Made by a program: the position numbers and the translations under genes
Shown: one piece after another, positions 1-64,000 of the stretch
How the letters are laid out: each line of letters opens with the position of its first letter
How positions within the stretch are numbered: the stretch's first letter is position 1
Virus record (IMG/VR): IMGVR_UViG_3300028840_007609
DNA: 64,000 bases
From: a virus
Reading direction: 5' to 3' (one strand)
The notes under the pieces: model-generated
The model's database searches: none
Seen by the model: the letters and a program-made list of their open reading frames with translations, nothing else
Told to the model about the DNA's origin: nothing

Positions 1-9
1 GGAGAAATC

Positions 10-282
10 ATGAATACAGAAGAATTAGCAAAGCGGCAAGAGAGACAAGTATCACAAATGACAACCCAAACCCAAAACGTTGCCAACAGGCTAAAAAATT
101 TGATAGTCGAACTCGAAACCCAGCTTCAGCCTGTTTTAAGAGAAGCGATGCCACCGGAGGAAAAACCCGAAGAAGTAGAACCGGTCCTTGTCCCGCTGGC
201 CCGTGAAATTAAGGGGATCAACGAAACGGTCTTTATCATGATCGGCAAGATCGAGGATATCATCACCCGGCTTGAGATTTAA
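10..282 (+). CDS. hypothetical protein (90 aa, coiled-coil-like)
   Basis: ORF track; GGAG just upstream of the ATG; TAA stop. Confidence 0.6.
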   Translation: MNTEELAKRQERQVSQMTTQTQNVANRLKNLIVELETQLQPVLREAMPPEEKPEEVEPVLVPLAREIKGINETVFIMIGKIEDIITRLEI

Positions 283-404
283 CGGTTGCGCCCGGCTCCG
301 TGGCGCGAGTAACGGGCTTTTGCCATACTCCATACCCGGCCGCCCGAACAGGTAAAGTAGCAGCCTTTAAAGGTGGGGCTTGCGAATCGGGCAAACTTGA
401 AAAA

Positions 405-680
405 ATGAAGCCATTTTTGCCGTATCCGAAACAAAAGGCCATTAGGCTTAAAGGAAAAGAATTGCTTGGTCTCAGAAGACAGGTTGCCGAAAGAGCAAAT
501 TATCGTTGCCAGGGTGTCGGATGCGGCAAATACACGCCCTTTTCAAAGGGACATATGGCACACATCAAGTCAAAGGGATCAGGCGGGGATGATAGCTTAG
601 AAAATACAGAATGGCTTTGCTTTGATTGCCACATTGCAAACGGTCATTTGAAATGGAGAAGTGATAAGGGGGAGAAATGA
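405..680 (+). CDS. HNH endonuclease
   Basis: ORF 300..680. Motif CQGVGCG...GHMAHIKSKGSGGDDSLENTEWLCFDCHIANGH (paired Cys plus H-N-H). The first ATG is at 405; the 300 start is GTG without an SD. Confidence 0.75.
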   Translation: MKPFLPYPKQKAIRLKGKELLGLRRQVAERANYRCQGVGCGKYTPFSKGHMAHIKSKGSGGDDSLENTEWLCFDCHIANGHLKWRSDKGEK

Positions 681-1093
681 TAGATAAAATTGTAAAAAAA
701 ATGGTGGAAGAGTATCAATGTCCAGGTTGTGTTTGTGGGAATGATACCTCTTGTTACGAAAAATCAGATAATTTGGCTTGTTCAAAGCATGTTGTCGGGA
801 CAGTGGCATCTGGTCATGTTGGAAAATTTTTCCTTGGACTTCCAACAGGGTTTTGCCGATTAGGGTTTTTTGAAGACATGAAAATTGATATATTTAAAAA
901 CATTTCTGATGGATGGGGCTTTGATTTCCTAAATGTTCCTGTTTGGAAACATCTTGATAAAAACGGAAATACGCTTGTTCGTGGAATTTGTCCAAGAATC
1001 AATATGCCATTTATCCACATTTTTATCGGGAATGTTTTAGACGAAATAGATTGTTTTGAAATAACAAAAACACATTTGGATGGTATGGATTAA
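677..1093 (+). CDS. hypothetical Cys-rich protein (138 aa)
   Basis: ORF track; ATGA overlap with the upstream stop; CPGCVCG motif. Confidence 0.6.
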   Translation: MIDKIVKKMVEEYQCPGCVCGNDTSCYEKSDNLACSKHVVGTVASGHVGKFFLGLPTGFCRLGFFEDMKIDIFKNISDGWGFDFLNVPVWKHLDKNGNTLVRGICPRINMPFIHIFIGNVLDEIDCFEITKTHLDGMD

Positions 1094-1370
1094 TGCAACA
1101 CGCTGATTGCAGAGATTGAGGCAAGGAGAAAGGCAAGAAAATGACAACAGCAAAATTTCAGTATAAATGCAGACTATGTGGAGAAATTTATAATAATGAA
1201 TCTAATATTTTTTGGTAAACACCCAACATTAAATTTATGTTGGTGGAGAATAAGACGGTTGCCTAAAAACCGTTGGGAAGTGTCGAGAACAGGGGAAAAG
1301 TGGCATATCCATAATGGTAGGGGCCTTTTATGTCAAATATGGAGATGTTTAATGTTTAAGAGGTTTTAAA

Positions 1371-1562
1371 ATGACCGACCAATTTGAAGAAATGGCGAAG
1401 GGGTGTCCGTGGCGTGGAACTGGCACGTTGACTTATTGTGAAATTTTATGGTCAATGGGTAGAGATGATTATAACTGTTTCGAAGAAAACTGCGCCCTCT
1501 GGTCGATTCACAAAAAACTACTCGCCCTCGAAAAGCGGGTTGAAGGATTGGAGGGGGGATGA
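1371..1562 (+). CDS. hypothetical protein (63 aa)
   Basis: ORF track; AAGAGG SD upstream of the ATG. Confidence 0.5.
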   Translation: MTDQFEEMAKGCPWRGTGTLTYCEILWSMGRDDYNCFEENCALWSIHKKLLALEKRVEGLEGG

Positions 1563-1720
1563 GCGAAAAACTTCGTTGTCTTAATTGCCACAAACCGATT
1601 CCATATACTGATTCAAACTATTGGGAAGATTTAGCATGCTCAACTGAATGTCATTTTTGGATTCAGTATGAGTGTGACTTCAATAAATGGGCAAAGGAAC
1701 AAGAAAATGACCGACAATGA
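1559..1720 (+). CDS. small zinc-ribbon protein (53 aa)
   Basis: Hand-translated as MSEKLRCLNCHKPIP...CSTECHFW. ATGA overlap with the previous stop. Below the ORF-track size cutoff. Confidence 0.45.
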   Translation: MSEKLRCLNCHKPIPYTDSNYWEDLACSTECHFWIQYECDFNKWAKEQENDRQ

Positions 1721-1798
1721 AGGGTAGTAAGATATCAACCGTCCCCAAAACTCAATTTAAACTCGCCCCTGCCTTGGCGAAGAAGGAACCAAATAAAA

Positions 1799-2137
1799 AT
1801 GCGTTGTCCAAGGTGTGAATATAAATACTGCGAAAACTGCGGCAACTCGGGCTACTGGGAAAAAGAGATTATCTATTGCGAAAAATGCAACAAGCCGTAT
1901 GACCAGAAAGCATACAGATGCCCCAGCTGTAAAAAAATCGCCTGTGCATACAGAGAATTTAATGAAAATATACCGTGCGTTGCATGTAATTATCCATACC
2001 CGGCGGACACCAGTAAAACACTTGAGCAGCACGTCCAGGAAGTCACAAATCATCTATCGGAAGGAAACATTACATACGGAAGGGGGCTGCTGGTCCTAAA
2101 AACAGCCGCTAAAAAACTAATCAGCAGAGGATTTTAA
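1799..2137 (+). CDS. multi-CxxC zinc-ribbon protein (112 aa)
   Basis: CPRCEYKYCENCG, CEKC, CPSC and CVAC motifs. Confidence 0.6.
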   Translation: MRCPRCEYKYCENCGNSGYWEKEIIYCEKCNKPYDQKAYRCPSCKKIACAYREFNENIPCVACNYPYPADTSKTLEQHVQEVTNHLSEGNITYGRGLLVLKTAAKKLISRGF

Positions 2138-2406
2138 TGAAATCAAGAGCCACGATATACAGACACTTCAAAAAAGCTCAGAAAAAAGCTCAAATACCGC
2201 CCGGGCGACCACGGCCGATTGAACTGATTGTACAAAAGACCATACGGGACACACTGGCGTGGGTACTCCAGAAAAAAGCACCGGAGCCATCAACACTCAT
2301 AATAGACGCACAACTAAGCGATCTCTATACCGGAGAATTATTAAACGCACTGTATGACGATAATTTTACTGAGGACTTTGATAAAAACCAAAACATTCAG
2401 CCTTGA
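2137..2406 (+). CDS. hypothetical protein (89 aa)
   Basis: ORF track; TAATG overlap with the upstream gene. Confidence 0.55.
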   Translation: MKSRATIYRHFKKAQKKAQIPPGRPRPIELIVQKTIRDTLAWVLQKKAPEPSTLIIDAQLSDLYTGELLNALYDDNFTEDFDKNQNIQP

Positions 2407-2581
2407 ATACACGGCCGACGGCTGGATCTTGTACATAGGCCGAAAAATTTTGAAATTTGAAAAGGTTTCAGACTGGGAGGAGTATTTGCTGTGGGTTTAC
2501 AAAAATGCAAAGAACAGGGAATTGGCGAAATCTTTAAAAAAAGACCTTATGAAGACGATTATAAATATGCCAATAAATTAA
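2354..2581 (+). CDS. hypothetical protein (75 aa), doubtful
   Basis: ORF track; overlaps both neighbours (52 and 91 nt); no SD. Confidence 0.3.
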   Translation: MTIILLRTLIKTKTFSLEYTADGWILYIGRKILKFEKVSDWEEYLLWVYKNAKNRELAKSLKKDLMKTIINMPIN

Positions 2582-3441
2582 ATTTCGACACTTTTTGCAA
2601 GGCAATAGAATTTATAATGCCAGACTATATCCCCCTTGTTAAAAAAGCAAAACTATTCTTAATCGATTCAGATTCAATGGAAAAAATAACAACAACCGAA
2701 GCAGCAATAAAACCTGAAGTCGATTTTTTTATGCCATTTCCGGAGGTGGCGTTTGAATGGAAAGCAGGTGTCGTATTATTAGCAGACACCCAATACGAAC
2801 AAAAAATGGACGGAACACGAAAATTTATCGAAGCATATAACGTATCGTCAGACACGGGTTACCGCGTAAACATATTACATGAAGGCGAAATATGGAACAT
2901 AGCAACAACAGAAAACGGAAAAATAATGTCTGACGGTATGATAAAAAACACATGTGCATGCACAACAAAAGGGAAGGTTATAATAAAAGACCGCAATGAA
3001 ATGGAAAACATGCTTTTAAATATAGACCCAAGCGGACTTTTTCTGGAAGAATATAAGAATCACATATTTTATTCTGTGGGGCTGGCACTAAAAACAATTT
3101 TAATATTAAATACCCTTAAAGGAAACTTTATCCTTGAAGAAAAGCCGGTAAAAATCAAAAAGGCAAAAAAAAGAAAATATCAAATACCAAGATCAAATGA
3201 AAGGCCAAAATTTACAATACTTTCGCCAAAAAACATCAGAGAAAAAATGGGCATTGCGGCTTATAGCAATACCGGCAGGACTGTTACGCCGCATGAACGA
3301 CGCCGACATGCCAGAACATATCCCGAGCACGGCCGCTGGAAATCAATGGCCGGCAAAACAATTATAATTCCGGCTACCTGGGTAGGGCCGTCAACGGCAG
3401 TAAGAAAAAACAAAAAATATAAAGTCAGGCTGGACTTATAA
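2491..3441 (+). CDS. hypothetical protein (316 aa)
   Basis: GTG start preceded by GGGAGGAG about 9 nt upstream; basic C-terminus. Confidence 0.65.
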   Translation: MGLQKCKEQGIGEIFKKRPYEDDYKYANKLNFDTFCKAIEFIMPDYIPLVKKAKLFLIDSDSMEKITTTEAAIKPEVDFFMPFPEVAFEWKAGVVLLADTQYEQKMDGTRKFIEAYNVSSDTGYRVNILHEGEIWNIATTENGKIMSDGMIKNTCACTTKGKVIIKDRNEMENMLLNIDPSGLFLEEYKNHIFYSVGLALKTILILNTLKGNFILEEKPVKIKKAKKRKYQIPRSNERPKFTILSPKNIREKMGIAAYSNTGRTVTPHERRRHARTYPEHGRWKSMAGKTIIIPATWVGPSTAVRKNKKYKVRLDL

Positions 3442-3645
3442 TAATAAACAAGGCAGCTGCCGGTTAACACCGACAGGGGGCCGGGGACACAGAGTCGGGT
3501 CAGTCCATGATAGACCGCCTGAAAAAACATTACACTAAGCCAAACGGTTTGACAGTAAGTATTTCAGGATCAACGGTGAACCCTTGGATGCATCCCTGGC
3601 GCCCGATAAACAACAAGCCGACAAGCCAAAAAGGAAAATCATAAA

Positions 3646-4425
3646 ATGAAATTCAAAGAAGCTGTATTGCTGTTACTTGGATTTGTGCTTGCAGTACTAA
3701 TAGGAACTGAAATTCTAATATTTTTTAATCAATATTTCTCTGCATGGATATTTGGACCTTTCATAAGTGCATCTATAATGGCAATCTGTTTAGAGGTTCT
3801 CTATAAAAAAAAAGAAAAAAACATAAAACTTATTTCCCGACCAGATGTTCCAAAAAAATCAAACAAATGTCCGCAAATGACAGAACATGAGATGAGGGCA
3901 TATAAAGTGCCCTGGTTCGATAATATCTGTGAACTGGCAGAATTTATACAGTCTTTATTAGAATTAGAACATACATACGGCACGGCGGCCTACTCGATGA
4001 GCCTTGCAGCCACTGCAGCATTTAATTTTATTGCCAATAACGAAGGATGCACCGGATTCCAGGCATCATGTGCCGACCTGGACTTCATAAGACGCACAAG
4101 GCGCTTAAAAGGGCCTTTTAAACTGCTCGATTATTCAAAAATGCTGTATCCTCAATATCGAAATGAATTTTATTTTCAAGAAATAAACAAAGGCACCTGG
4201 GAATTTCTCGAAAAAGAAGCCAAAAAACTACTTTATACCACATATCTGCGACATAAAAAATTCCGGCTTAACGAAAAATTATACCGCAGGTTTGACTTTA
4301 CAGCCAGAAATGGTGGACACTCACATTATGAAGGTGTTAAACACCCACCGCACAGAGCCGTAATTAATCATTGGATGACAATAGCGTCAGGGAGGCCACC
4401 GTTTTTTTGCAAAATCGTAGACTAA
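3646..4425 (+). CDS. membrane-anchored hypothetical protein (259 aa)
   Basis: Two N-terminal hydrophobic segments. Shares an identical 25-nt initiation region with the gene at 4442. Confidence 0.65.
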   Translation: MKFKEAVLLLLGFVLAVLIGTEILIFFNQYFSAWIFGPFISASIMAICLEVLYKKKEKNIKLISRPDVPKKSNKCPQMTEHEMRAYKVPWFDNICELAEFIQSLLELEHTYGTAAYSMSLAATAAFNFIANNEGCTGFQASCADLDFIRRTRRLKGPFKLLDYSKMLYPQYRNEFYFQEINKGTWEFLEKEAKKLLYTTYLRHKKFRLNEKLYRRFDFTARNGGHSHYEGVKHPPHRAVINHWMTIASGRPPFFCKIVD

Positions 4426-4441
4426 AAAGGAAAATCATAAA

Positions 4442-4768
4442 ATGAAATATAAAATAGACGGATGGAACAATTTTTGCCGTGTTTTTGAGTTGCCGGAGAA
4501 GTTTCCAAATGACTATTGTTTTGGTGGCGGACATCAAGTTAACTTCCAAATGGTCGATTGGTTTAATCCGGTTGCTGGACTTGGAGTTCCGGCGGTACCA
4601 AAAGAAGTCTGGCTCAAAGAAGTTGGGCCTATAGAAACTAAGGAAAAAACTATCGAAGACCTAAACAACACAATCGTTCCGTGGTTAAAAGATAAAAGAT
4701 ATGTAAAAGAAGGTAAAAGCTACTTGATATTATTTAATTTCGGGGCTTCGCTCGTTTTTACAAAATAA
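4442..4768 (+). CDS. hypothetical protein (108 aa)
   Basis: ORF track; AAAAAGGAAAATCATAAAATG initiation region. Confidence 0.65.
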   Translation: MKYKIDGWNNFCRVFELPEKFPNDYCFGGGHQVNFQMVDWFNPVAGLGVPAVPKEVWLKEVGPIETKEKTIEDLNNTIVPWLKDKRYVKEGKSYLILFNFGASLVFTK

Positions 4769-4794
4769 AGCCGTAGATTAAAAAGGAGAACAAA

Positions 4795-5280
4795 ATGCCA
4801 CAACTAAAAACCGAAATTCATCAAGACATGAAAACCTTAATGCGAGAAGTATTCTTTAATGCATCCAGCGTAGCTGTGCATATGGACACTGTCCCCATGT
4901 TTTTGTTTTTTACCGAGGAAAAAGAATTTATAGTCATGCCAATAACCCCAGAGATGCCCAAAGAAACAATAAAAGAAGCTGTAAAACAAACGGCTGTGAA
5001 TTTAAACGCAAAAGCTGTTGTATATCTCGATGAAGCATGGATGTTAAAAGTGAACAAAAATCAAAAATACAACCCTGAAAAAGACGGACCAATAAAAAAT
5101 CATCCGGACAGGGTTAAAAACCTGCTGGTAGCGATACGGGATAACCACAACAACACTTTCATGATTACCGGAGAAATAACAAACAGAGAAGGCGGTGTGC
5201 GGATTGTCGGAGAGCCGACCGAAACTAAAGAAGGAGTAGTGAACATAATACCAAGATGGAACGAAAACTTCGAAGCATAA
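4795..5280 (+). CDS. hypothetical protein (161 aa)
   Basis: AAGGAG SD; ORF track. Confidence 0.7.
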   Translation: MPQLKTEIHQDMKTLMREVFFNASSVAVHMDTVPMFLFFTEEKEFIVMPITPEMPKETIKEAVKQTAVNLNAKAVVYLDEAWMLKVNKNQKYNPEKDGPIKNHPDRVKNLLVAIRDNHNNTFMITGEITNREGGVRIVGEPTETKEGVVNIIPRWNENFEA

Positions 5281-5456
5281 AAGACTTGATATCGCCTGAA
5301 AATCCTAAAATCTGGGGTCGATGCCAGGCGTGCGGAGCTGAAAATCAACACACAAAAAACTGCCCGGAGTGTGAAGACATAGCGCAACGGGCAGCGCGAT
5401 TTCGCAGAAAACGTGGGGCATCCGGAAGTCCTGTCAACGCGGGGAAGAAACCCTAG
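5256..5456 (+). CDS. small zinc-ribbon protein (66 aa)
   Basis: CQAC...CPEC motifs; ends in TAG; overlaps the upstream gene by 25 nt. Confidence 0.45.
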   Translation: MERKLRSIKDLISPENPKIWGRCQACGAENQHTKNCPECEDIAQRAARFRRKRGASGSPVNAGKKP

Positions 5457-5731
5457 TCTGTGAAGCTCAGCCGTTCAGCGCCGTCGCGTGTCGTTGCTGG
5501 CGGAAAAAGAGACGCGTCCAAATTTTATATTAATATAAAATTTTAATGAACAGTGTCCGCCGAAAATAAATCCAGCCTCACACAAAACGGTCGTGCCTGA
5601 ACATAATCCCCTGGATGGAAAGGCGATGGCTATGAAGCAGGCCTACGTACGACGTTGGCGGCTACGGAGAGCCGCCGCTGCGAAAAAGCTTTAATATAAT
5701 ATAATATAATATAATACAAGGAGTAAGCAAA

Positions 5732-5911
5732 ATGGAAAAAATAACGATTGAAGAGCTGCTGAATAAAGCTAACGAAGAAAGCGCGGAACTCACAGGCGAA
5801 CTTCTTATCAAATACGTCGGTCAAAAACTTGAAGAGGTGATCGAAGCGCAAAACAATATTGCAAATGCAATAAACAGGGTTGCGGAAGCCTTTGAAGGAT
5901 GGGACTTATAA
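5732..5911 (+). CDS. hypothetical protein (59 aa)
   Basis: Hand-translated as MEKITIEELLNKANEE... AAGGAG SD at 5718-5723. Confidence 0.6.
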   Translation: MEKITIEELLNKANEESAELTGELLIKYVGQKLEEVIEAQNNIANAINRVAEAFEGWDL

Positions 5912-5912
5912 A

Positions 5913-6206
5913 ATGTTTAACAAATTTATAATCTGCAAAAAATGCGGCATTAAAGTCGAAATCAACAATATGCAGTCCAAAAAGCTATACTGCGATTCAT
6001 GTGCATACGAAATACAAAAAGAATATGCCCGCAAAAACAGCAAAAAATATTATAAAACCAGAAAAACCAAAAAGCCCAAAAAACTATGCTCCACCGGCTG
6101 CGGCCGGCCGGTCGGCAAAGGGCTGACCTTTCTGTGCAATATATGCTACAAAAATTCAAACCAGGAACTGGAATATGAAACACCAGGTAAAAATGCGTTT
6201 TATTAA
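5913..6206 (+). CDS. zinc-ribbon protein (97 aa)
   Basis: ORF 5880..6206, internal ATG at 5913. CKKC, CDSC and CNIC motifs. Confidence 0.6.
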   Translation: MFNKFIICKKCGIKVEINNMQSKKLYCDSCAYEIQKEYARKNSKKYYKTRKTKKPKKLCSTGCGRPVGKGLTFLCNICYKNSNQELEYETPGKNAFY

Positions 6207-6400
6207 AAACACCTGTAAGGAAACGCTCAAAAAGCACATCACCAATTGCATCATCAAACAGGCACAGAGACAGAGCTGGCGTTACGTCCATACCTGAGCC
6301 ATTAAGAACCCGACGGCTCAATAAAAACAATAAAAATAAAAGGGGGGAATACCCTCGGAAACTCGGGGATACGCGGACTTAGAGAACCCGGAGCGGGGGA

Positions 6401-6610
6401 TTGAAAATCATGAACAACGTCAACGAACCTGAAAAAAAAGACAACTATATATGGACACACGAAATTTGTGGCGGTGCCCCTGTTCATCCAAAAACCCTAA
6501 TATGCAAAAACTGTCACGCTCCGGTATTTCTAAGTGAATGCAACAAAATCAAAGTTTCGGAGATATTTATAAAAAATCATCCTTCATGTATGGAATACTT
6601 AACGAAATGA
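6401..6610 (+). CDS. hypothetical Cys-containing protein (69 aa)
   Basis: ORF track; GGGGGA SD-like sequence upstream. Confidence 0.5.
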   Translation: MKIMNNVNEPEKKDNYIWTHEICGGAPVHPKTLICKNCHAPVFLSECNKIKVSEIFIKNHPSCMEYLTK

Positions 6611-6771
6611 AACCAAGAATACGTTTCTGCTGGGAATGTGGCCGTAAATTATGGGGAAACCATTATGTTGAAATGGAAATCGACGGGCACAAACGAATTC
6701 TACACAAAACTTGTGGCAAACTTTACCAGCCAAGGAAGAAAAAACGCCCCCTGAAAAAGAAGGATAAGTGA
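6607..6771 (+). CDS. small zinc-ribbon protein (54 aa)
   Basis: ATGA coupling to the upstream stop; CWEC...HKTC motifs. Confidence 0.5.
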   Translation: MKPRIRFCWECGRKLWGNHYVEMEIDGHKRILHKTCGKLYQPRKKKRPLKKKDK

Positions 6772-6931
6772 TCCGACACCTCGCTCTCCTGTCTCAATGC
6801 AATAGACTGGACCCCTCTCAAGCCCCCTTGGCAACCGGAGCCAAGCAAAAACAGAAAAAGTCTCACAGAATCTCAGCTAAAATAAAAAAATATCTCCCTA
6901 ACGAACTTTAATTAAAATTAAGGAGAAAATC

Positions 6932-7282
6932 ATGCTTGGCAAAATCATCGCAGGTACCGTGGCAACGTTGTTGATAGCGGTCCTAGTCTCTGTATGTCTA
7001 AGTAGTAGGACAGCAAGCCCGGTGGAAATCGTAGAAATAAACTATGACAGCAGGCTCATAGCGATAAAGCTTCACGAATCACTGACAACGGGCACAGACT
7101 CGGCGTGCTATGCATCGGCACTTATCATCAATGCCTTTTGTGAAAACGGATGGAAAGTCTACGTTACAAACGACTGGGTGCCGTCAAATGTAAACCCGAT
7201 AAGCCTCGAACATTCAAGAATACTGGTAGAAAATCGCGGCGAACCCTTCAGGTCTAAAGGGGGAACCAATGGTAAAAGTTAA
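6932..7282 (+). CDS. signal-anchored hypothetical protein (116 aa)
   Basis: AAGGAG SD; hydrophobic N-terminus. Confidence 0.65.
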   Translation: MLGKIIAGTVATLLIAVLVSVCLSSRTASPVEIVEINYDSRLIAIKLHESLTTGTDSACYASALIINAFCENGWKVYVTNDWVPSNVNPISLEHSRILVENRGEPFRSKGGTNGKS

Positions 7283-7487
7283 AGCCTCGAAACCGGCCGG
7301 AAGGGGCGAAACAAGCATTGTCGTAATCCAAGCGACACATAGTTGCGGCGGCGGCTTCAAATGGACCGGAGACAGCGTGGTACTGTCTGGAACAACACAA
7401 TACGGGCATCTCTGCACAAAATGCCGCAGATTCGAGCTGTTGGAGCGAATATATCCAAGAACAGCGAAATCGGCAATCGTGGAGTAA
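7269..7487 (+). CDS. hypothetical protein (72 aa)
   Basis: ORF track; CTKC motif. Confidence 0.5.
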   Translation: MVKVKASKPAGRGETSIVVIQATHSCGGGFKWTGDSVVLSGTTQYGHLCTKCRRFELLERIYPRTAKSAIVE

Positions 7488-7556
7488 AAAAAAATAAATA
7501 TTCTTTATGAACCACGTTAATTCCAGCGTGGAAACTTTAACGAAAGGAGGGTCATC

Positions 7557-8162
7557 ATGAACAAATTATTCTTGGCAGGCATGGTTACCGGAAAAAACAA
7601 AAGCTCCGTAACCATGGAAACAACCGAAACCACAGCCACCGGCGACTATACGGAAACGCATGAAGTCATGGCTCCTGCAAAGCTGTCGAAAGAAGTCGAA
7701 GTCGGCAACCGCTACAAGGTTACCGGCCAACTGGCGCGGACTGAAGACAACATCACAGTCATTGTAGCCGACAAATTCGAACAGCACCCTGACAGCGAGC
7801 TTGACCTCAATGCCTGCCGTATCACCGGTAAAGCCCACCGAAGTTTCGAGTTCTATCCCCGTACCGACTCACAGGCCGCCTTCGGGAACCTGCTGGTGTC
7901 GAACGAAGAGAACCCGCAACTGATCGTCAGAGGCGTGGCATTCCAGCATCTGGGACATGCCCTCGACCGTGAAGCCAAACGTGGAAGCACGGTCCAAATC
8001 CAAGGCCGCATTCGCCACAGACCGTACGAAGCTCAAGGCGAAAAGCGCAAAATGCTCGAAATCATTTGCGACCCTGACTTCACCAAAGTCTTGGAGAAAG
8101 CGGTCGTTGTTGATCTGTTTGCCGAAGAAGCACCGGCCGAGCCGGAAGCGGCGGCAATCTAA
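7557..8162 (+). CDS. single-stranded DNA-binding (OB-fold)-like protein
   Basis: AAAGGAGG SD. The second half (RGVAFQHLGHALDREAKRGSTVQIQGRIRHRPYEAQGEKRKMLEIICD) follows the SSB OB-fold pattern. The tail is acidic/Ala-rich. Confidence 0.55.
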   Translation: MNKLFLAGMVTGKNKSSVTMETTETTATGDYTETHEVMAPAKLSKEVEVGNRYKVTGQLARTEDNITVIVADKFEQHPDSELDLNACRITGKAHRSFEFYPRTDSQAAFGNLLVSNEENPQLIVRGVAFQHLGHALDREAKRGSTVQIQGRIRHRPYEAQGEKRKMLEIICDPDFTKVLEKAVVVDLFAEEAPAEPEAAAI

Positions 8163-8268
8163 CAACCAGCCATTGCCGTAAGAGCCAAGTGATGGTCGAA
8201 ACATTGGCCCAATGGCTGGTTAATCCAACCACAATCAAAACAAACTCTATGAAAGTGAGGTACATACT

Positions 8269-8616
8269 ATGTATAATTCCATCAAAAGAATTGCAACAGC
8301 AGTCGCAATTGTGGCTTTAATTATGGCCTTAATGGCTCCCGTAATAGCTCTGGGAGCCGATTCGATCATAAACTCGAAGATCAGCAACATGGTCGAAAAA
8401 GTCGACAAAAACGGTAATCCCTACGTCCGGTTCATAATCACCGAACAGCGCAAGCTGGGTGGCGTGAAGTACAAAACCGGAGTGCCTGTAATGGCGTTCA
8501 GAGAACACGCCCAAAAAGCACAGACATACAAGATCGGCGACAATCTTAAAGCCGTCGTGAAGTATCGGGAATATCAAGGCCGCGAAAGCTACACAATCAT
8601 GGCCTTCATTGAGTAA
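8269..8616 (+). CDS. secreted hypothetical protein (115 aa)
   Basis: Signal-peptide-like N-terminus; GAGG SD. Confidence 0.6.
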   Translation: MYNSIKRIATAVAIVALIMALMAPVIALGADSIINSKISNMVEKVDKNGNPYVRFIITEQRKLGGVKYKTGVPVMAFREHAQKAQTYKIGDNLKAVVKYREYQGRESYTIMAFIE

Positions 8617-8646
8617 CATCCGGCAGTAACCCCCTGCCGCACCAAG

Positions 8647-8684
8647 CCTCGTAAGCACCGTCCAGCTTACGGGGCTTTTTTTTA
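8647..8684 (+). terminator. rho-independent terminator
   Basis: CCTCGTAAGC / GCTTACGGGG stem (one mismatch), 8-nt loop, then a T-run. Confidence 0.75.
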
Positions 8685-8953
8685 CTAAAGCCAGCGTTCC
8701 GCCGCTGGACCACGGCCAACGTCCCGTTGGATCGGCCAACGTCCCGCCGTTGGATCACGGCTCAGATTTGAAATCTGAGAGCAACTTTTTGCTTCGCCCG
8801 CATCAAGCAGCCTGGTTGCAATCTGGCAAGAAAAGATACCTGCCAAAAATACAGCACACTACGCTGTGACCAATTTTTGGCATAAAGGTACGCTCCTAAA
8901 TCAAAGGCAAGCAATAGGATTTTATCAATTTTAGCCCTTTGATTTACTCACTG

Positions 8954-9418
8954 TCCACACACACGGGCCACATTCGGCACGACTTGATTCTCAATCAGAC
9001 ATTCCCATTGTCCTGAGTAGCCTTCAGGCCACCAGACTAAGGGTTTTTGGAGAACAAAACCCAAGTCTTAAAAGTCCTACACGGACTTTTTGGCCTTCAG
9101 GCTGAACACACGGGGGAACGCTGAACTTAGATTCAGAAAATAAATGCTAAAAAATCGGTACGATAGGACTTCGATTTTTTAAAGATCACATTTATTTTCT
9201 CGAATCAGTTCAGCGTTGGCACCGGGCTTCCCGCCAAACAACGGCGGGACCCTCCCTCGGCGGCGCTTGACAGAACCAAGCGCACGCCGTGCCATAGGCT
9301 GGACCGTATCCCTGAATCTCGCCCAGCACATAAACAGCGAACGAACGATAGGACGTGTCCGCATGTGCTGAACAAGCTTCAGTCTTTTGGTGCTATTGAA
9401 GTGACCCGTGTGAGTGGA
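8954..9418 (+). ncRNA. candidate large structured RNA or origin-like element
   Basis: No credible ORF. A 13/14 long-range helix pairs 8954-8967 with 9405-9418. Many nested hairpins, including a 36-bp interrupted hairpin at 9117-9217. Confidence 0.35.
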
Positions 9419-9457
9419 TATGGCTTTATTTTATAATATATATGAAAGGAGCGTATT

Positions 9458-9682
9458 ATGAAAAAGGAATTAAAAGTGAAATTGCATAAAATTGTGTACA
9501 GTAAGAAATATCAGAAATTCGGTGCTGAGTATCACGATCGGCACTGTGTTGTCTTGAGACGTGCAACTGGCAGACCGAAAAATGTTCTTGTTCAATTGCG
9601 GGGTGGAGAGCTGGCTGTTGTTCCATCTGGCAATATTAGGTTTACTGGAAAATATCTTGTCTTGGGGCTTGATAGAATATAA
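9458..9682 (+). CDS. hypothetical protein (74 aa)
   Basis: AAAGGAG SD; ORF track. Confidence 0.6.
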   Translation: MKKELKVKLHKIVYSKKYQKFGAEYHDRHCVVLRRATGRPKNVLVQLRGGELAVVPSGNIRFTGKYLVLGLDRI

Positions 9683-9701
9683 TTGAAAGGAGAACGTAAT
9701 C

Positions 9702-9800
9702 ATGAAAAAAGACCCGATTGACATCGTTATCGAGTTGGCAGTATGTGCCCTGCTGTTGTGTTGGGGCTTCACAGTTATTTATCATGCACTGGGGATTTAA
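9702..9800 (+). CDS. small membrane protein (32 aa)
   Basis: Hand-translated as MKKDPIDIVIELAVCALLLCWGFTVIYHALGI; AAAGGAG SD. Confidence 0.45.
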   Translation: MKKDPIDIVIELAVCALLLCWGFTVIYHALGI

Positions 9801-9823
9801 TAAAAAATAAGGGGGTTACAAAA

Positions 9824-11167
9824 ATGCAAACACTTACAGACAAACTTTGGAGCAGGATAGTGGGCGGGGCGCTCGATCGAATTGCCAGATGTTTCAGGTC
9901 GGCGTTGCGGGAAACATCGGCCGAGATCGAGCAGAAAATCCGCAATCAACACATCCGGCCGTCAAACTACGCATCATGGACGGAATTTTCGAAGTTTTCA
10001 GACGTACCGGATAAGATAGCCGTACGAAGAAACTTCGGGAGCAAAGTCGAAGTCGACATCTTCGACAGCACATTGCAACGTAATCGCGACCTGCCGGACA
10101 ATATAGGCTACGTTGCAATGGGGCTCGAAGAACGCAAAAACGAGCACCTTGATTATAATAAATTTTCTTCGCGGCTATTCAGCGAAGACTGCATCCAGTA
10201 CGGCGGCAGATTGAACGTTATATTCCAACGGGCCAAGATAGACATGCAGCCAGCGTTATTAAACAGGGCTGAATGGCTGGCAAAACAACTTAATTGCGAG
10301 ATGTGCGACGCACTCACTCTGGCAGAATGCTTCAAGCGTCTTGGCCTTGATCGAAATATGGGCCTGAAAGCAATCTTCGGCTACTACGACCAGACAAACG
10401 CCGCATGGCGCAACGGCCTGCAGAAAATAGGCGTTGAAGCAGGCCGAAAATACGCAGAGTATTTTGAAAATCTGGTCAAGGAACTGGATGAAGGGCCGGA
10501 TCTCATTCAGGAACTCCGCGAACACTTCCTGAGCACATCTTTTGACATGATCGAGTCGCGTGATTGGATGTTGCAGTATCATGTCGAAGAGCCAAGCGCA
10601 TTTGAGCAAATGTACTGGATCGAAGAAATGGTACGACAGGAATTTGAAGCACTGCCGCCAAAAGAAGTCGACGATTACGAAGATAGTTATATATCACACA
10701 TCGGCGACGCTAAAAAAGAACAGCCAAGCTTCGATCTATTTGGAGCTTTTCCGTTAAAAACAGACGCCGACGGCCTGCCACACGAAATAATATCAGAGAT
10801 AAATCAGGCCAGCGTCGAAAAAATAAAAAAGATCCAGCAACGCATGTTTAACCAGAATACGTATTGGGGCATCAGAAAGGCACAATACGGCTGGATGACC
10901 CAGTTGCAAAAAGTGGAGTTCTGGAGCTTTGTCAATGCGCGTAAGGCAAAGCTTGCAGACGAAGCCAAAAAGACATTGACACCCAAGTCAATGGAAGTAA
11001 TAGAAATAATGAAAACGCTTGGCTCTTTTAAGCAAAAAAAGGCATTTATTGCGTCATATTGCGCAGGTAATAGCTTTAATCTATACGGCAAGCAGATCAG
11101 AAACCCGAAACCGTCAAACGAAGAAGCGTTTGGAGTATGGGCGGAATTCAGACGTATAACACAGTAA
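9824..11167 (+). CDS. hypothetical protein (447 aa)
   Basis: ORF 9743..11167; ATG at 9824 preceded by AAGGGGG. Confidence 0.75.
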   Translation: MQTLTDKLWSRIVGGALDRIARCFRSALRETSAEIEQKIRNQHIRPSNYASWTEFSKFSDVPDKIAVRRNFGSKVEVDIFDSTLQRNRDLPDNIGYVAMGLEERKNEHLDYNKFSSRLFSEDCIQYGGRLNVIFQRAKIDMQPALLNRAEWLAKQLNCEMCDALTLAECFKRLGLDRNMGLKAIFGYYDQTNAAWRNGLQKIGVEAGRKYAEYFENLVKELDEGPDLIQELREHFLSTSFDMIESRDWMLQYHVEEPSAFEQMYWIEEMVRQEFEALPPKEVDDYEDSYISHIGDAKKEQPSFDLFGAFPLKTDADGLPHEIISEINQASVEKIKKIQQRMFNQNTYWGIRKAQYGWMTQLQKVEFWSFVNARKAKLADEAKKTLTPKSMEVIEIMKTLGSFKQKKAFIASYCAGNSFNLYGKQIRNPKPSNEEAFGVWAEFRRITQ

Positions 11168-11233
11168 ATAATGGCAAAATACCGTCTACTGTGCCATTTT
11201 GGCATAGGTCATTTTGGCACAGTAGGTAAAAAT

Positions 11234-11827
11234 GAGTCTGAGTCTACTTATATACGAAAAAAAAAATAAGCAAAAAAATTTTTCGTGACTCACGACTCAA
11301 ATCTGTAAGTGCACATAATTGTTATATATACGGATAAAAACACTCGACTCAAAAGTAGACTCAAGACTCATATAGAAGACTCTCACAACTCTGTAAACTT
11401 TTCGATACACTACGCAATATCTGGTAGGTATAAAAAAACTTAACATATAATAGTGTGGTTTTTAAGTTGAAAAGTGAGTCAAAAATGAGTCGAGTTTGAA
11501 AAAGTGTAGGATTATACGGCAGTTTGCGATTATTATACAGTATTACAGGTGGTTACAAGCTGTGTGCGAGTGCGAATGTGCAGTTTTTGGAAGGGTAATG
11601 AGTCGAGTTTTTGACTCGGAGAGACTCCAAAGCGGCTTTTCGCACCGATTCAGAGCCCTTGAATCACGTATAACAGCCCAATATATCAGCAGATAACGCG
11701 CGCAAGAAAAATGGTAATCGTGCAAATTGCGAAAGTTACAAAAATGTAAGAAATTTAGCAAAAAACACCACAATGTGGTACTTTTTGGGCTAAAATCGCA
11801 ACGTCTGATAATTTTTGAGTCGAGTTT
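11234..11827. repeat. iteron-like cluster (16 GAGTC/GACTC pentamers; 3 x TGAGTCGAGTTT)
   Basis: Counted by eye. The 12-mers lie at 11486, 11599 and 11816. No credible ORF in the region. Confidence 0.6.
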
Positions 11828-11970
11828 GGCGTTTTTTTTGGCGGCTTCAATCTAACGCAGTGAGAATCACGGTCTACAAGAGTTAGGCACACCTAACTTT
11901 AACCCTCCAACGTCTGATAATAAATATTATTGTCAACTTTTTGGGTCTTTTTCGAAGATGTAAAAAAAAA

Positions 11971-12320
11971 CTTGCGCGTCCCGCTCGCTGCGCTCGCGGC
12001 GGCCCCCCTCCGAGCTCGCTATACGCTCGGCCCTTCGGGCTGGGCTTCGCCCACTCTCCGGTCTGCCTGACGCCTGACGCGCTCCGCTTGCCAATTTCCG
12101 GCAGGAGCCGGTTATTCCGGCGGGTGCCGGGCAGGGGGAAGAACCCCCGAGTTCCGGCCGCCTCCGGACTTATCCATAGACCTGCCGCGCCGTCGCAAGG
12201 GATACACGTCCTGCGGCCGCCTGCACTCCCCGGTTCTTCCCCCTGCACCCCCATCTCCCCCGCCCTTGCCCAAAAGCTTATATTGCGCATGGATGCGCTC
12301 CGCTTGCCGCGAGCAAGGTT
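11971..12320. other. GC-rich structured non-coding island
   Basis: Abrupt GC-rich block in an AT-rich genome. A 14-bp helix pairs 12132-12145 with 12232-12245. The 14-bp direct repeat GCGCTCCGCTTGCC occurs at 12079 and 12295. Confidence 0.45.
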
Positions 12321-12662
12321 CTTATATCAATAATTGCAGCAATATAGCACCTGGTGCGCCTGGCCAAGGACAGGGCACCTCTTTCACCATGCGGGTAAAC
12401 TAACTACTGTGAAAGGATATTACCCCCCGCCCCAATTCTCAGCACTCCAACCACTTTCAACCAACACCAGCACTCTCAACACCTCAGTCCACCCATTCTC
12501 AGCTCACTCTGCTCCAGCTCACTCTGCATCACTCCGCTCTGCAAACTACCCCCCCGCGTTTTTACGACCACTTGCCTTTTGCTAAAAAAAAATTAAAAAA
12601 TTTTCAAAATGATTTTAAATTATTTTAAAAAGCCTTTTACAGTGTTGCAAAAGGAGCAGTAA

Positions 12663-13037
12663 ATGTTCTTAAAATTCAGCGAGTTAAACGATTTAAACAC
12701 ATTTATAATAGGAATCAGCGATGCTGCCAATCCTGTTATGGCGGTATCACATTTTATAGCAGCCATATCAGAGGAATTTGGAGTAAAAGCAGCCGATGAT
12801 GTGTTATCCAAAGGTTTCCGTCGCAGGGCCGTAAGTCTTGTAAACACAATAAATCCCAGCACCGAATGGGAGTTACAGATATCTGATTATGTTACCGAAA
12901 GGTTGAAAGGTTTCCAGGCTCATTCTACGACAGAGTACGCCTGGACAGGTAAAGACAGATATCTTTTTTGGGGTGTTACGGTGTTTGAGAGAAAAAAAGG
13001 TGTGTGCCGGCCACCGGCCGCTCCGGAGGTAATTTAA
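12663..13037 (+). CDS. hypothetical protein (124 aa)
   Basis: AAAGGAG SD; ORF track. Confidence 0.65.
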   Translation: MFLKFSELNDLNTFIIGISDAANPVMAVSHFIAAISEEFGVKAADDVLSKGFRRRAVSLVNTINPSTEWELQISDYVTERLKGFQAHSTTEYAWTGKDRYLFWGVTVFERKKGVCRPPAAPEVI

Positions 13038-13630
13038 TGCTTAAAAGTTCTGGAAAATTTAAAAAAGACGAAGAAACAATAAGAAAATGGCTGAAAGATC
13101 ATGTGGTTTTGACCCACAGACTTGTTGGGTATAACCGAAATAAAGCTTCGATAGAAGAGCTTGTTTTCGGGAAGCCCGGCACTATTTTCTTAAGAATTTA
13201 TTATTTACTTCAAAACAGTACGCTTATGGTTTATGGAGATGTTGGTGAAGCGGTTTATAGATGGCACGGCAGAAGATTAACGTTTTCGGAAATAAGCGGG
13301 TTTAATATAGGTTACTTTTTTGAGAAGTGCAGGGCCTCTGAAAACGGCAGTGTGCTTTCAGCGTCAGACTGGGACGCAGACCAGGCAAAAAGCAGTATTT
13401 TTGGGCACTTCAAAGACCAAAGAAGCTGTTCTGGTTATAAAAAATTTAAAGAGTCTGTTTTTTACGACACGATAGAAGATAAAGATGAATTCCATTCAAG
13501 TCTTCGGTTCGAAGATCCAGATAGTATTTTTGGCGATGATTGGTGGGACTGGGTTCCAGGATGCGGCGATATAATTCCAAGAAGAATTCATATGCACTTA
13601 ATTGGTATTAAAATGGCCATGGGGAGATGA
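13037..13630 (+). CDS. hypothetical protein (197 aa)
   Basis: ORF 13004..13630. GGAGG SD and TAATG coupling place the start at 13037. Confidence 0.65.
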   Translation: MLKSSGKFKKDEETIRKWLKDHVVLTHRLVGYNRNKASIEELVFGKPGTIFLRIYYLLQNSTLMVYGDVGEAVYRWHGRRLTFSEISGFNIGYFFEKCRASENGSVLSASDWDADQAKSSIFGHFKDQRSCSGYKKFKESVFYDTIEDKDEFHSSLRFEDPDSIFGDDWWDWVPGCGDIIPRRIHMHLIGIKMAMGR

Positions 13631-13644
13631 TATAGATGATATAA

Positions 13645-13896
13645 TTGAAAAAACCGAAATTAAACAAGCCGGCCGCCTGGGTTTCCTGGACAATTGCCGT
13701 AGTAGGTTATATTAAAATAAAGCCATTGATCGGCACGGTTGCCGAAAGGTCAATAACTATGATAACCCCTGGTTATGTATTGTTTTTTATGTACTGTATA
13801 TTTGCATTAATATACGCGTCGATTGAATTTGTGCTTATATTTTTGCAATATATAAACGATAAGTTTATTATTAACGCTCAGGGAGGTGATGAATGA
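13645..13896 (+). CDS. membrane protein (83 aa), TTG start
   Basis: Two hydrophobic segments; ORF track. Confidence 0.45.
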   Translation: MKKPKLNKPAAWVSWTIAVVGYIKIKPLIGTVAERSITMITPGYVLFFMYCIFALIYASIEFVLIFLQYINDKFIINAQGGDE

Positions 13897-13899
13897 TCT

Positions 13900-14259
13900 G
13901 TGGAAAAAGCTATAAAAAGGCTCGAAAAAAACATAAGGAACCCGTGCAGGAAAGTGCGGTTTTTCACAAGGGAGGAGGCCCTGACAACCAGCAGACGTGC
14001 CGGGAGGTATTTTGGAGAGCCGTATATTTGCCATAAATGCCTAAAGATAACAGGCATTGAGTACTGGCACCTCGGCAACAGAATACCAAAGAAATCAAAA
14101 CTTGGGGTTAAGATTAAAAAAATAAAAAAATTATTTCCGTATATGGTCCTGCTCAGGACAATAGATTATATTTGCGGCATTCCGGGCCATATTTACGGAG
14201 GTACGGATGCAACAGATGCAACAGATGCAACGAATACAACGGATAAAAAGGAGGTTTAA
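13900..14259 (+). CDS. zinc-ribbon protein (119 aa)
   Basis: CRKVRFFTREEAL...YICHKCLKITGIEYWHLGN motif. GTG start. 9-bp GATGCAACA repeats near the 3' end. Confidence 0.5.
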   Translation: MEKAIKRLEKNIRNPCRKVRFFTREEALTTSRRAGRYFGEPYICHKCLKITGIEYWHLGNRIPKKSKLGVKIKKIKKLFPYMVLLRTIDYICGIPGHIYGGTDATDATDATNTTDKKEV

Positions 14260-14705
14260 TGTCAATTTTACTGCACAAAAAATATGGTTTAAATCCAACT
14301 ATATATAATTGTTTTTTCTGTGGGGAGGCGATCGGGCTGCTGTTGCCGGGATCAAAGACTACAAAATTTAAGAAAGCCGGCCTGGCCGATGCCGACGGCA
14401 AAATGAAATCGTCAATAGGCTGTATCGATAAGGAGCCGTGCGATAAATGTAAAGAATATATGAAACAGGGTGTTATTTTAATTTCTATTGACGAAAAGAA
14501 AAGCCAGAACGATTTTGAGAATCCATATCGCACCGGCGGCTGGTGTGTGGTAAAGGACGACTATATAAAGCGGGTTTTTGAAAGCCTCGGTGAAAAAGAT
14601 CTGATGGACAGGACATTAAAACAAAGAGCAACTTTTGTCCCTGATCCTCTATGGGATAAACTTAGGCTGCCAAGAGGTGAAATAGATACAAAAAATAAAA
14701 AATAA
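14259..14705 (+). CDS. hypothetical Cys-containing protein (148 aa)
   Basis: AAGGAGG SD; TAATG coupling. Confidence 0.65.
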   Translation: MSILLHKKYGLNPTIYNCFFCGEAIGLLLPGSKTTKFKKAGLADADGKMKSSIGCIDKEPCDKCKEYMKQGVILISIDEKKSQNDFENPYRTGGWCVVKDDYIKRVFESLGEKDLMDRTLKQRATFVPDPLWDKLRLPRGEIDTKNKK

Positions 14706-14758
14706 AGAATTTTCAGCTATTTACGTCTCTTACACGAAGAGATCGACGGGTATCGACG

Positions 14759-14926
14759 TCAGACCTTACTCCGGACTATTTTCTTTTCACGCGCGGTTCC
14801 GTGCTGGGCCACTCTTGCCAGGGCGTTGCGCGCGTGAGCTATGTCATGTATCGGGTATCTCCGGCCTGGAAGTGCGAAATTCTTGGATTTAATGCTTTTA
14901 CGGCCTCTTGATGTAAGTTTTCCCAT
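14759..14926 (-). CDS. small basic protein (55 aa) with YPIHD..HARNALARV motif
   Basis: ORF 14759..14956; internal ATG preceded by GAGGTG; the only isolated minus-strand gene. Confidence 0.55.
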   Translation of the reverse strand: MGKLTSRGRKSIKSKNFALPGRRYPIHDIAHARNALARVAQHGTAREKKIVRSKV

Positions 14927-15039
14927 GATGCACCTCAAAAAAATAAAAATTAACATATTCTTTGAATAACATAATCATAAAAAGGCTATGGATGTCAACC
15001 AAGCAAAGGTTTTCAAAGAAAGAAATAAAGGAGAGTAAA

Positions 15040-15267
15040 ATGTCCAAAGTACTTGGTATTAAGATGATTGAAATGTATTGTGATATCATCAGCTCAGATT
15101 TTGCGCCACTATTGCTTATGATTGAACCTATTGAGTATGCCGAGCGCAAGGCGGTTGAAGAAAACATCAAAAAATCGCTCGGGTTTGACAAGCTTGAAGC
15201 TGAAAAAGCCAAGCTGAAAAAGCGAATCAATGAAATCGATGAAATTCTCAAGGAATACACGCAGTAG
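15040..15267 (+). CDS. hypothetical coiled-coil protein, N-terminal segment ending at an in-frame TAG
   Basis: AAGGAG SD. Same frame as 15334..15528, with a single TAG between them. Confidence 0.6.
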   Translation: MSKVLGIKMIEMYCDIISSDFAPLLLMIEPIEYAERKAVEENIKKSLGFDKLEAEKAKLKKRINEIDEILKEYTQ

Positions 15268-15333
15268 AAATACATCTTCAGTGAAGGCAGGTCAAAATGG
15301 GTTTCAAAGCTTGATGAACTTGTCGACCAGCAG

Positions 15334-15528
15334 ATGAAGGGCTCTATCAGCAGCGATATAAAAGATTTGCTGGCGCAGATGAAACGTTCTATAAAGCTTT
15401 CCGGCACAGGATCTGAAGACATAAAGAAAATCTTCAACGATCTCCCGAATATTATCGCCGGTTTTCAAAAAACAATCAATAAGGCTCTGAAAAAACAAAA
15501 GCTTTTACCTCCGGTGATAAATGTCTAA
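15334..15528 (+). CDS. hypothetical protein segment (continuation of 15040 frame?)
   Basis: No SD. In frame with 15040..15267, with no other stop between them. Confidence 0.45.
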   Translation: MKGSISSDIKDLLAQMKRSIKLSGTGSEDIKKIFNDLPNIIAGFQKTINKALKKQKLLPPVINV

Positions 15529-15832
15529 ACACGGAATAGATCCCGGGCTTCTGAGCAGACACCTGTCAAGGGTGATAGTTAATGAACATGGGGAGGCTAC
15601 AACACCTTTGCGTGCATCTCAACTCGGCATAAAAATCGACTCTGTATTCATACGCAATGACGGTTGGACGCTCGGGACCCCGGACAATTTAAAAGATATT
15701 GCGTACAATTTATGGGCAGATGAATGGGTCATCTGTATCGATCTAAATCCGTTTAAAATTCATGATTTGTTTTCAATGAGAAAAAATAAAATAAACGAAA
15801 TAAATAAAACAAGGAGGAATAAAAATGGCTAA
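15521..15832 (+). CDS. hypothetical protein (103 aa)
   Basis: ORF track; overlaps the upstream stop. Confidence 0.6.
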   Translation: MSKHGIDPGLLSRHLSRVIVNEHGEATTPLRASQLGIKIDSVFIRNDGWTLGTPDNLKDIAYNLWADEWVICIDLNPFKIHDLFSMRKNKINEINKTRRNKNG

Positions 15833-16058
15833 ATCTTCCAAAATGCATCAATTGTTAGCAGTAGAAGCCGATCTGCGTGCAGCGTTCAACAAGATCCTGC
15901 AGGAATCAATGGTAACTTTTACCAAAAAGACTGACCATTTTGACGGACACGTTAAAACGCATAAGTATCTGGCAGCAGCAGATGAAGGCGTAAAGTCCCG
16001 GGTTCAGGACGAGCACAAGGCGATCGTCACAACCGTGCAGCAGAAACTGGATTACTAG
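15825..16058 (+). CDS. hypothetical protein, N-terminal segment ending at an in-frame TAG
   Basis: AAGGAGG SD. Same frame as 16104..16619. Confidence 0.6.
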   Translation: MAKSSKMHQLLAVEADLRAAFNKILQESMVTFTKKTDHFDGHVKTHKYLAAADEGVKSRVQDEHKAIVTTVQQKLDY

Positions 16059-16103
16059 ACAAAATCCGTTATCAATTATTTCGATCTTTTACTGCAGCGC
16101 GAA

Positions 16104-16619
16104 ATGACCAACCAGCTGGCCAAGGCAGATATCGTTATTGACGGCAAAACGATCATGTCGGATGTGCCGGCAACGTTTTTATTGTCAATGGAAAACCAGC
16201 TCAAGGAGCTCAGGAAAGTATACAACACGATTCCGACATACGCTCCCGGGGTTCACTGGAAAGTGGCGGCCGACAAAGGCCCCGGCATTTACGAAACTGA
16301 GTTTCCGGAAGAACGGTTCCAGACGGAAACGGTCACGGAGCCGATTGTATTGTATCCTCACAAGTTTCCGAAGGAAGGCGAAAAGGGAGAGCCGTTGGCG
16401 GCTCAGATCTCAACGACCAGTAAAACCCGCAACGTCGGTATGTACACAACGACAAAATGGACCGGCCGGTTCTCGCCGACCGAAAAATCTGAAATGCTGG
16501 GCCGTATTGACAAATTGCTTGTGGCTGTGAAAAAAGCCAGGACCAGAGCAAACAACACTGAAATTATCAACCGCAATGACAGCAAAAAAATGCTTGACTT
16601 CATTCATGGAGTTGAATAA
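16104..16619 (+). CDS. hypothetical protein segment (continuation of 15825 frame?)
   Basis: No SD. 15 sense codons separate it from the TAG at 16056-16058. Confidence 0.55.
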   Translation: MTNQLAKADIVIDGKTIMSDVPATFLLSMENQLKELRKVYNTIPTYAPGVHWKVAADKGPGIYETEFPEERFQTETVTEPIVLYPHKFPKEGEKGEPLAAQISTTSKTRNVGMYTTTKWTGRFSPTEKSEMLGRIDKLLVAVKKARTRANNTEIINRNDSKKMLDFIHGVE

Positions 16620-16800
16620 TTTTTAATTAGGCTATCATTATCGTTAATCTAATCATTAGAACGGTTTTTGTTTAAGGCGTCACAATAAAAACCTGACGTA
16701 ACAAAAACCAATCATTGTTGTTATCTTAACGCCTAACAAAATCAGGCATTTGTAATTTAATTATTAAATGGCGAATATTATTCGGGCTTGCCCGAAACTA

Positions 16801-17009
16801 ACTGGAAATCCGAGTTCGACTCTCGGTTGCCCCTCCATTATGGAGGCGCTGCTATTTTTAACGGCAAATTGGATTAGTCATCCATTGGCTTGAAAAAAAC
16901 AGAAAAGCGATGTTGGGGGGATAAGGACAAAACTCTGACAGCTTAGCAGCGCGTTTCTAAGCAGCGCCTCCATAATTGCGGGGCAATCGTCCAACGGTAG
17001 GACGCTGGT
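16801..17009 (+). ncRNA. circularly permuted tRNA-like element (T-arm half upstream of D-arm half)
   Basis: 16801-16837 carries the anticodon-stem 3' strand, T arm, acceptor 3' strand, U and CCA. 16980-17009 carries the acceptor 5' strand (7/7 complementary), D arm and anticodon-stem 5' strand. A 17-bp perfect hairpin lies between them. Confidence 0.55.
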
Positions 17010-17075
17010 TTTAGTCATCTTAAATAAATTTGCGCATTTAAAATAAATTGCAGCCAAATCCATTTTGTTTCCGAT

Positions 17076-17151
17076 TTAAATATAGCTCAAATGGTAGAGC
17101 ATTGGGCTTATAACCCAAAGGTCGCGGGTTCGATTCCCGCTATTTAATCCA
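17076..17151 (+). tRNA. tRNA-Ile (anticodon UAU), CCA encoded
   Basis: Hand-folded cloverleaf. Acceptor TTAAATA/TATTTAA, D arm GCTC-AAATGGTA-GAGC, anticodon arm TTGGG-CTTATAA-CCCAA, T arm GCGGG-TTCGATT-CCCGC. Confidence 0.8.
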
Positions 17152-17175
17152 ACTATGTGGATAAAACAATGGGAC

Positions 17176-17212
17176 GGGCGGCTGCAAGGAAAGGTAGCCG
17201 CCCAACTTTTTT
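17176..17212 (+). terminator. rho-independent terminator
   Basis: GGGCGGCT / AGCCGCCC stem followed by T6. Confidence 0.75.
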
Positions 17213-17215
17213 GCT

Positions 17216-17431
17216 ATGAAAATTTTATATAAAGCCTGGTTTACAAACAGACTTGGAACTGTCGGCATTGTCGTAACAGAAAATAAAATGGGAAAAAGAA
17301 AGATCCGTGCTTCAACCCTTGGAAGGCCGACAACCGTAGAAAAAGATGCTGAATTTATAGCAAACTACGGCTTCACAATTCCTTATGATGCCTTACAGGA
17401 AATAATGGACACTGTTGATGAATCAAGATAA
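17216..17431 (+). CDS. hypothetical protein (71 aa)
   Basis: ORF track; no SD. Confidence 0.5.
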   Translation: MKILYKAWFTNRLGTVGIVVTENKMGKRKIRASTLGRPTTVEKDAEFIANYGFTIPYDALQEIMDTVDESR

Positions 17432-17843
17432 AAACAAAGAAAATTTTTTATTTTTTATATCAGAGGCCAAATACTGGATAAGTGATTTTGGCCTTTTTGA
17501 TTGGAACATACATTTTACCACGGAAGAACCTCCAAGTAATATATTAAACGACGATACTGACTTTGGATATCTTGCCTGGTACCAGGCTGTTGAATCAAAT
17601 AAAGCAGCAAGAATCGGGCTTAGCCTCGAAACAGAAAAAGATTCTCAAAAAAGCATTGCAAAAGCTGCATTTCATGAAGTATGTGAAATTTTACTACATC
17701 CGCTGGAAGGTTTTGCAAGATGTGATGCTGCACCATCAACAACAGATGCAATTATAACTGAAAAACACACTGTTATCAGAAGGCTTGAAAAAACAATATT
17801 CGAGCCGTACTGGCAAAAAAGGACATTACACCATGGGGATTGA
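17415..17843 (+). CDS. hypothetical protein with HExxH motif (142 aa)
   Basis: The HEVCEILLH motif suggests a zinc-metallopeptidase-like fold. Confidence 0.55.
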   Translation: MMNQDKNKENFLFFISEAKYWISDFGLFDWNIHFTTEEPPSNILNDDTDFGYLAWYQAVESNKAARIGLSLETEKDSQKSIAKAAFHEVCEILLHPLEGFARCDAAPSTTDAIITEKHTVIRRLEKTIFEPYWQKRTLHHGD

Positions 17844-18438
17844 ACAGCCAGCAACTTTTTATGATGGAATGTATACACGCCGCGAAAAATATTTTGGCGA
17901 CTATACGAAAAATTCATGCTTTAAATGCGGATTATGGCCGGCGGCAGTCAAGCATTTAAATAACAATGACGTTATTTTTGAAGCCGGGTGTGGATCCGGA
18001 CAATTTGCCCAGTATGTATATACAAAAGTAAAGCCAAAATCATACTTTGGCATTGATTTTAGCCCGGTTGCAATCGAACTTGCCTTAAATAAAGCCCCGC
18101 TTGGAATTTTTCTTGTTCGCGATCTTACGGATGATGACGACATCTCTTTCAGGCTCCAAAAATTCAATGTTTTTGTTGCACTGGAATTTCTGGAACACAT
18201 CAACGAAGACCTGAAAATTCTGAACAAAGTAAAAGCCCTCGACAGAAAAATCAAGGTTATTACATCTGTTCCTGATTTTAACTCAGCCGGACACGTTCGC
18301 CATTTTAAATCAGAACAAAAAATTCGCAATCGCTATGAATCGATCATAAACAACCTTGAAATTGAATATTTTGGTGGCCGATGGCTGATGATTGGAGAAA
18401 TCAATACAAAAAAAAGTCAAACTAAAATCTTCGATTGA
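17833..18438 (+). CDS. class I SAM-dependent methyltransferase
   Basis: Motif I is FEAGCGSGQFA. ORF 17785..18438; the ATG at 17833 overlaps the upstream stop. Confidence 0.8.
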   Translation: MGIEQPATFYDGMYTRREKYFGDYTKNSCFKCGLWPAAVKHLNNNDVIFEAGCGSGQFAQYVYTKVKPKSYFGIDFSPVAIELALNKAPLGIFLVRDLTDDDDISFRLQKFNVFVALEFLEHINEDLKILNKVKALDRKIKVITSVPDFNSAGHVRHFKSEQKIRNRYESIINNLEIEYFGGRWLMIGEINTKKSQTKIFD

Positions 18439-18583
18439 CAATATAGTCAGTTTTTGGCCAACAGAAGAATCTCTGTTTGAAATATTGGCTCAAATTGGGT
18501 ACACATCGGCTTATAAAATCATGGTCCCGCATGAGCCGAACAAACCAAAAGACAGAATCACAATTTTGGCATTAAATTCATGA
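18392..18583 (+). CDS. small ORF (63 aa), possible methyltransferase C-terminal remnant
   Basis: TTG start. Reached from the methyltransferase frame across an A8 run (18408-18415). Confidence 0.3.
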   Translation: MEKSIQKKVKLKSSIDNIVSFWPTEESLFEILAQIGYTSAYKIMVPHEPNKPKDRITILALNS

Positions 18584-19473
18584 AAATAGCTTTTCTGATG
18601 CGCAGCAGATGGGGTGACCGGACGCAGTTTGGCGTTGTGTCAAAGACGTGTGCAAAGCAGTTTTTCTGGGACCCTGTATCAGCGGTAAGGGATATAAACC
18701 AGTTCAATCCTGATTTTTTGTTTGTAAACAAGCAATATGATATCAATGTAATCGAAAAGCTGGTTGAAAAGTATCCCATGGCTTATTTTTTGGGAGATTA
18801 TCGCTATCCATTACCACAGAGTATCGTAAGGCTTCTAAATTATGCAAAAATAGGATTTTTTACATGGAAAAAGCCCGATATAAATAATACATGGCCAAAA
18901 ATTAAATTAGTTCACCAGGGAGCCAACCCCAACGTTTATAAGGCTAATCCAAGAATAGAAAAAAAATATGACGTTATTTTTGCAGGAAATAACTGGGGTT
19001 CAGGTCTAAGAATGCAAACAGTAACGTTTTTAAATAACAATTTCAACTTTTTAGCCATTGGTGACGGCTGGCCGAAGAACATAAATTCACTCACACGTCG
19101 TCGGGCAGGCTCAGTGCCAAGGTATTATTCCCAGGCATATATAACCGTTGGCATTATGAACAGAACAGATTTTAGTAAAAACGACGTTACACATTATACG
19201 TCAAACAGACTTTTTAACTGTATGGCCATGGGAATTCCACATATAGCTCCAAGGCAAGCTTTAGTACACACTTTGTTTAAAAAAGGCTACCAGGATTGGG
19301 CCACACATCAGGAATTAGCAGATAAAATTAATTTATTTTTAAAGAATAAAAAACACGCCAAAAATGTAGGCAGGCTGCAACGTGAAGAAGTTTTAAACAA
19401 CCACACAACACTGCACGCCTGGCTAAGAATGGAAGATAAAATCAGACAATGCCTACATTCAATGAAATCGTAA
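18580..19473 (+). CDS. glycosyltransferase-like protein (GT1/CgeB-like)
   Basis: The C-terminal pattern YDVIFAGNNWG...NRLFNCMAMGIPHIA resembles the GT-B C-domain. Call by pattern only. Confidence 0.5.
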   Translation: MKIAFLMRSRWGDRTQFGVVSKTCAKQFFWDPVSAVRDINQFNPDFLFVNKQYDINVIEKLVEKYPMAYFLGDYRYPLPQSIVRLLNYAKIGFFTWKKPDINNTWPKIKLVHQGANPNVYKANPRIEKKYDVIFAGNNWGSGLRMQTVTFLNNNFNFLAIGDGWPKNINSLTRRRAGSVPRYYSQAYITVGIMNRTDFSKNDVTHYTSNRLFNCMAMGIPHIAPRQALVHTLFKKGYQDWATHQELADKINLFLKNKKHAKNVGRLQREEVLNNHTTLHAWLRMEDKIRQCLHSMKS

Positions 19474-20270
19474 AATTTATCCAAACACTCTATAATGGAA
19501 AATGCCTTAATTTTTCTGACGATTCAAAGATTCTGCAAATATCGTCGATAAACGATGCCAACCATCCACAAACACTTACCTGGGTCAACTCAACTGAAAA
19601 ACTACAGGAAAAACCGTTTACTGCCGGCCTTGTAATAGCCCCAAAACACGCATTTTATTATGAAAAAACCATATGTGTCGACAACCCGAAATATGTCCTT
19701 GCGATGGTGCTTAAAAAATTTTTTACGAATCTTGCTGAAAACAAGCATGCAATTGCAAAAAAATCTTTTAGGATTGGAGACAACTCTAGTATTGTAAACA
19801 CTTATATGGGGACAAATTGCCACATAGGAGCAAACTGCTCAATTGGATACCCCGGGATAAACATAGCAAGGGACAATAATAATAATTTCACAGATTTTTT
19901 ACATATAGGAACAGTTGAAATTGGAGATCATGTAAAAATAGGAAATAATGTATGCATCCAGCGTGCTATATTTGGAAAAACAAGAATTTTACATTATTCA
20001 ACAATAGGCAGCCTTGTAAATATTGGACACAACTGTGAAATAGGCCGTGAAGTTGTTATAATCAATGGAGCAATTATTTGCGGCAGCGTAAAAATTGGTG
20101 ACGGTTCATGTATAGGTGCTGGGGCAATAATCAGAAATAAAGTTAAAATTGGCAAAAATGTAACTGTAGGCGCCGGTTCTGTGGTGTTGAAGGACATTCC
20201 GGACAACAAAAAAGTTATAGGCAACCCGGCACGCATAATTAAATCAACAAAGGAGTATCCTCCAAAATGA
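19449..20270 (+). CDS. hexapeptide-repeat (left-handed beta-helix) acyl/acetyltransferase
   Basis: Many [LIV]-G-x4 repeats (IGANCSIG, IGDHVKIGNNV, IGHNCEIG, IGDGSCIGAGA); GNPARI tail. Confidence 0.75.
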   Translation: MPTFNEIVKFIQTLYNGKCLNFSDDSKILQISSINDANHPQTLTWVNSTEKLQEKPFTAGLVIAPKHAFYYEKTICVDNPKYVLAMVLKKFFTNLAENKHAIAKKSFRIGDNSSIVNTYMGTNCHIGANCSIGYPGINIARDNNNNFTDFLHIGTVEIGDHVKIGNNVCIQRAIFGKTRILHYSTIGSLVNIGHNCEIGREVVIINGAIICGSVKIGDGSCIGAGAIIRNKVKIGKNVTVGAGSVVLKDIPDNKKVIGNPARIIKSTKEYPPK

Positions 20271-20767
20271 TAGATCCGACATCATGGATCGCGCCTGGCG
20301 TTAAAATCTTACGCTCAACTAATATAGGAAAATTTTGCATATTAAAATCTGGTATTTATATCGGAGAAAATTGCAATATAAAAAATTATGTTCTAATATC
20401 AGAAAATGTTTCTATTTTTAATGATGTTTTTATTGACAGTTACGTTAAATTTTCCGAAAAATGTGTTATAGGCAACAATGTAACGTTAAGATACAATGCA
20501 ACTGTGGCCAGGAATGTACGAATTTCAAACAATGTATTCATAGCACCAAATGTAATGATGATTTACGATGACTACAAATTCCATAAAAAAGGACCAACAT
20601 TGATAGGGGAAGGGGCCTTTATAGGCGCGAATTCAGTTCTGGGACCATCTGTTATTATAGGAAAAAATGTTATTATTGGTGCAATGTCTTTTGTAACAAA
20701 AAATTGTATTGAGCCAGGGACATATTTTGGAAGTCCGGCAAAATTAATCAAAAAATTAAAGAAATAA
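20267..20767 (+). CDS. hexapeptide-repeat acetyltransferase
   Basis: Repeated IGENCNI / IGNNVTL / IGANSVLG / IGKNVIIGA hexapeptides. Confidence 0.7.
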   Translation: MIDPTSWIAPGVKILRSTNIGKFCILKSGIYIGENCNIKNYVLISENVSIFNDVFIDSYVKFSEKCVIGNNVTLRYNATVARNVRISNNVFIAPNVMMIYDDYKFHKKGPTLIGEGAFIGANSVLGPSVIIGKNVIIGAMSFVTKNCIEPGTYFGSPAKLIKKLKK

Positions 20768-20768
20768 A

Positions 20769-21395
20769 ATGCTTAACAATTTTAAAAAAGTATTAGTACT
20801 GTGCCCACACCCAGACGACGAAATTGGATGTGCTGGCACTTTAAGCAGATTTTCAGCTGAATTTGAAGTAAACATGCATGCTATATTTTTTAGTCGATGT
20901 GAAGTTGAGCCGCATATATCAGGTTCTGGAAGGGAAGAAGAAGGGCGTAAAAGCATGAACGTTCTCGGCATAAAACACATTTCTTTCTGGAATCACCACG
21001 TAAGAAGCTTCTATAAAGATCGACAAATAATTCTTGAAAGACTAATCGCGAAAAAAAACGAGTTTAACCCAGACTTTATTTTGTTGCCATGTCCAAACGA
21101 TATGCATCAAGACCATGAAGTTGTTTATAAAGAAGGGTTGCGAGCATTTAAACATACAAACATTTTTGGATATGAAATGCCTCAAAACTTAAGGTTTTTT
21201 AAAAACACGGCATTTGTTGAAATCTCGCAAAAAAATCTTGACGAAAAAATAAAAGCACTGCAAAACCATAAGTCACAAATGAAAAAAACCTACATGCAAC
21301 CTGAATTTATAAAAGCCCTTGCAGTAATCAGAGGGATGCAAGCAGGCGTGCAATACGCCGAAGCATTTGATGTTATACGCCTTGTTATAAAATAA
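20769..21395 (+). CDS. PIG-L/LmbE family deacetylase
   Basis: VLCPHPDDEIGCAG and HQDH motifs. Confidence 0.85.
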   Translation: MLNNFKKVLVLCPHPDDEIGCAGTLSRFSAEFEVNMHAIFFSRCEVEPHISGSGREEEGRKSMNVLGIKHISFWNHHVRSFYKDRQIILERLIAKKNEFNPDFILLPCPNDMHQDHEVVYKEGLRAFKHTNIFGYEMPQNLRFFKNTAFVEISQKNLDEKIKALQNHKSQMKKTYMQPEFIKALAVIRGMQAGVQYAEAFDVIRLVIK

Positions 21396-21442
21396 AAAAA
21401 AACAATATACAATTTGAATAAAAAAACACTTAAAAAGGAGGA

Positions 21443-22477
21443 GTGCCTTTGAAGCCGCACCAGTTTTTAGAAACTGTCTGTCTATGCCTTGCAAATAAAT
21501 TCACATTAATGGGGGTGGGGCCGCCTGGATGCGGTAAGACTGACATCTCAATGCAGGGTATAAGAAAAATGAATGCAGATGTAATTTTAATGCACCCTGT
21601 TGTTGATGACCCTACTGACTATAAAGGATTTCCGTTTAAATTCGTAGATCCGGACACAGGTCTTGAAGCAGCTGATTTTCTGGCTTATGGAAATTTAAGA
21701 AAAATGGTAGACGCTGACAAATTAACCGGCGTCATCATGGACGATATGGGTCAGGCAGCCAAAACAGTCCAGGCAGCAGCCATGCAGCTCGTATGGGGCG
21801 GCACAATTAACGGTAAAAAAATATCAGACAAAGTATCGTTTATTATGCTGTCAAACAGGCGTCAAGACAAGGCTGCAGTTACGTCCATTCTTGAGCCTTT
21901 AAAAAACAGATCAACGATAGTGCACCTTGAAACTGATGTGGATGATTGGTGCCGCTGGGGCATAAAAACAAAACAGCCGCCGGAAAACATTGCTTTCAAT
22001 AGATTCAGGCCAAGGTTCTTGCTTGAAGGCTTTAAGGCAACTTCAGATTTTCTCAACTCAGCAACTCCAAGATCTATTGCAAGATGCGGCGAGTTTTTGA
22101 AAGCCGGCATTCCGAAAGAGATAGAATTTGAAATTTTTGAAGGAACGGCCGGGAAAGAATTTGCTTCAGAATTTATGAGCTTTTTAAGGCTATACAGAGA
22201 GTTGCCTGATATAAATTCTATAATCAGAAATCCCGAAGAATGCGAAGTCCCAACAAAAGACAGTGTGCTTTATGCTGTGTGTGAAGCCATTGCAACCCGG
22301 GCAAACAGAAAAAACTTTGACAATATTATAAAATTCAGCAAACGCATTTCTGAAGAATTTATGATGATGATGATAAGGGATTCAATTGCGCATAACAAAA
22401 ACGTCCAGGAAACCGAAAGTTTTATTCAATGGCAAATTGACCATCAAGATGTTCTGCTATTTACCGGTAATGAATAA
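21443..22477 (+). CDS. AAA+ ATPase (MoxR/CobS-like)
   Basis: Walker A is GPPGCGKT. The SD position favours a TTG start at 21449. Confidence 0.75.
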   Translation: MPLKPHQFLETVCLCLANKFTLMGVGPPGCGKTDISMQGIRKMNADVILMHPVVDDPTDYKGFPFKFVDPDTGLEAADFLAYGNLRKMVDADKLTGVIMDDMGQAAKTVQAAAMQLVWGGTINGKKISDKVSFIMLSNRRQDKAAVTSILEPLKNRSTIVHLETDVDDWCRWGIKTKQPPENIAFNRFRPRFLLEGFKATSDFLNSATPRSIARCGEFLKAGIPKEIEFEIFEGTAGKEFASEFMSFLRLYRELPDINSIIRNPEECEVPTKDSVLYAVCEAIATRANRKNFDNIIKFSKRISEEFMMMMIRDSIAHNKNVQETESFIQWQIDHQDVLLFTGNE

Positions 22478-22860
22478 TGTTCTCTTTTTCGTTTTTAAAT
22501 GAAAAAATAGGCTTAATATCAATCAACTTTGGCAAAATGAATGTTTATTTTTGGAATCATCTTCCGATAGCTTTCAGAAATGCTGCCAAAAAAGAAGTTG
22601 TTTTTAGAGAACCAGGTGGAGTAAGCCTTGAAGCGATCAATGAATTAAAATACATTTTTGATTTTTCAGGCAAATATAAATTTGTCGAAAAAGATCATCA
22701 GGGATTTCAGGCAGCCTTAAAAGAGTTTTATAAAAAAGTTATATATTCAGAATGTTCAAGGCTTACATTAAACAGAATGGGGGTAAAAAATGATAGCCCA
22801 GAAAGCAACACTGATAAGCTTAGAAATATTTCAATTAGGCCTATCGATGAAGGATCTTGA
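22477..22860 (+). CDS. hypothetical protein (127 aa)
   Basis: TAATG coupling; ORF track. Confidence 0.5.
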   Translation: MFSFSFLNEKIGLISINFGKMNVYFWNHLPIAFRNAAKKEVVFREPGGVSLEAINELKYIFDFSGKYKFVEKDHQGFQAALKEFYKKVIYSECSRLTLNRMGVKNDSPESNTDKLRNISIRPIDEGS

Positions 22861-23659
22861 GGTAACTAACGCGGCTCACAGGGCTGTCGGGATAAACAAT
22901 AAACGTGCAGGATATTATCGCAAATTCAAAATAGACAGAAATGATGTGAGGCCCATTCTTCAGGTGGCCACAGCTGCAAGGCAATACCATCGCAGAATGA
23001 CGGTTCCATGGGACAGGGGGCATTATCGTTTGTTGCCGGCCACGTTGATCTTAAAATATACGAAAACAATGAAGGAATTCAAGCACGATTTTTTTGCAAA
23101 AGTAGACGATCTTGTAGTCAGATGGCCGACTGTAATTTCGAACTGCAGAAAAAGGCTCGGTAGTACGTTTAAGCAACAGGACTACCCGGACGCAAAAAAA
23201 GTAAAAGATTTTTATTCATTTGAGACACATTTCAAACCGGTACCGCAAGATGATCATTTTATTTTGCAGGTAGAGCATTCAACCCTTGAAGAACTCAAGG
23301 AAAAATTCAACCAGGATGAAAAGAAAAACATCCAGGATGTTGTTGAGTCTTTATGGCATAGACTGTTTGACCCTGTTAAACGAATGTCTGAAATTTTAAA
23401 TGAACAGCCAAAAGGCAAAAAGCCGAAAATTTTTGATACGCTGGTTAACAACCTTGAAGATATAGTAATGGTATTGCCAGATCTAAACATCAACAATGAT
23501 CCGCAACTTACCGAAATGACAAAAAGGATAGGCGATGAACTCTGTAAATTCACGCCGGGGCAATTAAGAAAAGATGCCATGGCCAGAAAAACAACGGCAA
23601 ATGCAGCCAAGAAAATTGAAGAAGACATGTCTGCCATTATGGGACAATCGCAAATATGA
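22790..23659 (+). CDS. hypothetical protein (289 aa), possibly DUF3150-like
   Basis: Lies between the AAA+ and VWA genes, as in CobS/CobT-like phage modules. Family assignment is from memory only. Confidence 0.6.
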   Translation: MIAQKATLISLEIFQLGLSMKDLEVTNAAHRAVGINNKRAGYYRKFKIDRNDVRPILQVATAARQYHRRMTVPWDRGHYRLLPATLILKYTKTMKEFKHDFFAKVDDLVVRWPTVISNCRKRLGSTFKQQDYPDAKKVKDFYSFETHFKPVPQDDHFILQVEHSTLEELKEKFNQDEKKNIQDVVESLWHRLFDPVKRMSEILNEQPKGKKPKIFDTLVNNLEDIVMVLPDLNINNDPQLTEMTKRIGDELCKFTPGQLRKDAMARKTTANAAKKIEEDMSAIMGQSQI

Positions 23660-25137
23660 TAAAATCTTTTGAAGAAATGACAGCCAATGAAAGAATCAGA
23701 CGGGCACGAACAATGCTGGTACTTGGCACCGGAGACGAGCCGTTTTATGGTTCAATTGCGCTCGGCCTTGAACTAGTTGAATGCAATAGAATTCCAACAG
23801 GGGTAACTGATGGTAAAATTTTAATCTACAATACTGACTGGATCGAAAGTATAGATTCAATTGAAGAAGTTATGGGATTCGTTGAGCATGAAGTTTTACA
23901 CGGGGCAATGAAGCATCCACTCAGGCAGTTTGATATAGAAAAATCTACAGACTTTGATGGAGATTTGTGGTCAATGGCCTGTGATTATGCAATCAATCCA
24001 ATTCTGGTTAACAAAAACAGAAAGTTGCCAGGCAAGCCGCTTTATGAATCGAGATTTAACGACATGGCGGCCGAACGAATTTATTCCATATTATTTGAAG
24101 AAAAACAACAGCAGCAGCAGCAACAAGGACAGCATGGTTCCGGAAATAAAGGGAGTGGTGATGAAGACGGAGACGAGAATGGCCAATGTAAAAAGAAAAC
24201 GCAGGATAACAATGGCAAATCTCAAACGAATAAGAACTCTGGTTCGTCGAAGGAAAAGCCTGGAAACGGAAATTCTAAAAGTTTGTCCGGACCTAAAGAA
24301 AGCGCTGATAATAACAACCAGAACAATGAACAGAACCGTCAACAAAATAATGGAAAAGAAAAAGATCAATCAGACCTAAACAAAGCTTTAGATAATTTCA
24401 AAGATCCTGGCGGCTGCGGCGGCACAATACCGCCAATGAACATGGAGACTGAAGAGCAGCTCAAAGGAGATGAATTAAAAGATTTTAAACACGACTTTGA
24501 AAACAGGGTTGTAAACGCTGCTCGGCAGATTGAAAAAAATCAAGGCAATATTCCGGGGTTTTTAAAAGACATTGTTGAGGCGCACACTACGCCACAGGTA
24601 ACATATAAAGATCAGCTCAGGGATATCATGGAGGAAATCACAAGGGATGATTACTCAATGGCGCGGCCAAACCGCAAATTCGATGAAATCTATATTCCAA
24701 CGCTGTATGATAAAATAATTGTTGACTTGGCCATTGCGGTCGATGCCAGCGGGTCTGTGTCAAAGCATGAACAGCAGATATATGCATCTGAAATATCCGG
24801 CATTCTTGAAGAATTTCCACAAATAAAAATCGTTATTCTTTTTCATGACACTCATGTAAGACACAAACAGGAAGTAACCCCTGAAGATTTGCCGATAAAA
24901 CTTGAGATTAGGGGCGGTGGCGGCACTTCATATAAACCGGTAATAGACTATATTGAAAAAAATGGCATCGAGCCAAAAGTTCTACTTTGGTTTACAGATC
25001 TATGGGTAGGACAATACACCTACAATCAAATTAGGCCCATCCCGGACTATGAAGTTTTCTGGCTAAACACTTCGGCGCCAACAAGAAGAAGCAACCCAAC
25101 CTTTGGAACAGTAATAGATTTAGATCCAAATGCCTAA
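23656..25137 (+). CDS. VWA-domain protein with N-terminal HExxH metallopeptidase-like domain
   Basis: HEVLH motif. Q/N/G-rich linker containing a CAG repeat. MIDAS motif DASGS. Confidence 0.7.
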   Translation: MIKSFEEMTANERIRRARTMLVLGTGDEPFYGSIALGLELVECNRIPTGVTDGKILIYNTDWIESIDSIEEVMGFVEHEVLHGAMKHPLRQFDIEKSTDFDGDLWSMACDYAINPILVNKNRKLPGKPLYESRFNDMAAERIYSILFEEKQQQQQQQGQHGSGNKGSGDEDGDENGQCKKKTQDNNGKSQTNKNSGSSKEKPGNGNSKSLSGPKESADNNNQNNEQNRQQNNGKEKDQSDLNKALDNFKDPGGCGGTIPPMNMETEEQLKGDELKDFKHDFENRVVNAARQIEKNQGNIPGFLKDIVEAHTTPQVTYKDQLRDIMEEITRDDYSMARPNRKFDEIYIPTLYDKIIVDLAIAVDASGSVSKHEQQIYASEISGILEEFPQIKIVILFHDTHVRHKQEVTPEDLPIKLEIRGGGGTSYKPVIDYIEKNGIEPKVLLWFTDLWVGQYTYNQIRPIPDYEVFWLNTSAPTRRSNPTFGTVIDLDPNA

Positions 25138-25411
25138 ATTTCAATTGTTTAAACCGCGCGGAAAACTTCAGCCCGGTACCCAAATAATATACATGCCAAC
25201 CATGGAGACTGGCTTTGTTACAAGCCAACAAAAATCTCATGCTTACGCAAGCCCATGTATTGCGTATTTTTGCAGATTTTTCAGAGGTAATTCAAGCGAG
25301 CTAAGAACCACAAGCAGCTCGGAATTGTGCAATGAAAAAGATCTTTATGTAGCAGTAACACGTGAGCAGAAAATAATTGACGATCTTATGGAAAAAATAG
25401 GATATAAGTGA
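25130..25411 (+). CDS. hypothetical protein (93 aa)
   Basis: ORF track. Confidence 0.55.
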   Translation: MPKFQLFKPRGKLQPGTQIIYMPTMETGFVTSQQKSHAYASPCIAYFCRFFRGNSSELRTTSSSELCNEKDLYVAVTREQKIIDDLMEKIGYK

Positions 25412-25523
25412 ATCAAAGAAAAACTTGAAATATCGAAAAACCTTGTGTCATCTTCAAATCGATTATGAACTTGGAGAAAAGGAAAAACCCCCAAATCCAA
25501 GTGTTTTCGGACTTGAGGGCATT

Positions 25524-25586
25524 GAAAGCTTGGTTACCGACTAAGAAAGCTTGGTCGCTGACTAAGAAAGCTTGGTCACTGACTAA
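25524..25586. repeat. 3 x 21-bp tandem repeat (GAAAGCTTGGTNNCNGACTAA)
   Basis: Read directly from the sequence. Each unit carries a TAG in the portal frame on the minus strand. Confidence 0.9.
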
Positions 25587-27106
25587 GCTTGATCAGCGGG
25601 ACGAACCTTAGCACCGCCTCCGGTTTCGTTGTGAAAATTATCTGCCAAAAGCGGTATCTCTTCAGGAGTTTTGCTATTAGTTTCGTTTTCAATCTTCTGG
25701 CGTTCATCATCAGTTAAATCAGGCAGCATCATTGAAGCCACCTTCATCTGCAGTTTAACCCTGAAAGTTTTGCTGGCCATATTACGCATAGACGTAAACG
25801 CATTATCAAGCGCAACAGCAAGGTCGTCAATTGAAAACTCTTTACTCCTTGAAATTTTTATTTTTTGAAACAGCTCTGTTTTATTTTGCCATTTAAGCCA
25901 CAGCCTTATAATCTGATATTCAGCTTCAACCATATTATCTGATTTTTTGCTGAGCACACTAAACAGCTGCCTAAAATTATATCTTAATGCCAACCCGCTC
26001 TGGGCCTCATTGGATGTCCGCTGCCCGGCCACCCCAGAAAGATGTGCAATTCTAAATATTTCGTTTTGTTTTCTGTCAATCCAGCTTAAAATAGCCTCTA
26101 TCGGTTCTGCTATTTCTGTCGGCATCCAGTCAGGCTTTGCGGCGTCTCCATAGTTTGGATCGAACTGATGCACTGCCCTTACACCAACTTCCTCTTGTTT
26201 ATCGTCATCGCCTTCTTCCGGAGAGCTGCCGTCTTCCATGGGGACCCTTAACATCGGAAATCCAGCCATTTTGATAACTTCTTCGCCGCATGACAGGTTT
26301 CTAACAATACTGGAAACAATTCTGCTTATATCGACAATGTCGCTTACCCCAAGATATGAATGTTTCACACGTTTTACATTGGGCATCCATATAAATGGAA
26401 TTTCTCCAATTGGATTGGTGCTTTCTCCACGCAATTTAGGTGTGTTGGTCTTTTTGTCAAGCTCCCAATGTTCCCATTTGTTAGGCCACCAAAGCAAATA
26501 AGATCCGTCCTCCTCGCGAAGTTTTAAATAAGTAAGAATTGGCCGGTGCGTTCTCGAATTACGTTCAATTTTCCAGTCGTAAATATTCGGTAAGGAGTAC
26601 AAGGCAACATATGGATATGCCCCGCTATCTATTTCATCTTGAACATTCTTAAAAATTCCACCAGGTTTGTTAACCAAAATTCCAATAGATCCTGATGCTG
26701 AAGACAATTTTTGCGTTTCGTCAATTAAATTAACAAAATCGGAATTCATCAAATCAGCATCCTTCGAAAACATTTTCCACTGTTCATCATCTTCGAGCCC
26801 ACCAAGTTGACGACTGGTATCAGTTTCGGTCAGATAATAATTAAACAAATCAACAATTGTTTTTGCATAATTAAATACGAAACCGTCGTTTTGCCTCTCA
26901 GCCCAATTCTTTAATGACTCCTTCGTGCTATATCTGTGGAGGCAATATTCAATAAATGGCCTTCCACCGTTATATGCAAGTTCGTAAAGCTGCCATTCTT
27001 CAATGTTGACTTTATACAACGCATGCTTTTCTTCAAGCTCTTCTTTCCTCATCCCTACCTTTTTTATTTCAGGCTTTGACACTTTGGTTTTATTTTTTTT
27101 GCTCAT
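25583..27106 (-). CDS. portal protein
   Basis: About 507 aa, immediately downstream of terL with ATGA coupling. Call rests on position and size. Ends in TAG. Confidence 0.7.
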   Translation of the reverse strand: MSKKNKTKVSKPEIKKVGMRKEELEEKHALYKVNIEEWQLYELAYNGGRPFIEYCLHRYSTKESLKNWAERQNDGFVFNYAKTIVDLFNYYLTETDTSRQLGGLEDDEQWKMFSKDADLMNSDFVNLIDETQKLSSASGSIGILVNKPGGIFKNVQDEIDSGAYPYVALYSLPNIYDWKIERNSRTHRPILTYLKLREEDGSYLLWWPNKWEHWELDKKTNTPKLRGESTNPIGEIPFIWMPNVKRVKHSYLGVSDIVDISRIVSSIVRNLSCGEEVIKMAGFPMLRVPMEDGSSPEEGDDDKQEEVGVRAVHQFDPNYGDAAKPDWMPTEIAEPIEAILSWIDRKQNEIFRIAHLSGVAGQRTSNEAQSGLALRYNFRQLFSVLSKKSDNMVEAEYQIIRLWLKWQNKTELFQKIKISRSKEFSIDDLAVALDNAFTSMRNMASKTFRVKLQMKVASMMLPDLTDDERQKIENETNSKTPEEIPLLADNFHNETGGGAKVRPADQA

Positions 27107-28560
27107 TTCCAAAACCTCAACTTTCTGCGCCTCATTTTAGGCTTTGCGGCCCAGCGCAAGAATTGTGTAATTGAATCCACATCATCATCTTCGTCAGCCA
27201 ATGGAAACTGCGAAATCTGTGTTTCAGTTTTTTCAAGCCAATCTGCATATACCGGTAAAAAAACATTTCCAGCTTCCACCACAGGGGAAACTTCGCTGGC
27301 CCTAAGCTTTTTGCTCCTTTCAGCAGAAATTGCAATTACAGGAATATTTGTTTCTGATTTAAGCACCTGTATCAAACTTTGCCCTGATGCCTTGTCCTCT
27401 ATAAGAACCGGAATTGGTGATTTGATAAACTTGTTATAAAGTTCCCACAGCCTAATGCAAGTCTTTTTAAGCTTTGGAAATCCCATACGTTTATTATAAA
27501 CATAAAGTAAATAATATCCGTGTTCGCCAACTCCCCAGACAGAGCAGGACGATGGATTATTTATTTCTTCTTCTTTAAAGGCAGTATCCCAGCTCATGAC
27601 AATTTGCCTGATCTTAAACGGCAATTCACTCGGAATATGACCGGTAGCCTTGCACCTTGATTCATGGATCTGCCATTCAAGCTCACTGTATCTGCCGAAC
27701 CACCCCAGTTTTAAAATATCGCCGTCTTCGTTCAGGGGCCGCTGCTGGTATTGAGAAAGCCACTCTCGCGTGCCGACATTTTTTTTGATTTGAAGCAATG
27801 TTCCAAGGGAATAGTCTGATTCCCACAGTGCATCACCTACAGTACGCTTGGTGTATTGACAGTCATCCTCTGCGATTGCCGGCATGGAAATTACAACCCA
27901 CTTGTCTTTTTTTTCTTTTAAAAGCCAACCGACAAGATCATCAAAATGCCACCGTGTCATAACTACAACGATTCTGTTGTCCGGCTGCAATCTGGTATAA
28001 ACTACGGATTTATAAAAAGTCTGGATTTTTTCACGGGTAGACTTGCTTTCAGCTTCTTCACGATTTTTTACGGGGTCATCGATAATAAATAAATTGGCAC
28101 CACGGCCAATAACAGTTCCTCCAACACCGATACTAAAATAGTTCCCGCCTTGAATTGTTGAAAGCTTGTTAACACTCTTGCTGTCCGGAGATATTCTGCA
28201 ATTAGGAAAAAAACTGCTATGTATTGGATCGAGAAACTGGTTTCTAACAGACCTCCCAATATCACCCGCACGCTCATAATTATAAGTTGTTGCTATGATT
28301 TGGTGTGAAGGATTACGGCCCATGTACCAGGCCGGGAAGTGCTCGCTTACATGAAGTGTTTTTCCATGACGCGGAGGCATTGATATCATAAGCCTTCTAA
28401 TTCTGCCTGACTCCAACGCTTCAAGGGCATTACATAAAAGTGCGGTATGGTTCGATACTCTATATGAAGGGTTCTGAAAACTTATATATGAGCCAAGATA
28501 TTTATATGCAAGATCTTCGTTTGATACTCTTGAAAGGTCTAATTTTAAATTAGTTTTCAT
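27103..28560 (-). CDS. terL: terminase large subunit
   Basis: Walker A-like PPRHGKT. C-terminal nuclease-like acidic motif ADEDDDVDS. 485 aa. Confidence 0.85.
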   Translation of the reverse strand: MKTNLKLDLSRVSNEDLAYKYLGSYISFQNPSYRVSNHTALLCNALEALESGRIRRLMISMPPRHGKTLHVSEHFPAWYMGRNPSHQIIATTYNYERAGDIGRSVRNQFLDPIHSSFFPNCRISPDSKSVNKLSTIQGGNYFSIGVGGTVIGRGANLFIIDDPVKNREEAESKSTREKIQTFYKSVVYTRLQPDNRIVVVMTRWHFDDLVGWLLKEKKDKWVVISMPAIAEDDCQYTKRTVGDALWESDYSLGTLLQIKKNVGTREWLSQYQQRPLNEDGDILKLGWFGRYSELEWQIHESRCKATGHIPSELPFKIRQIVMSWDTAFKEEEINNPSSCSVWGVGEHGYYLLYVYNKRMGFPKLKKTCIRLWELYNKFIKSPIPVLIEDKASGQSLIQVLKSETNIPVIAISAERSKKLRASEVSPVVEAGNVFLPVYADWLEKTETQISQFPLADEDDDVDSITQFLRWAAKPKMRRRKLRFWK

Positions 28561-29050
28561 CGTATGCTATTTGAAGTGGTGTAATATCAATAATTTCAGA
28601 GTCTTGTCCGTATGCAGCAGCATTTATTGCAGCATCACGCTGTTCTTTGTCCACGTTGTCAGGATCAAGCCTTTTCAATGCCATAATCCTAAGTTCTGGT
28701 GCGTAAAGTCCAAGAATTCTTGCTTCTTTTTCAATCAGCTTGGTATACTCCTCGACCCAGCGTGTACCTTTTGATGGTTCCATTCTAAGCTTGTTAAGCT
28801 GAGTAAGGCATTTCTGCTTCATGTCATGGATTTCTCTAAGAACTCTATTTCGATGAAATAAAAAATCTTCAGTGGACATACGCACACAGTTTGCCTTTAT
28901 TTCAGCAATATCGGCGCCTATTGTACTTGGAGAAACTTTTAAAACTTTTGCTAACTCAGAATGACTTAAGTATGGGTTTTTTCTAAGAACTTTAGCTACT
29001 TTGACCTGCCTTTTCATTTTTTCGACTTTAAATCTTGATCGTCTGGCCAT
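28550..29050 (-). CDS. terS: terminase small subunit (HTH)
   Basis: HTH SHSELAKVLKVSPSTI; lies directly upstream of terL; AAGGAG SD. Confidence 0.65.
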   Translation of the reverse strand: MARRSRFKVEKMKRQVKVAKVLRKNPYLSHSELAKVLKVSPSTIGADIAEIKANCVRMSTEDFLFHRNRVLREIHDMKQKCLTQLNKLRMEPSKGTRWVEEYTKLIEKEARILGLYAPELRIMALKRLDPDNVDKEQRDAAINAAAYGQDSEIIDITPLQIAYDEN

Positions 29051-29056
29051 AATTTT

Positions 29057-29107
29057 CTCCTTGACATTTAGTTTTATTTAAAAGATATGTTAAACAATTG
29101 TCAAGGA
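29057..29107. promoter_or_regulatory. divergent promoter region with inverted CCTTGACA / TGTCAAGG
   Basis: Minus strand reads TTGACA-17 nt-TTAAAT upstream of terS. A plus-strand TTGACA is at 29061 but has a weak -10. Confidence 0.4.
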
Positions 29108-29148
29108 ATAAACCATTAGCGGGACGCTAAAACAGGAGGCGGGATGCC

Positions 29149-29955
29149 ATGAAAATTAAGCAAATCAAGCTAAATGAGGATGGAAACGTAGTTTTGCAGG
29201 ACGGTCTACCGGTTTATGTTTATGAAGACGGTTCGGAAAGTCCACTGGATGTTGTTAAAACAATTGGTAACTATGAAAACAGAATCAGCAACCTAACGGA
29301 CGAAAAAGAACGTCATCAAAACAATGTCAAAAAACTTAAGTCCGATTATAAAGACATTGATCCGGAAAAGGCGCGGGAGGCGCTGGAAACCGTGAAAAAC
29401 TTTAAGTCCAAGGAACTCCTTGATGCAAACGGTATAAAAGCTTTAAAGTCTGAAATGAACGAATCATTCCAGGCTGAAAAAGAAACACTTATAGAAAGCC
29501 ATAATTCAGCCATGTCAGAAAAAGATACCGTTATCTCGACAAAAAATAATACCATCAAACACCTTCTTGTTACATCAGCTTTTGCCAAAAGCGATTTTTT
29601 CTCCGGTGAAAAACCAAAAACAATTTATCCACCCGACGATGCTGTTGCGATTTTCGGAAACAGGTTTGCGGTTGACGGAGAAGGCTCAGAGGCAAAAATA
29701 ATTGCACTCGGCAGAGATGGAAAAATTCTTATGTCGCAAAAAAATCATGGAGAGCCGGCAAATTTTAATGAAGCCATTGCAAAAATGATAGACGAGCATC
29801 CTCAGAAAGCGAGAATCATGAACTCGGGTCCTGGCGGCCCACGGGCACATGGTCATCCTGGCGGTGGTTACGATCAGGACCATGGTGATGTCTACGGTGC
29901 CAGCAGGATCAAGAAGGGCCTTAAAGACATGAAAGACAGACAGGCCCTTCAGTAA
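29149..29955 (+). CDS. scaffolding protein
   Basis: Coiled-coil-rich, 268 aa, immediately upstream of the capsid gene. Confidence 0.6.
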   Translation: MKIKQIKLNEDGNVVLQDGLPVYVYEDGSESPLDVVKTIGNYENRISNLTDEKERHQNNVKKLKSDYKDIDPEKAREALETVKNFKSKELLDANGIKALKSEMNESFQAEKETLIESHNSAMSEKDTVISTKNNTIKHLLVTSAFAKSDFFSGEKPKTIYPPDDAVAIFGNRFAVDGEGSEAKIIALGRDGKILMSQKNHGEPANFNEAIAKMIDEHPQKARIMNSGPGGPRAHGHPGGGYDQDHGDVYGASRIKKGLKDMKDRQALQ

Positions 29956-29970
29956 AAAAGGAGGCCTCTC

Positions 29971-30909
29971 GTGACTACACAATCTCTGGCGCAAGCCGCT
30001 TTACTTATCAATAACGAAATCGTTCGTGGTGTTGCCGAGGATTTCATCACAATCAACCCCATGTTCGACATTTTCCCGTTTATGGGATATGACGGCCAGG
30101 CAATCGTGGTAAACCGCGAATTAACCCTCGGCCCAACAGAAGTAGCTTCTGTCGGCGCTACAATTACCGGCACAGCAAAAACAGCGTCCACCTTTACGCA
30201 GGTCACATACAGTGCGACCAAGCTGATCGGTGATGCGGAAATGGACGGACTGGTACAGGCACAATCCGTAAGTGCGGGTGTGGACCAGACTGCCCTCGAA
30301 ATTTCACTCAAAGCAAAATCTCTCGGCAGACTTTTCCAGACAGGCATGGCTACCGGTACAGGTACAAGTCCTCAGATGAACAGCTTTCATTCTTTGTGTT
30401 CAACGCCGCAGTATACAACTGCAGCTACGACACAGGCGCTTTCCTTTGCGCTGCTTGATGAATTGCTTGATTTGGTGCTTGCAAAGGATGGCCAGGTGGA
30501 CTGGATTATGATGAACTCCAGAACACTTCGATCTTACAGGGCTCTGCTCCGGGCACTTGGCGGTACCCCGGGCGACTGGGCCATGGAAATGCCCAGTGGA
30601 CGGAAGGTAATGGTTTACGAAGATATCCCGATTTTCAAAAACGATTATCTGCCGATTACCGAAACTGCCAACGGAGCTGCACTCACAGGCGGCGCCCTTA
30701 CGTCGGTGTGGGCCGGTGTCTGGGACGATGGGTCCCAAAAGGTGGGAATCGCCGGTATCCATCCTTCTTCAGTGCCTGCCGGAATCCAGGTGCAATATGT
30801 CGGTCCGCAGGAATCAAAGGACGTCGACATCTGGCGTGTAAAGCAGTATGCCAACATGGCACTGTTCAACCGGAAAGGACTCGCCAGGCTAACATCAATC
30901 AGCAACTAA
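29971..30909 (+). CDS. major capsid protein
   Basis: GTG start with AAAGGAGG SD; 312 aa; position after the scaffold gene; followed by a strong terminator. Confidence 0.75.
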   Translation: MTTQSLAQAALLINNEIVRGVAEDFITINPMFDIFPFMGYDGQAIVVNRELTLGPTEVASVGATITGTAKTASTFTQVTYSATKLIGDAEMDGLVQAQSVSAGVDQTALEISLKAKSLGRLFQTGMATGTGTSPQMNSFHSLCSTPQYTTAATTQALSFALLDELLDLVLAKDGQVDWIMMNSRTLRSYRALLRALGGTPGDWAMEMPSGRKVMVYEDIPIFKNDYLPITETANGAALTGGALTSVWAGVWDDGSQKVGIAGIHPSSVPAGIQVQYVGPQESKDVDIWRVKQYANMALFNRKGLARLTSISN

Positions 30910-30932
30910 GTTCGTTCCAAGCTTATCGGCCA

Positions 30933-30959
30933 GGAGGGGCCAAATGGCCCCTCCATTTT
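30933..30959 (+). terminator. terminator/attenuator hairpin after the capsid gene
   Basis: GGAGGGGCC-AAAT-GGCCCCTCC followed by ATTTTA. Confidence 0.65.
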
Positions 30960-30983
30960 AAAAAATACACGGGGAGAGGTAAA

Positions 30984-31544
30984 ATGAGTAAAATCTGGGT
31001 AAGACTAAAAGAAGATCCGAAGGTGTATAAGCACAATCCTGTTGGAACGGTTATCCGGGCGTACGGCCATGATTTTATTATCCAAAAAGACGGCACGCTG
31101 TGTGTGCAAATGCATGTTGATTTTATACGAAATGAAGTCAATGCCGACCGTGTTGAAATTATCAATCCGCCCAAAGATCCAATTGTAATACAGGAACCAG
31201 AAGCTGAAGTATCAATCGAGGATTTCATTAAGGAAAGAAAAGTCGGGGAGAAAAACACCCCTTTTGTCCCTGATGAAGAAGTCATCGATGAAGCGATCAA
31301 GAATGCTGACTTGCAGCAATTTTCATTCGACATCGGCACATATTATGGTGCTGGTGACCTTTCAACTCTGTTAAAAAAAATTGAAGCCTTGAAAAACAAA
31401 AACATGATCATCACATTCGCCGGTGAGCGATTCAAGGTAAAATTGCCTGAAACAATGGCCCGGGAAGAAATCATTGACAAAGTTAAGGACCTTGTTGATG
31501 AAGCCCGCGTCAAGTTCGAAAAAGACAACCTGCAGACGCCCTAA
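30984..31544 (+). CDS. hypothetical protein (186 aa)
   Basis: ORF 30708..31544; ATG at 30984 with GGGGAGAGG SD. Confidence 0.65.
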   Translation: MSKIWVRLKEDPKVYKHNPVGTVIRAYGHDFIIQKDGTLCVQMHVDFIRNEVNADRVEIINPPKDPIVIQEPEAEVSIEDFIKERKVGEKNTPFVPDEEVIDEAIKNADLQQFSFDIGTYYGAGDLSTLLKKIEALKNKNMIITFAGERFKVKLPETMAREEIIDKVKDLVDEARVKFEKDNLQTP

Positions 31545-31554
31545 AAGCAAAAAA

Positions 31555-32817
31555 ATGAAATTATCAGCAGCGATGATCGTCAAGAACGAGCAGGCGAACC
31601 TGCCTCGTTGTTTGAACTCCATTCGTGCAGTCTGTGATGAAATAGTTGTCGTTGATACAGGCTCCCTGGACCAGACAGTTAAAATTGCAAAAGATTTCGG
31701 CTGTAAGGTTTATTATCATCCCTGGGAAAACAACTTTGCCAAGCATCGCAATCAATCATTCGGATATGCTACCGGCAACTGGATTATGCAAATAGATGCC
31801 GACGAAGAGTTGGTCTTTCTCGATAACTGCCTACCACATGTGTTCACGAAATTTCTTGAACAGGTTCCCAAGCAGATCCATGCAATCGGCCTTCCAATGG
31901 ACGATATGGTGAAAGGTCAGATAGCAGCAACAACACAGATGGTTCGTATTTTCAGGAAAGGAAAAGTTAAGTATCGGCGTAAAATTCACAACGAGCCTGT
32001 CTTTAAAGGCAAGGTCGGCCTTTTCACAAAAGCAAGATTCAAGCATTACGGATACGACCTTGATGAATTTCAGAAAAAAACAAAAGCCAAAAGAACAATC
32101 GGGCTTTTAAAAGAATGCCTTGTCGAAAACCCAAGAGACTACGACTCAATGCATTACATTGCCCAGGCATATACATACTTTATGGATGATTTAGACAAAG
32201 GCCTTGAATGGGCGGAAAAATATGCTTTGTGCAGAAAAAAAATAAAGAAAGGCAAATTCAATAACTCGGTATATTATCTTCTTATAATTGGGTTTATGAA
32301 ACAAAGCGACCAGGAAAAATGCTTTAAATGGTTGCAGGTTGCAATGAAAGAAGATCCTGAAAGCCTCGACATATCAATGGGACTTTTAAGATATGGTATC
32401 TGGACAAAAAACCTCGACATGATCGGAGCCGGTGCAAAGTCATTTATAGACAAGTTTTCAAACTTTGAAAAAACAAGGGTTAAAACAGCATCAAGGTTTG
32501 TGTTTAATTACAATCGCGAGTCATACCTGTTTGCGCTATATCATTTAACATTGACGCATTTACAATATTCATCTGCCAACGTAAAAAGGTTAAGAAAAGA
32601 GGTTGGGAGAATGGAAAATAAACTCGAAAAAGACTTAAATTCGGGACTCGACAACTGGCTTAAAGAAAATGAAACTGTTTTTAAGCATAATCACACGCTG
32701 TTACAAGCGACCGAGGCAGCTGTCGCGCTGTTTGGCACTGGTAAACAACCAGACATCAACAGACTTCGACCATATGTTGATAAAGGACAACGTAGGCAGG
32801 GGGCTGTTCTGGGCTAA
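31555..32817 (+). CDS. family 2 glycosyltransferase with helical-repeat C-terminal domain
   Basis: The N-terminus SAAMIVKNEQANLPRCLNSI...VVDTGSLDQT...QIDADE is GT2-like. Confidence 0.75.
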   Translation: MKLSAAMIVKNEQANLPRCLNSIRAVCDEIVVVDTGSLDQTVKIAKDFGCKVYYHPWENNFAKHRNQSFGYATGNWIMQIDADEELVFLDNCLPHVFTKFLEQVPKQIHAIGLPMDDMVKGQIAATTQMVRIFRKGKVKYRRKIHNEPVFKGKVGLFTKARFKHYGYDLDEFQKKTKAKRTIGLLKECLVENPRDYDSMHYIAQAYTYFMDDLDKGLEWAEKYALCRKKIKKGKFNNSVYYLLIIGFMKQSDQEKCFKWLQVAMKEDPESLDISMGLLRYGIWTKNLDMIGAGAKSFIDKFSNFEKTRVKTASRFVFNYNRESYLFALYHLTLTHLQYSSANVKRLRKEVGRMENKLEKDLNSGLDNWLKENETVFKHNHTLLQATEAAVALFGTGKQPDINRLRPYVDKGQRRQGAVLG

Positions 32818-33265
32818 CTCCCAGATACACGAAATACGACAATCAGTCAAAGGAGAATATGTCTATGTATTAGACGATGATGACTGTCTTATCTACAAAA
32901 ATTTCATTTCTGATTTAAAAAAAATTCACAAAGAGCTCAACCCTGATATAGTCATCGTCAAAGGTTATATTGGAGGAAAGCTTTACCCGCCACAGGAATA
33001 TTGGGGCAAAAATGTCGCTGTAAGGGGAACCATTGGCAGCCCTAATTTCGTAGTTTCAAATAAAATATATCAAAATCTCTCGAACCACTGGTGCCAGCCA
33101 AGAGCTGGAGACTATTTTTTTATATCAAAAGCATTTAAAGTAGCATCAAAAGTGCATTGGTTAGACAAGATAGTTTTCGACGCACCAATAGGAGCATGCA
33201 GGCCTGAAAATGGAAATAATAATCCCATACGCACCGAACATGGAGCTCGGCAAGGCTTACAATAA
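32669..33265 (+). CDS. family 2 glycosyltransferase
   Basis: SIITRCYKRPRQLSRCL...VLDDDD motifs. Confidence 0.7.
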   Translation: MKLFLSIITRCYKRPRQLSRCLALVNNQTSTDFDHMLIKDNVGRGLFWANSQIHEIRQSVKGEYVYVLDDDDCLIYKNFISDLKKIHKELNPDIVIVKGYIGGKLYPPQEYWGKNVAVRGTIGSPNFVVSNKIYQNLSNHWCQPRAGDYFFISKAFKVASKVHWLDKIVFDAPIGACRPENGNNNPIRTEHGARQGLQ

Positions 33266-33734
33266 AGCAATGCAAACGGTTAACGACTGGGTTCTCTTTT
33301 TGGACCATGACGCCCTAATCTTGTGTCCGCATTATTTTGATGCGTGCATAAACGTAATTGAACGGCTTGATCACAAGGCTGGGTGGATTACGGCAGTAAC
33401 TAACAGGATAGCATGTGCATATCAGCTCGACCGGTTCGCTCCCAACGGTGACGACATAATGAACCACATGCAATATGCCAAGAAACGATGGACAGAATTC
33501 GGCGACACAGCGCAACTGATCGACGGCAATGTGCCTAATCCGGGATTTTCAGGATTTTTTATGCTGACACACCGTGAAGCATGGGAAAAAGTTGGTGGAT
33601 TTATAGACGGCTTTCTTGGAGTTGACAATGCCTACTGGAAAGCCTTAATTAAAAACAATTACGATACTTACATTATGCCAGGTATTTATGTATACCATAT
33701 TTACCGTAACAAAAAGTATTGGGAAAAATTTTGA
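33210..33734 (+). CDS. glycosyltransferase (GT2-like)
   Basis: IIIPYAPN...LGKAYN...FLDHD motifs. Confidence 0.65.
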   Translation: MEIIIPYAPNMELGKAYNKAMQTVNDWVLFLDHDALILCPHYFDACINVIERLDHKAGWITAVTNRIACAYQLDRFAPNGDDIMNHMQYAKKRWTEFGDTAQLIDGNVPNPGFSGFFMLTHREAWEKVGGFIDGFLGVDNAYWKALIKNNYDTYIMPGIYVYHIYRNKKYWEKF

Positions 33735-33871
33735 TCAAATGCACCAAGTGTGGCGAAGAAGTTCATGTGGCTAAGGTAACAAAGAATCACGAAAGGTTGT
33801 GTTGTAACTGCGATCCTGATAGAAAAATGAAATTAAAAGAAAAAGAAAAGAATGCTAATATATCTAAATGA
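33731..33871 (+). CDS. small zinc-ribbon protein (46 aa), TTG start
   Basis: Hand-translated; CTKC...CCNC motifs. Its stop overlaps the endolysin ATG. Confidence 0.3.
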   Translation: MIKCTKCGEEVHVAKVTKNHERLCCNCDPDRKMKLKEKEKNANISK

Positions 33872-34275
33872 TTCTTCATTATTCTGAAATAAAAATCTGG
33901 GAATGGAATAATTTCAGCCCGGACGAGCCAAATCTGGCATGTCCATGCTGCGGTCAATTCTATTATGATATTGTTTCAATGGATTGTCTGCAAACTGCCA
34001 GGGAGATTATAGACAAGCCCATAAGGATAAATTCGGGACACAGGTGCGCTATCCATAATGCAAGGGTCGGCGGAGTTCCTTTGTCCCAGCACAAAAAGAT
34101 AGCCTTTGATATTAATCTCCTTGGCCATGACCGTTACGAAGTATTTGAAGCCTGCAAAAAGGCTGGATTTGGAAGCTTTGGTTTTTATAAAACATTTTTA
34201 CACGTTGATATTAGATCAAACCGAAATTGGTTCGGGAAAGGAGCAAAGGGATTATGGACTGGGCTGCTATCTTAG
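33868..34275 (+). CDS. endolysin, peptidase M15A-like (D-Ala-D-Ala carboxypeptidase fold)
   Basis: SGHRC..HN...GG...SQH...AFD...FLHVD metal-binding pattern; ends in TAG. Confidence 0.75.
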   Translation: MILHYSEIKIWEWNNFSPDEPNLACPCCGQFYYDIVSMDCLQTAREIIDKPIRINSGHRCAIHNARVGGVPLSQHKKIAFDINLLGHDRYEVFEACKKAGFGSFGFYKTFLHVDIRSNRNWFGKGAKGLWTGLLS

Positions 34276-34775
34276 GAACAGCCGCAAGTGTAGGTTCCGG
34301 GGGAGTATTTGGGCTTGTAGGATCTCTGATAGGATCAATAGGAAAACACTTTCAGGAGAAACAACGGCAGGATTTCTTACAAAAAGAATGGGAACATGAG
34401 ACAGTCTTGCTAAGGCTGAACATGGAAGCCAAGGCTCAGGAGACAGAGCAGGAACTCGCCATTGTTTCCCAACAGGGGTCTTGGGCAGGATTATCAGAAT
34501 CCATTAAGGCAGACGCCGCTCCTGTCAAGGTCCACATTTGGGTGAACGATATCAAGTCCTTATTCCGTCCGTTTTTAACGATTATGTTGTGGCTTGTCTC
34601 TGGTTGGATATTCTACAGCCTTGGCAAAGGAGGCTTTGACAAATGGGTAACGGCAGGTGAAACCGCTGGACTTATTAAATACATGGTTTATTCTTCTTTC
34701 TTTTCAGCATCAACAGCAACAACATGGTGGTTCGGAGACAGAGCATTATCACCGCCGGGACACAAAAACAGATGA
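34254..34775 (+). CDS. holin-like membrane protein
   Basis: Gly-rich N-terminal TM segment and two C-terminal TM segments; adjacent to and overlapping the endolysin. Confidence 0.6.
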   Translation: MDWAAILGTAASVGSGGVFGLVGSLIGSIGKHFQEKQRQDFLQKEWEHETVLLRLNMEAKAQETEQELAIVSQQGSWAGLSESIKADAAPVKVHIWVNDIKSLFRPFLTIMLWLVSGWIFYSLGKGGFDKWVTAGETAGLIKYMVYSSFFSASTATTWWFGDRALSPPGHKNR

Positions 34776-34930
34776 AGCCAATTACGATCATAGAAAATGC
34801 TTTTCATAATATAATTAAGGCGTTAAAGGACGGAATGTTTACCCTTGATGAACTTCTTTTCATCAAGAAAATGTGTATGGGTATTGTTAAGGCAACAGAT
34901 AGTTTACTTCTTAAAATAGGAGGAAGATAA
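34772..34930 (+). CDS. hypothetical protein (52 aa)
   Basis: ATGA coupling; ORF 34724..34930. Confidence 0.45.
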   Translation: MKPITIIENAFHNIIKALKDGMFTLDELLFIKKMCMGIVKATDSLLLKIGGR

Positions 34931-37900
34931 TGGCCTTTAAAGGCCTCTCAGCCAAACAAATAAACCCAACTGAAACTCCAGAACTATTTCATCTTGGGAG
35001 ACAAGTTGACCCGTCTGTATTTCGGATTGATGCTGAATATAGCATTGGAGACGTGGTTACTTTCGGTGTTTATCATTTCTCTTCCAAGGTAGATAACAAT
35101 ATTGGAAATGCTCCTGATGTAGATTATAATGAAACATACTGGAGAGCAATTCCTAAAAACGCTGTCAAACAAGTCTATGACTTAGATACAGGAGAGTTGA
35201 TTTCTACCACTATCTATGATGCAACTTCCCTTGATGTTTCCTCAGAATTTAATGAAGGCATTGCTATCCGCAAAATGGCAGTTGGCGGAGACACCCAGGA
35301 TGTCCATGTCTATGATGATATTACGAAACTCTACCGTAACAATGATCTCGTTTGTGAATCCAAGGTTTACATGGACAAGAAGTCTCTTGCTTGGGAGAAT
35401 TACAACTTCGGCAAGACTACAGTAGAGAAAACAGACATTGGAGCTAAAGCCTCTAAGGATATAACCCCAAACAGCTTCAAGGTTGAAATCGACTCTGATG
35501 GTGGCGACCCGAAAACAACAAGAGTAAATAAGCAGAAGTACACCTTACAGGGAGATGCTGGAGACATCATTCGTTGTCGTTGGGAATTAAAGGCTTATAC
35601 TCTTGACGATTTAATTCTTGACTACTCTGACTATAAAGGCAACACTTCAGATACTGGATGGGTTTATAATGAAGCGGAGGAGTATTGGGAACGAACCATC
35701 ATCTTTGAGCCTGATGGAGTAATCGGGCAATTAACGATTGATCCTTACTTATCAATAACAGAACCAGCAAATTTTGTTGATGTAACTTGTGACGGATTTC
35801 TTTTCTCTTTGAGGACTGCGTCAAATACCTCATATGGCTTTCACCTTTACAATCTGGCAAAAACTGATAATTTTGGAACTCTTGGTTTTGGTTTGGGTGT
35901 TTCAATTAGTGGTGGCAACGATTACTTTACAGGCCGTGACCCAAATAAAGAAGTGATTATACAGGAAGACACTCCATCAAGAGTTGTTTTAAAATTGGCC
36001 TGCAATCTCTATGATACAACACCAACCGTTCTTGACAGTGATGATACAGTTGAAGTTATTTTTACTATATATCCTGATCGAGTTATTCAGCATGTTAAAT
36101 GGGTTAGTAATGCAAACCATACCCTTGACTCATCCTCGGGCAATCGTGTGGGATTTGGTCTTGGTTTCAGTAATCCTGTTGAAGAAAATGAAGATGATTA
36201 TGATGCTATGCTCGGAGACGAGGTGAATTTAATGATGATAGATGTTTATCATACAGATGATTCTCTCTTTAGGAAATATCATACAACGACTCAGCTTCAG
36301 TCAGATTGGTATAACGGAACAATAAATGCAGGAACGCATGAAATGGTTCTTTGTTGGATCATCGACTCCGCAGAGCGTGAAGGTGGTAAGCAGTATGATG
36401 GGAGTCAATATACGGCCAATGAAAAGTTCTCCGATGATTTCAGCGTAGGCAGTGTTCTCGGTTCTGATTGGGCGAATTTTGGCTCTCAAAATTTTGTTAT
36501 TGATAATGAGCAAGCAAAAGCAGGAACTACTTGGGACAACTGTATGGCTTATTATGATACTGAGTCTTTGAGTGATGATCATTGGGTGAAAGCTGATGTT
36601 AAAAATGAAGTTGATAGCAATGCGGAATGCGGTCTTTTCTGTCGATATCATGCAGTCAATGATACTGGATACTGTGTTTATTTTGGGACAAGTGGAAATA
36701 TAATAATTCGCTCATGGAATGGCTCAAATTTTACCTATGAAGACGAAAATACAACTCAATATCCGGCAGGCGTTTATGAAATAATGGTCAAAATTGTTGG
36801 AGATACATTACACCTTTATATTGATGATGTATTTAAAGAAGCTTTTGATATTAGCGGTTTCGCTAACTATTATTCGTCCGGCGGCTATGCTGGAATGAGG
36901 GCTGATTCTTCTTCCTCCCTTTATCCATATATTGACAATTTTTCCTGTGGTATCTTCTCCGCAGATGATCGACTCGCAATCGGAGCACATATAAAAGCAT
37001 CTGCTGATGGAGATGAAGATGCAACCATCAATACAGGTTCAGAGGTTACAGATCAAAATATCCCTGATATTCTCAACTCAGATGACGGCTTTGCTGCTGA
37101 TTTAGCAAGATGGATAGATCATGCAAGCAATGTGGTAAAATTGACCTTTCCGCAAACGGAGTACTTCCCCGCCGTTGTTCTCCCTAATTGGGGCATCAGA
37201 ACAGGAACGGTTGGAAGTGCTACGGAGCATTTGATTGGTCATTGGAAGTGTGATGATAATGCGGCGAGTACGACTATATCTGCAACAGTTGGGAGTGGTG
37301 TTGCTTTAGTTGGTGGAGACAATACTGAAGACAAATCTTCTTCTGATGCAGTTAGAGGAACATCGTTGCTTTTAAATGGAACTGATGATGGTATTAATCT
37401 GCTCGGTGGGGATAATGCCATAAACGATCTTTCGTCAGAAGATGAGTGGACAATTTTAATCACCGCAAAAGCTAATTTTTCTGTGGGAGACGGAGATCAA
37501 GGATTATTTGGCGCTTATGGTGGTGGGGATTATGTGCAGATAGACTTTAATGATACAGGAGATCAAGTATACTTTCGTAATTTATTAGGCTCTTTGAATG
37601 AGTCTATAATATCTCCTGTTATGACCAGTAATGAATTACAACAATTTAATGTTTATGGTCTTCATTTGAATGCAACAGAAGGGGTAATGTATGCAAGTAT
37701 AAACGGAAAAATTATAGGGGCAGTAAATGGCACAATGACTTGGGCTGGCTCTATTTCCATTTGTGAAATTGGGATTACTCCATTTAATACATATGGTGCT
37801 TGGTATATTGACGAAGTAAAACTTTACAACGGCTGCCTCCTGCCCAACACAGCATATTTCACAGGCAATGGAGAAGTTAATACGGATGTTGCTCATACTG

Positions 37901-38562
37901 ATTTACTTTGCTACTTGGATTTTGAAGGTGCAACTGAAACAATAAGAAAGACTTGTAAAATAAGCGTAGTTGAGGGCAGTCTTAACGGTTCAGCCGCAAT
38001 AAATACAGATGCGGTGGTTGTAAGCACTTATGGGTTCGATTCTGGTGGAACTTTTAATGATTATTTTTCTATAACAGTTACATCAAGCAACATAATAAAC
38101 CCCAAAAAAGGAAGCATTTCAATGATAATTAATTTTAATGCTTCCGTAGCTAATTATACACCTTTTTGGGGGTTTGGAGATGCTGATGATTATATACGGT
38201 TAACTACCGGCAATGGAGTAATAATTGCTCAATATAGGAGCCAGTCAACAACTGAAGCAGTTACAGGATCAATCAGCATCTCTACAAATACTGTTTATTT
38301 TATTAAAATGGATTGGGACGATGCTGACGGAGACGGTATATTAGAACTTTTTATAAATAACATATCAGAAGGAACAGACACAATCGCCAATGCGTGGGAT
38401 GGTATAACTTCTGGAACTATGTATTTTGGAACTGATTATGGTACTGGATCGGGGCAAGACATTTGGATAGATCAAGTCTTCATCACCTCCGACCCCAACA
38501 CTCCCCAAATCCCGACAATCTTCGGCACTCCGATTCATGTACCTTTATTGAGGACAGGATAA
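34930..38562 (+). CDS. giant virion-associated protein with LamG/concanavalin-like domains (1210 aa)
   Basis: Uninterrupted ORF. LamG-type signatures YIDEVKLYNG and WIDQVFITS. The N-terminal motif Y.IGD.V.....Y......W is CBM5/12-like. Confidence 0.8.
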   Translation: MAFKGLSAKQINPTETPELFHLGRQVDPSVFRIDAEYSIGDVVTFGVYHFSSKVDNNIGNAPDVDYNETYWRAIPKNAVKQVYDLDTGELISTTIYDATSLDVSSEFNEGIAIRKMAVGGDTQDVHVYDDITKLYRNNDLVCESKVYMDKKSLAWENYNFGKTTVEKTDIGAKASKDITPNSFKVEIDSDGGDPKTTRVNKQKYTLQGDAGDIIRCRWELKAYTLDDLILDYSDYKGNTSDTGWVYNEAEEYWERTIIFEPDGVIGQLTIDPYLSITEPANFVDVTCDGFLFSLRTASNTSYGFHLYNLAKTDNFGTLGFGLGVSISGGNDYFTGRDPNKEVIIQEDTPSRVVLKLACNLYDTTPTVLDSDDTVEVIFTIYPDRVIQHVKWVSNANHTLDSSSGNRVGFGLGFSNPVEENEDDYDAMLGDEVNLMMIDVYHTDDSLFRKYHTTTQLQSDWYNGTINAGTHEMVLCWIIDSAEREGGKQYDGSQYTANEKFSDDFSVGSVLGSDWANFGSQNFVIDNEQAKAGTTWDNCMAYYDTESLSDDHWVKADVKNEVDSNAECGLFCRYHAVNDTGYCVYFGTSGNIIIRSWNGSNFTYEDENTTQYPAGVYEIMVKIVGDTLHLYIDDVFKEAFDISGFANYYSSGGYAGMRADSSSSLYPYIDNFSCGIFSADDRLAIGAHIKASADGDEDATINTGSEVTDQNIPDILNSDDGFAADLARWIDHASNVVKLTFPQTEYFPAVVLPNWGIRTGTVGSATEHLIGHWKCDDNAASTTISATVGSGVALVGGDNTEDKSSSDAVRGTSLLLNGTDDGINLLGGDNAINDLSSEDEWTILITAKANFSVGDGDQGLFGAYGGGDYVQIDFNDTGDQVYFRNLLGSLNESIISPVMTSNELQQFNVYGLHLNATEGVMYASINGKIIGAVNGTMTWAGSISICEIGITPFNTYGAWYIDEVKLYNGCLLPNTAYFTGNGEVNTDVAHTDLLCYLDFEGATETIRKTCKISVVEGSLNGSAAINTDAVVVSTYGFDSGGTFNDYFSITVTSSNIINPKKGSISMIINFNASVANYTPFWGFGDADDYIRLTTGNGVIIAQYRSQSTTEAVTGSISISTNTVYFIKMDWDDADGDGILELFINNISEGTDTIANAWDGITSGTMYFGTDYGTGSGQDIWIDQVFITSDPNTPQIPTIFGTPIHVPLLRTG

Positions 38563-38691
38563 ATGAAAAACCTTAAACGAATATTGGTCATTGTAAGCTT
38601 TCCTTTTCTTGTTGGTTCTTTTCTTATCTTGGGTCTTGTAACTGGAGGAGAGAACAACATTGATATAAAAAGATGGTTGGAGCTGAAGTAA
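38563..38691 (+). CDS. small membrane protein (42 aa)
   Basis: Hand-translated as MKNLKRILVIVSFPFLVGSFLILGLV...; tightly coupled on both sides. Confidence 0.45.
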   Translation: MKNLKRILVIVSFPFLVGSFLILGLVTGGENNIDIKRWLELK

Positions 38692-39603
38692 ATGGCAGAA
38701 GAACAGCAATACGGCAATGGATACGAAACAGTCTGGACTCCCAGCGGATGGCTTGTAACTACTGATAACACAGTATCCGCTGACGATTACTGGGAGTTTG
38801 CGGATAGTTTTGCATTGCCGGCAACTGCTGTAAGCCTGTCAGGTACTGGTACAATTATTACTGTTACGTCAGGACCGTCGCTATCTGTCAACCGTTCGTT
38901 TTCAGGATCAGGCTCACTCACAACAATCACATCGTCTGTTATTTTAGAAATTTTAAGACAGCTTTCAGCTACAGGCGCAATATCAACGACAACATCAGCC
39001 CCTGAGCTTACTCTAAATATACAGCTGTCAGGAACCGGTGCTATTGTTACGGTTACATCTTCGGCAATTCTGGAAATACTAAGACAGCTGTCAGGCACTG
39101 GCAGTATAATAACATCCACTTCTATTCCCGGGTTTCCGATAAAAAGACCACTTTCAGCCACCGGTACAGTAGTTTCGCTAACTTCAAATCCAATTTTAGA
39201 GATTCTGAGACAGCTGTCCGGAACAGGAAATATAATAACATCGACTTCGAGCCCGGCCTTGGCTATTTTGAAACAGCTGGCAGCAGCCGGTGCAATGTCA
39301 TCTTCAACATCATCGGTAATCTTATCGATATTAAAGCAATTGTCAGCAACAGGTTCTATTTTAAGCAGCACTTCCAATATAATTCTTGAAATCTTAAGGC
39401 AACTGTCAGGAACAGGAAATATTTTAACAACAACGTCTGATTTCAACCTTTTAACAACGATGCTCGGACTGGTTGAAGACACGGCGATAACACCACAAAC
39501 TACATATGCAATCAGTTCGAGCACTGGTGAATTGACAATTGTTGCACAATCAGGCTACAGTATAACGATCGCAACACCAGAAAAAACCATATCGGAGGCA
39601 TAA
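38692..39603 (+). CDS. virion protein with 10 tandem 21-aa repeats
   Basis: LSGTGxIxTxTSxxILEILRQ periodicity across residues 49-254. Confidence 0.75.
   Translation: MAEEQQYGNGYETVWTPSGWLVTTDNTVSADDYWEFADSFALPATAVSLSGTGTIITVTSGPSLSVNRSFSGSGSLTTITSSVILEILRQLSATGAISTTTSAPELTLNIQLSGTGAIVTVTSSAILEILRQLSGTGSIITSTSIPGFPIKRPLSATGTVVSLTSNPILEILRQLSGTGNIITSTSSPALAILKQLAAAGAMSSSTSSVILSILKQLSATGSILSSTSNIILEILRQLSGTGNILTTTSDFNLLTTMLGLVEDTAITPQTTYAISSSTGELTIVAQSGYSITIATPEKTISEA
38836..39453 (+). repeat. about 10 x 63-bp coding tandem repeat
   Basis: Derived from the protein periodicity. The antisense strand is also open because of the repeat. Confidence 0.85.
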
Positions 39604-39604
39604 A

Positions 39605-40408
39605 ATGGGAACTATTTCTGATTATCTTGAAAACGAGCTCCTGGATCATATATTCAATGCTGACTACACACCGGCGGCCACTGTATATATCGGTCTTGGA
39701 ACCAGCGTTGACGATGAAAGTCTAACCGGCGAGCCGTCCGGAGATGGCTATGCAAGAGAGGCAATTGCATTTGATGCAGCATCCAGCAGAAAAGTTGAAA
39801 ATTCTGCCCAGATTTCATTCGGACCGGCGTCAGGGGGAAACTGGGGTGAATTGTCGGTATGGGCTATTTTTGATGCTGAGACTGACGGCAACATGCTGGC
39901 CCACGGCAGCCTTTCAACTGCAAAAACTGTTTACGACGGAAACACTCCCAAAATCGCTGCACAGGAAGTTGATATTGAATTTTCTTCCGGTGTAATATCT
40001 ACCACCTGGGCGCACAATCTTCTGAACCGCGCTTTCAGAAACATCACGGTTGGAACCGGGAAGCCCGATACCTACGTCGCGCTGTGCACATCAGCACCGG
40101 TCGATGCTGACACCGACATTACGGCCAAGGAACCGTCCGGAAACGGGTATCTCAGAGAAATCGTAAATGAAAACGGCGGCTCTTCACCGACCTGGGACGC
40201 TGCGGCAAGCGGCGCCCTCGACAATACTCACTTAATTCAATTTGACACACCTTCCGGCAGCTGGGGAACGTTATCACATGTGGCTATTTGCTCTGCATTA
40301 ACTGCCGGGAATTTAATATGCTGGGCATCACTTGACAGCAGCGAAGCCGTCACAACAGATGACGATGTTGAATTCGCGATAGGCGACCTGGACTGGACGC
40401 TGTCATAA
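39605..40408 (+). CDS. virion protein with internal duplication (267 aa)
   Basis: The two halves align: EPSGDGYAREAIAF... with EPSGNGYLREIVNE... Confidence 0.7.
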   Translation: MGTISDYLENELLDHIFNADYTPAATVYIGLGTSVDDESLTGEPSGDGYAREAIAFDAASSRKVENSAQISFGPASGGNWGELSVWAIFDAETDGNMLAHGSLSTAKTVYDGNTPKIAAQEVDIEFSSGVISTTWAHNLLNRAFRNITVGTGKPDTYVALCTSAPVDADTDITAKEPSGNGYLREIVNENGGSSPTWDAAASGALDNTHLIQFDTPSGSWGTLSHVAICSALTAGNLICWASLDSSEAVTTDDDVEFAIGDLDWTLS

Positions 40409-40420
40409 CAGGAGGCAGGA

Positions 40421-40744
40421 ATGGAAACTTTTTATATTGGCAAAGACAATGCCAGCAAACTGCTGCTGTCTAACGACGGTGTGGCGCAGGACATCTCGTC
40501 GCTCACAAAAGTTGAGGTCAGGTATGACGGAACAACATACAGTTCTGAAGATTATGCCGATGCTTTCGACTGGACTACGTATGGCGAAGATGGGTATTTA
40601 ATCTTAAAAATGGGCCTCATATCAGCAATAACGGAATCAGGAATGGACATTGCAGCGGAAATAATTGCATATGATTCCGACAATATAAACGGCATTGTAT
40701 GGGGCACATTCGAAGTTGAAATGAAGGATCTTTCCGAAGAATAA
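40421..40744 (+). CDS. hypothetical protein (107 aa)
   Basis: CAGGAGG SD. Confidence 0.65.
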   Translation: METFYIGKDNASKLLLSNDGVAQDISSLTKVEVRYDGTTYSSEDYADAFDWTTYGEDGYLILKMGLISAITESGMDIAAEIIAYDSDNINGIVWGTFEVEMKDLSEE

Positions 40745-40755
40745 AAGGGGGAGCT

Positions 40756-41262
40756 ATGGCCAGACTGGTAACAACGGCCGGATCAGCGTCTGCAAACAGT
40801 TATTGCAGTATATCTGAAGCCGAGGACTATTTTATTGACAGGCTGCACAAGTCTGACTGGTCAGGCGCATCAGGATCTGAAAAACAGGCCGGCCTGATCT
40901 GGGCGACAAGATTGCTGGATGAAATTTGTGATTGGCACGGAATAAAAGTAACAGACGCACAGGCGCTCAGGTGGCCACGAAACTATGTGACAGATCCCGA
41001 CGGATACCTGCTTGAATCAGACGAAATTCCGGTATTTTTGAAACGCGCAACTGCGGAATTTGCCATGTACCTCATAGCCGAGGACCGCACCCTGGAAACC
41101 AACCGGGGCTTGATGGGATTCAAGTCAATAAAAGTAGACGTAATATCACTCACAATCGACAAGGCAAAAGCAAAAAAATTAATGCCGCCGTCTGTATGGA
41201 CCATGGTGCGGCCGTATGCGGCATACAAAGGTACGGGACAAAGAACAACCGTGAGGGTCTAA
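40756..41262 (+). CDS. head-tail connector (gp6-like)
   Basis: Call rests on position and size; the N-terminal pattern SEAEDYF is typical. Confidence 0.55.
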   Translation: MARLVTTAGSASANSYCSISEAEDYFIDRLHKSDWSGASGSEKQAGLIWATRLLDEICDWHGIKVTDAQALRWPRNYVTDPDGYLLESDEIPVFLKRATAEFAMYLIAEDRTLETNRGLMGFKSIKVDVISLTIDKAKAKKLMPPSVWTMVRPYAAYKGTGQRTTVRV

Positions 41263-41263
41263 A

Positions 41264-41620
41264 ATGAGCCTTGATACTGATATTCAGAATATAGTGCAGC
41301 AAGTTTTTGCATCTATGTCAGACTTCAGAACTGCAATAACTTATACATCAAAATCAGTAAGTTACAACATAGCAACGGGACAGGTTACAGACTCTGACAC
41401 AGCCTACAGCGTAAATGCAATCTTGACGAAATACAGCCAACGGGATATTGATGGAATTACCGTGCATGCAAATGACAGAAAAGTGCTTATTCCGGTAAAC
41501 GACCTAACCCCGGTCCCGGTATTAAAGGATCAGATAATAATAGTCAATATTGTTTGGAACGTCATTGGCATTCAGCAGGACCCGGTGGCAGCCCTTTGGA
41601 TACTTCAGATCAGGCGCTAA
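41264..41620 (+). CDS. head closure / head-tail adaptor protein
   Basis: Synteny only. Confidence 0.5.
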   Translation: MSLDTDIQNIVQQVFASMSDFRTAITYTSKSVSYNIATGQVTDSDTAYSVNAILTKYSQRDIDGITVHANDRKVLIPVNDLTPVPVLKDQIIIVNIVWNVIGIQQDPVAALWILQIRR

Positions 41621-41621
41621 C

Positions 41622-42083
41622 ATGGCAAAAGATATATTTGCAAAAGACAAGAAAAAGATCGAACGGGCCCTGCAGTATTCAATGCAGGACCTGGCAGAAG
41701 AAGCAGCTGGTGTGCTGACCAGGATAAGCCCGATACAAACAGGTGAATACATTAGAAGTTTCACGGCAGGCATTACAAAGCAAAAGCTTGGAAATGTTCC
41801 AAGAAAAGAGCCGATTAATACTGGTCATATGTCACAGACTACCAAAGCCTCTCTCAGAGAATCAGAAAAAGAAAAACTGGCACGCAGACTCAAAGGTCTG
41901 GTTACGAGACTCCCCGGCAAGACAATATCAATTGGAAATATCGCTGGGCACGCGCTGATAGTTGAACTTCTGGGCTGGCCAAAATCTCCGCCATATCACA
42001 CATTCTCAAGGGCCATACTGTACCTTGAAGGACGCAAAAAACAAATTTGCAGAAAAGCTGTAAAAAGGGCGTTTAAAATATGA
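41622..42083 (+). CDS. HK97 gp10-like tail-attachment protein
   Basis: ORF 41550..42083, ATG at 41622. Pattern ISPIQTGEYIRSF. Confidence 0.55.
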   Translation: MAKDIFAKDKKKIERALQYSMQDLAEEAAGVLTRISPIQTGEYIRSFTAGITKQKLGNVPRKEPINTGHMSQTTKASLRESEKEKLARRLKGLVTRLPGKTISIGNIAGHALIVELLGWPKSPPYHTFSRAILYLEGRKKQICRKAVKRAFKI

Positions 42084-42478
42084 CAGCGCAGGCAGATCAA
42101 ATAGCAATCGAAAACCGGTTCGGCACGCTATTTACGGCCGTACAGGTAAAATATGCTAATGTCGACACATTCGTACCGGACGATGACGAAACATGGTGCG
42201 AATTATTCATAACGATCGCCGATTCAAGGCGCGCAAGCATTGGCGATGATGATAAACTTCACAGAACTACCGGGGTGATCTCGGTAAATGTATATGTTCC
42301 TAAAGGCACCGGGACGGTAAACGGCAAGGCCATTGCAGATACGGCCGCTGCCATCTTCAGGGACGCTCAATTTTCAGGGATTACATGCCGCAGTCCAGCA
42401 ATAACCGACATTGGGGAAGTGGAAAACTGGTATGTAATTAACATGACGGTCCCGTTTCAGCGGGACGAGCTGTTTTAA
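42080..42478 (+). CDS. tail terminator/completion protein
   Basis: Synteny only; lies directly upstream of the tail tube gene. Confidence 0.5.
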   Translation: MTAQADQIAIENRFGTLFTAVQVKYANVDTFVPDDDETWCELFITIADSRRASIGDDDKLHRTTGVISVNVYVPKGTGTVNGKAIADTAAAIFRDAQFSGITCRSPAITDIGEVENWYVINMTVPFQRDELF

Positions 42479-42496
42479 TATCCCAAGGAGGGCAAC

Positions 42497-43414
42497 ATGA
42501 GTGACTCAAACCGTGCCGCCCTGCGGTACATACAAGAAGTAACCTGGAACTCACTTCCCGGCACACCAACCATGACTCCAATCAGATTCACGGAAGAAGA
42601 TCTTAACGCGTCGGTTGAAAACATTGTTTCCAGGGAAATCAGAAACGACAGGATGACCACGGATCTTGTCCAGGTATCACGTCAAAACAACGGCGGGTTT
42701 CAATTCGAGCTGTCTTACGGGACGTTTGACACGCTCTTGCAGGGAGCCCTGTTCGGCACGTGGGCAGCGAATGTGCTTAAAAACGGCACCACAGAGTATT
42801 CGTACTCAATCGAAAAAGCGTTTCTCGACATTGACGAATATTTTCTGTATACAGGCATGGTTGTTAATTCGTTCAACCTGAATCTGGCAACCGGTGCTAT
42901 CTGCACAGGCGGGTTTAACTTCATGGGGTCAACTGCCACGCTTCAGCAGACCTCTAATGCAAACTCGGTATCAGCGGCCAATACGAACGATATCATCAAC
43001 TGCATGGCTGATGTGGCCAGCCTTCAGGAAGGCTCGCCCCTGACAACGCTTACCGGTATTTATATCCAGGAGCTGTCGTTCAATATCAACAACAACCTGC
43101 GGCCTGTATCTCAAATAGGTTCGAATACACTCGCAGATGTCGGCATAGGTAAAATGGACATCACGGGAACACTTAACGCCTATTTCACAAGCGATCGATT
43201 ATTCGACAAATTTCTGGCAGGAACAGCGTCCAAGATCTCGTTTCAATTAACTGACGGTGTAAACACTTACACAGTTTTGTTTCCGAACGTTAAATTCGAA
43301 ACTGAAAACATCTCGAACTCAGGCCAGGATTCAGACATCATTGAAAACATCAGCTGGCGGGCACTTCGTGACGCAACCGAAGATGCCATGATAAAAATTA
43401 CACGGTCCGGCTAA
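42497..43414 (+). CDS. major tail tube protein
   Basis: AAGGAGG SD; 305 aa; lies upstream of the chaperone pair and the tape measure. Confidence 0.65.
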   Translation: MSDSNRAALRYIQEVTWNSLPGTPTMTPIRFTEEDLNASVENIVSREIRNDRMTTDLVQVSRQNNGGFQFELSYGTFDTLLQGALFGTWAANVLKNGTTEYSYSIEKAFLDIDEYFLYTGMVVNSFNLNLATGAICTGGFNFMGSTATLQQTSNANSVSAANTNDIINCMADVASLQEGSPLTTLTGIYIQELSFNINNNLRPVSQIGSNTLADVGIGKMDITGTLNAYFTSDRLFDKFLAGTASKISFQLTDGVNTYTVLFPNVKFETENISNSGQDSDIIENISWRALRDATEDAMIKITRSG

Positions 43415-43420
43415 AAGCAT

Positions 43421-43476
43421 CGGGCACCAAGCACGGGGCACCTGTCCCCGTGCGGGTGACCTGTGTGCGGTGCCCG
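43421..43476 (+). terminator. nested GC-rich hairpin (attenuator-like) after the tail tube gene
   Basis: Outer stem CGGGCACC/GGTGCCCG and inner stem GCACGGGG/CCCCGTGC; no T-run. Confidence 0.4.
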
Positions 43477-43504
43477 GCCACTACTACACGGGGGAGACAT
43501 TAAA

Positions 43505-43936
43505 ATGGACTTCAAGTCTTTGGAAGAAAATTATCAAACAGATGAAAAAAAATCCACTGAAGGAATTGAAATCGTTGTTGGAATCAACGCTCTTGAGCAA
43601 CCAATTACAATGATTGTCGCACAGGCAGGGAACCCAAAACACCGGGAAATACAACGAAAATATGAAGCGGCGCTTGAGCGTGCGCGAAAAAGTGAAAAAA
43701 AACGTACGCTTGTAATGGCAAAAATAACAGCCGAATCGATTTTAAAAAATTGGCACGGTGTTCTTGACAGCGAAAAAAATGAAATACCGTACACAGTTGA
43801 TGTTGGCACTGAGGCGCTAATAAGATATGAACAATTATTTCTTGAAATATTAGAAGCTTCAAACAACCCGAGCAATTTCGGACTTGAAGAAATTGAAGAA
43901 ATCGAGGAAACGGAAAAAAACTCACTGACGTCCTGA
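43505..43936 (+). CDS. tail assembly chaperone (gpG-like)
   Basis: GGGGAG SD; acidic C-terminus; slippery site near the 3' end. Confidence 0.7.
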   Translation: MDFKSLEENYQTDEKKSTEGIEIVVGINALEQPITMIVAQAGNPKHREIQRKYEAALERARKSEKKRTLVMAKITAESILKNWHGVLDSEKNEIPYTVDVGTEALIRYEQLFLEILEASNNPSNFGLEEIEEIEETEKNSLTS

Positions 43937-44253
43937 AATGGACGATAAAATACGCAAAGCATTTAGAATTCTTTGAAAACCTTGAACGCGAGGGACACCA
44001 TGTGCCGGCCATGGATACCCGGCCGGAACTGCTCCCGGATCTTGAAAGTTCTTACGAAATATTCTGGGAGTTGTCGCCATCAAGAAACGTCGATTCCATG
44101 ACAGGCTTTGTTGGAAGCATTCCATACTATGAAATATCGGCGTATTTCAGACTTTACAGAATAAAACATTACGACAAACTCCTTGAACGCATCAAAATAA
44201 TTGATCGAATCTACAGGGGAATAATAAATGGGCGACATAGATCTAAACCTTAA
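43505..44253 (+). CDS. tail assembly chaperone -1 frameshift product (gpGT-like)
   Basis: A -1 shift at 43915-43921 joins this frame to the open frame ending at 44253. Confidence 0.6.
43915..43921 (+). promoter_or_regulatory. -1 programmed frameshift slippery heptamer A_AAA_AAC
   Basis: The zero-frame codons are gaA AAA AAC, 15 nt before the G stop. Confidence 0.6.
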
Positions 44254-46858
44254 ATCAGATCAGGCAAAAAGAGAGCTTGAAAAACTATATAAAATGTTTG
44301 ACAGGCTCGCAGTATCTGTTGATAAAGCTCAGCGAAAAATGGAGCGCGTTGTACTGGCACGGCCTGAAGAAGCTTTAAGAGCCGTCGACAACAAAACGCG
44401 TGCCATGAAAAAAGCTTATCAGGATTTGAAAAGAATAGATACACAGGCTCGCACACGATCTGGCTTGTCGGCCGCTCAAGATAAAACAGAGCTCGCTGGG
44501 CTTAGAGAAGGTTCGTTGTCTTCAAGGATGGGTAAAGTTTCTGCAGCCATGGAAGAAGAAGCATATGGCACTGAAAGATATAAAATGCTTTCTGGTGAGC
44601 TAAAAAATCTCAATAAAGAATTTGATAAAACCCATTCAAAAGTCGGCAAAGCCAGGCAGGCTTTTCTACGGGCAGGACGAGCAATTGGAAACTTCACAAT
44701 TTTCGTTGCTGCGGCATTGTTCGTAATTACCGGGTTTGTATCAATCATGAAACTTACTAAGGATTTGCTTGTCGATTTCTTTAAGGCCGGATCTGACGTT
44801 ACAAAGGCTTTAAACGAAATAGCTGTATCTTTCAACATGACATCAAAACAGGCAGAAAAATTTGCTGAAATATCAGAAAAATCACGCGAGTCAACCGGTT
44901 CATCGCAACAAGATGTAAATAAAGCATTCGAAGAATTGATGAACAGGGGCCTTTCTGCAAATGAAGCTTTAAAAAAACTGGACCACACTCTCAAGCTCGC
45001 ACGCCACAGCAAAATAGATGTCGCAATGGCCGCTAAAATAGCAACCACAAGCATGAAAGACCTTAACGACCAGTTCTCAAAAATGGAAAAATACACAGAC
45101 CCCTCTGCATTAGCATCATGGAACAGGTTTGTTGAAACATTCAAAACGTTTTCAAAAGAATTTTACAAACAGACAGAACCGGAAATAATTAAAGTTCTTG
45201 AAAATTTGACCGATTTTATAAAAAGAAACGGACAAACTGTAATTAGCTTTTTTAAAGACTATGTAAGCGGCATAAACCAGATGTTTTTGTTGTGGGAAAA
45301 TTTCAAAAAAAACCAATTTGGATGGGACGATAAGAAAGGTGCTCCAAAATTAGAAAACGAAATAAACAACACATCTAAAAATACTATTGGAGCCGGGTCC
45401 TCTGACCAATCACTAAATAGCTTAAAGCTGCAGATAGGATACGATGAAAGAATAAAAATCTACAAAGACCTTTATAAGCAACTTGGCTACATTAATAAAG
45501 GCTGGAGAGCAGATGAAGACAAAGAGTTAACGGTTTTTTATTCAAAGGTAAGACGACTTGAAGGAGATGACATAGCCACAAAGATTAAAAATCATAAAGA
45601 ATATGTCAGGCTCTGGCAGGACCGCGAAAAACAGATGACTGACTATAAACAAATGTTCAAACTCACCGGCCGTATGCCAAAACAGTATATGGAATGGTCC
45701 CTGGAGCAACGCATGGGTAAAATTGGATTGATGACAAAACCCACAGATCCTGATGCCCTGAAAGACTGGGAAGATTATATTGCCAGGGCAAAAAGAATTA
45801 CTGCAAGAGGCGTAATAACCGAAAGCTTCGCAAAAGACCTTGAAGGCCAGAAAGAATTTTTTGAAAAATCAGGCGTGGCCACGGAAAAATATATAGAAAT
45901 TCAAACCGGTGAATTTCGCAGAATGGCTGACAATGCCGTTGACATATGGGGATTCACTGAAAAAGAAGCAGAGTCATATTACCAGCGCTTAATGCAGACT
46001 TTCCGGGACGAACTGGCAGAACCTCAGATTAAATTATACGAAGAGCTATACGATACTACCGGCCGCATGGACAGTAGTTTATATGACTTGAAAAAACAAA
46101 GCCTTGACAGATATTACGATTATTATGTCAAGGTGACTGGAAACATTACAGCTGCCGAGGAAATACTCAACAGGCGCAGAGAAGAGTTCGAAATTAAAAA
46201 ACTTGAAGACTCCAGCTCAGCTCTCGACGGAGTAAGCGCAGCTTATTTAAAGCTAACCCATAAATCTGAAACCATGGCGCATAAGATGTCAAGCGTCTGG
46301 GAAGCAGCTGCTAAAGACATGAACCAAACCATGAAGACATATTTTTTCGACTTTATGGAAAACAGGTTCAACAGCCTGGGCGATGTGGCTGCAAGCGTAT
46401 TAAGGACCATCCAGCGCGGCATAAACGAAATGCTGTATCAGTACATGATGTTCGGGTCCAGCGGCAAGGGCGGAATGGCAAGTTTTCTCGGAAAACTCGG
46501 CGTGGCCGCAGTCTCAGCATACTCTGGAGCTACTTATTACGGCGATCAAGCTGCAGCTGGGGCAATTGCTGAATGGGGAAGCACAAACTTTCAACACGGC
46601 GGATCAATTTATGAACACATTATTGGCCGTGGGTTAAAGTCCGGCCGGTATTACCAGTTCGGCGAAGCCGGCCCTGAAGACATCGTCCCCAAAGGAATCG
46701 GCGCCAGCGGAGATGTGCACATCACAATTCAGGCAATTGATTCTAAAAGTTTCCAGGAAGTCTGTCAAAGAAATGCACATGCTGTCCTGGTATCAACCCA
46801 GAAAGCACTTGAAAAAAATCCAGCGGCACGCAAGCCTATTAAAAGGCTGCTAAAATAA
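44228..46858 (+). CDS. tape measure protein
   Basis: 876 aa, helical; internal hydrophobic segment; position after the G/GT pair. Confidence 0.85.
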   Translation: MGDIDLNLKSDQAKRELEKLYKMFDRLAVSVDKAQRKMERVVLARPEEALRAVDNKTRAMKKAYQDLKRIDTQARTRSGLSAAQDKTELAGLREGSLSSRMGKVSAAMEEEAYGTERYKMLSGELKNLNKEFDKTHSKVGKARQAFLRAGRAIGNFTIFVAAALFVITGFVSIMKLTKDLLVDFFKAGSDVTKALNEIAVSFNMTSKQAEKFAEISEKSRESTGSSQQDVNKAFEELMNRGLSANEALKKLDHTLKLARHSKIDVAMAAKIATTSMKDLNDQFSKMEKYTDPSALASWNRFVETFKTFSKEFYKQTEPEIIKVLENLTDFIKRNGQTVISFFKDYVSGINQMFLLWENFKKNQFGWDDKKGAPKLENEINNTSKNTIGAGSSDQSLNSLKLQIGYDERIKIYKDLYKQLGYINKGWRADEDKELTVFYSKVRRLEGDDIATKIKNHKEYVRLWQDREKQMTDYKQMFKLTGRMPKQYMEWSLEQRMGKIGLMTKPTDPDALKDWEDYIARAKRITARGVITESFAKDLEGQKEFFEKSGVATEKYIEIQTGEFRRMADNAVDIWGFTEKEAESYYQRLMQTFRDELAEPQIKLYEELYDTTGRMDSSLYDLKKQSLDRYYDYYVKVTGNITAAEEILNRRREEFEIKKLEDSSSALDGVSAAYLKLTHKSETMAHKMSSVWEAAAKDMNQTMKTYFFDFMENRFNSLGDVAASVLRTIQRGINEMLYQYMMFGSSGKGGMASFLGKLGVAAVSAYSGATYYGDQAAAGAIAEWGSTNFQHGGSIYEHIIGRGLKSGRYYQFGEAGPEDIVPKGIGASGDVHITIQAIDSKSFQEVCQRNAHAVLVSTQKALEKNPAARKPIKRLLK

Positions 46859-46888
46859 AGACTGCTAAAATAAAGACTGCTAAAATAA
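46847..46888 (+). repeat. 2.8 x 15-bp tandem repeat CTGCTAAAATAAAGA
   Basis: Read directly from the sequence. It places three in-frame TAA codons at the tape-measure gene's 3' end. Confidence 0.9.
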
Positions 46889-46898
46889 GGTAAAAACA

Positions 46899-47489
46899 AT
46901 GGCAACATTTCCGGAAGACCCAATCCCGATTTATCCGCTGATAGTGTCGCCCAGGTTCTCGACTCTTATAAAAACTTCTGACAGCGGCAAAGAGCAGCGC
47001 AACTATAAATCCACGTACGCCAAGTACGATGTTCTGGTACAATACAGCGAACTTGACTACAGCGATGTGCAGACACTGTGGGACTTTTACATTGCACGCA
47101 AAGGCGCGTATGAAGCGTTTTATATTTATGATTTGTCGCTGTTGGCCGGAACGTATTTCAACCATTCAGGACTATACGTAGGTACCGGAGACGGTGCTGA
47201 AGATGTCTGGGACATTCCCGGGAGAAGCACATCATCACAGACGGTCTACCTTGACGGGATATCAAAATCGAGTCCTTCTGACTATTCGATATTGACCGGT
47301 GGGGGAACAGCAGGCTCTGACCGAATTGATTTTGTTGCTGCACCCTCTGAAGGTGAAATTATAACCGTTGATTTTACAGGGTTTTTAAGAATCAGGGCCA
47401 GGTTCACAAAAGACAGCATGTCCCGGGAATTGTTTGAGTATAATTTATACAAAATAGGACTTGAACTTACAGGACTCGCGGCGCCGTAA
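46899..47489 (+). CDS. distal tail protein (DUF2460/GTA-type)
   Basis: FP.DP...Y...SPRFST....SG.EQR N-terminal pattern; lies immediately after the tape measure. Confidence 0.6.
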   Translation: MATFPEDPIPIYPLIVSPRFSTLIKTSDSGKEQRNYKSTYAKYDVLVQYSELDYSDVQTLWDFYIARKGAYEAFYIYDLSLLAGTYFNHSGLYVGTGDGAEDVWDIPGRSTSSQTVYLDGISKSSPSDYSILTGGGTAGSDRIDFVAAPSEGEIITVDFTGFLRIRARFTKDSMSRELFEYNLYKIGLELTGLAAP

Positions 47490-47495
47490 TAAAAC

Positions 47496-48125
47496 ATGAA
47501 AACATTCGATCCAAACATAGTGCTTGAGCTGGCTAAAGAAGGGTTCAGTTTTTTTCTTTATACAGAACTCAGCTTCTCGTCAACATATCGATACCAAAAT
47601 TCTGACATAGACATTTATTATGACAGCAACTTGTATACACCAATCGACTTTACGATAGGTGGAATTGAAACTTCAGGCGACCTTGGAGTTGATTCCATTG
47701 AAATAGAGTTTAACGATGTCGAAGGAGTGTTAAAGGCAATTGTACTAAACGAAGATATCCGTGGAAAAAGCATAGAGGTCGGATTCTTTTGCTTAAACGC
47801 ATCTGCTGTTGTGATAGAGCTTCAAAGCATGTTTCTCGGAATAGTAAACGACTGGGAGTTAAAAGAAGGAACATGTAAAATTGAAATTCAGAACGAACTT
47901 GTTTTGTGGCGCAAAGAAACCCTGCGCCAGCAATCATCCTCATGCCAATGGGTCTTTAAAGGAACTGAGTGTACATATTCCGGAAATGAGACATGGTGCG
48001 ACCAGTCATACGAACGCTGTGAAGCTCTTGGAAATGAAGACAATTACGGCGGGTTCAGATGGCTACCAAGCATAATGGATGTTGATATCTGGTGGGGCAG
48101 AGTACCTGACAGGAGTAGCGAATAA
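47496..48125 (+). CDS. tail tip protein (gpL-like; DUF2163 plus BR0599-type Cys motif)
   Basis: The C-terminal motif CQWVFKGTECTYSG...WCDQSYERC...NYGGFRWLP matches the BR0599 / gpL-type pattern. Confidence 0.7.
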   Translation: MKTFDPNIVLELAKEGFSFFLYTELSFSSTYRYQNSDIDIYYDSNLYTPIDFTIGGIETSGDLGVDSIEIEFNDVEGVLKAIVLNEDIRGKSIEVGFFCLNASAVVIELQSMFLGIVNDWELKEGTCKIEIQNELVLWRKETLRQQSSSCQWVFKGTECTYSGNETWCDQSYERCEALGNEDNYGGFRWLPSIMDVDIWWGRVPDRSSE

Positions 48126-51100
48126 TGGAACTTGGGACATTCTTGGTATATTTTATAATATCGTTTTTGTTAGGCACAGCCATTTCTCAACTTACAGCTG
48201 AGGATTTTGATTTTGAAGAAGACACCAAAGGATCAGGCGTCCGTGCAAATACAAGAACAACAAAAGCGACTCTTCGACTATGCTATGGAATTTCAACCGT
48301 TGGGATTAACCAGGTATATATCGGGACATCCGGAACAGACAATAAATATTTACACATAATCGGTACAATCTCTGAAGGGCCAATTAATGGGTTCCATCAA
48401 GTAGATGGAGTGGACCAACTGTTTCTGGACAATACTATCTGGACCGAATTCGGATCTGATTATGTATACTATGAATTGTTTACCGGGACTTCTAACCAAA
48501 ATGTCTGTTCAACATTGAAAGACGCGATTCCAGAGTGGACTGACTGCCTGCGATATACAGCCTATATCTACGTACGGTTAAAATACAATAAAGATATTTT
48601 TGTCAAAAAGCCTGACATTACATTAACAGTTGAAGGCCTCAAATTATATGATCCAATCCTCGATACAACGGCTTACAGCAATGACGCGACGCTGGCTTCA
48701 TATGATATTATTACCAGGTCAAGCACACGCGGTGGTATCGGGATAGGCAGCAGCAGAATCGATTCGGCTGCATTCTCGTCAGCTAAAACATATACAGTCG
48801 CAAAAGGCTGGACTGCGAACATGGCGATTTCAGACCAGCAACCCGTAGTAGACAACCTGCAGCTAATTCTAAACTGTTTTAGGGGAAATGTCGTTTATTC
48901 TGAAAATATGTTCAAAATTAAATATAAAGATCTAAACTACGAATCTGAAACCGGCATAAGCTTTGACGAAGATGATATTATAATGTCTGGTGACAACGAA
49001 TCAAGCCTATCGTTAAAACCATTGTCGCCATTATTTGACACTCCTAATGCAATCAAAATTACATATTTCAATGAAGACAAGCAGTACCTTGAAGATGAAT
49101 ATATTTATCCTGATAAGGCAGCAATGGATGCAGACGGGGATTACCGCGAACGAAGTATAAAACTGCCTGGACTCTCAAACATAAACCAGATTCAACAAAT
49201 GGGGTATTATTATCTCGAACGATGGCGCTGGGGAAATGTAGGGGCATTTCAAACATTTTCAAAAGGACTTTCCCTTGAACCGCATGATCTTATAAGAGTA
49301 ACACACAGCACTTTCGGATGGAGCAACCAGATCTGCAGGGTAACAAAGCCGAGCATGGGGCCAAACGGAGAAGTTCAAATATCGGCAGTTGAAGAAAAAG
49401 CAGAATTATACGACGACAATTACAATCCTGCTCCAGCAAATCAATGGCATGCATCAACATTGCCGTCTCCGCTTGATACTGTAGCATCGGTCGAAAATGT
49501 AAGCCAAAGAGAAGAAGTGTATTATTACCGTGAACGCAGCAGAACACGCTGGGCTATAGACTTCGATCCTCCGGCCACCTCTACTTATCCGTTCTGGGAT
49601 TACGCTGCAATTTATCTCATGATAATCGACATGGACAACATTGCAAATGATGAATCAGGGAATGCGTGCCATGGAGAACGTGAAGGCGCATCATTGCCTG
49701 CCCTCTCTGAAGGTATATGGGGAAAATGTCTCAGTTATAATGGTGTTGACCAAAGGGTGGATTTTGGAGATAATCAAAGCGATGAGCTGGCAAACCTCGG
49801 CGAAACAGATTTTGCGATATCACTGTTTTTCAAATCTGGAGACGAGATAAAAAATAACGGCAGAATATTATCAAAACATGAATCTCTTGATGCTGATTTT
49901 TTTATTAGATCAAACGGCACAAATGATATTCTCGAAGTCGGCATTGGGGCAGCCGGACATTCCGTCCTCAGCAAACCGTTTACAACTGTTGAAACATGCT
50001 TTGATGAAGAGTTCCATCATCTGGTATTAAATGTTGATGTCGGAAACCAGATATCTGCATATCTTGACAATACATCAATCGGAACGCTTGACATTTCTTC
50101 CTTGCCGGCAACACCCATAAATCCAGGACGATTCTGTATCGGTGCCCGGGAAAACGGATTTGATGCATACAAAGGCAACATAGACGAGGTTCGCATTTAC
50201 AGCAATCTGCTCACAGCTGCACAGATCAACGATCTTTATAATTTACGGGACATATCACGGACAAACTTAATCGCATATTGGCCATTTGGACACTGGGTAT
50301 ATAAAACAAAATCAGAGGACGGCTATCTTGTAGATCCGGTTGAAGAAAATGTAAGATATTTCTGCAAAATGCAATCTGCTTCCGTGTTTGGGAAAAAAGA
50401 AGATTTTAATTCAGCGTATACAATCGACAGGACCATTCAGGGAAAAACAGACTCGCCTTCCGACGTGACGTATTTATATGCCACCGTAACTGAAGATAAT
50501 GTAAACATTAAAGGATCAGCAATATTAGACCCAGACATAGTTGGCTATGAGTTCAGAATTTCAGACACTGGAGTTTCAGACTGGGATGCAGCCATATACC
50601 TTGGATTCAACGTCAAGCCCATATACTCAATTGGAGGTATGAGGGCAGGGAGCTTTAAAATATTCTGCTGTGCTAAAAGCAATAATGGTCTGTATTCAGA
50701 AACGCCAATTACAACAACATTTACGGTCGCTGTGCCCCCGGGATACTCTCTTGATACGTCATACGACGTTGACTACAACAACGGGTCGCATAACAATACT
50801 CAATACTTCGATAAAGGCGGCGGTGATTATGCCGTCAGGGTAAACCATGCATCCGCCCTTGAAGGCACATTCACTACGCCTGAAATAGACCTGGGGTCAT
50901 CAAAAACAGTGCGTGTGCAAGGCGACTTTATAATGAGTGTTATAGACGCGTCTTCAACAATAGGAGCTTTGTGGCCAAGCGCGACAGACATTGATGGAGA
51001 TAATATAGTTTTTTCAAACGGCGGAACGACAGTGTCATGCGATGTAGGGACGGGAAATTTCTTGACTGATTTGTCCGAAGGCGACAAAATAAGAACAACG

Positions 51101-51499
51101 TCCGGATGGATTGGCGATTGGGTTGAAATTCACAGCATAATTGACGATGACAACCTGGTGCTGACTGAGCCGTTCGAAAGCTATGACGGCAATAATATTA
51201 CCGGCAGCGGTGAAAAACGCATTGCAAGTCCCCCGGCGTTGAACATTCATGATTTGTCTCAAACTTTCGCAGAATTGTTTAACATAACAGTAGCATCAAT
51301 GATCACTGCAAAGATTAAATGGGGCACATCGTCCGGGGTTTATACAAACGAGGCCGAGCTGTTTGAGCTGCTGGCAGTAACTGCAACTGGAAGATATTTT
51401 CAAATTGAAGTAACCATAACAGACCCTAATTCGGATCAATATTTAATGATTGATGGAAGCGGCGGGAACACCGTGTTGACGGTCGATTTTTATACATAG
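48125..51499 (+). CDS. host-specificity/central tail fibre protein (gpJ-like) with LamG insertion
   Basis: 1124 aa. VEGLKLYDP pattern. LamG-type signature IDEVRIYSNLLTAAQINDLYN. Ends in TAG. Confidence 0.75.
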   Translation: MELGTFLVYFIISFLLGTAISQLTAEDFDFEEDTKGSGVRANTRTTKATLRLCYGISTVGINQVYIGTSGTDNKYLHIIGTISEGPINGFHQVDGVDQLFLDNTIWTEFGSDYVYYELFTGTSNQNVCSTLKDAIPEWTDCLRYTAYIYVRLKYNKDIFVKKPDITLTVEGLKLYDPILDTTAYSNDATLASYDIITRSSTRGGIGIGSSRIDSAAFSSAKTYTVAKGWTANMAISDQQPVVDNLQLILNCFRGNVVYSENMFKIKYKDLNYESETGISFDEDDIIMSGDNESSLSLKPLSPLFDTPNAIKITYFNEDKQYLEDEYIYPDKAAMDADGDYRERSIKLPGLSNINQIQQMGYYYLERWRWGNVGAFQTFSKGLSLEPHDLIRVTHSTFGWSNQICRVTKPSMGPNGEVQISAVEEKAELYDDNYNPAPANQWHASTLPSPLDTVASVENVSQREEVYYYRERSRTRWAIDFDPPATSTYPFWDYAAIYLMIIDMDNIANDESGNACHGEREGASLPALSEGIWGKCLSYNGVDQRVDFGDNQSDELANLGETDFAISLFFKSGDEIKNNGRILSKHESLDADFFIRSNGTNDILEVGIGAAGHSVLSKPFTTVETCFDEEFHHLVLNVDVGNQISAYLDNTSIGTLDISSLPATPINPGRFCIGARENGFDAYKGNIDEVRIYSNLLTAAQINDLYNLRDISRTNLIAYWPFGHWVYKTKSEDGYLVDPVEENVRYFCKMQSASVFGKKEDFNSAYTIDRTIQGKTDSPSDVTYLYATVTEDNVNIKGSAILDPDIVGYEFRISDTGVSDWDAAIYLGFNVKPIYSIGGMRAGSFKIFCCAKSNNGLYSETPITTTFTVAVPPGYSLDTSYDVDYNNGSHNNTQYFDKGGGDYAVRVNHASALEGTFTTPEIDLGSSKTVRVQGDFIMSVIDASSTIGALWPSATDIDGDNIVFSNGGTTVSCDVGTGNFLTDLSEGDKIRTTSGWIGDWVEIHSIIDDDNLVLTEPFESYDGNNITGSGEKRIASPPALNIHDLSQTFAELFNITVASMITAKIKWGTSSGVYTNEAELFELLAVTATGRYFQIEVTITDPNSDQYLMIDGSGGNTVLTVDFYT

Positions 51500-51507
51500 G
51501 TGAAACA

Positions 51508-51831
51508 ATGGGCATTAATGTTACATGTGATTATTGCGGGCGAACAATAAACTATTACAGCACCACAGGAAAGCTCGACTCTGAAGGAACTGTTGATATT
51601 GTTCAAAAGACATGCAGCAACTGTACAAAAGACACGGTAAAAACACGATGGCCGTCCGAATTAATTACAATAAAATCAGATTGGGAAACAGAAGCCAATG
51701 AAAGAAAAAACTTTTTTAAGCAACAGCTGCGTAAAGAAAAAGAGCTGTTTTACATAAACAAGGCAAAAGCTTTCTTTGGATCGTTTTACACTGCCGAGAT
51801 AGAGCAAGAAATAAAAGATATGCTAAAATAA
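51508..51831 (+). CDS. zinc-ribbon protein (107 aa)
   Basis: CDYC...CSNC motifs. Confidence 0.6.
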   Translation: MGINVTCDYCGRTINYYSTTGKLDSEGTVDIVQKTCSNCTKDTVKTRWPSELITIKSDWETEANERKNFFKQQLRKEKELFYINKAKAFFGSFYTAEIEQEIKDMLK

Positions 51832-51846
51832 CCAAGGAGTAAAAAA

Positions 51847-53052
51847 ATGTCTCAAAACTGGACTGACGATTTATATTCGCTGTCTACTGTCGCGGATACC
51901 TGTTTTTCTGCAATGGAAAACAATTTTGCTGCTTTAAAAACATGTTTCTCGGGAAGCTCGGCACCATCAAATCCTCTTGCCGGCATGCTCTGGTTTGATA
52001 CTAACAGCAATATACTGAAACTCAGAAATGAAGCAAACACAACCTGGCTAAGCGTCTTTGATTTTGGTAATGTAATGGCCATACTTGACGGGACTAACGA
52101 TATTTCTGATTTTAGCATTACTGCAGGAAGCGGGCTGTCCGGCGGCGGTGCTTTAAATACAAGTCCGACTGTTTCCCATGCAGCTCATACAGGAGATGTC
52201 ACAGGAGCAACGGCATTAACAATCGGTGCTGCAAAAGTAACACAGTCAATGCTAAAAACAACGACCGGCTCGAACAATCAGACCAGCGGTGGAACGAGCA
52301 TTGTTGCTGTTACGGGTGGAACCTACTGTTTTCAAACTAATTGCTATGCGACTTCAACAGGATCGCCTTATCAGTGCGGCATTTTTGTTGGAAGAGCGCA
52401 AGTTTCAGGAGGGTCTTGGCAACCAAAAGATGAATCGACCAACAGCTCTTTAAGCAATTTTGTAACTTTATATAACGAACATGGTACATATGTAAGTATA
52501 TACTCAACGACCAGATATGTAACATCTTCCGGCGAGCTGCACTGGATTTTTGCACTATTCAGAAACGGTGAACTTTTTGCCATTACCGAAGCGCCCGACC
52601 ACCCCTGTTTCGGAGATCGAGGACGTGTGCATCCTTTCGAAAGTTACGACCCGGCAACAGACGAAATTGTTGTCATTAATCCAACAATGGACGATGTTGA
52701 AAGAATTAACGCCAGGATGATTCCGTCTGAAGACGGCGGTTATATGACCAGGGCAAAATCGTTGCTTGGAACAAAGGAAGATCACACAAGACGCGAACGA
52801 GGATTCCTGGAAGTATTCAAAGAAACTTTTGAAATCCAGGAATCAAAACAGGCAGACTGGCCGGACACCGAAATAACGGTTGCGTTGCCAAAAATGCATG
52901 ACGGAAAAGTTGTTCATGATTGGCGCTTCATGCCTCAAATGGTTCAGGACAAAAAGTCAGGGTTAATGGTTCCGTTAAAGATAAACCCCATCAAAAGGGT
53001 AATAAAAAAACCTGATCATATAACTCCGCTGCAAATAAAGGAAAAAGTTTAA
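51847..53052 (+). CDS. tail fibre / receptor-binding protein candidate
   Basis: AAGGAG SD. The N-terminal pattern NNFAALK...APSNPLAGMLWFDTNSNILKLRN is typical of tail-fibre N-termini. Confidence 0.55.
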   Translation: MSQNWTDDLYSLSTVADTCFSAMENNFAALKTCFSGSSAPSNPLAGMLWFDTNSNILKLRNEANTTWLSVFDFGNVMAILDGTNDISDFSITAGSGLSGGGALNTSPTVSHAAHTGDVTGATALTIGAAKVTQSMLKTTTGSNNQTSGGTSIVAVTGGTYCFQTNCYATSTGSPYQCGIFVGRAQVSGGSWQPKDESTNSSLSNFVTLYNEHGTYVSIYSTTRYVTSSGELHWIFALFRNGELFAITEAPDHPCFGDRGRVHPFESYDPATDEIVVINPTMDDVERINARMIPSEDGGYMTRAKSLLGTKEDHTRRERGFLEVFKETFEIQESKQADWPDTEITVALPKMHDGKVVHDWRFMPQMVQDKKSGLMVPLKINPIKRVIKKPDHITPLQIKEKV

Positions 53053-53055
53053 AGC

Positions 53056-53421
53056 ATGGAATGGATTTCTCCAGAAATTTTCATAGCCATATTTGGTTCA
53101 GGTGGAATAATAGTTACCTTGCTTCAAATCTTCGGGGTTATTAAACTTCCAAAACGCAGAGTCTGGCCGGAACAAAAAAAGGTGGACAATATGGAACAGA
53201 GAACGCAATGCAAAGATGCATTTCAAGATATTTTTACCAGAATCAACAGCCTTGAAGATGGTAAAATGGAAAACAAAACACTTATCAAAGTACATAGCAA
53301 AGCATTGGAGATAGTAGCAGAGAAACTCGACAACATGATAGTAAGCAACGCCGAGATAAAAACTGCTGTACATTATCTTGCCAAGATGGAAAAGAAAAGA
53401 AACGGTGACGAAGACATATAA
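53056..53421 (+). CDS. membrane-anchored coiled-coil protein (121 aa)
   Basis: N-terminal TM segment; ORF track. Confidence 0.55.
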   Translation: MEWISPEIFIAIFGSGGIIVTLLQIFGVIKLPKRRVWPEQKKVDNMEQRTQCKDAFQDIFTRINSLEDGKMENKTLIKVHSKALEIVAEKLDNMIVSNAEIKTAVHYLAKMEKKRNGDEDI

Positions 53422-53437
53422 AATAAAATTTTAACAA

Positions 53438-53466
53438 TTGACACATACTATATATTGTAATAAAAA
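53438..53466 (+). promoter_or_regulatory. sigma70-like promoter candidate (TTGACA-17 nt-TAAAAA)
   Basis: Read directly from the sequence. Confidence 0.35.
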
Positions 53467-53502
53467 ATAATCGTCCCACTACCTGTGGGCAATCCTCCAT
53501 TT

Positions 53503-53536
53503 AAGGCACCTGGTGCGGCGCTGGGTGCCTTTTTTT
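53503..53536 (+). terminator. rho-independent terminator
   Basis: AAGGCACC / GGTGCCTT stem followed by T7. Confidence 0.75.
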
Positions 53537-53539
53537 ATC

Positions 53540-53569
53540 TTGACAAGCATATATTCTATCTGATAATAG
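53540..53569 (+). promoter_or_regulatory. sigma70-like promoter (TTGACA-16/17 nt-GATAAT) for the replication module
   Basis: Read directly from the sequence; lies immediately after the terminator. Confidence 0.55.
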
Positions 53570-53648
53570 TAGTTCTGCCAACACGCCGTAGTTATTAAAA
53601 AAATAATCAATTTACAACAAGCTCTCCCCTTATAAAAAAGGCACATTT

Positions 53649-55133
53649 ATGCATACACCGCCATACCCTCAATCAAAAACCGATCCATGGAAACACCAGG
53701 CAAGAATCTGGCCGACATTATTAAACATGCCTGCATATTATCTCGCGTGGGAAATGGGTGTCGGAAAATCTAAAATAGCAGTGGATTATAATACTGGTGT
53801 AAACGCCCAGAAAACAATAATCTTATGCCCTAAAAATACCGTTCATGTATGGCCGCGACAGTTCGACTTGCATTGCGGCAGAAATGTATTGATATACGCC
53901 CCTGAAAAAAAATTATCAGCGGCAAAAAAAGCAGCTGAAATAAAAGCAATAATAAACAAACACAATGGTCCGGCCGTAATAGTCATAAACTTTGAATCTT
54001 CATGGCGCCCGCCACTGGGTCCGCTTGTCCATGTCAACAAAAAGACGAAACGCAGACAAACACTGAAGCCTGGTCTGCTTGAAACAACAAAATGGGACAT
54101 GCAAATAATCGATGAAGCCCATAGAATCAAATCTCCAAGCGGAACAGCATCATGGCAGGCGTTCAGGATTGCTCGAAACTCTCTCAGAAAACTATACCTG
54201 TCAGGCACACCTATGCCGCACTCTCCTCTCGACATTTATGCCCAGTACAGGGCTCTTAACCCACGTATCTTTGGCACAAGGTTTTCTGATTTCAGGGCAC
54301 GCTATGCTGTCATGGGGGGACATCTCGGAAAACAGATATTCAGGTTCCAAAACATAGAAGAATTAAACAAAAGGTTCTTCTCATGTGCTGACGAAGTCCT
54401 GCTCGACGATGCTCTGGACATTCCTGACAGACAAAATCATTACATAAATATAGACCTGCCACCCGGTGTGTTGAAAAAATACAAAGAACTTGAAAAGCAA
54501 TTCTGGATTGAATGGGGTAAAGGAGAAGTCACTGTCAGCAATGCACTTGTAAAATTTCTGAGATTATCTCAAATGGCCAGGGGCATATTGAAATTTGATG
54601 ATGGAAGGGAAGAAATTGTCGATTCAACAATAATAGATGCAGTTGCTGACTTTACTGAAGATCTGCCGCCGAACGAACAGCTGGTAGTCTTTACGAAATT
54701 TAAACCTGAGTTGAAAAAATTGAAGGTCGCCATAGAAAAAACAGGCAGGTCCGTAGCTGAACTGTCAGGCGACATGAACCAGCGCAAACTCTGGGAAAAC
54801 AAAGACAAAAATACACTTGTTGCCCAGATAGATGCTGGAGCTGAATCAGCAGACTACACCCAGGCAAAATATTGCTTATATTGCTCCACTGGAATAAAGC
54901 TCGGAACATACCGACAAAGTCGCCGCAGACTACGGCGCCCGGGACAAAAACGAAAAACACACTTTTATCATTTCATAGCCAATAAAACCATTGATGTAAC
55001 AACACACAGAGCATTGAAGGACAGAAAAGATGTGGTGGACTTTGTGCTTAGAGGGCTGCACGAATACAAAAAAACAGGTGTAAACCCAAAGTTAAGAATG
55101 ATAAGTGACATCGAGCTGTCTACCTTAAAATAA
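53649..55133 (+). CDS. SNF2-family helicase
   Basis: MGVGKSK (motif I), IIDEAHRIK (motif II), LSGTPMPHSPLD, QSRRRLRRPGQK (motif VI). Confidence 0.85.
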   Translation: MHTPPYPQSKTDPWKHQARIWPTLLNMPAYYLAWEMGVGKSKIAVDYNTGVNAQKTIILCPKNTVHVWPRQFDLHCGRNVLIYAPEKKLSAAKKAAEIKAIINKHNGPAVIVINFESSWRPPLGPLVHVNKKTKRRQTLKPGLLETTKWDMQIIDEAHRIKSPSGTASWQAFRIARNSLRKLYLSGTPMPHSPLDIYAQYRALNPRIFGTRFSDFRARYAVMGGHLGKQIFRFQNIEELNKRFFSCADEVLLDDALDIPDRQNHYINIDLPPGVLKKYKELEKQFWIEWGKGEVTVSNALVKFLRLSQMARGILKFDDGREEIVDSTIIDAVADFTEDLPPNEQLVVFTKFKPELKKLKVAIEKTGRSVAELSGDMNQRKLWENKDKNTLVAQIDAGAESADYTQAKYCLYCSTGIKLGTYRQSRRRLRRPGQKRKTHFYHFIANKTIDVTTHRALKDRKDVVDFVLRGLHEYKKTGVNPKLRMISDIELSTLK

Positions 55134-55182
55134 AAAATAATATAAACATTAAATATCTATAATAAAAAAAAGGAAGGCAGGT

Positions 55183-55614
55183 ATGAGCAGCACAGAAAAA
55201 ATGGTCAACGTAAAGTCATTAAAAAAATTTGCACGGTTATATTTTGCCCGTAAAAAGCTAAAAGAAAAAACAGATGAAATCCAAAAGCAGCTGGATAAAA
55301 TGGAACCTGTATTGCTAAACCACTTAAAAGAAGTAGAGTCAAACACAGGTTTAAGCCTGTCTACACTGTCGCTTGAAGGCGGGCTCACGTTTACACAGCA
55401 TGAAATTATTTATGCAAAATTTCCAAAAGGCCGAGAAGAAGCGGCCAAAGTTTTAAAGGAAACCGGGTTTAAAAATTATGTCGCGGAAGGATTTAACTCC
55501 ACCTCGGTTAGTGCATTGCTGAGGGAGCTGTCAAAGAAAAACGAAATCCCGAAAGAATTTAAAGGCATAATCGATAAAAATCCAAAAGAAAGCCTCCGGC
55601 CCAAAATATTTTAA
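55183..55614 (+). CDS. hypothetical protein (143 aa)
   Basis: AAGGAAGG SD. Confidence 0.65.
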   Translation: MSSTEKMVNVKSLKKFARLYFARKKLKEKTDEIQKQLDKMEPVLLNHLKEVESNTGLSLSTLSLEGGLTFTQHEIIYAKFPKGREEAAKVLKETGFKNYVAEGFNSTSVSALLRELSKKNEIPKEFKGIIDKNPKESLRPKIF

Positions 55615-55728
55615 AAAAAACATGCAAAAAAAAGAAAGGAAGGTGCTGACTTAAAATTAAGCTAAATTCTACCTACAGGGACAAGTCTCAAACACCAGGT
55701 AAAAACAACAAAAAAAAGGAACAGGTAA

Positions 55729-56475
55729 ATGAAAGACTTGGTTTTATCAGGCGAAGATCAGTTCGCCATTATGTCAATCCCTGACATTAGAATGGAAATC
55801 GAACAAAACCTTGGTGCAGATGGCATCTCGGCTTTCGATCTCCCAAAAATTACAGTGCCGACCGGTGGCGGTAAGCACTGGACAATCCCAGACATTGAGG
55901 CCAAAGGCGGCGAAAGGGCAGAGTCTGAAATCACTGGAATCATCATAATGACACAGACAGCACGCCAGCTCTGGGAACGCCCATATGAAGAAGGCCATGG
56001 AGATCCTCCATTATGTTATTCGTCCAACGGTATCGAAGGACACGGAGAACCCGGCGGAGAATGCATGAGTTGCCCGTATAACGAATTTGAAACACATGAA
56101 GACAGGCGGAAAAAAGCATGCCGTGAACAAAAATTAATCTTTATTGTCCTTAAGGACGACGTTTTGCCGACCATGATAGTGGCACCACCCACATCATTGA
56201 AAAACGTCAAAAAATACCTTGTCGGTTTAACATCGAAGCGACGACCGGTTTTTTCGGTATACACAACACTGAGCCTTGAACGCGATAAAAATGAAGACAA
56301 CATCGAATATTCAAAAATCGTTCTGCAAAAAGTCGGTGATGTAGAGAACCCGGAAATAACAAAGGCATATGCAATGTCGATCAGGCCTTTCCTGGAAAAC
56401 ACGGCTCGCACTGCCGCCAAGGAACCGGCTCAAACCAAACCGGAATCAACCGAGCCTGAATCCGAACCGGCATAA
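55729..56475 (+). CDS. hypothetical protein with CxxC motif (248 aa)
   Basis: PPLCYSSNG...CMSCPYNEF...KKAC pattern; lies in the replication module. Confidence 0.65.
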   Translation: MKDLVLSGEDQFAIMSIPDIRMEIEQNLGADGISAFDLPKITVPTGGGKHWTIPDIEAKGGERAESEITGIIIMTQTARQLWERPYEEGHGDPPLCYSSNGIEGHGEPGGECMSCPYNEFETHEDRRKKACREQKLIFIVLKDDVLPTMIVAPPTSLKNVKKYLVGLTSKRRPVFSVYTTLSLERDKNEDNIEYSKIVLQKVGDVENPEITKAYAMSIRPFLENTARTAAKEPAQTKPESTEPESEPA

Positions 56476-56496
56476 TTTTATCTTAAATTTATAACA

Positions 56497-56520
56497 GCCG
56501 GGAGGCATTGACCTCCCGGC
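56497..56520 (+). terminator. strong hairpin without T-run
   Basis: GCCGGGAGG-CATTGA-CCTCCCGGC. Confidence 0.35.
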
Positions 56521-56555
56521 ATACTTAAACAATGTCAAACAATGGAGGATTAAAA

Positions 56556-57206
56556 ATGTCAAACAACACAGAAAAAGACCTCACGGTATTTACAAACGTG
56601 AATTTTGACAAAAACGATGTGATCCTGGTGGCCGTTGCGAAAGCTGAAAAGCAGCTCAGGAAAAACGTCAAGGAAGAAATGGAAAAACAGAAGGCCGCCG
56701 AAGAAAGAGTCAAAGAAATCGATGAACTTCTCGACAAGGAAGCAGACACGTACCCTCATGCCGTAAAACTCATCGTTAAAAAAGTAACTGAGCTTGCAAA
56801 AATGTACGACGTTGATGCCAAGGAAGTAAAACCGGTTATAGACATAGAGCACGAAATCAACTATGGCTATGGCGATTCTGAGCCCAACGAAGAAGGAAAC
56901 CGCTATACGGTTAGCTATAAACACAGACGAAGTGGATATGTCAGCATTAGAGTCATAAAAGATACACCGCTGACCGCCATACAGAAAAATTTGTGCAAGC
57001 AAAAAAGAACTGCCAAGGAAGAGGCTCAAATTCACCAAAGTACAGCCCTCGAATGGAAACGCAAGCTCAGCGACATCGATACATTCGAACGCCAAATCAA
57101 AGCCTATGTCATCGAACAGTCTCTCGGAACAACCGAGGAAGGCAAAAAGCTGCTCGAATCCATGGATAAAAACTTCGAAAACACCATCAAAATGATCGGT
57201 TTCTAA
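56556..57206 (+). CDS. hypothetical coiled-coil protein (216 aa)
   Basis: ORF 56532..57206. The GGAGGA SD favours the ATG at 56556. Confidence 0.65.
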   Translation: MSNNTEKDLTVFTNVNFDKNDVILVAVAKAEKQLRKNVKEEMEKQKAAEERVKEIDELLDKEADTYPHAVKLIVKKVTELAKMYDVDAKEVKPVIDIEHEINYGYGDSEPNEEGNRYTVSYKHRRSGYVSIRVIKDTPLTAIQKNLCKQKRTAKEEAQIHQSTALEWKRKLSDIDTFERQIKAYVIEQSLGTTEEGKKLLESMDKNFENTIKMIGF

Positions 57207-57207
57207 A

Positions 57208-58224
57208 ATGCCGCCATCTAAGTTATTAAATAAATTCGGGACATTAGGAGACTATCTATTGAAGCCAAAAAAACAAAAGCCGCTCAAGAATCTTTATGCT
57301 GATTCAACAGCGGCTTTTATTTTAAAAGAAGAAACAGAAAGTTTTCTTCGTTTCGGTATATCAGAAGATCCAAGAAGAATTCTGGAAGATCCAAAGCCTA
57401 TCTTTACAAAGGACATCGATGAAGCCGAGATTATCATAAGAAAAAGATTCCCGGTAAACCACCCCGCCTTAGACAACATAATAACGACAAGGGAAGTAAT
57501 TTGTGTCCATAAAAAGACATGTATAAAAGCAAGTGTTTCAATAGAAAACCTGGTAGACTATGTGAAAAAATTTGGCCCGGTAGAAAATCGTACAATTGAT
57601 GGATATATTGTTGACTGCGCAATACAATATCCAAACTATTATTGCAAAAAAGACATAAACAAAGACATAAGAAATCATGGAATGTATTTAAGAAAAAGGT
57701 CAGGCGACCGAGATCTAATTGTTTACAATCCCAAAATAGCTAAAAAACAACTCGAAAAGGCCAAGAAATTAACAGCAAGACCTCGCAATTTTTATCACAT
57801 TCCAAAGCAAACAATCGTAACTGCCAATGACATAAGACAAACCTGTGCAAAAATGATATGGTTCCATCAAAAAAAAATAGCGATAGGGACTTACCCCAGA
57901 GAATATCTGTTTGAATGCAATAAAACGTTAAAAACAAATACATGCTATGCGCTGCTTTCTCTTATTGACATGTATAATTATACATATGGGAAAAACAGCT
58001 ACCGCAGGTTAGACTGCTTTCAAAAATTAAAAGATCTCTGGAAAAAACACTATAGAAAAACCATGGACGACAAGCTTATCCCGGGTGTTCTCAAAAAGCT
58101 TATGGAAAAAGAAATCAAAACCAGAAAGCCTCCCAAAAACAAAATGGGAATTCTTGAACCATCAAAAAAATCGGTGCTATATGAAGACGAAAAATACCAC
58201 GGTGTTGAAATTAAGCAAGGCTGA
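57208..58224 (+). CDS. hypothetical protein (338 aa)
   Basis: ORF track; coupled to the upstream stop. Confidence 0.65.
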   Translation: MPPSKLLNKFGTLGDYLLKPKKQKPLKNLYADSTAAFILKEETESFLRFGISEDPRRILEDPKPIFTKDIDEAEIIIRKRFPVNHPALDNIITTREVICVHKKTCIKASVSIENLVDYVKKFGPVENRTIDGYIVDCAIQYPNYYCKKDINKDIRNHGMYLRKRSGDRDLIVYNPKIAKKQLEKAKKLTARPRNFYHIPKQTIVTANDIRQTCAKMIWFHQKKIAIGTYPREYLFECNKTLKTNTCYALLSLIDMYNYTYGKNSYRRLDCFQKLKDLWKKHYRKTMDDKLIPGVLKKLMEKEIKTRKPPKNKMGILEPSKKSVLYEDEKYHGVEIKQG

Positions 58225-58378
58225 AATTGAAACTGCAATAAAAGAATTTGCAGAAAAAATAATAGCTGTAACTATTCCAGACGATGCTGTCGTCAATATG
58301 ATAATCGATGAAACCTGGGAAGAACCAGAAATTAAATGCGCTAAGATATCATTTACAGACAGCTGGAGACCTCTGTGA
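58181..58378 (+). CDS. hypothetical protein (65 aa), start uncertain
   Basis: ORF 58085..58378, internal ATG. Confidence 0.35.
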   Translation: MKTKNTTVLKLSKAEIETAIKEFAEKIIAVTIPDDAVVNMIIDETWEEPEIKCAKISFTDSWRPL

Positions 58379-58923
58379 AACTATTTGAATGGTCGGAATT
58401 CACTTTATATATACTGAGGAAACATTTTAGAACATGGCTGGCCATATTTGCAATATATCTTTCACTGGCAGGAATAGTAACTTTCTCACTATTTATCTTA
58501 GAAGAATCTTTTCAAACAGCAATGTTTGGAACATGGCCGGCACAGGATGCACAACGGTGGGACGTTGTGCTCGACGGGACAAAAATAATGGATCACTTCA
58601 TATGGTGGATGGACGTGGTCAACTACTCGTCGGGATGGATACAGCCACTGGCGTTCATATCATATCGAGCCTACTCAAAGAGTGCGAAATATTATACGAG
58701 GAGTCTAAAAGCAAAAGTCCTAGCCCACCAGCCAGAGTTAATGGAAGGACAAAAAGTAAAAATAAAATTCATAGTGAAGCAAATTACAAAAGACAAATAC
58801 GGCTTAATTCTGTCAAACGGCCGACTAAAAATAAGATCAAAAGAACGGGCTTTCGGGATAATAGACGTGGAAGGTGTTATTAGAAAAACAGGAATAGGAT
58901 ATGAACTCATTAGAATTCGTTAA
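58375..58923 (+). CDS. membrane protein (182 aa)
   Basis: GTGA coupling; hydrophobic N-terminal segment. Confidence 0.55.
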   Translation: MKLFEWSEFTLYILRKHFRTWLAIFAIYLSLAGIVTFSLFILEESFQTAMFGTWPAQDAQRWDVVLDGTKIMDHFIWWMDVVNYSSGWIQPLAFISYRAYSKSAKYYTRSLKAKVLAHQPELMEGQKVKIKFIVKQITKDKYGLILSNGRLKIRSKERAFGIIDVEGVIRKTGIGYELIRIR

Positions 58924-60562
58924 AATGATGTTCGACGACAAGCCGGAAAACACATTCATCCTTATATGGCAGGCCATGAACAAAAAAAGCTCATGGTTCC
59001 AAGACACACGCTCTGCAGCAGATTTTATAACAAAAAATCCAGAAGATATATACTTCGGAGTGGGACTAAGCCCGGCTAACTATGGACCTGCAAAAAGATG
59101 TGTCGCCAACAACATAGCAGGAATACCAGGACTTTATGTCGATGTAGACATAGGGCAAAAATCAGGAAAAAAATACCCTGACACTTTTGACGATGCGGTT
59201 GAACTGATAACAATAGACGGATTAAAACCAACAATGATAGTTCATTCTGGAAACGGCATCCATGGATACTGGCTGTTCAAGGAAATATGGATGTTCGACA
59301 CGCAGGAAGAACGCGAACAGGCAGCAGACCTGAATTTAAGGTTACATCTGAAAATAAAAGAACGTGCTATTAAAAAAAAATGGCACATAGATTCGGTTTT
59401 TGATCTTGCCCGCATACTCAGACCATCAGGAACCCTGAATTGTAAATCAGACCCCCCTAAAGATGTCACTGTCTATATGAGCAACGGGCAGAAATATTCA
59501 GATCCTGATATTTTTGAAGAAATGCTCACGCCGGTAGGCGGCTATGATATTACCAAGTCAAAGCTATCAAAAGAAGACCTCAAAGCCGTAGAAAAAATTT
59601 TACGGCTAAAAAATATAGCAGAACCGCCAAGAGATGCATTGGATATGCTGCTTGAAGCTGATGTAAACTTTAAGGCAGCATGGCAACAGGTTAAAGACAA
59701 CAGAAAAGACACATCAACCAGCGGGTATCACTGGGACCTTTGTGTATACTCAATAAAGGCCGGATGGACAGACCAGGAAATTGCAAACCTATTGATTGCC
59801 TGGAACCGCAGACACGGACATGATTTAAACAAAGTTCTCAGGGCTGATTATGTTGCCAGGACAATCGGAAATGCCCGCCATAAAGTTTCCGGGGACCTGG
59901 CAAACGAATTCTCAGAAGAAGTTAAAGGAATAGAGCAAACATCGGCAGCGAAACCAATGCAGCCGGCGCTTAAAAAAAAATGTCTGGAAATTATAAGCCA
60001 CCATTGTGGCTTCAAGATATTAAGGATTATTAAATACGTCCAAGAAGACCGAATGAAATACAAAGTGGAAACGGCAGACAAAGGTCCGATTCATTTTAAC
60101 GGCCAGGACGAAATGCTTTCAAAAGCAAAATTCACCCAGCGAGTATTTTCTGTTACCAATATAGCCTTGTCAATAACCACAAAAGACTGGGTAAATATAA
60201 TCAATACGTACAAACATATCATTGATGATGTAATTGTGTCTGCAGAAAGCTCTGTAGAAGGCAGAACTGAAACATGGCTGCAGGAATACCTGGAAGGACA
60301 GCAAATAAGAGATCAACACGAAGCGGCACTCGATGACCAGCCGTTCGTTTTTCAGGACCACTGGTATATATTTGCTACCAAATTTAAAGAATGGGCATAC
60401 AGCAAAAAGCACGATCGACAGTCAGTCGCAAAAACAAGGACGGATCTAAAAAACATCGGGGCAATGGAAAGGAGGTTTAATCCTAACCATCCACTAAAAG
60501 AGGGTGGCAGGATCAAAAAAATGGCATGGAAAATACCGCACAGCATAGCAAAGCCAGCCTAA
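58901..60562 (+). CDS. archaeo-eukaryotic-type primase-polymerase (AEP/prim-pol)
   Basis: LYVDVDIG (DxD), HSGNGIHGYWLF (sGxGxH), DLARILRPSGTLNCK. Confidence 0.8.
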   Translation: MNSLEFVKMMFDDKPENTFILIWQAMNKKSSWFQDTRSAADFITKNPEDIYFGVGLSPANYGPAKRCVANNIAGIPGLYVDVDIGQKSGKKYPDTFDDAVELITIDGLKPTMIVHSGNGIHGYWLFKEIWMFDTQEEREQAADLNLRLHLKIKERAIKKKWHIDSVFDLARILRPSGTLNCKSDPPKDVTVYMSNGQKYSDPDIFEEMLTPVGGYDITKSKLSKEDLKAVEKILRLKNIAEPPRDALDMLLEADVNFKAAWQQVKDNRKDTSTSGYHWDLCVYSIKAGWTDQEIANLLIAWNRRHGHDLNKVLRADYVARTIGNARHKVSGDLANEFSEEVKGIEQTSAAKPMQPALKKKCLEIISHHCGFKILRIIKYVQEDRMKYKVETADKGPIHFNGQDEMLSKAKFTQRVFSVTNIALSITTKDWVNIINTYKHIIDDVIVSAESSVEGRTETWLQEYLEGQQIRDQHEAALDDQPFVFQDHWYIFATKFKEWAYSKKHDRQSVAKTRTDLKNIGAMERRFNPNHPLKEGGRIKKMAWKIPHSIAKPA

Positions 60563-61002
60563 CGGACATCGAAGAACTCGAAATGATGGCAAACAACAAA
60601 AAACTGGAAAAGATAAAAGAAAACCTGAAGAACAGACGGGCAATTCTTATAAGCCAAAATAGAACCAGGGCCAACCTGTTAAGAAAAAAATACGATTCTC
60701 TTTTAGCCCGCAACAGTGAAACAAGGACAAAAGCTGCAAAAATAAAATTTGGCTTACTATCAGACTTTTTTAAGCTACCGGAAAGCATCAATATTTACAG
60801 AGAATTTCAGCTTGACACACTCAAGCACGGCTTCCGGCTGGCAAGGTATCAGTTAAAAGAACATGAAAACAGCCGAAATGTATTAAGAATATTTAATTTA
60901 AAATATCCGGAACATAAAAGACACACAACAAACCAAGCAGCAATCAAAAAATATGTGAGGTGGTTCGAATGGATGAAACAATGTCAGCGATCAAAGAAGT
61001 AA
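60526..61002 (+). CDS. hypothetical protein (158 aa)
   Basis: ORF track. Confidence 0.55.
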   Translation: MENTAQHSKASLTDIEELEMMANNKKLEKIKENLKNRRAILISQNRTRANLLRKKYDSLLARNSETRTKAAKIKFGLLSDFFKLPESINIYREFQLDTLKHGFRLARYQLKEHENSRNVLRIFNLKYPEHKRHTTNQAAIKKYVRWFEWMKQCQRSKK

Positions 61003-61163
61003 AACTAATAGGCTGTGTGCCGTTCATATGCCCTAAATGCAACAAGTCGTGCCTTGGATGCTTTGATTTTGAAACAAACGATTCACTCACCCAAACAGTC
61101 AAGGCCAAGTGTATTGACTGTGAAGCCGAATCTAAAATTAAGCTGGAGCTGCTAAATGAGTAA
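60969..61163 (+). CDS. zinc-ribbon protein (64 aa)
   Basis: GAGGTGG SD; CPKC...CIDC motifs. Confidence 0.55.
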   Translation: MDETMSAIKEVKLIGCVPFICPKCNKSCLGCFDFETNDSLTQTVKAKCIDCEAESKIKLELLNE

Positions 61164-62856
61164 TGAAAACAGAGAATTCAGGGTATTCGGTCCTCCAGGC
61201 TGCGGTAAAACATCAGAAATGGCCACTAAATATATTCCAAGGGCCATAGACAAATATGGTGACGACAAAGTCATGGTAACAAGCTTTACAAAAGCCGCCG
61301 CCCGGGAAATTACATATAAACGCAGCAGAGAAACAGGCCAACGCATCTCGGTAAACCCTGAAAATGTCGGCACGCTACATTCTATCTTATATCATGCCTT
61401 AAACAAGCCTGAAATTACGGAAGTCCACTACGCAAATGAATGGAATGAAAGATACCCTGCATTCGCAATTTCAGGAAAAATAGTTTCGAGTGTGGACGAA
61501 TCGTGCTCTGCTGACTGCACAAAAAGCAGCAGTGGAGACTCAGGAGATAAATACCTAAACGCAGTGAACATTAAGCGTAACAAAATGATCCCTATTAAAT
61601 CCTGGAGCCATGAACTCAGGAAGTTTTATACCATATGGTCTGATTTCAAAAAAGAAACATCCAGTATGGACTTTACAGACATAATTGAAGCGGGGCTATA
61701 CGATTTTGACACGGCGCCATGTGAACCTGAAGTAATTTTTGTCGATGAAGCTCAGGATTTCACACTTCTTCAGTTGTCGGTCATAAGAAAATGGGGTAAA
61801 CACGCAAAATGGACCGTGCTGGTAGGCGATGACGACCAGACAATTTATGAATTTACCGGAGCTGACCCGACAGCATTCTTAAAGCCGGAGGTGGATAAAA
61901 AATATAAAACAGTCTTGTCGCAAAGCTACCGGGTCCCGGAGGCGGTCTTAAAAAGATCACAGGCATTGATTAAAAAAGTTTTAATGCGTGAAGAAAAAAA
62001 ATACAACGCAAGGATAGACAGAGAAACAAATCAGCCTGCTGTCGGCGAAGTAAGGGAGCTGTCAGGCAGTTATCAAGATGCCGAGTATATATTAAACGAT
62101 CTTAAACAATATCTTGATGCCGGCCTTACTATAAAATTGCTTGCAAGCTGTGCCTATATGCTGGAGCCAATCAAAAAAGCTCTGACAGAAAACGCGATCC
62201 CGTTTCACAACCCGTACCGGCGCCGACGACGCGACTGGAACCCACTGCATACATCAATCTTTGGAGATGAAAGTGCAATTCTGAATTTTCTAAACTGCGG
62301 TATAGACGAGCCATACTGGAACATCCCGCAATTAATTTCGTGGGCCAGACACATAAAAGTCGGTGAGACAGGGCTAAAAAGAAATGTTGGCAAAAAAGCC
62401 ATCATGCGACTAAAGCAGGCGATCGATGAAAAAGAAAAAGGCTTGCACACAAGCCGTGAAGTTATAAATTTAATATTTGAAAAACAGGCTGTTCAGCCAA
62501 TACTCGAACGCAACATAGACTGGTTCAAAGATAATCTGTTAAAAACAAAAGCAACCCAGCTTGATTATGCGATCAGAGTTTACAAAAAGCACGGAAATGA
62601 CGTAGAAGTCCTTGAAAGCCCGCCAAAAATAACCATAGGTACGATCCATTCAGTAAAAGGCGCAGAGGCAGACTGTGTTTACGTTTTTCCGGACATATCA
62701 TTTCAGGCTGACATAGAAATGGGCAACAGGAACGGATATGATTCAATCCACAGATTATTTTACGTAGCCATGACCCGGGCCAAGCATAAGTTAATTTTAT
62801 GTAGACCGACCGTAATGATGCGCGGTGTAACACCAAGAATGTTTGTAAGATTATAA
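61156..62856 (+). CDS. UvrD/Rep-like superfamily 1 helicase
   Basis: GPPGCGKT, FVDEAQDF, TIHSVKGAEADCVYV, YVAMTRAKHKLIL. Confidence 0.85.
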   Translation: MSNENREFRVFGPPGCGKTSEMATKYIPRAIDKYGDDKVMVTSFTKAAAREITYKRSRETGQRISVNPENVGTLHSILYHALNKPEITEVHYANEWNERYPAFAISGKIVSSVDESCSADCTKSSSGDSGDKYLNAVNIKRNKMIPIKSWSHELRKFYTIWSDFKKETSSMDFTDIIEAGLYDFDTAPCEPEVIFVDEAQDFTLLQLSVIRKWGKHAKWTVLVGDDDQTIYEFTGADPTAFLKPEVDKKYKTVLSQSYRVPEAVLKRSQALIKKVLMREEKKYNARIDRETNQPAVGEVRELSGSYQDAEYILNDLKQYLDAGLTIKLLASCAYMLEPIKKALTENAIPFHNPYRRRRRDWNPLHTSIFGDESAILNFLNCGIDEPYWNIPQLISWARHIKVGETGLKRNVGKKAIMRLKQAIDEKEKGLHTSREVINLIFEKQAVQPILERNIDWFKDNLLKTKATQLDYAIRVYKKHGNDVEVLESPPKITIGTIHSVKGAEADCVYVFPDISFQADIEMGNRNGYDSIHRLFYVAMTRAKHKLILCRPTVMMRGVTPRMFVRL

Positions 62857-62866
62857 AACATATACC

Positions 62867-63082
62867 ATGCCGGACAAAGATTCCCACAATAGAATTTTAG
62901 TAAAAAAATTTCATGACGAATATGGCTGGGGGTTCAGTAAGATTGCCAGGCACTTAAACATGACACCACAAGGCGCATGTAATTTGTATAAATACAAACC
63001 GGCGGTTACAAGAAAACGCCGTCCCGAAAGATCGGTTATTCGTGTAGACGGCAAACGTGTTGTTGTCAAAAGAAGATATTAA
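62867..63082 (+). CDS. small HTH DNA-binding protein (71 aa)
   Basis: The segment WGFSKIARHLNMTPQGACNLYK is HTH-like; basic tail. Confidence 0.55.
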   Translation: MPDKDSHNRILVKKFHDEYGWGFSKIARHLNMTPQGACNLYKYKPAVTRKRRPERSVIRVDGKRVVVKRRY

Positions 63083-63088
63083 ACTGAA

Positions 63089-63610
63089 ATGATAATCAAA
63101 ATACCGCCGCCATATGGCCCATTTACATGCTATAAAAACGGATGCAAAAACGAAACAAGGTTGTGCTTTATACACAGCCCTAAAGAAATCGAGATTGTCA
63201 AAAAAGCAAACAACAATCCGGCAATAATTGTAATGAGAAGGCTCGGCGAAATGATATGCGAAGAATGTTTCAACAAAATAACCATATTAAAACCAGGCTA
63301 TACAGTTCTTGGAACATATGCATATCCAGGAACATCACGTTATACATATCCAGGAACACCGCCTCCTGCATCTAATATTCCACCTATTCAGCCTACTACT
63401 CCAAAGGTTCAGGCTCCAATAAAAAATGCTACAGTAAACGATTTCAGGTCTTATATTCGATGTTGCCCGAACTGCTGCAGTAACTGTATAAAAATAAGAA
63501 AAGAAAAAACGTTTTTAAGGGGTACAAAGAAAATAATGGCTCAATGCAAAGAATGCGGCTGTTTCACAGTTTATCATGCAGATAAAAAAGAAATAACACC
63601 ATGGTATTAA
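63089..63610 (+). CDS. Cys-rich protein (173 aa), paralogue of the next gene
   Basis: YGPFTCYKNGC...RRLGEMICEECF N-terminal domain. Confidence 0.6.
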   Translation: MIIKIPPPYGPFTCYKNGCKNETRLCFIHSPKEIEIVKKANNNPAIIVMRRLGEMICEECFNKITILKPGYTVLGTYAYPGTSRYTYPGTPPPASNIPPIQPTTPKVQAPIKNATVNDFRSYIRCCPNCCSNCIKIRKEKTFLRGTKKIMAQCKECGCFTVYHADKKEITPWY

Positions 63611-64000
63611 AATTCTCTGAAATATATGGCCCGTTTAAATGTGAAATAACGGGATGCACAGGCACAACGCAACTAATAGTCTTAGACAAAAACGAGGAAA
63701 AGTATGCAAAGTCTCCCGGAATAGTCCTATTAAAAAGACTGGGAACCGCCATATGTAAAAACTGTATTAAAAATTATCCTTTTATAAATGAAGAAAAACT
63801 CACTGCGGTTTTTTGCCCTACAATTGATGCTTTCATGACATATTTAGATACTTTCATACCTGTAACACCGGAAATGCATCATTTTGGCCGGTACAAGGGT
63901 GTCAATTTTGACGAAATACGCATAATTGGAGGCATCGAACAATATTGGGATGTACAAATTCTTTCTCAACACATTAAAAGAGAACCCTGTTTTTTTGACT
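63601..64000 (+). CDS. Cys-rich protein, partial (runs off the window)
   Basis: Hand-translated open frame from the ATG at 63601 with no stop. The N-terminus YGPFKCEITGC...KRLGTAICKNCI is paralogous to 63089..63610. Confidence 0.55.
   Translation, partial: MVLKFSEIYGPFKCEITGCTGTTQLIVLDKNEEKYAKSPGIVLLKRLGTAICKNCIKNYPFINEEKLTAVFCPTIDAFMTYLDTFIPVTPEMHHFGRYKGVNFDEIRIIGGIEQYWDVQILSQHIKREPCFFD

Follow-up and report, generated by a model that had tools for sequence, protein, structure and literature searches.

The REP, BIME and REPIN elements of bacteria are short, GC-rich, imperfect palindromes that lie between genes in high copy number, in both orientations and often in tandem, and that are sited after stop codons or terminators. 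In the 64,000-nucleotide stretch of a metagenomic tailed phage genome analysed here (hereinafter the window), an untranslated spacer of about 770 nt is saturated with hairpins, three of which are tandem copies of a palindromic repeat placed directly after a terminator. Judged by analogy, this region would work most like the REP/BIME clusters, and it displays most of their testable features. The differences are that the copies in the window are carried by a phage, that the repeating unit is a ~70-nt module of three hairpins rather than a single REP, that no 5' GTAG-type tetranucleotide is evident beside the hairpin in the copies seen and no RAYT transposase has been linked to them, and that the repeat family is uncharacterised, being known here from two Victivallales assemblies alone.

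Several other systems bear comparison with this locus. The GOLLD and ROOL RNAs share with it the size class (0.5-0.8 kb), the lack of an ORF, the phage context and the heavy predicted structure; the window differs in having no Rfam match, no adjacent tRNA and no conservation of the region among the relatives of the phage and, whereas GOLLD and ROOL consist of many short helices with conserved junctions, the helices in the window are long and perfect. The early mRNA of phage T7 has RNase III processing hairpins between genes, and the interrupted hairpin at positions 9117-9217 (hereinafter H) may be regarded as analogous to these in that it spans at least two helical turns, contains an asymmetric internal loop, lies between genes and has a conserved upper stem and loop, although it is longer (38 bp) and has many other hairpins around it. 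At the oriV of the IncQ replicon (RSF1010), the priming hairpins ssiA and ssiB lie beside iterons, and the replicon encodes its own primase, helicase and SSB. The possible analogy here is that a conserved hairpin has repeated protein-binding sites arrayed in its vicinity and that the phage likewise has its own primase, helicase and SSB; the differences are that H lies 1-2 kb from the array of TGAGTC sites, at a varying distance and on a varying side, that there is no sequence similarity and that this array is at most a putative origin. Finally, the iss region of the siphovirus T5 is a kilobase-scale untranslated stretch between early gene blocks, with inverted repeats and palindromes; its order is conserved across T5-like phages, and it contains long direct repeats together with an ordered series of eight DnaA boxes (bioRxiv 10.1101/866236). 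The likeness to the spacer described here is in appearance only; this spacer has neither DnaA boxes nor long direct repeats and is not conserved beyond one hairpin.

Genomic context and boundaries of the spacer

The hallmark genes of this phage encode TerL, the portal protein, the tape measure protein, a J-like tail fibre, two helicases and a primase-polymerase. Its TerL is at most 37.5% identical to that of any deposited phage, and the lineage has no relative in the isolate or IMG/VR collections. The window sequence is 100% identical in a JGI contig and in two Logan assemblies, so there is no population variation to compare; the different assemblies start this contig at different points.

Upstream of the spacer lie an SSB-like gene and a gene for a 115-aa protein, and the operon that they form ends, as the earlier note had recognised, in an intrinsic terminator on the plus strand (8644-8677; a 13-bp stem followed by a T-run). 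Downstream are ORFs for 74, 32 and 447 aa, of which the last has no family or structure match in Pfam, PHROG or PDB, and the AlphaFold model of its product (pLDDT 47.6) is unusable for functional assignment. Among 5.8 billion proteins, only three other clusters are related to the 447-aa protein (41-42% identity), and a profile search with this protein recovered the same four clusters and no further relatives. In the contigs of the three clusters (L004, L005 and L006), the order of SSB gene, small gene (108-115 aa), gap and large gene (405-447 aa) is kept, and the homologous gene of L004 and of L006 is followed by a terminator analogous to that at 8644-8677. The latter is the left boundary of the spacer.

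At the opposite end, the plus strand carries TATAAT (9432-9437), an (AT)4 tract (9436-9443) and AAGGAG (9446-9451), the Shine-Dalgarno (SD) sequence of the 74-aa gene. The (AT)n tracts with n of at least 4 are rare (four in 64 kb), and in L004, as well as in a further related locus, L039, described below, such a tract likewise directly precedes the first gene after a structured block. We infer that 9432-9451 is the promoter region of the 74-aa gene and the right boundary of the spacer. The best explanation of this layout is that the spacer separates two transcription units of a siphovirus-type phage, extending from the terminator at 8644-8677 to the putative promoter at ~9432.

Predicted structure of the spacer

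The 778 nt between positions 8680 and 9457 fold with a minimum free energy (MFE) of -294.5 kcal/mol on the plus strand (z = -8.0) and -327.6 kcal/mol on the minus strand (z = -11.0) relative to dinucleotide shuffles, so the saturation of the region with hairpins that was described in the earlier note is real and non-random, and all the hairpins listed there are present where they had been placed. In a 200-nt scan of the whole window, with a genome-wide mean z of -0.5 (sd 1.5), positions 8500-9400 make up the sole run of consecutive windows at z < -4, and a 150-nt sliding scan of 6.5-13.5 kb agrees with this result. The further claim that the region is more GC-rich than its surroundings holds for the comparison with the genome (0.484 versus 0.416) but fails for the upstream flank, which is no poorer in GC (0.46-0.50); within the region, only 9218-9400 is GC-rich (0.59), and the GC content of H is 0.32.

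Downstream of the repeat-derived hairpins that are considered in the next section, the hairpin TGCCAAAAAT/ATTTTTGGCA (8841-8882) encloses ACAGC/GCTGT, and its inner hairpin together with a T-run has a terminator-like score on both strands. It is followed by the hairpin TAAATCAAAGG/CCTTTGATTTA (8897-8946; 11 bp, 28-nt loop; inverted-repeat pair I12), which includes the arms AAATCAAAGG/CCTTTGATTT at 8898-8945. The next 476 nt comprise a core that is closed by a long-range helix, with the 5' arm at 8948-8975 and the 3' arm at 9398-9423, as delineated from the MFE fold and the pair probabilities. This helix, which has 24 bp in the MFE fold, contains the complementarity already reported in the earlier note, here extended to 16 pairs out of 18 at 8954-8971/9401-9418; the pair probability is ~1 on both strands, and none of 60 dinucleotide shuffles produced long-range complementarity of that strength. 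Inside the core, the helix AGCCTTCAGGCCA/TGGCCTTCAGGCT (9018-9104; pair I14, z = -5.7/-7.0 in the 150-nt scan) forms a three-way junction around the hairpins at 9034-9068 and 9070-9090, the latter with the arms AAAAGTCC/GGACTTTT; the extra copy of ACACACGGG that had been noticed earlier is indeed found at 9106-9114. Hairpin H comes next and, beyond it, a CCCGCC/GGCGGG hairpin (9226-9252), a GC-rich hairpin predicted by folding (GGCGGCGCTTG/CAAGCGCACGCC, 9258-9290) and a hairpin with 20-nt arms, 16 of whose 20 positions are Watson-Crick pairs (9312-9382; pair I2). The hairpin at 9226-9252 contains a partial inverted copy of the repeat-unit core (9239-9250), and the 12/12 complementarity of this copy to 8741-8752 is a second perfect long-range pair, absent from the earlier note; as a structural helix, this pairing was rejected, with a pair probability of 0, and it is explained by the inverted partial repeat copy. 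The helices of the region are long (10-12 bp) and mostly perfect Watson-Crick, GNRA and UNCG tetraloops were not found among the hairpin loops read from its sequence, and a search of the 64-kb window found none of its units at any other place.

Comparison with the known RNA classes was negative. Over the whole window, the Rfam 15 cmscan at gathering thresholds returned only a tRNA at 17076-17151 and, at E<=10, positions 8500-9600 yielded only noise of 13-19 bits (for instance, miRNA and snoRNA models); Rfam searches of L004-L006 were negative as well. The suggestion of a GOLLD- or ROOL-type RNA in the earlier note accordingly failed, with no covariance-model match even at E<=10 and with the only tRNA found lying 7.6 kb off, whereas GOLLD and ROOL RNAs are frequently neighbours of tRNA genes in phage or prophage DNA. 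A retron msr-msd RNA, which would have a closing inverted repeat, a long hairpin and a reverse transcriptase gene beside it, was likewise rejected, since neither Pfam nor PHROG identifies a reverse transcriptase among the flanking proteins and the 447-aa protein lacks YxDD, and so was a CsrB/RsmZ-type sponge for CsrA, in which many hairpin loops would carry GGA, because the ~11 GGA and ~12 TCC in 770 nt equal the random expectation; GGA does occur in the loops that the repeat hairpins form on the minus strand. Permuted RNase P-like motifs were not supported.

A host-type repeat next to the terminator

Immediately after the terminator, three hairpin copies are packed into 63 nt (8691-8753), all in one orientation, on the plus strand. 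These are a variant, CCAGCG TTCCGC CGCTGG (8691-8708; direct-repeat families D1 and D2), a short-loop form, CCAACG TCC CGTTGG (CCAACGTCCCGTTGG, 8716-8730), and the 18-mer CCAACGTCCCGCCGTTGG (CCAACG TCCCGC CGTTGG, 8736-8753); the same strand has two copies of the direct repeat GGCCAACGTCCCG, at 8714 and 8734, and the hairpin CTCAGATTT G AAATCTGAG at 8761-8779. The exact 18-mer occurs at 31 places among one genome each of 185,579 species. Whereas 26 of these are isolated occurrences, as chance would give, the remaining five are in two Victivallales assemblies, CAXXSX01 and JAFGXT01, where the 18-mer is the middle part of a module that consists of TTTCGGCTTYGCCGA, then CCAACG TCCCGC CGTTGG, then ATCRCG and then a variable hairpin. 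The module is intergenic and occurs in either orientation, the genes around it are ordinary chromosomal ones (LpxB, EamA, CNNM/CorC, AraC-type and TPR), and its copies differ by compensatory changes; no Rfam family covers it.

A covariance model of the three-hairpin module (R2) produced 10 matches of 26-90 bits in 37 kb, at five loci of the two Victivallales assemblies. In the window, R2 matched 8719-8791 over its full length on the plus strand, with 27.5 bits under default filters and 34 bits with the filters off, compared with 6 bits on the minus strand (filters off). This full copy includes the first hairpin, which is replaced by the short-loop form at 8716-8730, followed by CCAACG TCCCGC CGTTGG, ATCACG and, as the last hairpin, CTCAGATTT G AAATCTGAG. 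The model also picked up a second hairpin in the window, at 8691-8708, with 16.6 bits for the central hairpin. For control, we used the 26 loci with the identical 18-mer, in which the seed alone scored 20.5 bits and the best extension 23.3 bits; the match in the window thus exceeds the controls, by a modest margin of ~4-7 bits at like-for-like default settings. Judging by this similarity, positions 8691-8791, which cover the first two groups of hairpins described in the earlier note, consist of a REP/BIME-like Victivallales repeat in tandem, and the label "REP-like" that was attached to the first hairpins proved apt, given that they match a high-copy intergenic repeat of these bacteria. The presence of the repeat in the phage suggests a Victivallales (Lentisphaerota) host. 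Only ~100 of the 770 nt are demonstrably host-type repeat.

A hairpin conserved in related phages

The gap at the syntenic junction is 841 nt in the window, 211 nt in L004, 496 nt in L005 and 262 nt in L006, and none of the three junction gaps shows similarity to the spacer in the window; the gap of L005 is structured as well (z = -4.7/-3.4) but consists of a different sequence. Therefore the 770-nt block is not a conserved unit of the lineage, and the earlier proposal of a large ncRNA, if taken to mean one such unit, finds no support in the only known relatives. Among the database searches, blastn against 50,697 phage records, with 8200-9900 and the L004 block as queries, IMG/VR scans with the flanking proteins, the repeat pattern and the H patterns, and a single protein query, composed of the 74-aa protein and every stop-free translation from the noncoding blocks so as to reveal spurious gene calls in homologous DNA, all failed to produce a match.

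The only part of the region with homologues in related phages is H, an interrupted hairpin that the earlier note had described at the same positions and in which we count 11+5+12+10 bp and an asymmetric internal loop (C versus AAGATCA) that is conserved. It is 72% identical to positions 12905-12985 of L004 (E = 2e-8), where it lies downstream of the large gene, inside another hairpin-saturated block (z = -12.3/-12.4), and a metagenome scan with the H core pattern retrieved 49 loci, among which L039 is the only real homologue. Searches with R1, the covariance model built for H, gave a single match each in the window, L004 and L039 and none elsewhere. Almost no change is seen among the three copies in the upper stem or in the asymmetric internal loop (...AAATGCTRAAAAAT...CGATTTTTYAAAGATCACATT), whereas the lower stems vary, with three compensatory pairs, a covariation that rests on three sequences, too few for a statistical test. 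As a palindrome, H folds on both strands. By eye, it resembles the long AT-rich hairpins that adjoin the Victivallales repeat; derivation of H from these host units was rejected, as MAFFT found no alignment and R1 gave only 12-18 bits.

The conservation extends further in the sub-lineage of L004 and L039. The noncoding cores that contain H (8948-9423 in the window, ~12800-13235 in L004 and ~900-1300 in L039) are 78% identical between the latter two, compared with 70% for the adjacent DUF4326 gene, with seven compensatory pairs if read on the plus strand or 10 on the minus strand, and the consensus fold of the two has -82.8 kcal/mol on the minus strand versus -59.8 kcal/mol on the plus strand. 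Because the compensatory pairs preserve H and the core is more conserved than the adjoining gene, sequence comparison indicates that H is under selection and that, in the L004/L039 sub-lineage, so is a core of ~300 nt.

Possible functions of the spacer

The reading that we prefer, and hold with somewhat less than even confidence, is that the region, lying at an operon boundary, is a composite of palindromic units that are independent of one another and serve as RNA 3'-end or insulator hairpins or else represent selfish DNA, and that one conserved functional hairpin is added to them. The palindromic units might have entered, or stayed, because a boundary between operons that is not translated can accommodate them. 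If read-through or promoters on either side led to their transcription, they could act like bacterial REPs, with the stable 3'-proximal hairpins stopping or pausing RNA polymerase and blocking 3'-5' exonucleases, and thus would insulate the upstream operon of replication genes from the next one; alternatively, the units might be merely selfish or neutral DNA. Hairpin H would be a separate cis-element under selection, recognised, perhaps, through the conserved internal loop and upper stem, and conceivably would be processed by an RNase III-type enzyme or bind a protein. What counts for a composite origin is that the structure is real and local, that part of it is a host repeat, that the syntenic gap is variable, that H has its homologues at other places, that the window contains no further copies of the units and that long, mostly perfect helices without GNRA or UNCG tetraloops resemble those of REPs, terminators and young palindromes. 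Against it count the closing helix, the three-way junction and the nested helices of the 476-nt core, which are more like a folded single strand; the 78% identity and the 7-10 compensatory pairs of the L004 and L039 cores, which make the ~300-nt block look like one selected unit; and the small host-type fraction of the region together with the modest R2 margin. In addition, phage genomes rarely keep 0.8 kb of useless DNA.

Several of those observations are the strength of a different and, in our estimate, rather unlikely interpretation, namely, that the spacer encodes a new large structured ncRNA, a single transcript of ~0.5-0.75 kb bounded by the closing helix, with the core at 8948-9423 (possibly 8690-9423), in which H would be the conserved functional centre and the cores of L004 and L039 diverged homologues. 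A structured transcript is possible, to judge from the predicted folds, for the core that contains H. The closing helix, with a pair probability of ~1, exceeds all shuffles, the junction and the nested helices are in place, z reaches -8 to -12 in the window and L004, a short helix encloses H and the hairpin following it in both lineages, H has been kept with compensatory changes though the proteins of these genomes are only 41-48% identical, and the L004/L039 core outdoes the neighbouring gene in conservation. Yet the window aligns with L004 and L039 nowhere outside H, the block is partly a host repeat, the helices are unusually long and perfect with no tetraloop motifs read, promoter and terminator scans found no pair bracketing the region on either strand, and the three available sequences put covariation beyond statistical testing. 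The choice of strand is equivocal as well. The MFE folds of the window, L004, L039 and L005 permit roughly double the number of G.U pairs when the minus strand is folded, and three of the four mismatches in the 9312-9382 hairpin are C.A on the plus strand, which would be G.U on the minus strand; but the plus strand is A+C-rich, and the strict count of isolated mismatches inside helices is 15 A.C, 11 G.T and 26 other, so an assignment to the minus strand on these grounds was rejected. The more specific proposition that the H-containing core defines an undescribed class of large structured phage RNA, ~0.3-0.5 kb long, bounded by the closing helix, more constrained than neighbouring protein genes, mobile between intergenic sites and carried by a rare lineage that probably infects Victivallales, likewise appears to us rather improbable.

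The remaining interpretations make H or its surroundings a DNA element or a regulatory leader. A replication origin, considered plausible in the earlier note, is not favoured here, as 8690-9456 has no DnaA box (TTWTNCACA with up to one mismatch), no iterons and no AT-rich unwinding block, its direct repeats being copies of the repeat unit only, and the dense array of TGAGTC lies elsewhere: 11 of the 21 copies in the window are within 11233-11821 and none in the hairpin region. If the phage has an iteron-type origin or an operator array, 11233-11821 would be the place. A variant in which H, and perhaps its neighbours, are single-strand initiation or primosome-loading hairpins for the phage primase-polymerase and helicases, working with the TGAGTC array 2 kb downstream in the manner of IncQ ssiA/ssiB, is quite improbable in our view; it would fit the location among replication genes (an SSB-like gene immediately before the region, helicases and primase-polymerase at 53-63 kb on a contig whose start differs between assemblies), the AT-rich sequence of H and its ability to fold on both strands, and the equivalent TGAGTC-type arrays of L004 and L039, from which H is ~1-2 kb away in all three phages. 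Nevertheless, H precedes the array in the window but follows it in L004 and L039, and the distance varies; duplex origins lack long-range helices and multi-branch folds; and the cumulative GC skew has no turning point at the hairpin region. We regard as very improbable a long structured 5' leader or riboregulator on the plus strand that would control read-through or processing in the downstream operon of the 74-aa, 32-aa and 447-aa genes. In the window, L004 and L039 alike, a distance of 15-50 nt separates the end of the structured block from the SD sequence of the next plus-strand gene, with an (AT)n/TATAAT element at that boundary, and both L004 and L039 have another copy of (AT)n with a T-run ahead of the conserved core, which is compatible with tandem promoters; but no promoter was found after the 8677 terminator, the models of known riboswitches, attenuators and leaders gave no match, and the next gene differs (74-aa ORF in the window, 135-aa ORF in L004, DUF4326 in L039), so a constant target is missing. 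The least probable of the readings weighed here, and a highly improbable one, is a MITE-like non-autonomous mobile element (8954-9418) inserted into the spacer. The 18-nt inverted termini are present (TCCACACACACGGGCCAC/GTGACCCGTGTGAGTGGA, pair I3), the interior is GC-rich relative to the genome and the gene junction is variable among relatives; against this, there is no flanking target-site duplication, neither the window nor any other locus retrieved contains the element a second time, and the conservation of the H centre with variation of the outer stem is the opposite of what transposase-bound termini would show.

If the composite interpretation is correct, the host repeat would provide a sequence-based clue to a Victivallales (Lentisphaerota) host for an uncultivated lineage, REP/BIME-like elements, or their hairpin function, would be seen to enter phage genomes and gather at operon boundaries, and extreme folding z in phage spacers could stem from stacked palindromes rather than from one ornate RNA. 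If the spacer encodes a large RNA instead, H would mark a new large phage RNA. H itself is a compact, conserved and testable cis-element.

Two minor observations concern the potential products of this DNA. The statement in the earlier note that the region contains no SD-led ORF stands in the sense that there is no convincing gene and fails in the letter, as a candidate 26-aa small ORF (MPKIGHSVVCCIFGRYLFLPDCNQAA) is found on the minus strand at 8803-8883, with ATG at 8883 and an AGGAG SD sequence at 9-nt spacing, the only strong-SD ATG in the region, near a promoter-like TGGACA-18-TAAAAT on the same strand (8957-8928); such an ORF is within chance expectation (~0.1-0.2 per region by our estimate), and its status as a gene would be speculative. 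Elsewhere in these genomes, circularly permuted tRNA-like genes are apparently present, in the window at 16780-17015 and in L004 at 609-1207.

Possible circularly permuted tRNA-like genes

Apparent circularly permuted tRNA-like genes were observed at positions 16780-17015 of the window and at positions 609-1207 of L004, a related phage contig. In the window, the T-arm, the 3' acceptor strand and the CCA (...CCGAGTTCGACTCTCGG TTGCCCC T CCA) end at 16838, and the matching 5' acceptor strand with the D-arm (GGGGCAA TCGTCC AACGGTA GGACG) starts at 16979, so that the order is reversed, with the 3' part located upstream of the 5' part; the two halves are linked by a hairpin with 30-nt arms (z = -11.9). 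L004 contains three such permuted units, in one of which the break lies at position 37/38, in the anticodon loop, together with one normal tRNA, and AAGCYTACATGC precedes each. ARAGORN and Rfam detected only the normal tRNA; artificial 5'+3' joins were, however, called as tRNAs by ARAGORN. A literature search for permuted tRNA genes in bacteriophage found no case.

Noncoding regions and structured blocks

Immediately after the 447-aa gene, which has no family match, lies a region without ORFs (11170-11900) in which TGAGTC / GAGTCGAGTTT sites are densely arrayed, with 11 of the 21 TGAGTC copies in the window falling inside 590 nt. Arrays of the same kind, likewise following that gene directly, are present at 11336-11800 of L004 and at 1-70 of L039, a related metagenome contig. 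The array may represent an iteron-type origin or a set of operators. A second noncoding island (11940-12560; GC 0.60 versus 41.6% for the genome) contains an inverted repeat with 39-nt arms (12131-12246) and a nearly G-free tract of about 150 nt (12400-12560); in addition, the 14-nt sequence GCGCTCCGCTTGCC is directly repeated there, at about 12083 and about 12296. The 135-aa Arg/Gly/Pro-rich ORF that gene callers predict on this island looks like a spurious call.

L004 (12330-13265) and L039 (440-1320) possess noncoding, hairpin-saturated blocks of their own, about 0.9 kb long (z about -12). Conservation in the 300 nt at the right-hand end of these blocks, where the counterpart of the interrupted hairpin at 9117-9217 of the window lies, exceeds that of the neighbouring DUF4326 gene. 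An (AT)n plus T-run motif is present on each side of this conserved part. On the minus strand of the window, a 26-codon ORF (MPKIGHSVVCCIFGRYLFLPDCNQAA; 8803-8883) is preceded by an AGGAG Shine-Dalgarno sequence and a promoter-like site (8957-8928); it could encode a small hydrophobic peptide or could have arisen by chance.

Other repeats

An uncharacterised, high-copy intergenic three-hairpin module, for which Rfam contains no matching family, was observed at five loci (L061, L071, L080, L068 and L086) in the Victivallales assemblies CAXXSX01 and JAFGXT01, with about 10 copies in 37 kb that vary compensatorily. Two further hairpins, one long and AT-rich and the other AAATCGC...GCGATTT, bring the CAXXSX01 module to a total of about 150 nt.

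In the window, the gap that separates a 493-aa HNH-type gene from the end of the portal gene, which is on the minus strand, holds three tandem copies of the 21-nt repeat GAAAGCTTGGTYRCYGACTAAG (25524-25587). A 63-nt periodicity (38833-39437; 4-7 copies, 65-76% identity) is located within a 303-aa ORF (38692-39603) of the structural module, which implies a protein with 21-residue repeats.

What the first reader, a model, noticed from the sequence alone, without database searches (positions are those of the whole stretch)
15825..16619. Gene split by a single in-frame TAG directly upstream of the tRNA region
ORFs 15825..16058 and 16104..16619 share a frame. They are separated by one TAG (16056-16058) and 15 sense codons with no other stop. 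The upstream part has a strong AAGGAGG SD, while the ATG at 16104 has none, although almost every gene here has an obvious SD or start/stop coupling. Read through, it gives one 264-aa protein (...QQKLDY-X-TKSVINYFDLLLQREMTNQLAK...). By my count TAG is the rarest stop here, closing 6 of about 100 called ORFs (5456, 15267, 16058, portal at 25583, 34275, 51499). The long structural ORFs have no internal TAG, so this is not genome-wide recoding. Possible explanations are programmed readthrough, host- or phage-supplied amber suppression (including Pyl-decoding hosts), or a recent nonsense mutation.
Basis: partly seen in the sequence, partly recalled or inferred. Interest (0 to 1): 0.65.

Follow-up and report, generated by a model that had tools for sequence, protein, structure and literature searches.

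The report
Amber-interrupted partner gene of tRNA-mimic RNA
One phage gene of a widespread unknown family (DUF7873) is cut in two by a single TAG stop codon, and following it up shows that this gene family always sits just upstream of an unannotated tRNA-shaped RNA related to bacterial Y RNAs.

Summary
ORFs 15825..16058 and 16104..16619 share a frame and are separated by one TAG and 15 sense codons. The two parts match consecutive stretches of one Pfam family, DUF7873 (profile 2-69 and 87-242; fused 2-242, E=1e-61). Every one of more than 240 homologues examined is one contiguous ~250-aa protein. The three closest homologues have Gln at the TAG position, so one CAG→TAG change explains it.

The TAG falls inside a conserved helix. 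The internal ATG product would lose 15 conserved residues, so the full protein needs readthrough. Otherwise the gene is a null allele. The window shows no genome-wide recoding, no CUA tRNA and no stimulatory structure.

A second candidate amber interruption lies two genes upstream (15265-15267). Both in-frame TAGs are followed by A, while the four terminal TAGs are followed by T or G. I narrowly favour leaky or host-suppressed readthrough (0.45) over a plain nonsense mutation (0.35). This remains unresolved.

The larger result concerns the "tRNA region" (16726-17075). It is a circularly permuted tRNA mimic (T arm, acceptor stem-loop, D arm). It is found downstream of DUF7873 in 80 of 85 loci and matches Rfam YrlA below threshold. 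No Ro60 gene is present.

The parts
15810..15816 (+). Shine-Dalgarno AAGGAGG of the DUF7873 gene
   Evidence: Read directly from the sequence. It lies 8 nt upstream of ATG 15825.
15825..16055 (+). N-terminal 77 codons of the DUF7873 gene
   Evidence: Pfam PF25283, profile positions 2-69, E=1.5e-9, 38.4 bits against a cut-off of 27.
16056..16058 (+). In-frame amber codon TAG, followed by A
   Evidence: It aligns with Gln in the three closest homologues P0002-P0004. It lies inside predicted helix 68-91 of the family model.
16059..16103 (+). 15 sense codons (TKSVINYFDLLLQRE) between the TAG and the internal ATG. This is conserved coding sequence of the family.
   Evidence: It aligns with the family motif RYFDALLQKE, including the near-invariant D87 and K92 and the invariant E93. 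In-frame codon log-likelihood is 3.38, typical of real genes in this window.
16104..16619 (+). C-terminal 171 codons of the DUF7873 gene plus TAA stop. There is no SD before ATG 16104.
   Evidence: Pfam PF25283, profile positions 87-242, E=7.9e-42. All invariant family residues are present.
15040..15528 (+). Second candidate amber-interrupted ORF. ATG 15040 has an SD. TAG at 15265-15267 is followed by A, then 86 in-frame codons ending in an overlap (ATGTCTAA) with the next gene.
   Evidence: The 22-codon stretch after the TAG scores as coding in frame (LLR 6.07, reached by only 2.7% of stop-free intergenic windows). It has no homologues anywhere, so there is no homology test.
16726..16745 (+). 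Conserved 5' motif of the RNA locus (TTAACGCCTAACAAAATCAG; family consensus TTGmCCC-N-CAG-NN-T-N-AG)
   Evidence: Alignment A3 has invariant A, T and A columns. The window copy was matched by eye, and its role (promoter or RNA 5' element) is not determined.
16801..16837 (+). First half of the permuted tRNA mimic: stem strand 16801-05, variable loop 16806-09, T arm 16810-26 (CCGAG TTCGACT CTCGG), acceptor 3' strand 16827-33, U73 at 16834, CCA at 16835-37
   Evidence: The family shows covariation.
16838..16979 (+). 142-nt structured hairpin closing the acceptor stem (17-bp perfect helix ATTATGGAGGCGCTGCT / AGCAGCGCCTCCATAAT)
   Evidence: Comparable long inserts occur in L038, L052, L044, L004 and L012. 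Most family members have 3-45 nt here.
16980..17075 (+). Second half of the mimic: acceptor 5' strand GGGGCAA 16980-86, D arm 16989-17003, stem strand 17005-09, then the strand that pairs with 16735-16800 to form a long rod
   Evidence: whole-locus fold z=-5.6; cofold z=-3.9.
17076..17151 (+). tRNA-shaped element, called tRNA-Ile (UAU), with an AT-rich acceptor stem
   Evidence: ARAGORN and Rfam, 76.6 bits. The equivalent element in other loci has variable, often non-decoding anticodon loops.
17176..17212 (+). Intrinsic terminator ending the RNA locus
   Evidence: 10-bp stem with 8 GC pairs, then a T run.

Best explanation
15825-16619 is a single DUF7873 gene carrying one amber codon. The codon most likely arose from CAG (Gln) by a C-to-T change.

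Shown: the two halves belong to one family, all homologues are contiguous, and the TAG sits inside a conserved helix.

Inferred: in the natural host the UAG is read through at some frequency. This could be weak termination at UAG-A with near-cognate decoding, or a host amber-suppressor tRNA, most simply inserting Gln. The result would be mostly the 77-aa fragment plus a reduced amount of full-length 264-aa protein. The same would apply to the neighbouring ORF 15040-15528.

The protein is the conserved gene partner of the permuted, YrlA-like tRNA-mimic RNA encoded immediately downstream. From the strict gene linkage I infer that it binds or acts on that RNA. The amber codon would then throttle production of the protein half of this RNA-protein pair.
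For: - **One gene:** Pfam places the halves at profile 2-69 and 87-242, and the fusion at 2-242 with E=1e-61.
- **Contiguous homologues:** 158 homologues of ~250 aa cover 97-99% of the fused sequence. Eighty viral loci have no internal TAG, and neither do 13 further loci.
- **Ancestral codon:** the three closest homologues have Gln at the TAG column.
- **No further decay:** there are no other stops or frameshifts, and all invariant residues are kept.
- **Internal ATG is unsuitable:** it has no SD and would delete 15 conserved residues of helix 68-91.
- **Second case:** a second in-frame TAG two genes upstream has the same layout, with a coding-like spacer.
- **Context:** both in-frame TAGs are followed by A. 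The four terminal TAGs are followed by T, T, G and G. From my own recollection of work on E. coli (Poole, Brown and Tate 1995), termination strength by fourth base runs U > G > A ~ C.
- **Allele frequency:** the TAG allele is the only one on record, on 5 contigs and at least 2 samples. No full-length near-identical variant exists in 5.8 billion clusters.
Against: - None of more than 240 homologues carries a stop here, and the column is variable, so this is not a conserved recoding site.
- No suppressor tRNA is present in the 64 kb window.
- No stable structure follows either TAG (z = +0.24 and -0.33).
- Four genes, including the portal gene, end in TAG, so efficient suppression would extend them.
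- The second TAG case has no homologues at all. Same-frame neighbours separated by one stop are common in this window, so that case could be two ordinary genes.
- The base rate favours ordinary nonsense alleles in accessory phage genes.
- All contigs carrying the allele are identical, so they give no independent evolutionary test.
Confidence: 0.45

Rival explanations
1. This is a plain nonsense mutation. A recent CAG-to-TAG change inactivated an accessory gene, only the 77-aa fragment is made, and the rest of the ORF has not yet decayed.
For: The interruption is unique among more than 240 homologues. The site is a variable column that holds Gln in the closest relatives, so one transition is enough. 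There is no recoding signal, suppressor tRNA or downstream structure. DUF7873 occurs sporadically across unrelated phages, so it is probably dispensable. The RNA partner in this window is atypical: it has a 142-nt insert and reads CCAA where many members have the CGAA-type motif.
Against: There is no second lesion in 186 downstream codons. A second possible in-frame stop nearby is also TAG rather than the TAA expected more often in a 42% GC genome. Both are in the weak TAG-A context. The allele is the consensus in every contig on record. Long inserts in the RNA also occur next to intact DUF7873 genes.
Confidence: 0.35
2. The gene is a functional split. The 77-aa N-terminal peptide and a 171-aa protein reinitiated at ATG 16104 are both made and assemble into an active protein.
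For: Gene callers call both ORFs. ATG 16104 lies 45 nt after the stop, within reach of termination-reinitiation.
Against: ATG 16104 has no SD. The 15 untranslated codons encode the conserved YFD..LLQ.E part of helix 68-91, including near-invariant and invariant residues. The break lies inside a helix of the helical bundle, not at a domain boundary. No homologue is split.
Confidence: 0.07
3. The TAG is a sequencing or assembly artefact, and the real genome has a sense codon.
For: A single-base difference would be enough.
Against: The same base appears in an independently built Logan assembly. The 171-aa product was called on 5 contigs from at least 2 samples. No full-length near-identical protein exists in the database.
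Confidence: 0.03
4. The phage reassigns TAG (code-15-like TAG=Gln or a phage-encoded suppressor), or ribosomes bypass the stop as in T4 gene 60.
For: Gln is the ancestral residue at the site.
Against: Only one or two in-frame TAGs occur in 64 kb, both in the early region rather than in late genes. Long ORFs do not lengthen when TAG is read as sense. Four genes terminate at TAG. No CUA tRNA is present. Bypassing would delete conserved residues that align colinearly with homologues.
Confidence: 0.02

Closest known systems
Amber (UAG) nonsense alleles of phage genes that depend on host suppressors or leaky termination (classical phage amber mutants on supE/supF hosts; natural readthrough products such as the Qbeta A1 protein)
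   Same: A single in-frame stop sits in an otherwise intact gene, and the full-length product is possible only by suppression. The likely inserted residue (Gln) equals the ancestral residue. The fourth base, A, gives a weak context.
   Different: This is a natural metagenomic genome, not a laboratory mutant. The stop is not conserved in any relative and has no stimulatory structure, unlike evolved programmed readthrough. Qbeta uses UGA and makes a functional extension, whereas here the short product is a non-domain fragment.
Stop-codon-recoded phages (TAG read as Gln, with phage suppressor tRNAs and in-frame stops concentrated in late genes)
   Same: There is an in-frame TAG at a Gln position in a phage gene.
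   Different: There are only one or two sites, both in the early/replication region. TAG is still used as a terminator, including for the portal gene. There is no suppressor tRNA, and ORF lengths do not change under TAG=sense.
YrlA / bacterial Y RNA-like tRNA mimics (Rfam RF02553; Chen et al. 2014, PMC4201824)
   Same: The RNA downstream of DUF7873 has the YrlA order T arm, acceptor stem-loop, D arm, with the 5' and 3' ends forming a long stem. Relatives match RF02553 full-length at 32-49 bits. Many members carry a CGAA-type motif in the stem bulge. A 7-bp acceptor stem followed by N-CCA recalls M. smegmatis YrlA, which is cut by RNase P and carries CCA.
   Different: All scores fall below Rfam's gathering score of 69, and none of the 11 loci scanned at gathering threshold hit. 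The neighbouring gene is DUF7873, not Ro60/TROVE, and no TROVE protein was found among the window's large ORFs. The RNA is usually followed by a second tRNA-shaped element. The window's copy has a 142-nt insert in the acceptor loop.
Two-piece tmRNA from circularly permuted ssrA genes (alpha-proteobacteria, cyanobacteria)
   Same: The gene order is permuted: the T arm and 3' acceptor strand with CCA lie upstream of the 5' acceptor strand, and the intervening segment would be removed by tRNA-end processing.
   Different: The third acceptor pair is G3-C70, not G3:U70. A true D stem is present. There is no tag reading frame or pseudoknots. ARAGORN and the Rfam tmRNA models find nothing.

Membership tests
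Pfam DUF7873 (PF25283) | Profile match above the gathering score (27 bits) | tested here: met
   The N part scores 38.4 bits, the C part 144.1 bits, and the fusion 209.1 bits with E=1.1e-61.
Pfam DUF7873 (PF25283) | One uninterrupted ~250-aa reading frame covering the whole profile | tested here: not met
   The profile is covered at 2-242 only if TAG 16056-58 is read through. All homologues are uninterrupted.
Pfam DUF7873 (PF25283) | Permuted tRNA-like RNA immediately downstream on the same strand (a feature found here, not part of the Pfam definition) | tested here: met
   The window element lies at 16801-17009. Covariance model R1 scores at least 46 bits downstream of the gene in 80 of 85 loci.
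Stop-codon-recoded phage (TAG sense) | Many in-frame TAGs, with ORFs lengthening when TAG is read as sense | tested here: not met
   The longest ORFs are unchanged. Only two plausible in-frame sites exist.
Stop-codon-recoded phage (TAG sense) | Phage-encoded suppressor tRNA with CUA anticodon | tested here: not met
   ARAGORN finds only Ile-UAU. The whole window at E<=1 gives no other tRNA-like match. About 3 kb of the contig lies outside the window.
Stop-codon-recoded phage (TAG sense) | TAG not used as a terminator | tested here: not met
   The ORFs ending at 5456, 25583 (portal), 34275 and 51499 stop at TAG with only short extensions beyond.
Programmed stop-codon readthrough | Stop codon conserved at the same site in homologues | tested here: not met
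   No internal TAG occurs in 80 viral loci, 13 other loci or 158 database proteins.
Programmed stop-codon readthrough | Stimulatory RNA structure or defined context downstream of the stop | tested here: inconclusive
   No stable fold is predicted (z = +0.24 and -0.33). Both sites share only the weak fourth base A.
YrlA / Y RNA-like (Rfam RF02553) | Score at or above the Rfam gathering threshold (69 bits) | tested here: not met
   The window gives no hit even at E<=10. Relatives score 32.4-48.7 bits. None of 11 loci hit at gathering threshold.
YrlA / Y RNA-like (Rfam RF02553) | T arm, acceptor-like stem-loop and D arm in that order, enclosed by a stem formed from the 5' and 3' ends | tested here: met
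   In the family, 93% of cells are paired and the covariation score is 0.865 against 0.22 for shuffled controls. The enclosing stem, which was not used for selection, is 73% paired with all 5 pairs covarying.
YrlA / Y RNA-like (Rfam RF02553) | Encoded next to a Ro60 (TROVE) gene | tested here: not met
   The neighbour is DUF7873. No TROVE hit was found among the large ORFs scanned or in the Logan contig's gene table. The DUF7873 model has no Ro60-like fold match.
YrlA / Y RNA-like (Rfam RF02553) | GNCGAA-type motif in the bulge of the terminal stem (Ro60 binding) | tested here: inconclusive
   Many relatives have CA(A/G)(C/T)GAA(A/C)G on the 3' strand. The window has CAGCCAAAT at the corresponding place.
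YrlA / Y RNA-like (Rfam RF02553) | RNase P cleavage and a CCA end (shown for M. smegmatis YrlA only) | not testable with these tools
   The sequence prerequisites are present: a 7-bp acceptor stem, and N73-CCA in 54 of 62 distinct elements in an unbiased scan. Processing itself needs an experiment.
Two-piece (permuted) tmRNA | G3:U70 pair, tag reading frame, pseudoknots | tested here: not met
   The pair is G3-C70. ARAGORN's tmRNA search finds nothing, and there is no tmRNA-family match at E<=10.

The most novel reading that the evidence does not exclude
DUF7873 is the dedicated protein partner of a Ro60-independent class of phage Y-RNA-like tRNA mimics. RNase P would cut these RNAs into a two-piece, CCA-ended molecule. 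In this phage, synthesis of the partner protein (and of a neighbouring protein) would be gated by amber codons, so the RNA-protein complex would form only where UAG is suppressed. The first part alone (a real, undescribed DUF7873-RNA pair) I rate at about 0.6. The full reading, including a functional amber gate, is rated below.
Probability: 0.15. Interest if true: 0.8.

Novelty: new variant of a known kind. Interest (0 to 1): 0.6.

Why it matters
For the TAG itself, a wild phage carrying one or two amber-interrupted genes would point to a natural host with appreciable UAG readthrough. It would also offer a simple, testable case of expression set by a stop codon.

For the locus, the finding gives the first functional handle on DUF7873. 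The family is present in cultured Rhizobium, Vibrio, Klebsiella, Serratia and Gordonia phages, where it is always annotated as hypothetical. It is tied to an unannotated RNA that is a divergent relative of YrlA.

Y RNAs have so far been defined by their Ro60 partner, and what binds the tRNA-like module of YrlA is an open question. A large Ro60-less branch with a different, strictly linked protein makes that question directly testable.

Tried and rejected
**Searches that found nothing**
- PHROGs, NCBIfam and PADLOC gave nothing useful for DUF7873.
- A sequence search of the PDB, and Foldseek of a confident AlphaFold model (pLDDT 90.5) against PDB and BFVD, gave no fold match.
- I found no close relatives of this phage that could show whether the TAG is conserved. 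Searches covered the phage collection, IMG/VR, JGI metagenomes and GTDB genomes. The only other contig is 100% identical.
- Neither the word-index search nor a full HMMER scan of 1.84 billion representatives found homologues of the second TAG-split ORF.
- Literature searches for DUF7873, the SRA run, and permuted or phage tRNA-like RNAs found no description of this module.

**Readings considered and rejected**
- The permuted element is not a suppressor tRNA. No junction gives a canonical CUA anticodon loop, and the CUA at 16798-16800 is not conserved in the family.
- It is not a two-piece tmRNA (G3-C70, no tag ORF).
- It is not an attP remnant, because both halves and the compensating acceptor stem are conserved in more than 80 loci.
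- Other in-frame TAG pairs (6380, 8932, and sites on the minus strand) look like off-frame or shadow ORFs.

**Left unresolved**
- Host inference failed. The large terminase is about 35% identical to Firmicutes phage proteins, while some tail proteins resemble those of proteobacterial phages.
- Conserved protein neighbours of DUF7873 were sought, and none recurs apart from the RNA.
Full report
**1. The observation**

The sequence is as described. ATG 15825 follows AAGGAGG (15810-15816). The ORF ends at TAG 16056-16058. Fifteen sense codons follow (16059-16103). ATG 16104 has no Shine-Dalgarno sequence, and the frame stays open to TAA 16617-16619. Read through, the product is 264 residues.

Reading TAG as sense does not lengthen the long ORFs. 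A separately assembled Logan contig (SRR6963591) is 100% identical over 10.6 kb and carries the same TAG. The 171-aa product is on record on five contigs. That makes a sequencing error unlikely, but it adds no independent evolutionary sample.

**2. One gene or two**

It is one gene.
- Against Pfam, the N part matches DUF7873 (PF25283) at profile positions 2-69. The C part matches 87-242, and the fusion matches 2-242 of 244 at E=1.1e-61.
- A search of 5.8 billion protein clusters returned 158 homologues. Those listed are about 245-266 aa and cover 97-99% of the fused query. The only short entry is the window's own 171-aa product.
- Eighty IMG/VR loci encode contiguous relatives with no internal TAG. 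The same holds for 2 JGI and 11 GTDB loci.
- In the alignment the TAG falls in a variable column. The three closest homologues (51-57% identity) have Gln there: KLKYQAKSIV against the window's KLDY*TKSVI. A single CAG-to-TAG transition is therefore enough.
- The 15 codons between the TAG and the internal ATG encode the family's conserved YFD-LLQ-E stretch. All invariant residues of the family are intact.

**3. Where the stop falls in the protein**

An AlphaFold model of the closest homologue, built with 36 aligned sequences, is confident (mean pLDDT 90.5). The TAG corresponds to Gln75, in the middle of helix 68-91. The internal ATG corresponds to residue 91, at the end of that helix.

A two-polypeptide solution would therefore delete two thirds of a conserved helix. 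I consider it unlikely. The gene either needs readthrough or is a null allele.

The fold has no match in PDB or BFVD and no sequence match to solved structures.

**4. Readthrough or plain nonsense mutation**

Evidence against evolved recoding:
- The stop is unique to this lineage.
- No tRNA other than Ile-UAU is detectable in the window, even at E<=1.
- No stable structure follows the stop.
- Four other genes, including the portal gene, terminate at TAG.

Evidence for tolerated readthrough:
- A second candidate lies two genes upstream. ATG 15040 has an SD and the ORF stops at TAG 15265-15267. The frame then continues for 86 codons to a stop that overlaps the next gene's start. The first ATG in that stretch (15334) has no SD.
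- The 22 codons right after that TAG score as in-frame coding sequence (log-likelihood 6.07). Real-gene windows have a median of 4.5, the off-frame 95th percentile is 0.7, and only 2.7% of stop-free intergenic windows reach this value.
- This ORF has no homologues at all. Same-frame neighbours separated by one TAA or TGA are common in the window. The second case is therefore suggestive, not proven.
- Both in-frame TAGs are followed by A. The four terminal TAGs are followed by T, T, G and G. From my own knowledge of E. coli work, A is a weak fourth base for termination.

Weighing base rates against these points, I put readthrough or suppression in the native host at 0.45 and a plain null allele at 0.35. 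The sequence data available cannot settle it.

**5. What the gene is attached to**

The "tRNA region" is more than a tRNA. Between 16801 and 17009 the + strand carries the following, in order:
- a T arm (CCGAG TTCGACT CTCGG);
- a 3' acceptor strand (TTGCCCC), then U and CCA;
- a 142-nt hairpin;
- the matching 5' acceptor strand (GGGGCAA);
- a canonical D arm, and a 5-nt strand that pairs back to 16801-16805.

This is a circularly permuted cloverleaf without an anticodon loop. The flanks (about 16735-16800 and 17010-17060) form a long rod. The whole-locus fold has z=-5.6 and the cofold has z=-3.9. ARAGORN, including its permuted-tmRNA search, and Rfam at E<=10 do not recognise it.

The two closest DUF7873 contigs have the same element with a 15-16-nt loop in place of the 142-nt hairpin.

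**6. The RNA is a family, strictly linked to DUF7873**

- A pattern scan found the element about 110-250 nt downstream of the DUF7873 stop in most of the 80 IMG/VR loci, with many different but always complementary acceptor stems.
- RNAalifold on 36 sequences recovers the T arm, the 7-bp acceptor stem and the D arm.
- With my structure on 41 sequences, 93% of cells pair, and the covariation score is 0.865 against 0.22 in shuffles. Slid controls pair at 35-49%.
- The T and acceptor stems were selected to pair, so their 100% pairing is by construction. The enclosing stem was not selected on. It is 73% paired, and all five of its pairs covary.
- A covariance model built from these sequences scores at least 46 bits downstream of DUF7873, on the same strand, in 80 of 85 loci. 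About half of those loci were not in the seed. Weaker hits are junctions between tandem tRNAs.
- An unbiased scan finds CCA after the discriminator in 54 of 62 distinct elements. The others have CTA, CCT, CAA, CAT or CCG.
- No other protein recurs next to DUF7873.
- DUF7873 occurs in 73 cultured-phage records (Rhizobium, Vibrio, Gordonia, Klebsiella, Serratia and others), always annotated as hypothetical. In Rhizobium phage RHph_TM30 it sits inside the tRNA island, and the unannotated 455-nt gap downstream holds the element.
- It is nearly absent from 185,579 species genomes. There were 11 hits, all on small MAG contigs.

**7. What the RNA resembles**

Its topology is that of YrlA, the bacterial Y-RNA-like tRNA mimic. 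In YrlA the T arm, an acceptor-like stem-loop and the D arm follow in that order, and the ends form the Ro60-binding stem. M. smegmatis YrlA has a 7-bp acceptor stem, is cut by RNase P and carries CCA (PMC4201824).

Rfam's YrlA model (RF02553) matches seven tested DUF7873-linked RNAs full-length but below threshold, at 32.4-48.7 bits against a gathering score of 69. None of 11 loci passes at gathering threshold. Many members carry a CA(A/G)(C/T)GAA(A/C)G motif on the 3' strand of the rod. This is close to the CGAA-type motif used for Ro60 binding. The window's copy reads CAGCCAAAT at that place.

The partner gene differs from YrlA's. No TROVE/Ro60 protein was found among the window's large ORFs.

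In the window and in at least 22 other loci, a tRNA-shaped element follows the RNA, starting about 72-96 nt after the 5' acceptor strand. It has an AT-rich acceptor stem and widely varying anticodon loops: UAU, AUA, AUU, AAC, UUA, and loops of 6 or 8 nt. It may be a structural module or a processing signal rather than a decoder.

I found no paper describing DUF7873 or this arrangement.

**8. How it most likely works**

Shown:
- 15825-16619 is one DUF7873 gene with one amber codon inside a conserved helix.
- It lies directly upstream of a conserved, divergent YrlA-type RNA.

Inferred:
- The protein binds or acts on that RNA, by analogy with Ro60 and Y RNA and from the strict linkage. Its C-terminal helix is rich in Lys and Arg (KKARQRAN).
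- The RNA is processed at its tRNA-like ends, given the 7-bp acceptor stem and the CCA.
- In this phage the amber codon reduces or abolishes the protein. If there is readthrough, Gln insertion would restore the ancestral sequence.
- Nothing indicates that the RNA itself decodes UAG. No junction gives a CUA anticodon loop, and the CUA at 16798-16800 is not conserved.

**9. Verdict**

The single-gene interpretation is supported, and the mechanism is undecided between leaky or suppressed readthrough and a null allele. On its own, the TAG is a modest finding.

The context it exposed is the part worth pursuing. This is a widespread, unannotated, Ro60-less YrlA-like RNA paired with DUF7873. I class it as a new variant of a known kind.

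Noticed in passing
window 16726-17075 (with 17076-17212): The intergenic 'tRNA region' is a circularly permuted tRNA mimic of the YrlA type, with a 142-nt hairpin in its acceptor loop. A tRNA-shaped element and a terminator follow it. The same RNA lies downstream of DUF7873 in 80 of 85 loci and is absent from Rfam at gathering threshold.
   Followed up: yes
window 15040-15528 (TAG at 15265-15267): This is a second possible amber-interrupted ORF, two genes upstream of the finding. It has an SD-led 75-codon part, then TAG-A, then 86 in-frame codons without an SD that end in an overlap with the next gene. The spacer scores as coding, but the ORF has no homologues anywhere.
   Followed up: partly
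window 17076-17151; L007, L009, L003, L010, L056, L037, L074 and others: The tRNA-shaped element after the YrlA-like RNA has AT-rich acceptor stems and usually no encoded CCA. Its anticodons are very variable: UAU in the window; AUA, AUU, AUG, AAC, UUA ('stop'), and 2- or 4-nt 'anticodons' elsewhere. It may not be a decoding tRNA.
   Followed up: partly
window 25583 (minus strand) and 34275: Two of the four genuine TAG terminators (the portal gene and the ORF ending at 34275) are followed by a second in-frame TAG 6 and 5 codons later.
   Followed up: no
window 33868-34775, upstream of the 1210-aa ORF at 34930-38562: Two overlapping ORFs (33868..34275 and 34227/34254..34775) lie in the position of tail assembly chaperones before the presumed tape-measure gene. 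A GGGAAAG run sits at 34234-34240, but the second ORF also has its own SD and ATG. A frameshift was not assessed.
   Followed up: no
window 17785-21395: Directly after the RNA locus comes a cluster of sugar- or modification-type genes: methyltransferase, glycosyltransferase, two hexapeptide acyltransferases and a PIG-L deacetylase. The two closest DUF7873 contigs (L082, L083) also have sugar-modifying genes (epimerase, glycosyltransferase 4) in that position.
   Followed up: no
L017 5995-6006: In one IMG/VR relative, the DUF7873 reading frame has TAA at the conserved Glu/Gln-9 codon (YH*LLAVEGD) and another TAA three codons earlier. No canonical start lies downstream. This may be another damaged or unusually started copy.
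   Followed up: partly
L086 (Rhizobium phage RHph_TM30, NC_070966.1 133927-135142): In a cultured 207-kb phage, DUF7873 sits inside the tRNA island. The 455-nt gap after it is unannotated and contains the permuted tRNA-like RNA (model R1 69.8 bits; YrlA 35.9 bits).
   Followed up: partly

What the first reader, a model, noticed from the sequence alone, without database searches (positions are those of the whole stretch)
16781..17020. Circularly permuted tRNA-like gene: T-arm half first, D-arm half second, acceptor stem closed by a 17-bp perfect hairpin
Positions 16801-16837 read ACTGG-AAAT-CCGAG-TTCGACT-CTCGG-TTGCCCC-T-CCA. That is an anticodon-stem 3' strand, a 4-nt variable loop, a canonical T arm (T54 T55 C56 A58, G53:C61), an acceptor 3' strand, a U discriminator and an encoded CCA. 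No matching 5' half lies upstream. Instead, 142 nt downstream, 16980-17009 read GGGGCAA-TC-GTCC-AACGGTA-GGAC-G-CTGGT. That is an acceptor 5' strand (7/7 Watson-Crick with TTGCCCC), U8, a D arm with A14/G18G19/A21, G26, and an anticodon-stem 5' strand that pairs with ACTGG (3 WC plus 2 G.U). An A15:U48 Levitt pair is possible. The intervening 142 nt begin and end with a perfect 17-bp inverted repeat (16837-16853 ATTATGGAGGCGCTGCT / 16960-16976) that extends the acceptor helix. The cloverleaf is therefore closed at the acceptor end and open at the anticodon loop. The 9-mer TTAGTCATC occurs both in a spacer hairpin loop (16874-16882) and at the open anticodon-loop position (17011-17019). This topology matches permuted tRNA genes (known in the red alga Cyanidioschyzon merolae), two-piece tmRNA genes, and the tRNA-mimic domain of bacterial YrlA-type Y RNAs. 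I am not aware of it being described for a phage tRNA cluster. It lies between two TAG-interrupted genes and a normal tRNA-Ile, upstream of a shared terminator (17176-17212). UAG (17012-17014) and CUA (16798-16800) triplets flank the open loop. No canonical 7-nt loop with CUA at positions 34-36 can be drawn, so I do not call it a suppressor.
Basis: partly seen in the sequence, partly recalled or inferred. Interest (0 to 1): 0.85.

Follow-up and report, generated by a model that had tools for sequence, protein, structure and literature searches.

The report
Phage permuted tRNA-like RNA gene family
The odd "back-to-front tRNA" is real: it belongs to a widespread, unannotated family of phage RNA genes that mimic a tRNA body but cannot decode, and that almost always sit just after the same unknown protein gene (DUF7873), much like bacterial Y RNAs sit beside Ro60.

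Summary
Window 16801-16837 (anticodon-stem 3' strand, 4-nt V loop, T arm, acceptor 3' strand, U73, CCA) and 16980-17009 (acceptor 5' strand, U8, D arm, anticodon-stem 5' strand) form a circularly permuted cloverleaf. It is one member of a large family. About 99 of 104 distinct phage loci encoding DUF7873 carry such an element 100-300 nt downstream on the same strand, including cultured Rhizobium, Vibrio, Gordonia, Arthrobacter and Klebsiella phages, where it is unannotated or mis-annotated. Covariation is very strong (54 different acceptor strands, all 7/7 paired). The "anticodon" stem does not end in a loop; it continues through an internal loop into a long co-varying leader-trailer stalk. 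NCCA is conserved, and so is U-A-U just before G1. It is not a decoding tRNA, tmRNA (G3:U70 in 1/65), decayed tandem tRNAs or a MITE. The closest known kind is YrlA, the permuted tRNA-mimic Y RNA, especially the RNase P-cleaved, CCA-tailed M. smegmatis form. However, there is no Ro60 gene, no Ro60-binding motif, and Rfam scores are sub-threshold. Best reading: a YrlA-like tRNA-mimic RNA, probably partnered with DUF7873. The window's 142-nt hairpin spacer is a lineage-specific insertion.

The parts
15825..16619 (+). DUF7873 (PF25283) gene, with one in-frame TAG at 16056-16058; candidate protein partner of the RNA
   Evidence: Pfam E = 2e-61 across residues 5-261, spanning the TAG. A permuted element lies within 1.2 kb downstream in 82/104 distinct DUF7873 loci by regex, rising to about 99/104 with the covariance model. 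In the reverse test, 5/7 permuted elements found by an RNA-only pattern have DUF7873 135-297 nt upstream, against 3/89 for tandem tRNAs.
16722..16747 (+). Diverged copy of the family's conserved upstream block (consensus TATTGaCCC.ACAGCTTCAG), lying just 5' of the stalk
   Evidence: Leader alignment. Unique in the window, so not a reiterated promoter. In relatives its first 7 nt pair with a complement 40-170 nt upstream, in 30/45 against 12.4 expected.
16745..16776 (+). Stalk, 5' strand (pairs with 17028-17055)
   Evidence: MFE fold of 16739-17075, z = -5.5. Family-wide leader:trailer duplex averages -19.7 kcal/mol for cognate pairs against -11.7 for non-cognate pairs, and the own trailer is the best of 65 in 30/65. 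The window's copy is weak on this test (-13.8, rank 18).
16781..16796 (+). Small leader hairpin UUCGGG-CUUG-CCCGAA, window-specific
   Evidence: not seen in relatives.
16797..16800 (+). ACUA, pairs with UAGU 17012-17015 and extends the anticodon-type stem across a UU bulge
   Evidence: MFE folds.
16801..16837 (+). 3' half of the tRNA-like body: anticodon-stem 3' strand, V loop AAAT, T arm, acceptor 3' strand, U73, CCA
   Evidence: covariation.
16838..16979 (+). 142-nt acceptor spacer: perfect 17-bp hairpin base (16837-53 / 16960-76) plus inner hairpins; lineage-specific insertion
   Evidence: Relatives have spacers of 3-157 nt, mostly 5-45. Longer spacers in L009, L015, L017, L088, L089, L096, L097 and L100 also fold into acceptor-extending hairpins. 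The insert is unique in the window and absent from INPHARED.
16980..17009 (+). 5' half of the tRNA-like body: acceptor 5' strand, U8 C9, D arm, G26, anticodon-stem 5' strand; predicted RNase P site 16979/16980
   Evidence: The RNase P site is inferred from the 7-bp acceptor, the NCCA, and the family-wide U(-3)A(-2)U(-1). The window itself has UGC there.
17010..17075 (+). Trailer: UU bulge, UAGU 17012-15, junction strand, stalk 3' strand 17028-17055, 20-nt linker to tRNA-Ile
17076..17151 (+). Canonical tRNA-Ile(UAU) with encoded CCA; its RNase P site would define the 3' end of the trailer
   Evidence: ARAGORN and Rfam, 76.6 bits. An ordinary tRNA follows about 45-55 nt after the element in many relatives.
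17176..17212 (+). Intrinsic terminator closing the unit
   Evidence: No terminator or sigma-70-type promoter is called between the DUF7873 stop and the element.

Best explanation
Window 16745-17055 encodes a structured non-coding RNA of a conserved phage family. It is a circularly permuted tRNA mimic with YrlA-like (Y-RNA-like) architecture. SHOWN: the body is an orthodox class-I tRNA L-shape (T arm, 7-bp acceptor, D arm, 5-bp anticodon-type stem, 4-5-nt V loop) written in the order 3' half, NCCA, spacer, 5' half. The anticodon-type stem has no loop; it runs through an internal loop into a long co-varying stalk formed by the leader and trailer. The gene sits directly downstream of the DUF7873 gene in about 95% of DUF7873 loci, across phages of Proteobacteria and Actinobacteria. 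INFERRED: it is transcribed with the DUF7873 mRNA and the downstream tRNA up to the terminator at 17176-17212. RNase P cuts at G1 (16980) and at the 5' end of tRNA-Ile (17076), and the spacer is trimmed back to the encoded CCA. The result would be a two-piece tRNA-like RNA held together by the acceptor, the anticodon-type stem and the stalk, as shown experimentally for M. smegmatis YrlA. In the window's copy the 17-bp spacer hairpin and the non-consensus UGC before G1 may instead leave the acceptor closed, as in most YrlAs. The RNA cannot decode. The tRNA-like elbow and CCA end most likely dock onto tRNA-recognising host factors, while the stalk binds a protein, most plausibly DUF7873. That would make an RNP adaptor or decoy acting on tRNA metabolism during infection.
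For: Real and conserved: the scanner finds it in 76 of 109 sources against 0 in 635 kb of shuffles. Pair counts give 94.7% paired and a covariation score of 0.883, against 0.217 in shuffles and at most 0.19 in slid registers; all 7 acceptor pairs and all 5 anticodon-type pairs change on both sides. RNAalifold recovers the structure unaided. Covariance model R1 scores 45-67 bits at the syntenic site in further loci. tRNA body: U8 in 65/65, G18G19, T loop UUCRANY in 63/65, purine at 26 in 64/65. CCA follows N73 in 70/88 when not required by the scan. U(-3)A(-2)U(-1) before G1 occurs in 54/49/45 of 65. Stalk: cognate versus non-cognate duplex test and MFE folds. YrlA likeness: full-length sub-threshold RF02553 hits on 10 of 11 typical members, 28-42 bits. 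Precedent for RNase P cleavage plus a CCA tail giving two halves: PMC4201824. YrlAs are described as circularly permuted tRNAs in bioRxiv 10.1101/312249. DUF7873 linkage. DUF7873 lies inside tRNA clusters and is followed by one or two elements in cultured phages.
Against: There are no expression, end-mapping or binding data. DUF7873 has no recognisable RNA-binding fold (no PDB or BFVD neighbour), so partnership rests on linkage alone. The variable discriminator and acceptor sequences argue against one conserved aminoacylation identity, which leaves the reason for CCA conservation open. The window's own stalk is weak on the cognate test (rank 18/65). Its pre-G1 context deviates from the family, and the family model cannot bridge its 142-nt spacer.
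Confidence: 0.55

Rival explanations
1. It is a bona fide YrlA: a Y RNA that binds the host's Ro60/Rsr protein, which the phage hijacks or sponges, with DUF7873 merely syntenic.
For: Same topology and sub-threshold RF02553 hits. YrlAs occur in some phages, and Rhizobium, Gordonia and Mycobacterium hosts have Rsr/YrlA (PMC4201824).
Against: GNCGAAN0-1G occurs in only 5 leaders and 1 trailer of 65, at inconsistent positions. The Ro60-binding module of the Rfam model is deleted in the alignment. No TROVE gene is found in the window among the ORFs scanned; the window holds 64 kb of the ~66.9-kb genome, and the remaining 2.8 kb was checked only for RNAs. None is annotated within 2.5 kb in five cultured phages. 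Scores are far below the gathering score. The conserved 7-bp acceptor, NCCA and UAU are not YrlA features.
Confidence: 0.12
2. It is only a processing or stability device: a tRNA-shaped RNase P (and possibly RNase III) substrate. It would separate the DUF7873 mRNA from the downstream tRNA and cap the mRNA 3' end, with no function of its own.
For: No promoter or terminator lies between the DUF7873 stop and the element. A tRNA usually follows. CCA and U(-1) suit RNase P. The long stalk resembles rRNA-type processing stems.
Against: RNase P needs only the acceptor/T-arm minihelix, yet the full D arm, the G18G19/T-loop elbow, the V loop and the anticodon-type stem are conserved and co-vary. Actinophages carry two tandem copies. 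The element persists in phages with and without tRNA clusters.
Confidence: 0.15
3. It is a true permuted tRNA gene. Its ends are cut and ligated (circular intermediate, then RNase P and 3' trimming) to give a decoding tRNA, possibly the missing UAG suppressor of this TAG-recoded phage.
For: Orthodox tRNA body with encoded CCA. The complete ~66.9-kb genome has in-frame TAGs in portal, TerL, DUF7873 and other genes but no tRNA(CUA). CUA and UAG triplets flank the junction.
Against: No register gives a 7-nt loop with U33 and R37, in the window or in relatives; junction strands vary in length (0-13 and 0-16 nt) and sequence. CUA 16798-800 is paired with UAG 17012-14 in the stalk. All identified hosts are bacteria, which lack the BHB splicing endonuclease. 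No RNA ligase or RtcB is encoded. The family also occurs where DUF7873 is uninterrupted.
Confidence: 0.04
4. It is a two-piece (permuted) tmRNA.
For: Same gene order (acceptor piece, spacer, coding piece). Weak partial Rfam tmRNA_permuted and beta_tmRNA hits on the T arm/acceptor.
Against: G3:U70 in 1/65. No shared tag frame, length or C-terminus; only 18/65 have the GAA[AC]G motif. A canonical D stem is present. ARAGORN, which is permuted-tmRNA aware, calls nothing. Rfam gives 20 bits against a gathering score of 47.
Confidence: 0.01
5. The two halves are decay remnants of two tandem copies of one tRNA, or the 3' half is a phage attP core.
For: Tandem tRNA junctions can mimic this signal (PMC4201824; model R1 gives them 20-42 bits). 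attP sites often carry tRNA 3' halves.
Against: No trace of the missing halves: alignment scores are at shuffle level, and GGGGCAA and TTGCCCC each occur once. About 100 independent loci keep exactly this arrangement with compensatory change between the halves. No integrase was found.
Confidence: 0.01

Closest known systems
YrlA (Rfam RF02553), the tRNA-mimicking bacterial Y RNA bound by Ro60/Rsr; especially M. smegmatis YrlA
   Same: Order is T arm, acceptor hairpin, D arm, closed by an anticodon-type stem that continues into a stalk formed by the RNA's 5' and 3' regions. It has a tRNA-type elbow and is encoded next to a specific protein gene, sometimes as two RNAs (YrlA/YrlB compared with the two tandem elements in GodonK and Racecar). 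M. smegmatis YrlA has a 7-bp acceptor, is cut by RNase P in vivo and carries CCA, so it exists as two halves (PMC4201824). YrlAs are described as circularly permuted tRNAs (10.1101/312249).
   Different: No Ro60/TROVE gene nearby or anywhere in the window; the neighbour is DUF7873, which is not a HEAT-ring fold. The GNCGAAN0-1G motif is absent. Rfam scores are 28-42 bits against 69, and the window's copy has no hit. [quoted passage not shown] A 7-bp acceptor is the rule here, not the exception.
Permuted tRNA genes of Cyanidioschyzon merolae, some green algae and Thermofilum (from my own knowledge)
   Same: The 3' half lies upstream of the 5' half, joined by a short intervening sequence at the acceptor end, with leader and trailer that pair.
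   Different: Those mature via BHB cleavage, ligation and a circular intermediate into a normal decoding tRNA. Here no anticodon loop can be formed, the hosts are bacteria, and CCA is encoded.
Two-piece tmRNA (permuted ssrA of alpha-proteobacteria, cyanobacteria and others)
   Same: Permuted gene, RNase P-type maturation into two base-paired pieces, a free CCA end, and a P2-like helix replacing the anticodon arm.
   Different: No G3:U70, no tag reading frame, no pseudoknots; a real D stem is present.

Membership tests
YrlA (RF02553; Chen et al. 2014) | Permuted cloverleaf: T arm, acceptor-type hairpin, D arm, enclosed by an inner (anticodon-type) stem | tested here: met
YrlA (RF02553; Chen et al. 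2014) | Reaches the Rfam gathering score (69 bits) | tested here: not met
   Window element: no YrlA hit at E <= 10. Relatives score 25.7-41.9 bits; L005 scores 40.4 bits with the Ro60-binding helix deleted.
YrlA (RF02553; Chen et al. 2014) | Encoded within ~4 kb of a Ro60/Rsr (TROVE) gene | tested here: not met
   No TROVE domain in any window ORF scanned (>= ~120 aa). The remaining 2.8 kb of the genome holds only ORFs <= 221 aa. None is called or annotated near the element in L005, L006, TM30, D472, GodonK, Centimanus or Racecar.
YrlA (RF02553; Chen et al. 2014) | Ro60-binding motif GNCGAAN0-1G in the 5' strand of the basal stem | tested here: not met
   5 leaders and 1 trailer of 65, at inconsistent positions. 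The window has GGCGAAUA at 16770-77, lacking the final G.
YrlA (RF02553; Chen et al. 2014) | Physical association with Rsr; TruB/DusA modification | not testable with these tools
   Needs immunoprecipitation and modification mapping.
Permuted (decoding) tRNA gene | 3' half upstream of 5' half, with complementary acceptor and anticodon-stem strands | tested here: met
Permuted (decoding) tRNA gene | Joining the ends yields a 7-nt anticodon loop (U33, purine 37) | tested here: not met
   Junction strands vary (leader 0-13 nt, trailer 0-16 nt) and no register fits, in the window or in relatives.
Permuted (decoding) tRNA gene | BHB motif and a host with a splicing endonuclease and ligase | tested here: not met
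   No constant 3-nt/4-bp/3-nt geometry. Cultured hosts are all bacteria. No ligase in the window.
Two-piece tmRNA | G3:U70 alanine identity pair | tested here: not met
   1 of 65; the window has G3:C70.
Two-piece tmRNA | Tag reading frame with resume codon and stop after the 5' acceptor piece | tested here: not met
   No shared frame, length or C-terminus.
Two-piece tmRNA | Detected by ARAGORN or Rfam tmRNA models | tested here: not met
   The best Rfam tmRNA_permuted score is 20.2 bits against 47.
Canonical tRNA | Contiguous cloverleaf with anticodon loop | tested here: not met
   Not called by ARAGORN or RF00005.

The most novel reading that the evidence does not exclude
DUF7873 and the permuted, CCA-bearing tRNA mimic form a previously unrecognised phage ribonucleoprotein. 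It would be a functional analogue of Ro60-Y RNA, built from an unrelated protein and present in hundreds of phages of Proteobacteria, Actinobacteria and other hosts. It would use a non-decoding tRNA body, opened by RNase P into two pieces, to capture, decoy or redirect a host tRNA-recognising factor, for example a tRNA-targeting defence nuclease or a processing or charging enzyme. A still more radical sub-case, that this copy supports UAG read-through in a genome with no tRNA(CUA), is not strictly excluded but has no structural support (about 0.03).
Probability: 0.3. Interest if true: 0.85.

Novelty: new variant of a known kind. Interest (0 to 1): 0.7.

Why it matters
Circularly permuted tRNA mimics were known only as Ro60-associated YrlA RNAs. 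This work shows a second, large, phage-borne lineage with a different and uncharacterised protein neighbour, and with features YrlAs generally lack: a canonical 7-bp acceptor, an encoded NCCA and a conserved RNase P-type leader. Standard annotation misses it: ARAGORN, Rfam and GenBank records give nothing, a spurious CDS, or a 'tRNA-Stop' miscall. It gives DUF7873 its first functional lead, in tRNA-related RNA biology. The module exists in cultured, genetically tractable phages (Gordonia GodonK, Arthrobacter Racecar, Rhizobium RHph_TM30, Vibrio D472, Klebsiella jumbo phages), so the hypotheses can be tested directly. It also matters for tRNA annotation in phages, because T-arm/D-arm junctions are easily confused with real genes.

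Tried and rejected
- Exact-match scans of IMG/VR for the two halves found nothing, and a first degenerate pattern also found nothing. Relatives are too divergent and had to be reached through DUF7873.
- A mis-specified RNA pattern (12 N instead of 11) wasted one scan.
- INPHARED blastn of the locus and of the 142-nt insert matched only tRNA-Ile.
- tmRNA was rejected: G3:U70 in 1/65 and no tag frame.
- Decayed tandem tRNAs were rejected.
- MITE or multi-copy insert was rejected.
- The TTAGTCATC repeat is not significant.
- The upstream block is not a reiterated phage promoter: it is unique in the window, and no sigma-70 promoter was called.
- The longest-uninterrupted-helix statistic for the stalk was not discriminating in AU-rich sequence (8.3 against 7.2); I replaced it with the cognate versus non-cognate duplex test.
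- The DUF7873 fold gave no informative neighbour: sequence search against PDB, Foldseek against PDB and BFVD, and NCBIfam, PADLOC and PHROGs.
- Model R1 cannot bridge the window's 142-nt spacer.
- Literature searches for permuted tRNA in phages, DUF7873, and phage tRNA mimics found no description of this family.
Full report
**1. The observation.** Positions 16801-16837 read ACTGG-AAAT-CCGAG-TTCGACT-CTCGG-TTGCCCC-T-CCA. Positions 16980-17009 read GGGGCAA-TC-GTCC-AACGGTA-GGAC-G-CTGGT. The 17-nt inverted repeat 16837-53 / 16960-76 is perfect and unique in the window. Unconstrained folding reproduces the permuted cloverleaf (z = -4.9; z = -5.5 over 16739-17075). ARAGORN and Rfam call only the adjacent tRNA-Ile(UAU) at 17076-17151. 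My permutation-aware scanner requires a T arm, a 7-nt acceptor strand, NCCA, then within 1 kb a fully complementary acceptor strand, a D arm and a strand pairing with the sequence before the T arm. It finds this one site in the window and none in 20 shuffles.

**2. Relatives.** The upstream gene (15825-16619, one in-frame TAG) is a clear DUF7873 protein. Using it as an anchor I collected about 110 loci from IMG/VR, JGI metagenomes, GTDB MAGs and Logan assemblies. The same permuted element lies 100-300 nt downstream of DUF7873, on the same strand, in 82 of 104 distinct loci by regex. The controls gave 1/102 upstream, 1/104 on the opposite strand and 2/104 in shuffles. A covariance model built from the cores adds 17 of the 22 loci the regex missed, at 45-67 bits, giving about 99/104. 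In the reverse direction, an RNA-only pattern scan of IMG/VR returned 121 T-arm..CCA..D-arm junctions. Eight of these are truly permuted, and 5 of the 7 assessable ones have DUF7873 135-297 nt upstream, against 3/89 for ordinary tandem tRNAs. Cultured phages carry the module unannotated or mis-annotated:
- Rhizobium phage RHph_TM30 (L111 3439-3526) and Vibrio phage D472 (L112 3453-3544, under a 31-aa CDS).
- Gordonia phage GodonK and Arthrobacter phage Racecar, each with two tandem elements.
- Klebsiella phage Centimanus, with two elements, one under an ARAGORN 'tRNA-Stop(tta)' call.

In GodonK, Racecar and TM30 the DUF7873 gene sits inside the tRNA cluster.

**3. Covariation.** Among 65 distinct cores there are 54 different acceptor 5' strands and 62 different anticodon-stem strands. 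On the core alignment A3, 94.7% of cells are paired (shuffles 61.3%). The covariation score is 0.883 (shuffles 0.217; slid registers at most 0.19). All 7 acceptor pairs, all 5 anticodon-type pairs and all 4 D pairs show changes on both sides. Because my scanner selected for pairing, the unbiased evidence is the hit rate against shuffles. RNAalifold also recovers the same four helices on a plain MAFFT alignment of 20 full-length members, with 16 of 20 pairs compensatory.

**4. Anatomy beyond the cloverleaf.**
- (a) The body is an orthodox class-I tRNA: U8 in 65/65, G18G19, T loop UUCRANY in 63/65, purine 26 in 64/65, V loop of 4-5 nt (often (A)GGUC), and G1:C72 in 50/65.
- (b) CCA follows the discriminator in 70/88 elements when the scan does not require it, and 8 have CCT. 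The discriminator varies (U 29, G 16, A 11, C 9).
- (c) The spacer is 3-157 nt (528 nt in L001, where an HNH endonuclease ORF sits inside it). It is A/U-rich after CCA and ends in a conserved U(-3)A(-2)U(-1) (54, 49 and 45 of 65), whereas ordinary tRNAs in the same loci have U(-1) in 40%. From my own knowledge, U(-1) is the base favoured by bacterial RNase P.
- (d) The anticodon-type stem is not capped by a loop. Leader and trailer form a long stalk of about 35 nt per strand with internal loops. Cognate leader:trailer duplexes average -19.7 kcal/mol against -11.7 +/- 4.1 for non-cognate pairs, and in 30/65 the element's own trailer is the best of all 65.
- (e) The junction strands are variable, with a loosely conserved U-NAG in the trailer strand and an A-rich leader strand. 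A subgroup shares AUUAGUUGG and CUCAAYGAAAG as an internal loop in the stalk.
- (f) Upstream of the stalk lies a conserved block (TATTGaCCC.ACAGCTTCAG). Its first 7 nt pair with a complement 40-170 nt upstream in 30/45 members against 12.4 expected, with compensatory variants. So a further structured domain follows the DUF7873 stop codon.
- (g) Usually an ordinary tRNA or a terminator follows about 45-55 nt after the element.

**5. What it is not.**
- Not a canonical tRNA.
- Not a decoding permuted tRNA. No register of the junction gives a 7-nt loop with U33/R37. The hosts are bacteria, and the phage encodes no RNA ligase or RtcB.
- Not tmRNA. G3:U70 occurs in 1/65, there is no shared tag frame, and a real D stem is present.
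- Not decayed tandem tRNAs, and not a MITE.

**6. Closest known kind.** Ten of eleven typical members give full-length but sub-threshold matches to Rfam YrlA (28-42 bits against a gathering score of 69). The tRNA-like module aligns well, and the Ro60-binding helix is deleted. Chen et al. 2014 (PMC4201824) define YrlAs by adjacency to Ro60/Rsr and by the motif GNCGAAN0-1G. They also show that M. smegmatis YrlA, the one with a 7-bp acceptor, is cut by RNase P in vivo and receives CCA, existing as two Rsr-bound halves. [quoted passage not shown] Here the motif is absent, and no TROVE protein is encoded in the window or near the element in other phages. The remaining 2.8 kb of the genome holds only short ORFs that I did not scan and yielded no tRNA or Rfam hit. 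The element therefore works like a YrlA in architecture, but it fails three of the four testable membership criteria. It is a new variant, not a member.

**7. DUF7873.** The AlphaFold model is confident (pLDDT 90.5). It has no meaningful neighbour in PDB or BFVD and no hit in NCBIfam, PADLOC or PHROGs. It is not a HEAT-ring/TROVE fold. Its conserved, strongly basic C-terminal helix (GRIDKLIRAVKKARQRAN) is compatible with nucleic-acid binding, but that is only an inference. The near-obligate linkage, the placement in tRNA clusters, and the parallel with rsr-yrlA/yrlB make it the best candidate partner.

**8. Proposed mechanism.** The structure, conservation and linkage are shown; the following steps are inferred.
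- The DUF7873 mRNA, the RNA and tRNA-Ile are one transcription unit ending at 17176-17212.
- RNase P cuts at 16979/16980 and at 17075/17076, and the spacer is trimmed to the encoded CCA.
- The two pieces stay together through the acceptor, the anticodon-type stem and the stalk.
- DUF7873 binds the stalk or junction, and the exposed tRNA elbow and CCA end engage a host tRNA-recognising factor.
- Without an anticodon loop, the RNA can act as a decoy or adaptor without entering translation.

**9. The window's copy.** It is an atypical member.
- A 142-nt insert forms a 17-bp perfect hairpin coaxial with the acceptor and swallows A76.
- The pre-G1 triplet is UGC instead of UAU.
- The leader carries an extra hairpin (16781-96).
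- ACUA/UAGU extends the anticodon-type stem.
- The stalk (16745-76 / 17028-55) is AU-rich and weak on the cognate test.

Similar acceptor-extending spacer hairpins recur in L009, L015, L017, L088, L089, L096, L097 and L100, so a closed acceptor appears to be tolerated. Whether this copy is still opened by RNase P cannot be decided here.

**10. Limits.** There are no transcript, binding or phenotype data. The stalk could not be aligned family-wide, so its covariation rests on an alignment-free test. The literature search covers only the held library. Two of the seven RNA-only hits lack a detectable DUF7873 upstream, so the linkage is strong but not absolute.

Noticed in passing
window 16056-16058; 25463-27112(-); 27103-28623(-); 48125-51550; 58874-60562; 14962-15528; plus L109 6913-9732: The phage has in-frame TAG codons in DUF7873, portal (3), TerL, a 1141-aa tail protein, a primase-like protein and a 188-aa ORF. 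Yet the complete ~66.9-kb genome (window plus the 2.8 kb recovered in L109) contains no tRNA(CUA): only tRNA-Ile(UAU) and the permuted element. How UAG is decoded is unexplained.
   Followed up: partly
L022 3563-3660; L070 ~3560; L073 ~3512; L097 ~3550; L055, L102, L105; L114 ~3370-3450: There is a second kind of permuted tRNA-like gene, usually downstream of the first. It has a class-II (tRNA-Leu-type) D arm TGGCGRAAYTGGYAGACGC, A73, and an intact anticodon-type hairpin (6-7-nt loop) after the 5' half, so it is apparently opened in the variable-arm region. CCA is not always present.
   Followed up: partly
window 16650-16747; relatives ~55 nt upstream of the core: A conserved block (TATTGaCCC.ACAGCTTCAG) sits just 5' of the stalk. 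Its first 7 nt pair with a complement 40-170 nt upstream, right after the DUF7873 stop codon (30/45 against 12.4 expected, with compensatory variants). This is an extra structured domain or processing signal of unknown role.
   Followed up: partly
L001 5008-5460: An HNH homing-endonuclease ORF is inserted in the acceptor spacer of the element (spacer 528 nt). The spacer is evidently a tolerated insertion site, like the window's 142-nt hairpin insert.
   Followed up: no
L114 3510-3593 (Klebsiella phage Centimanus); L112 3425-3520 (Vibrio phage D472); L113 3494-3622 (Gordonia phage GodonK): Public annotations over the element are artefacts: an ARAGORN 'tRNA-Stop(tta)', a 31-aa hypothetical CDS, and a minus-strand hypothetical CDS, respectively.
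   Followed up: yes
L113, L115, L111 (GodonK, Racecar, RHph_TM30): DUF7873 is embedded in large tRNA gene clusters in unrelated phages. GodonK and Racecar carry two permuted elements in tandem, with spacers of only 3-5 nt in three of the four elements.
   Followed up: yes
trailer, first ~10 nt after the anticodon-type stem, in most family members; window 17011-17014: A loosely conserved U-NAG (UUAG, UCAG, UAAG, UGAG) sits in the trailer-side junction strand. It resembles the anticodon set of tRNA-Leu(NAG), but it is not in a 7-nt loop and is followed by a pyrimidine. Its meaning is unknown.
   Followed up: no
window 17785-25137: Downstream of the RNA lies a sugar-modification cluster: SAM methyltransferase, glycosyltransferase, two hexapeptide-repeat transferases and a probable PIG-L-type deacetylase (by sequence inspection only). 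It is followed by a PHROG-annotated (MoxR-like) ATPase and a DUF2201 metallopeptidase/VWA-like protein. L005 and L006 have an epimerase plus Glycos_transf_4 at the same position.
   Followed up: no
L109 versus the window ends: The contig from the same sample wraps from the window's end (64000) to its start, so the genome is circularly permuted or terminally redundant, at about 66.85 kb.
   Followed up: yes
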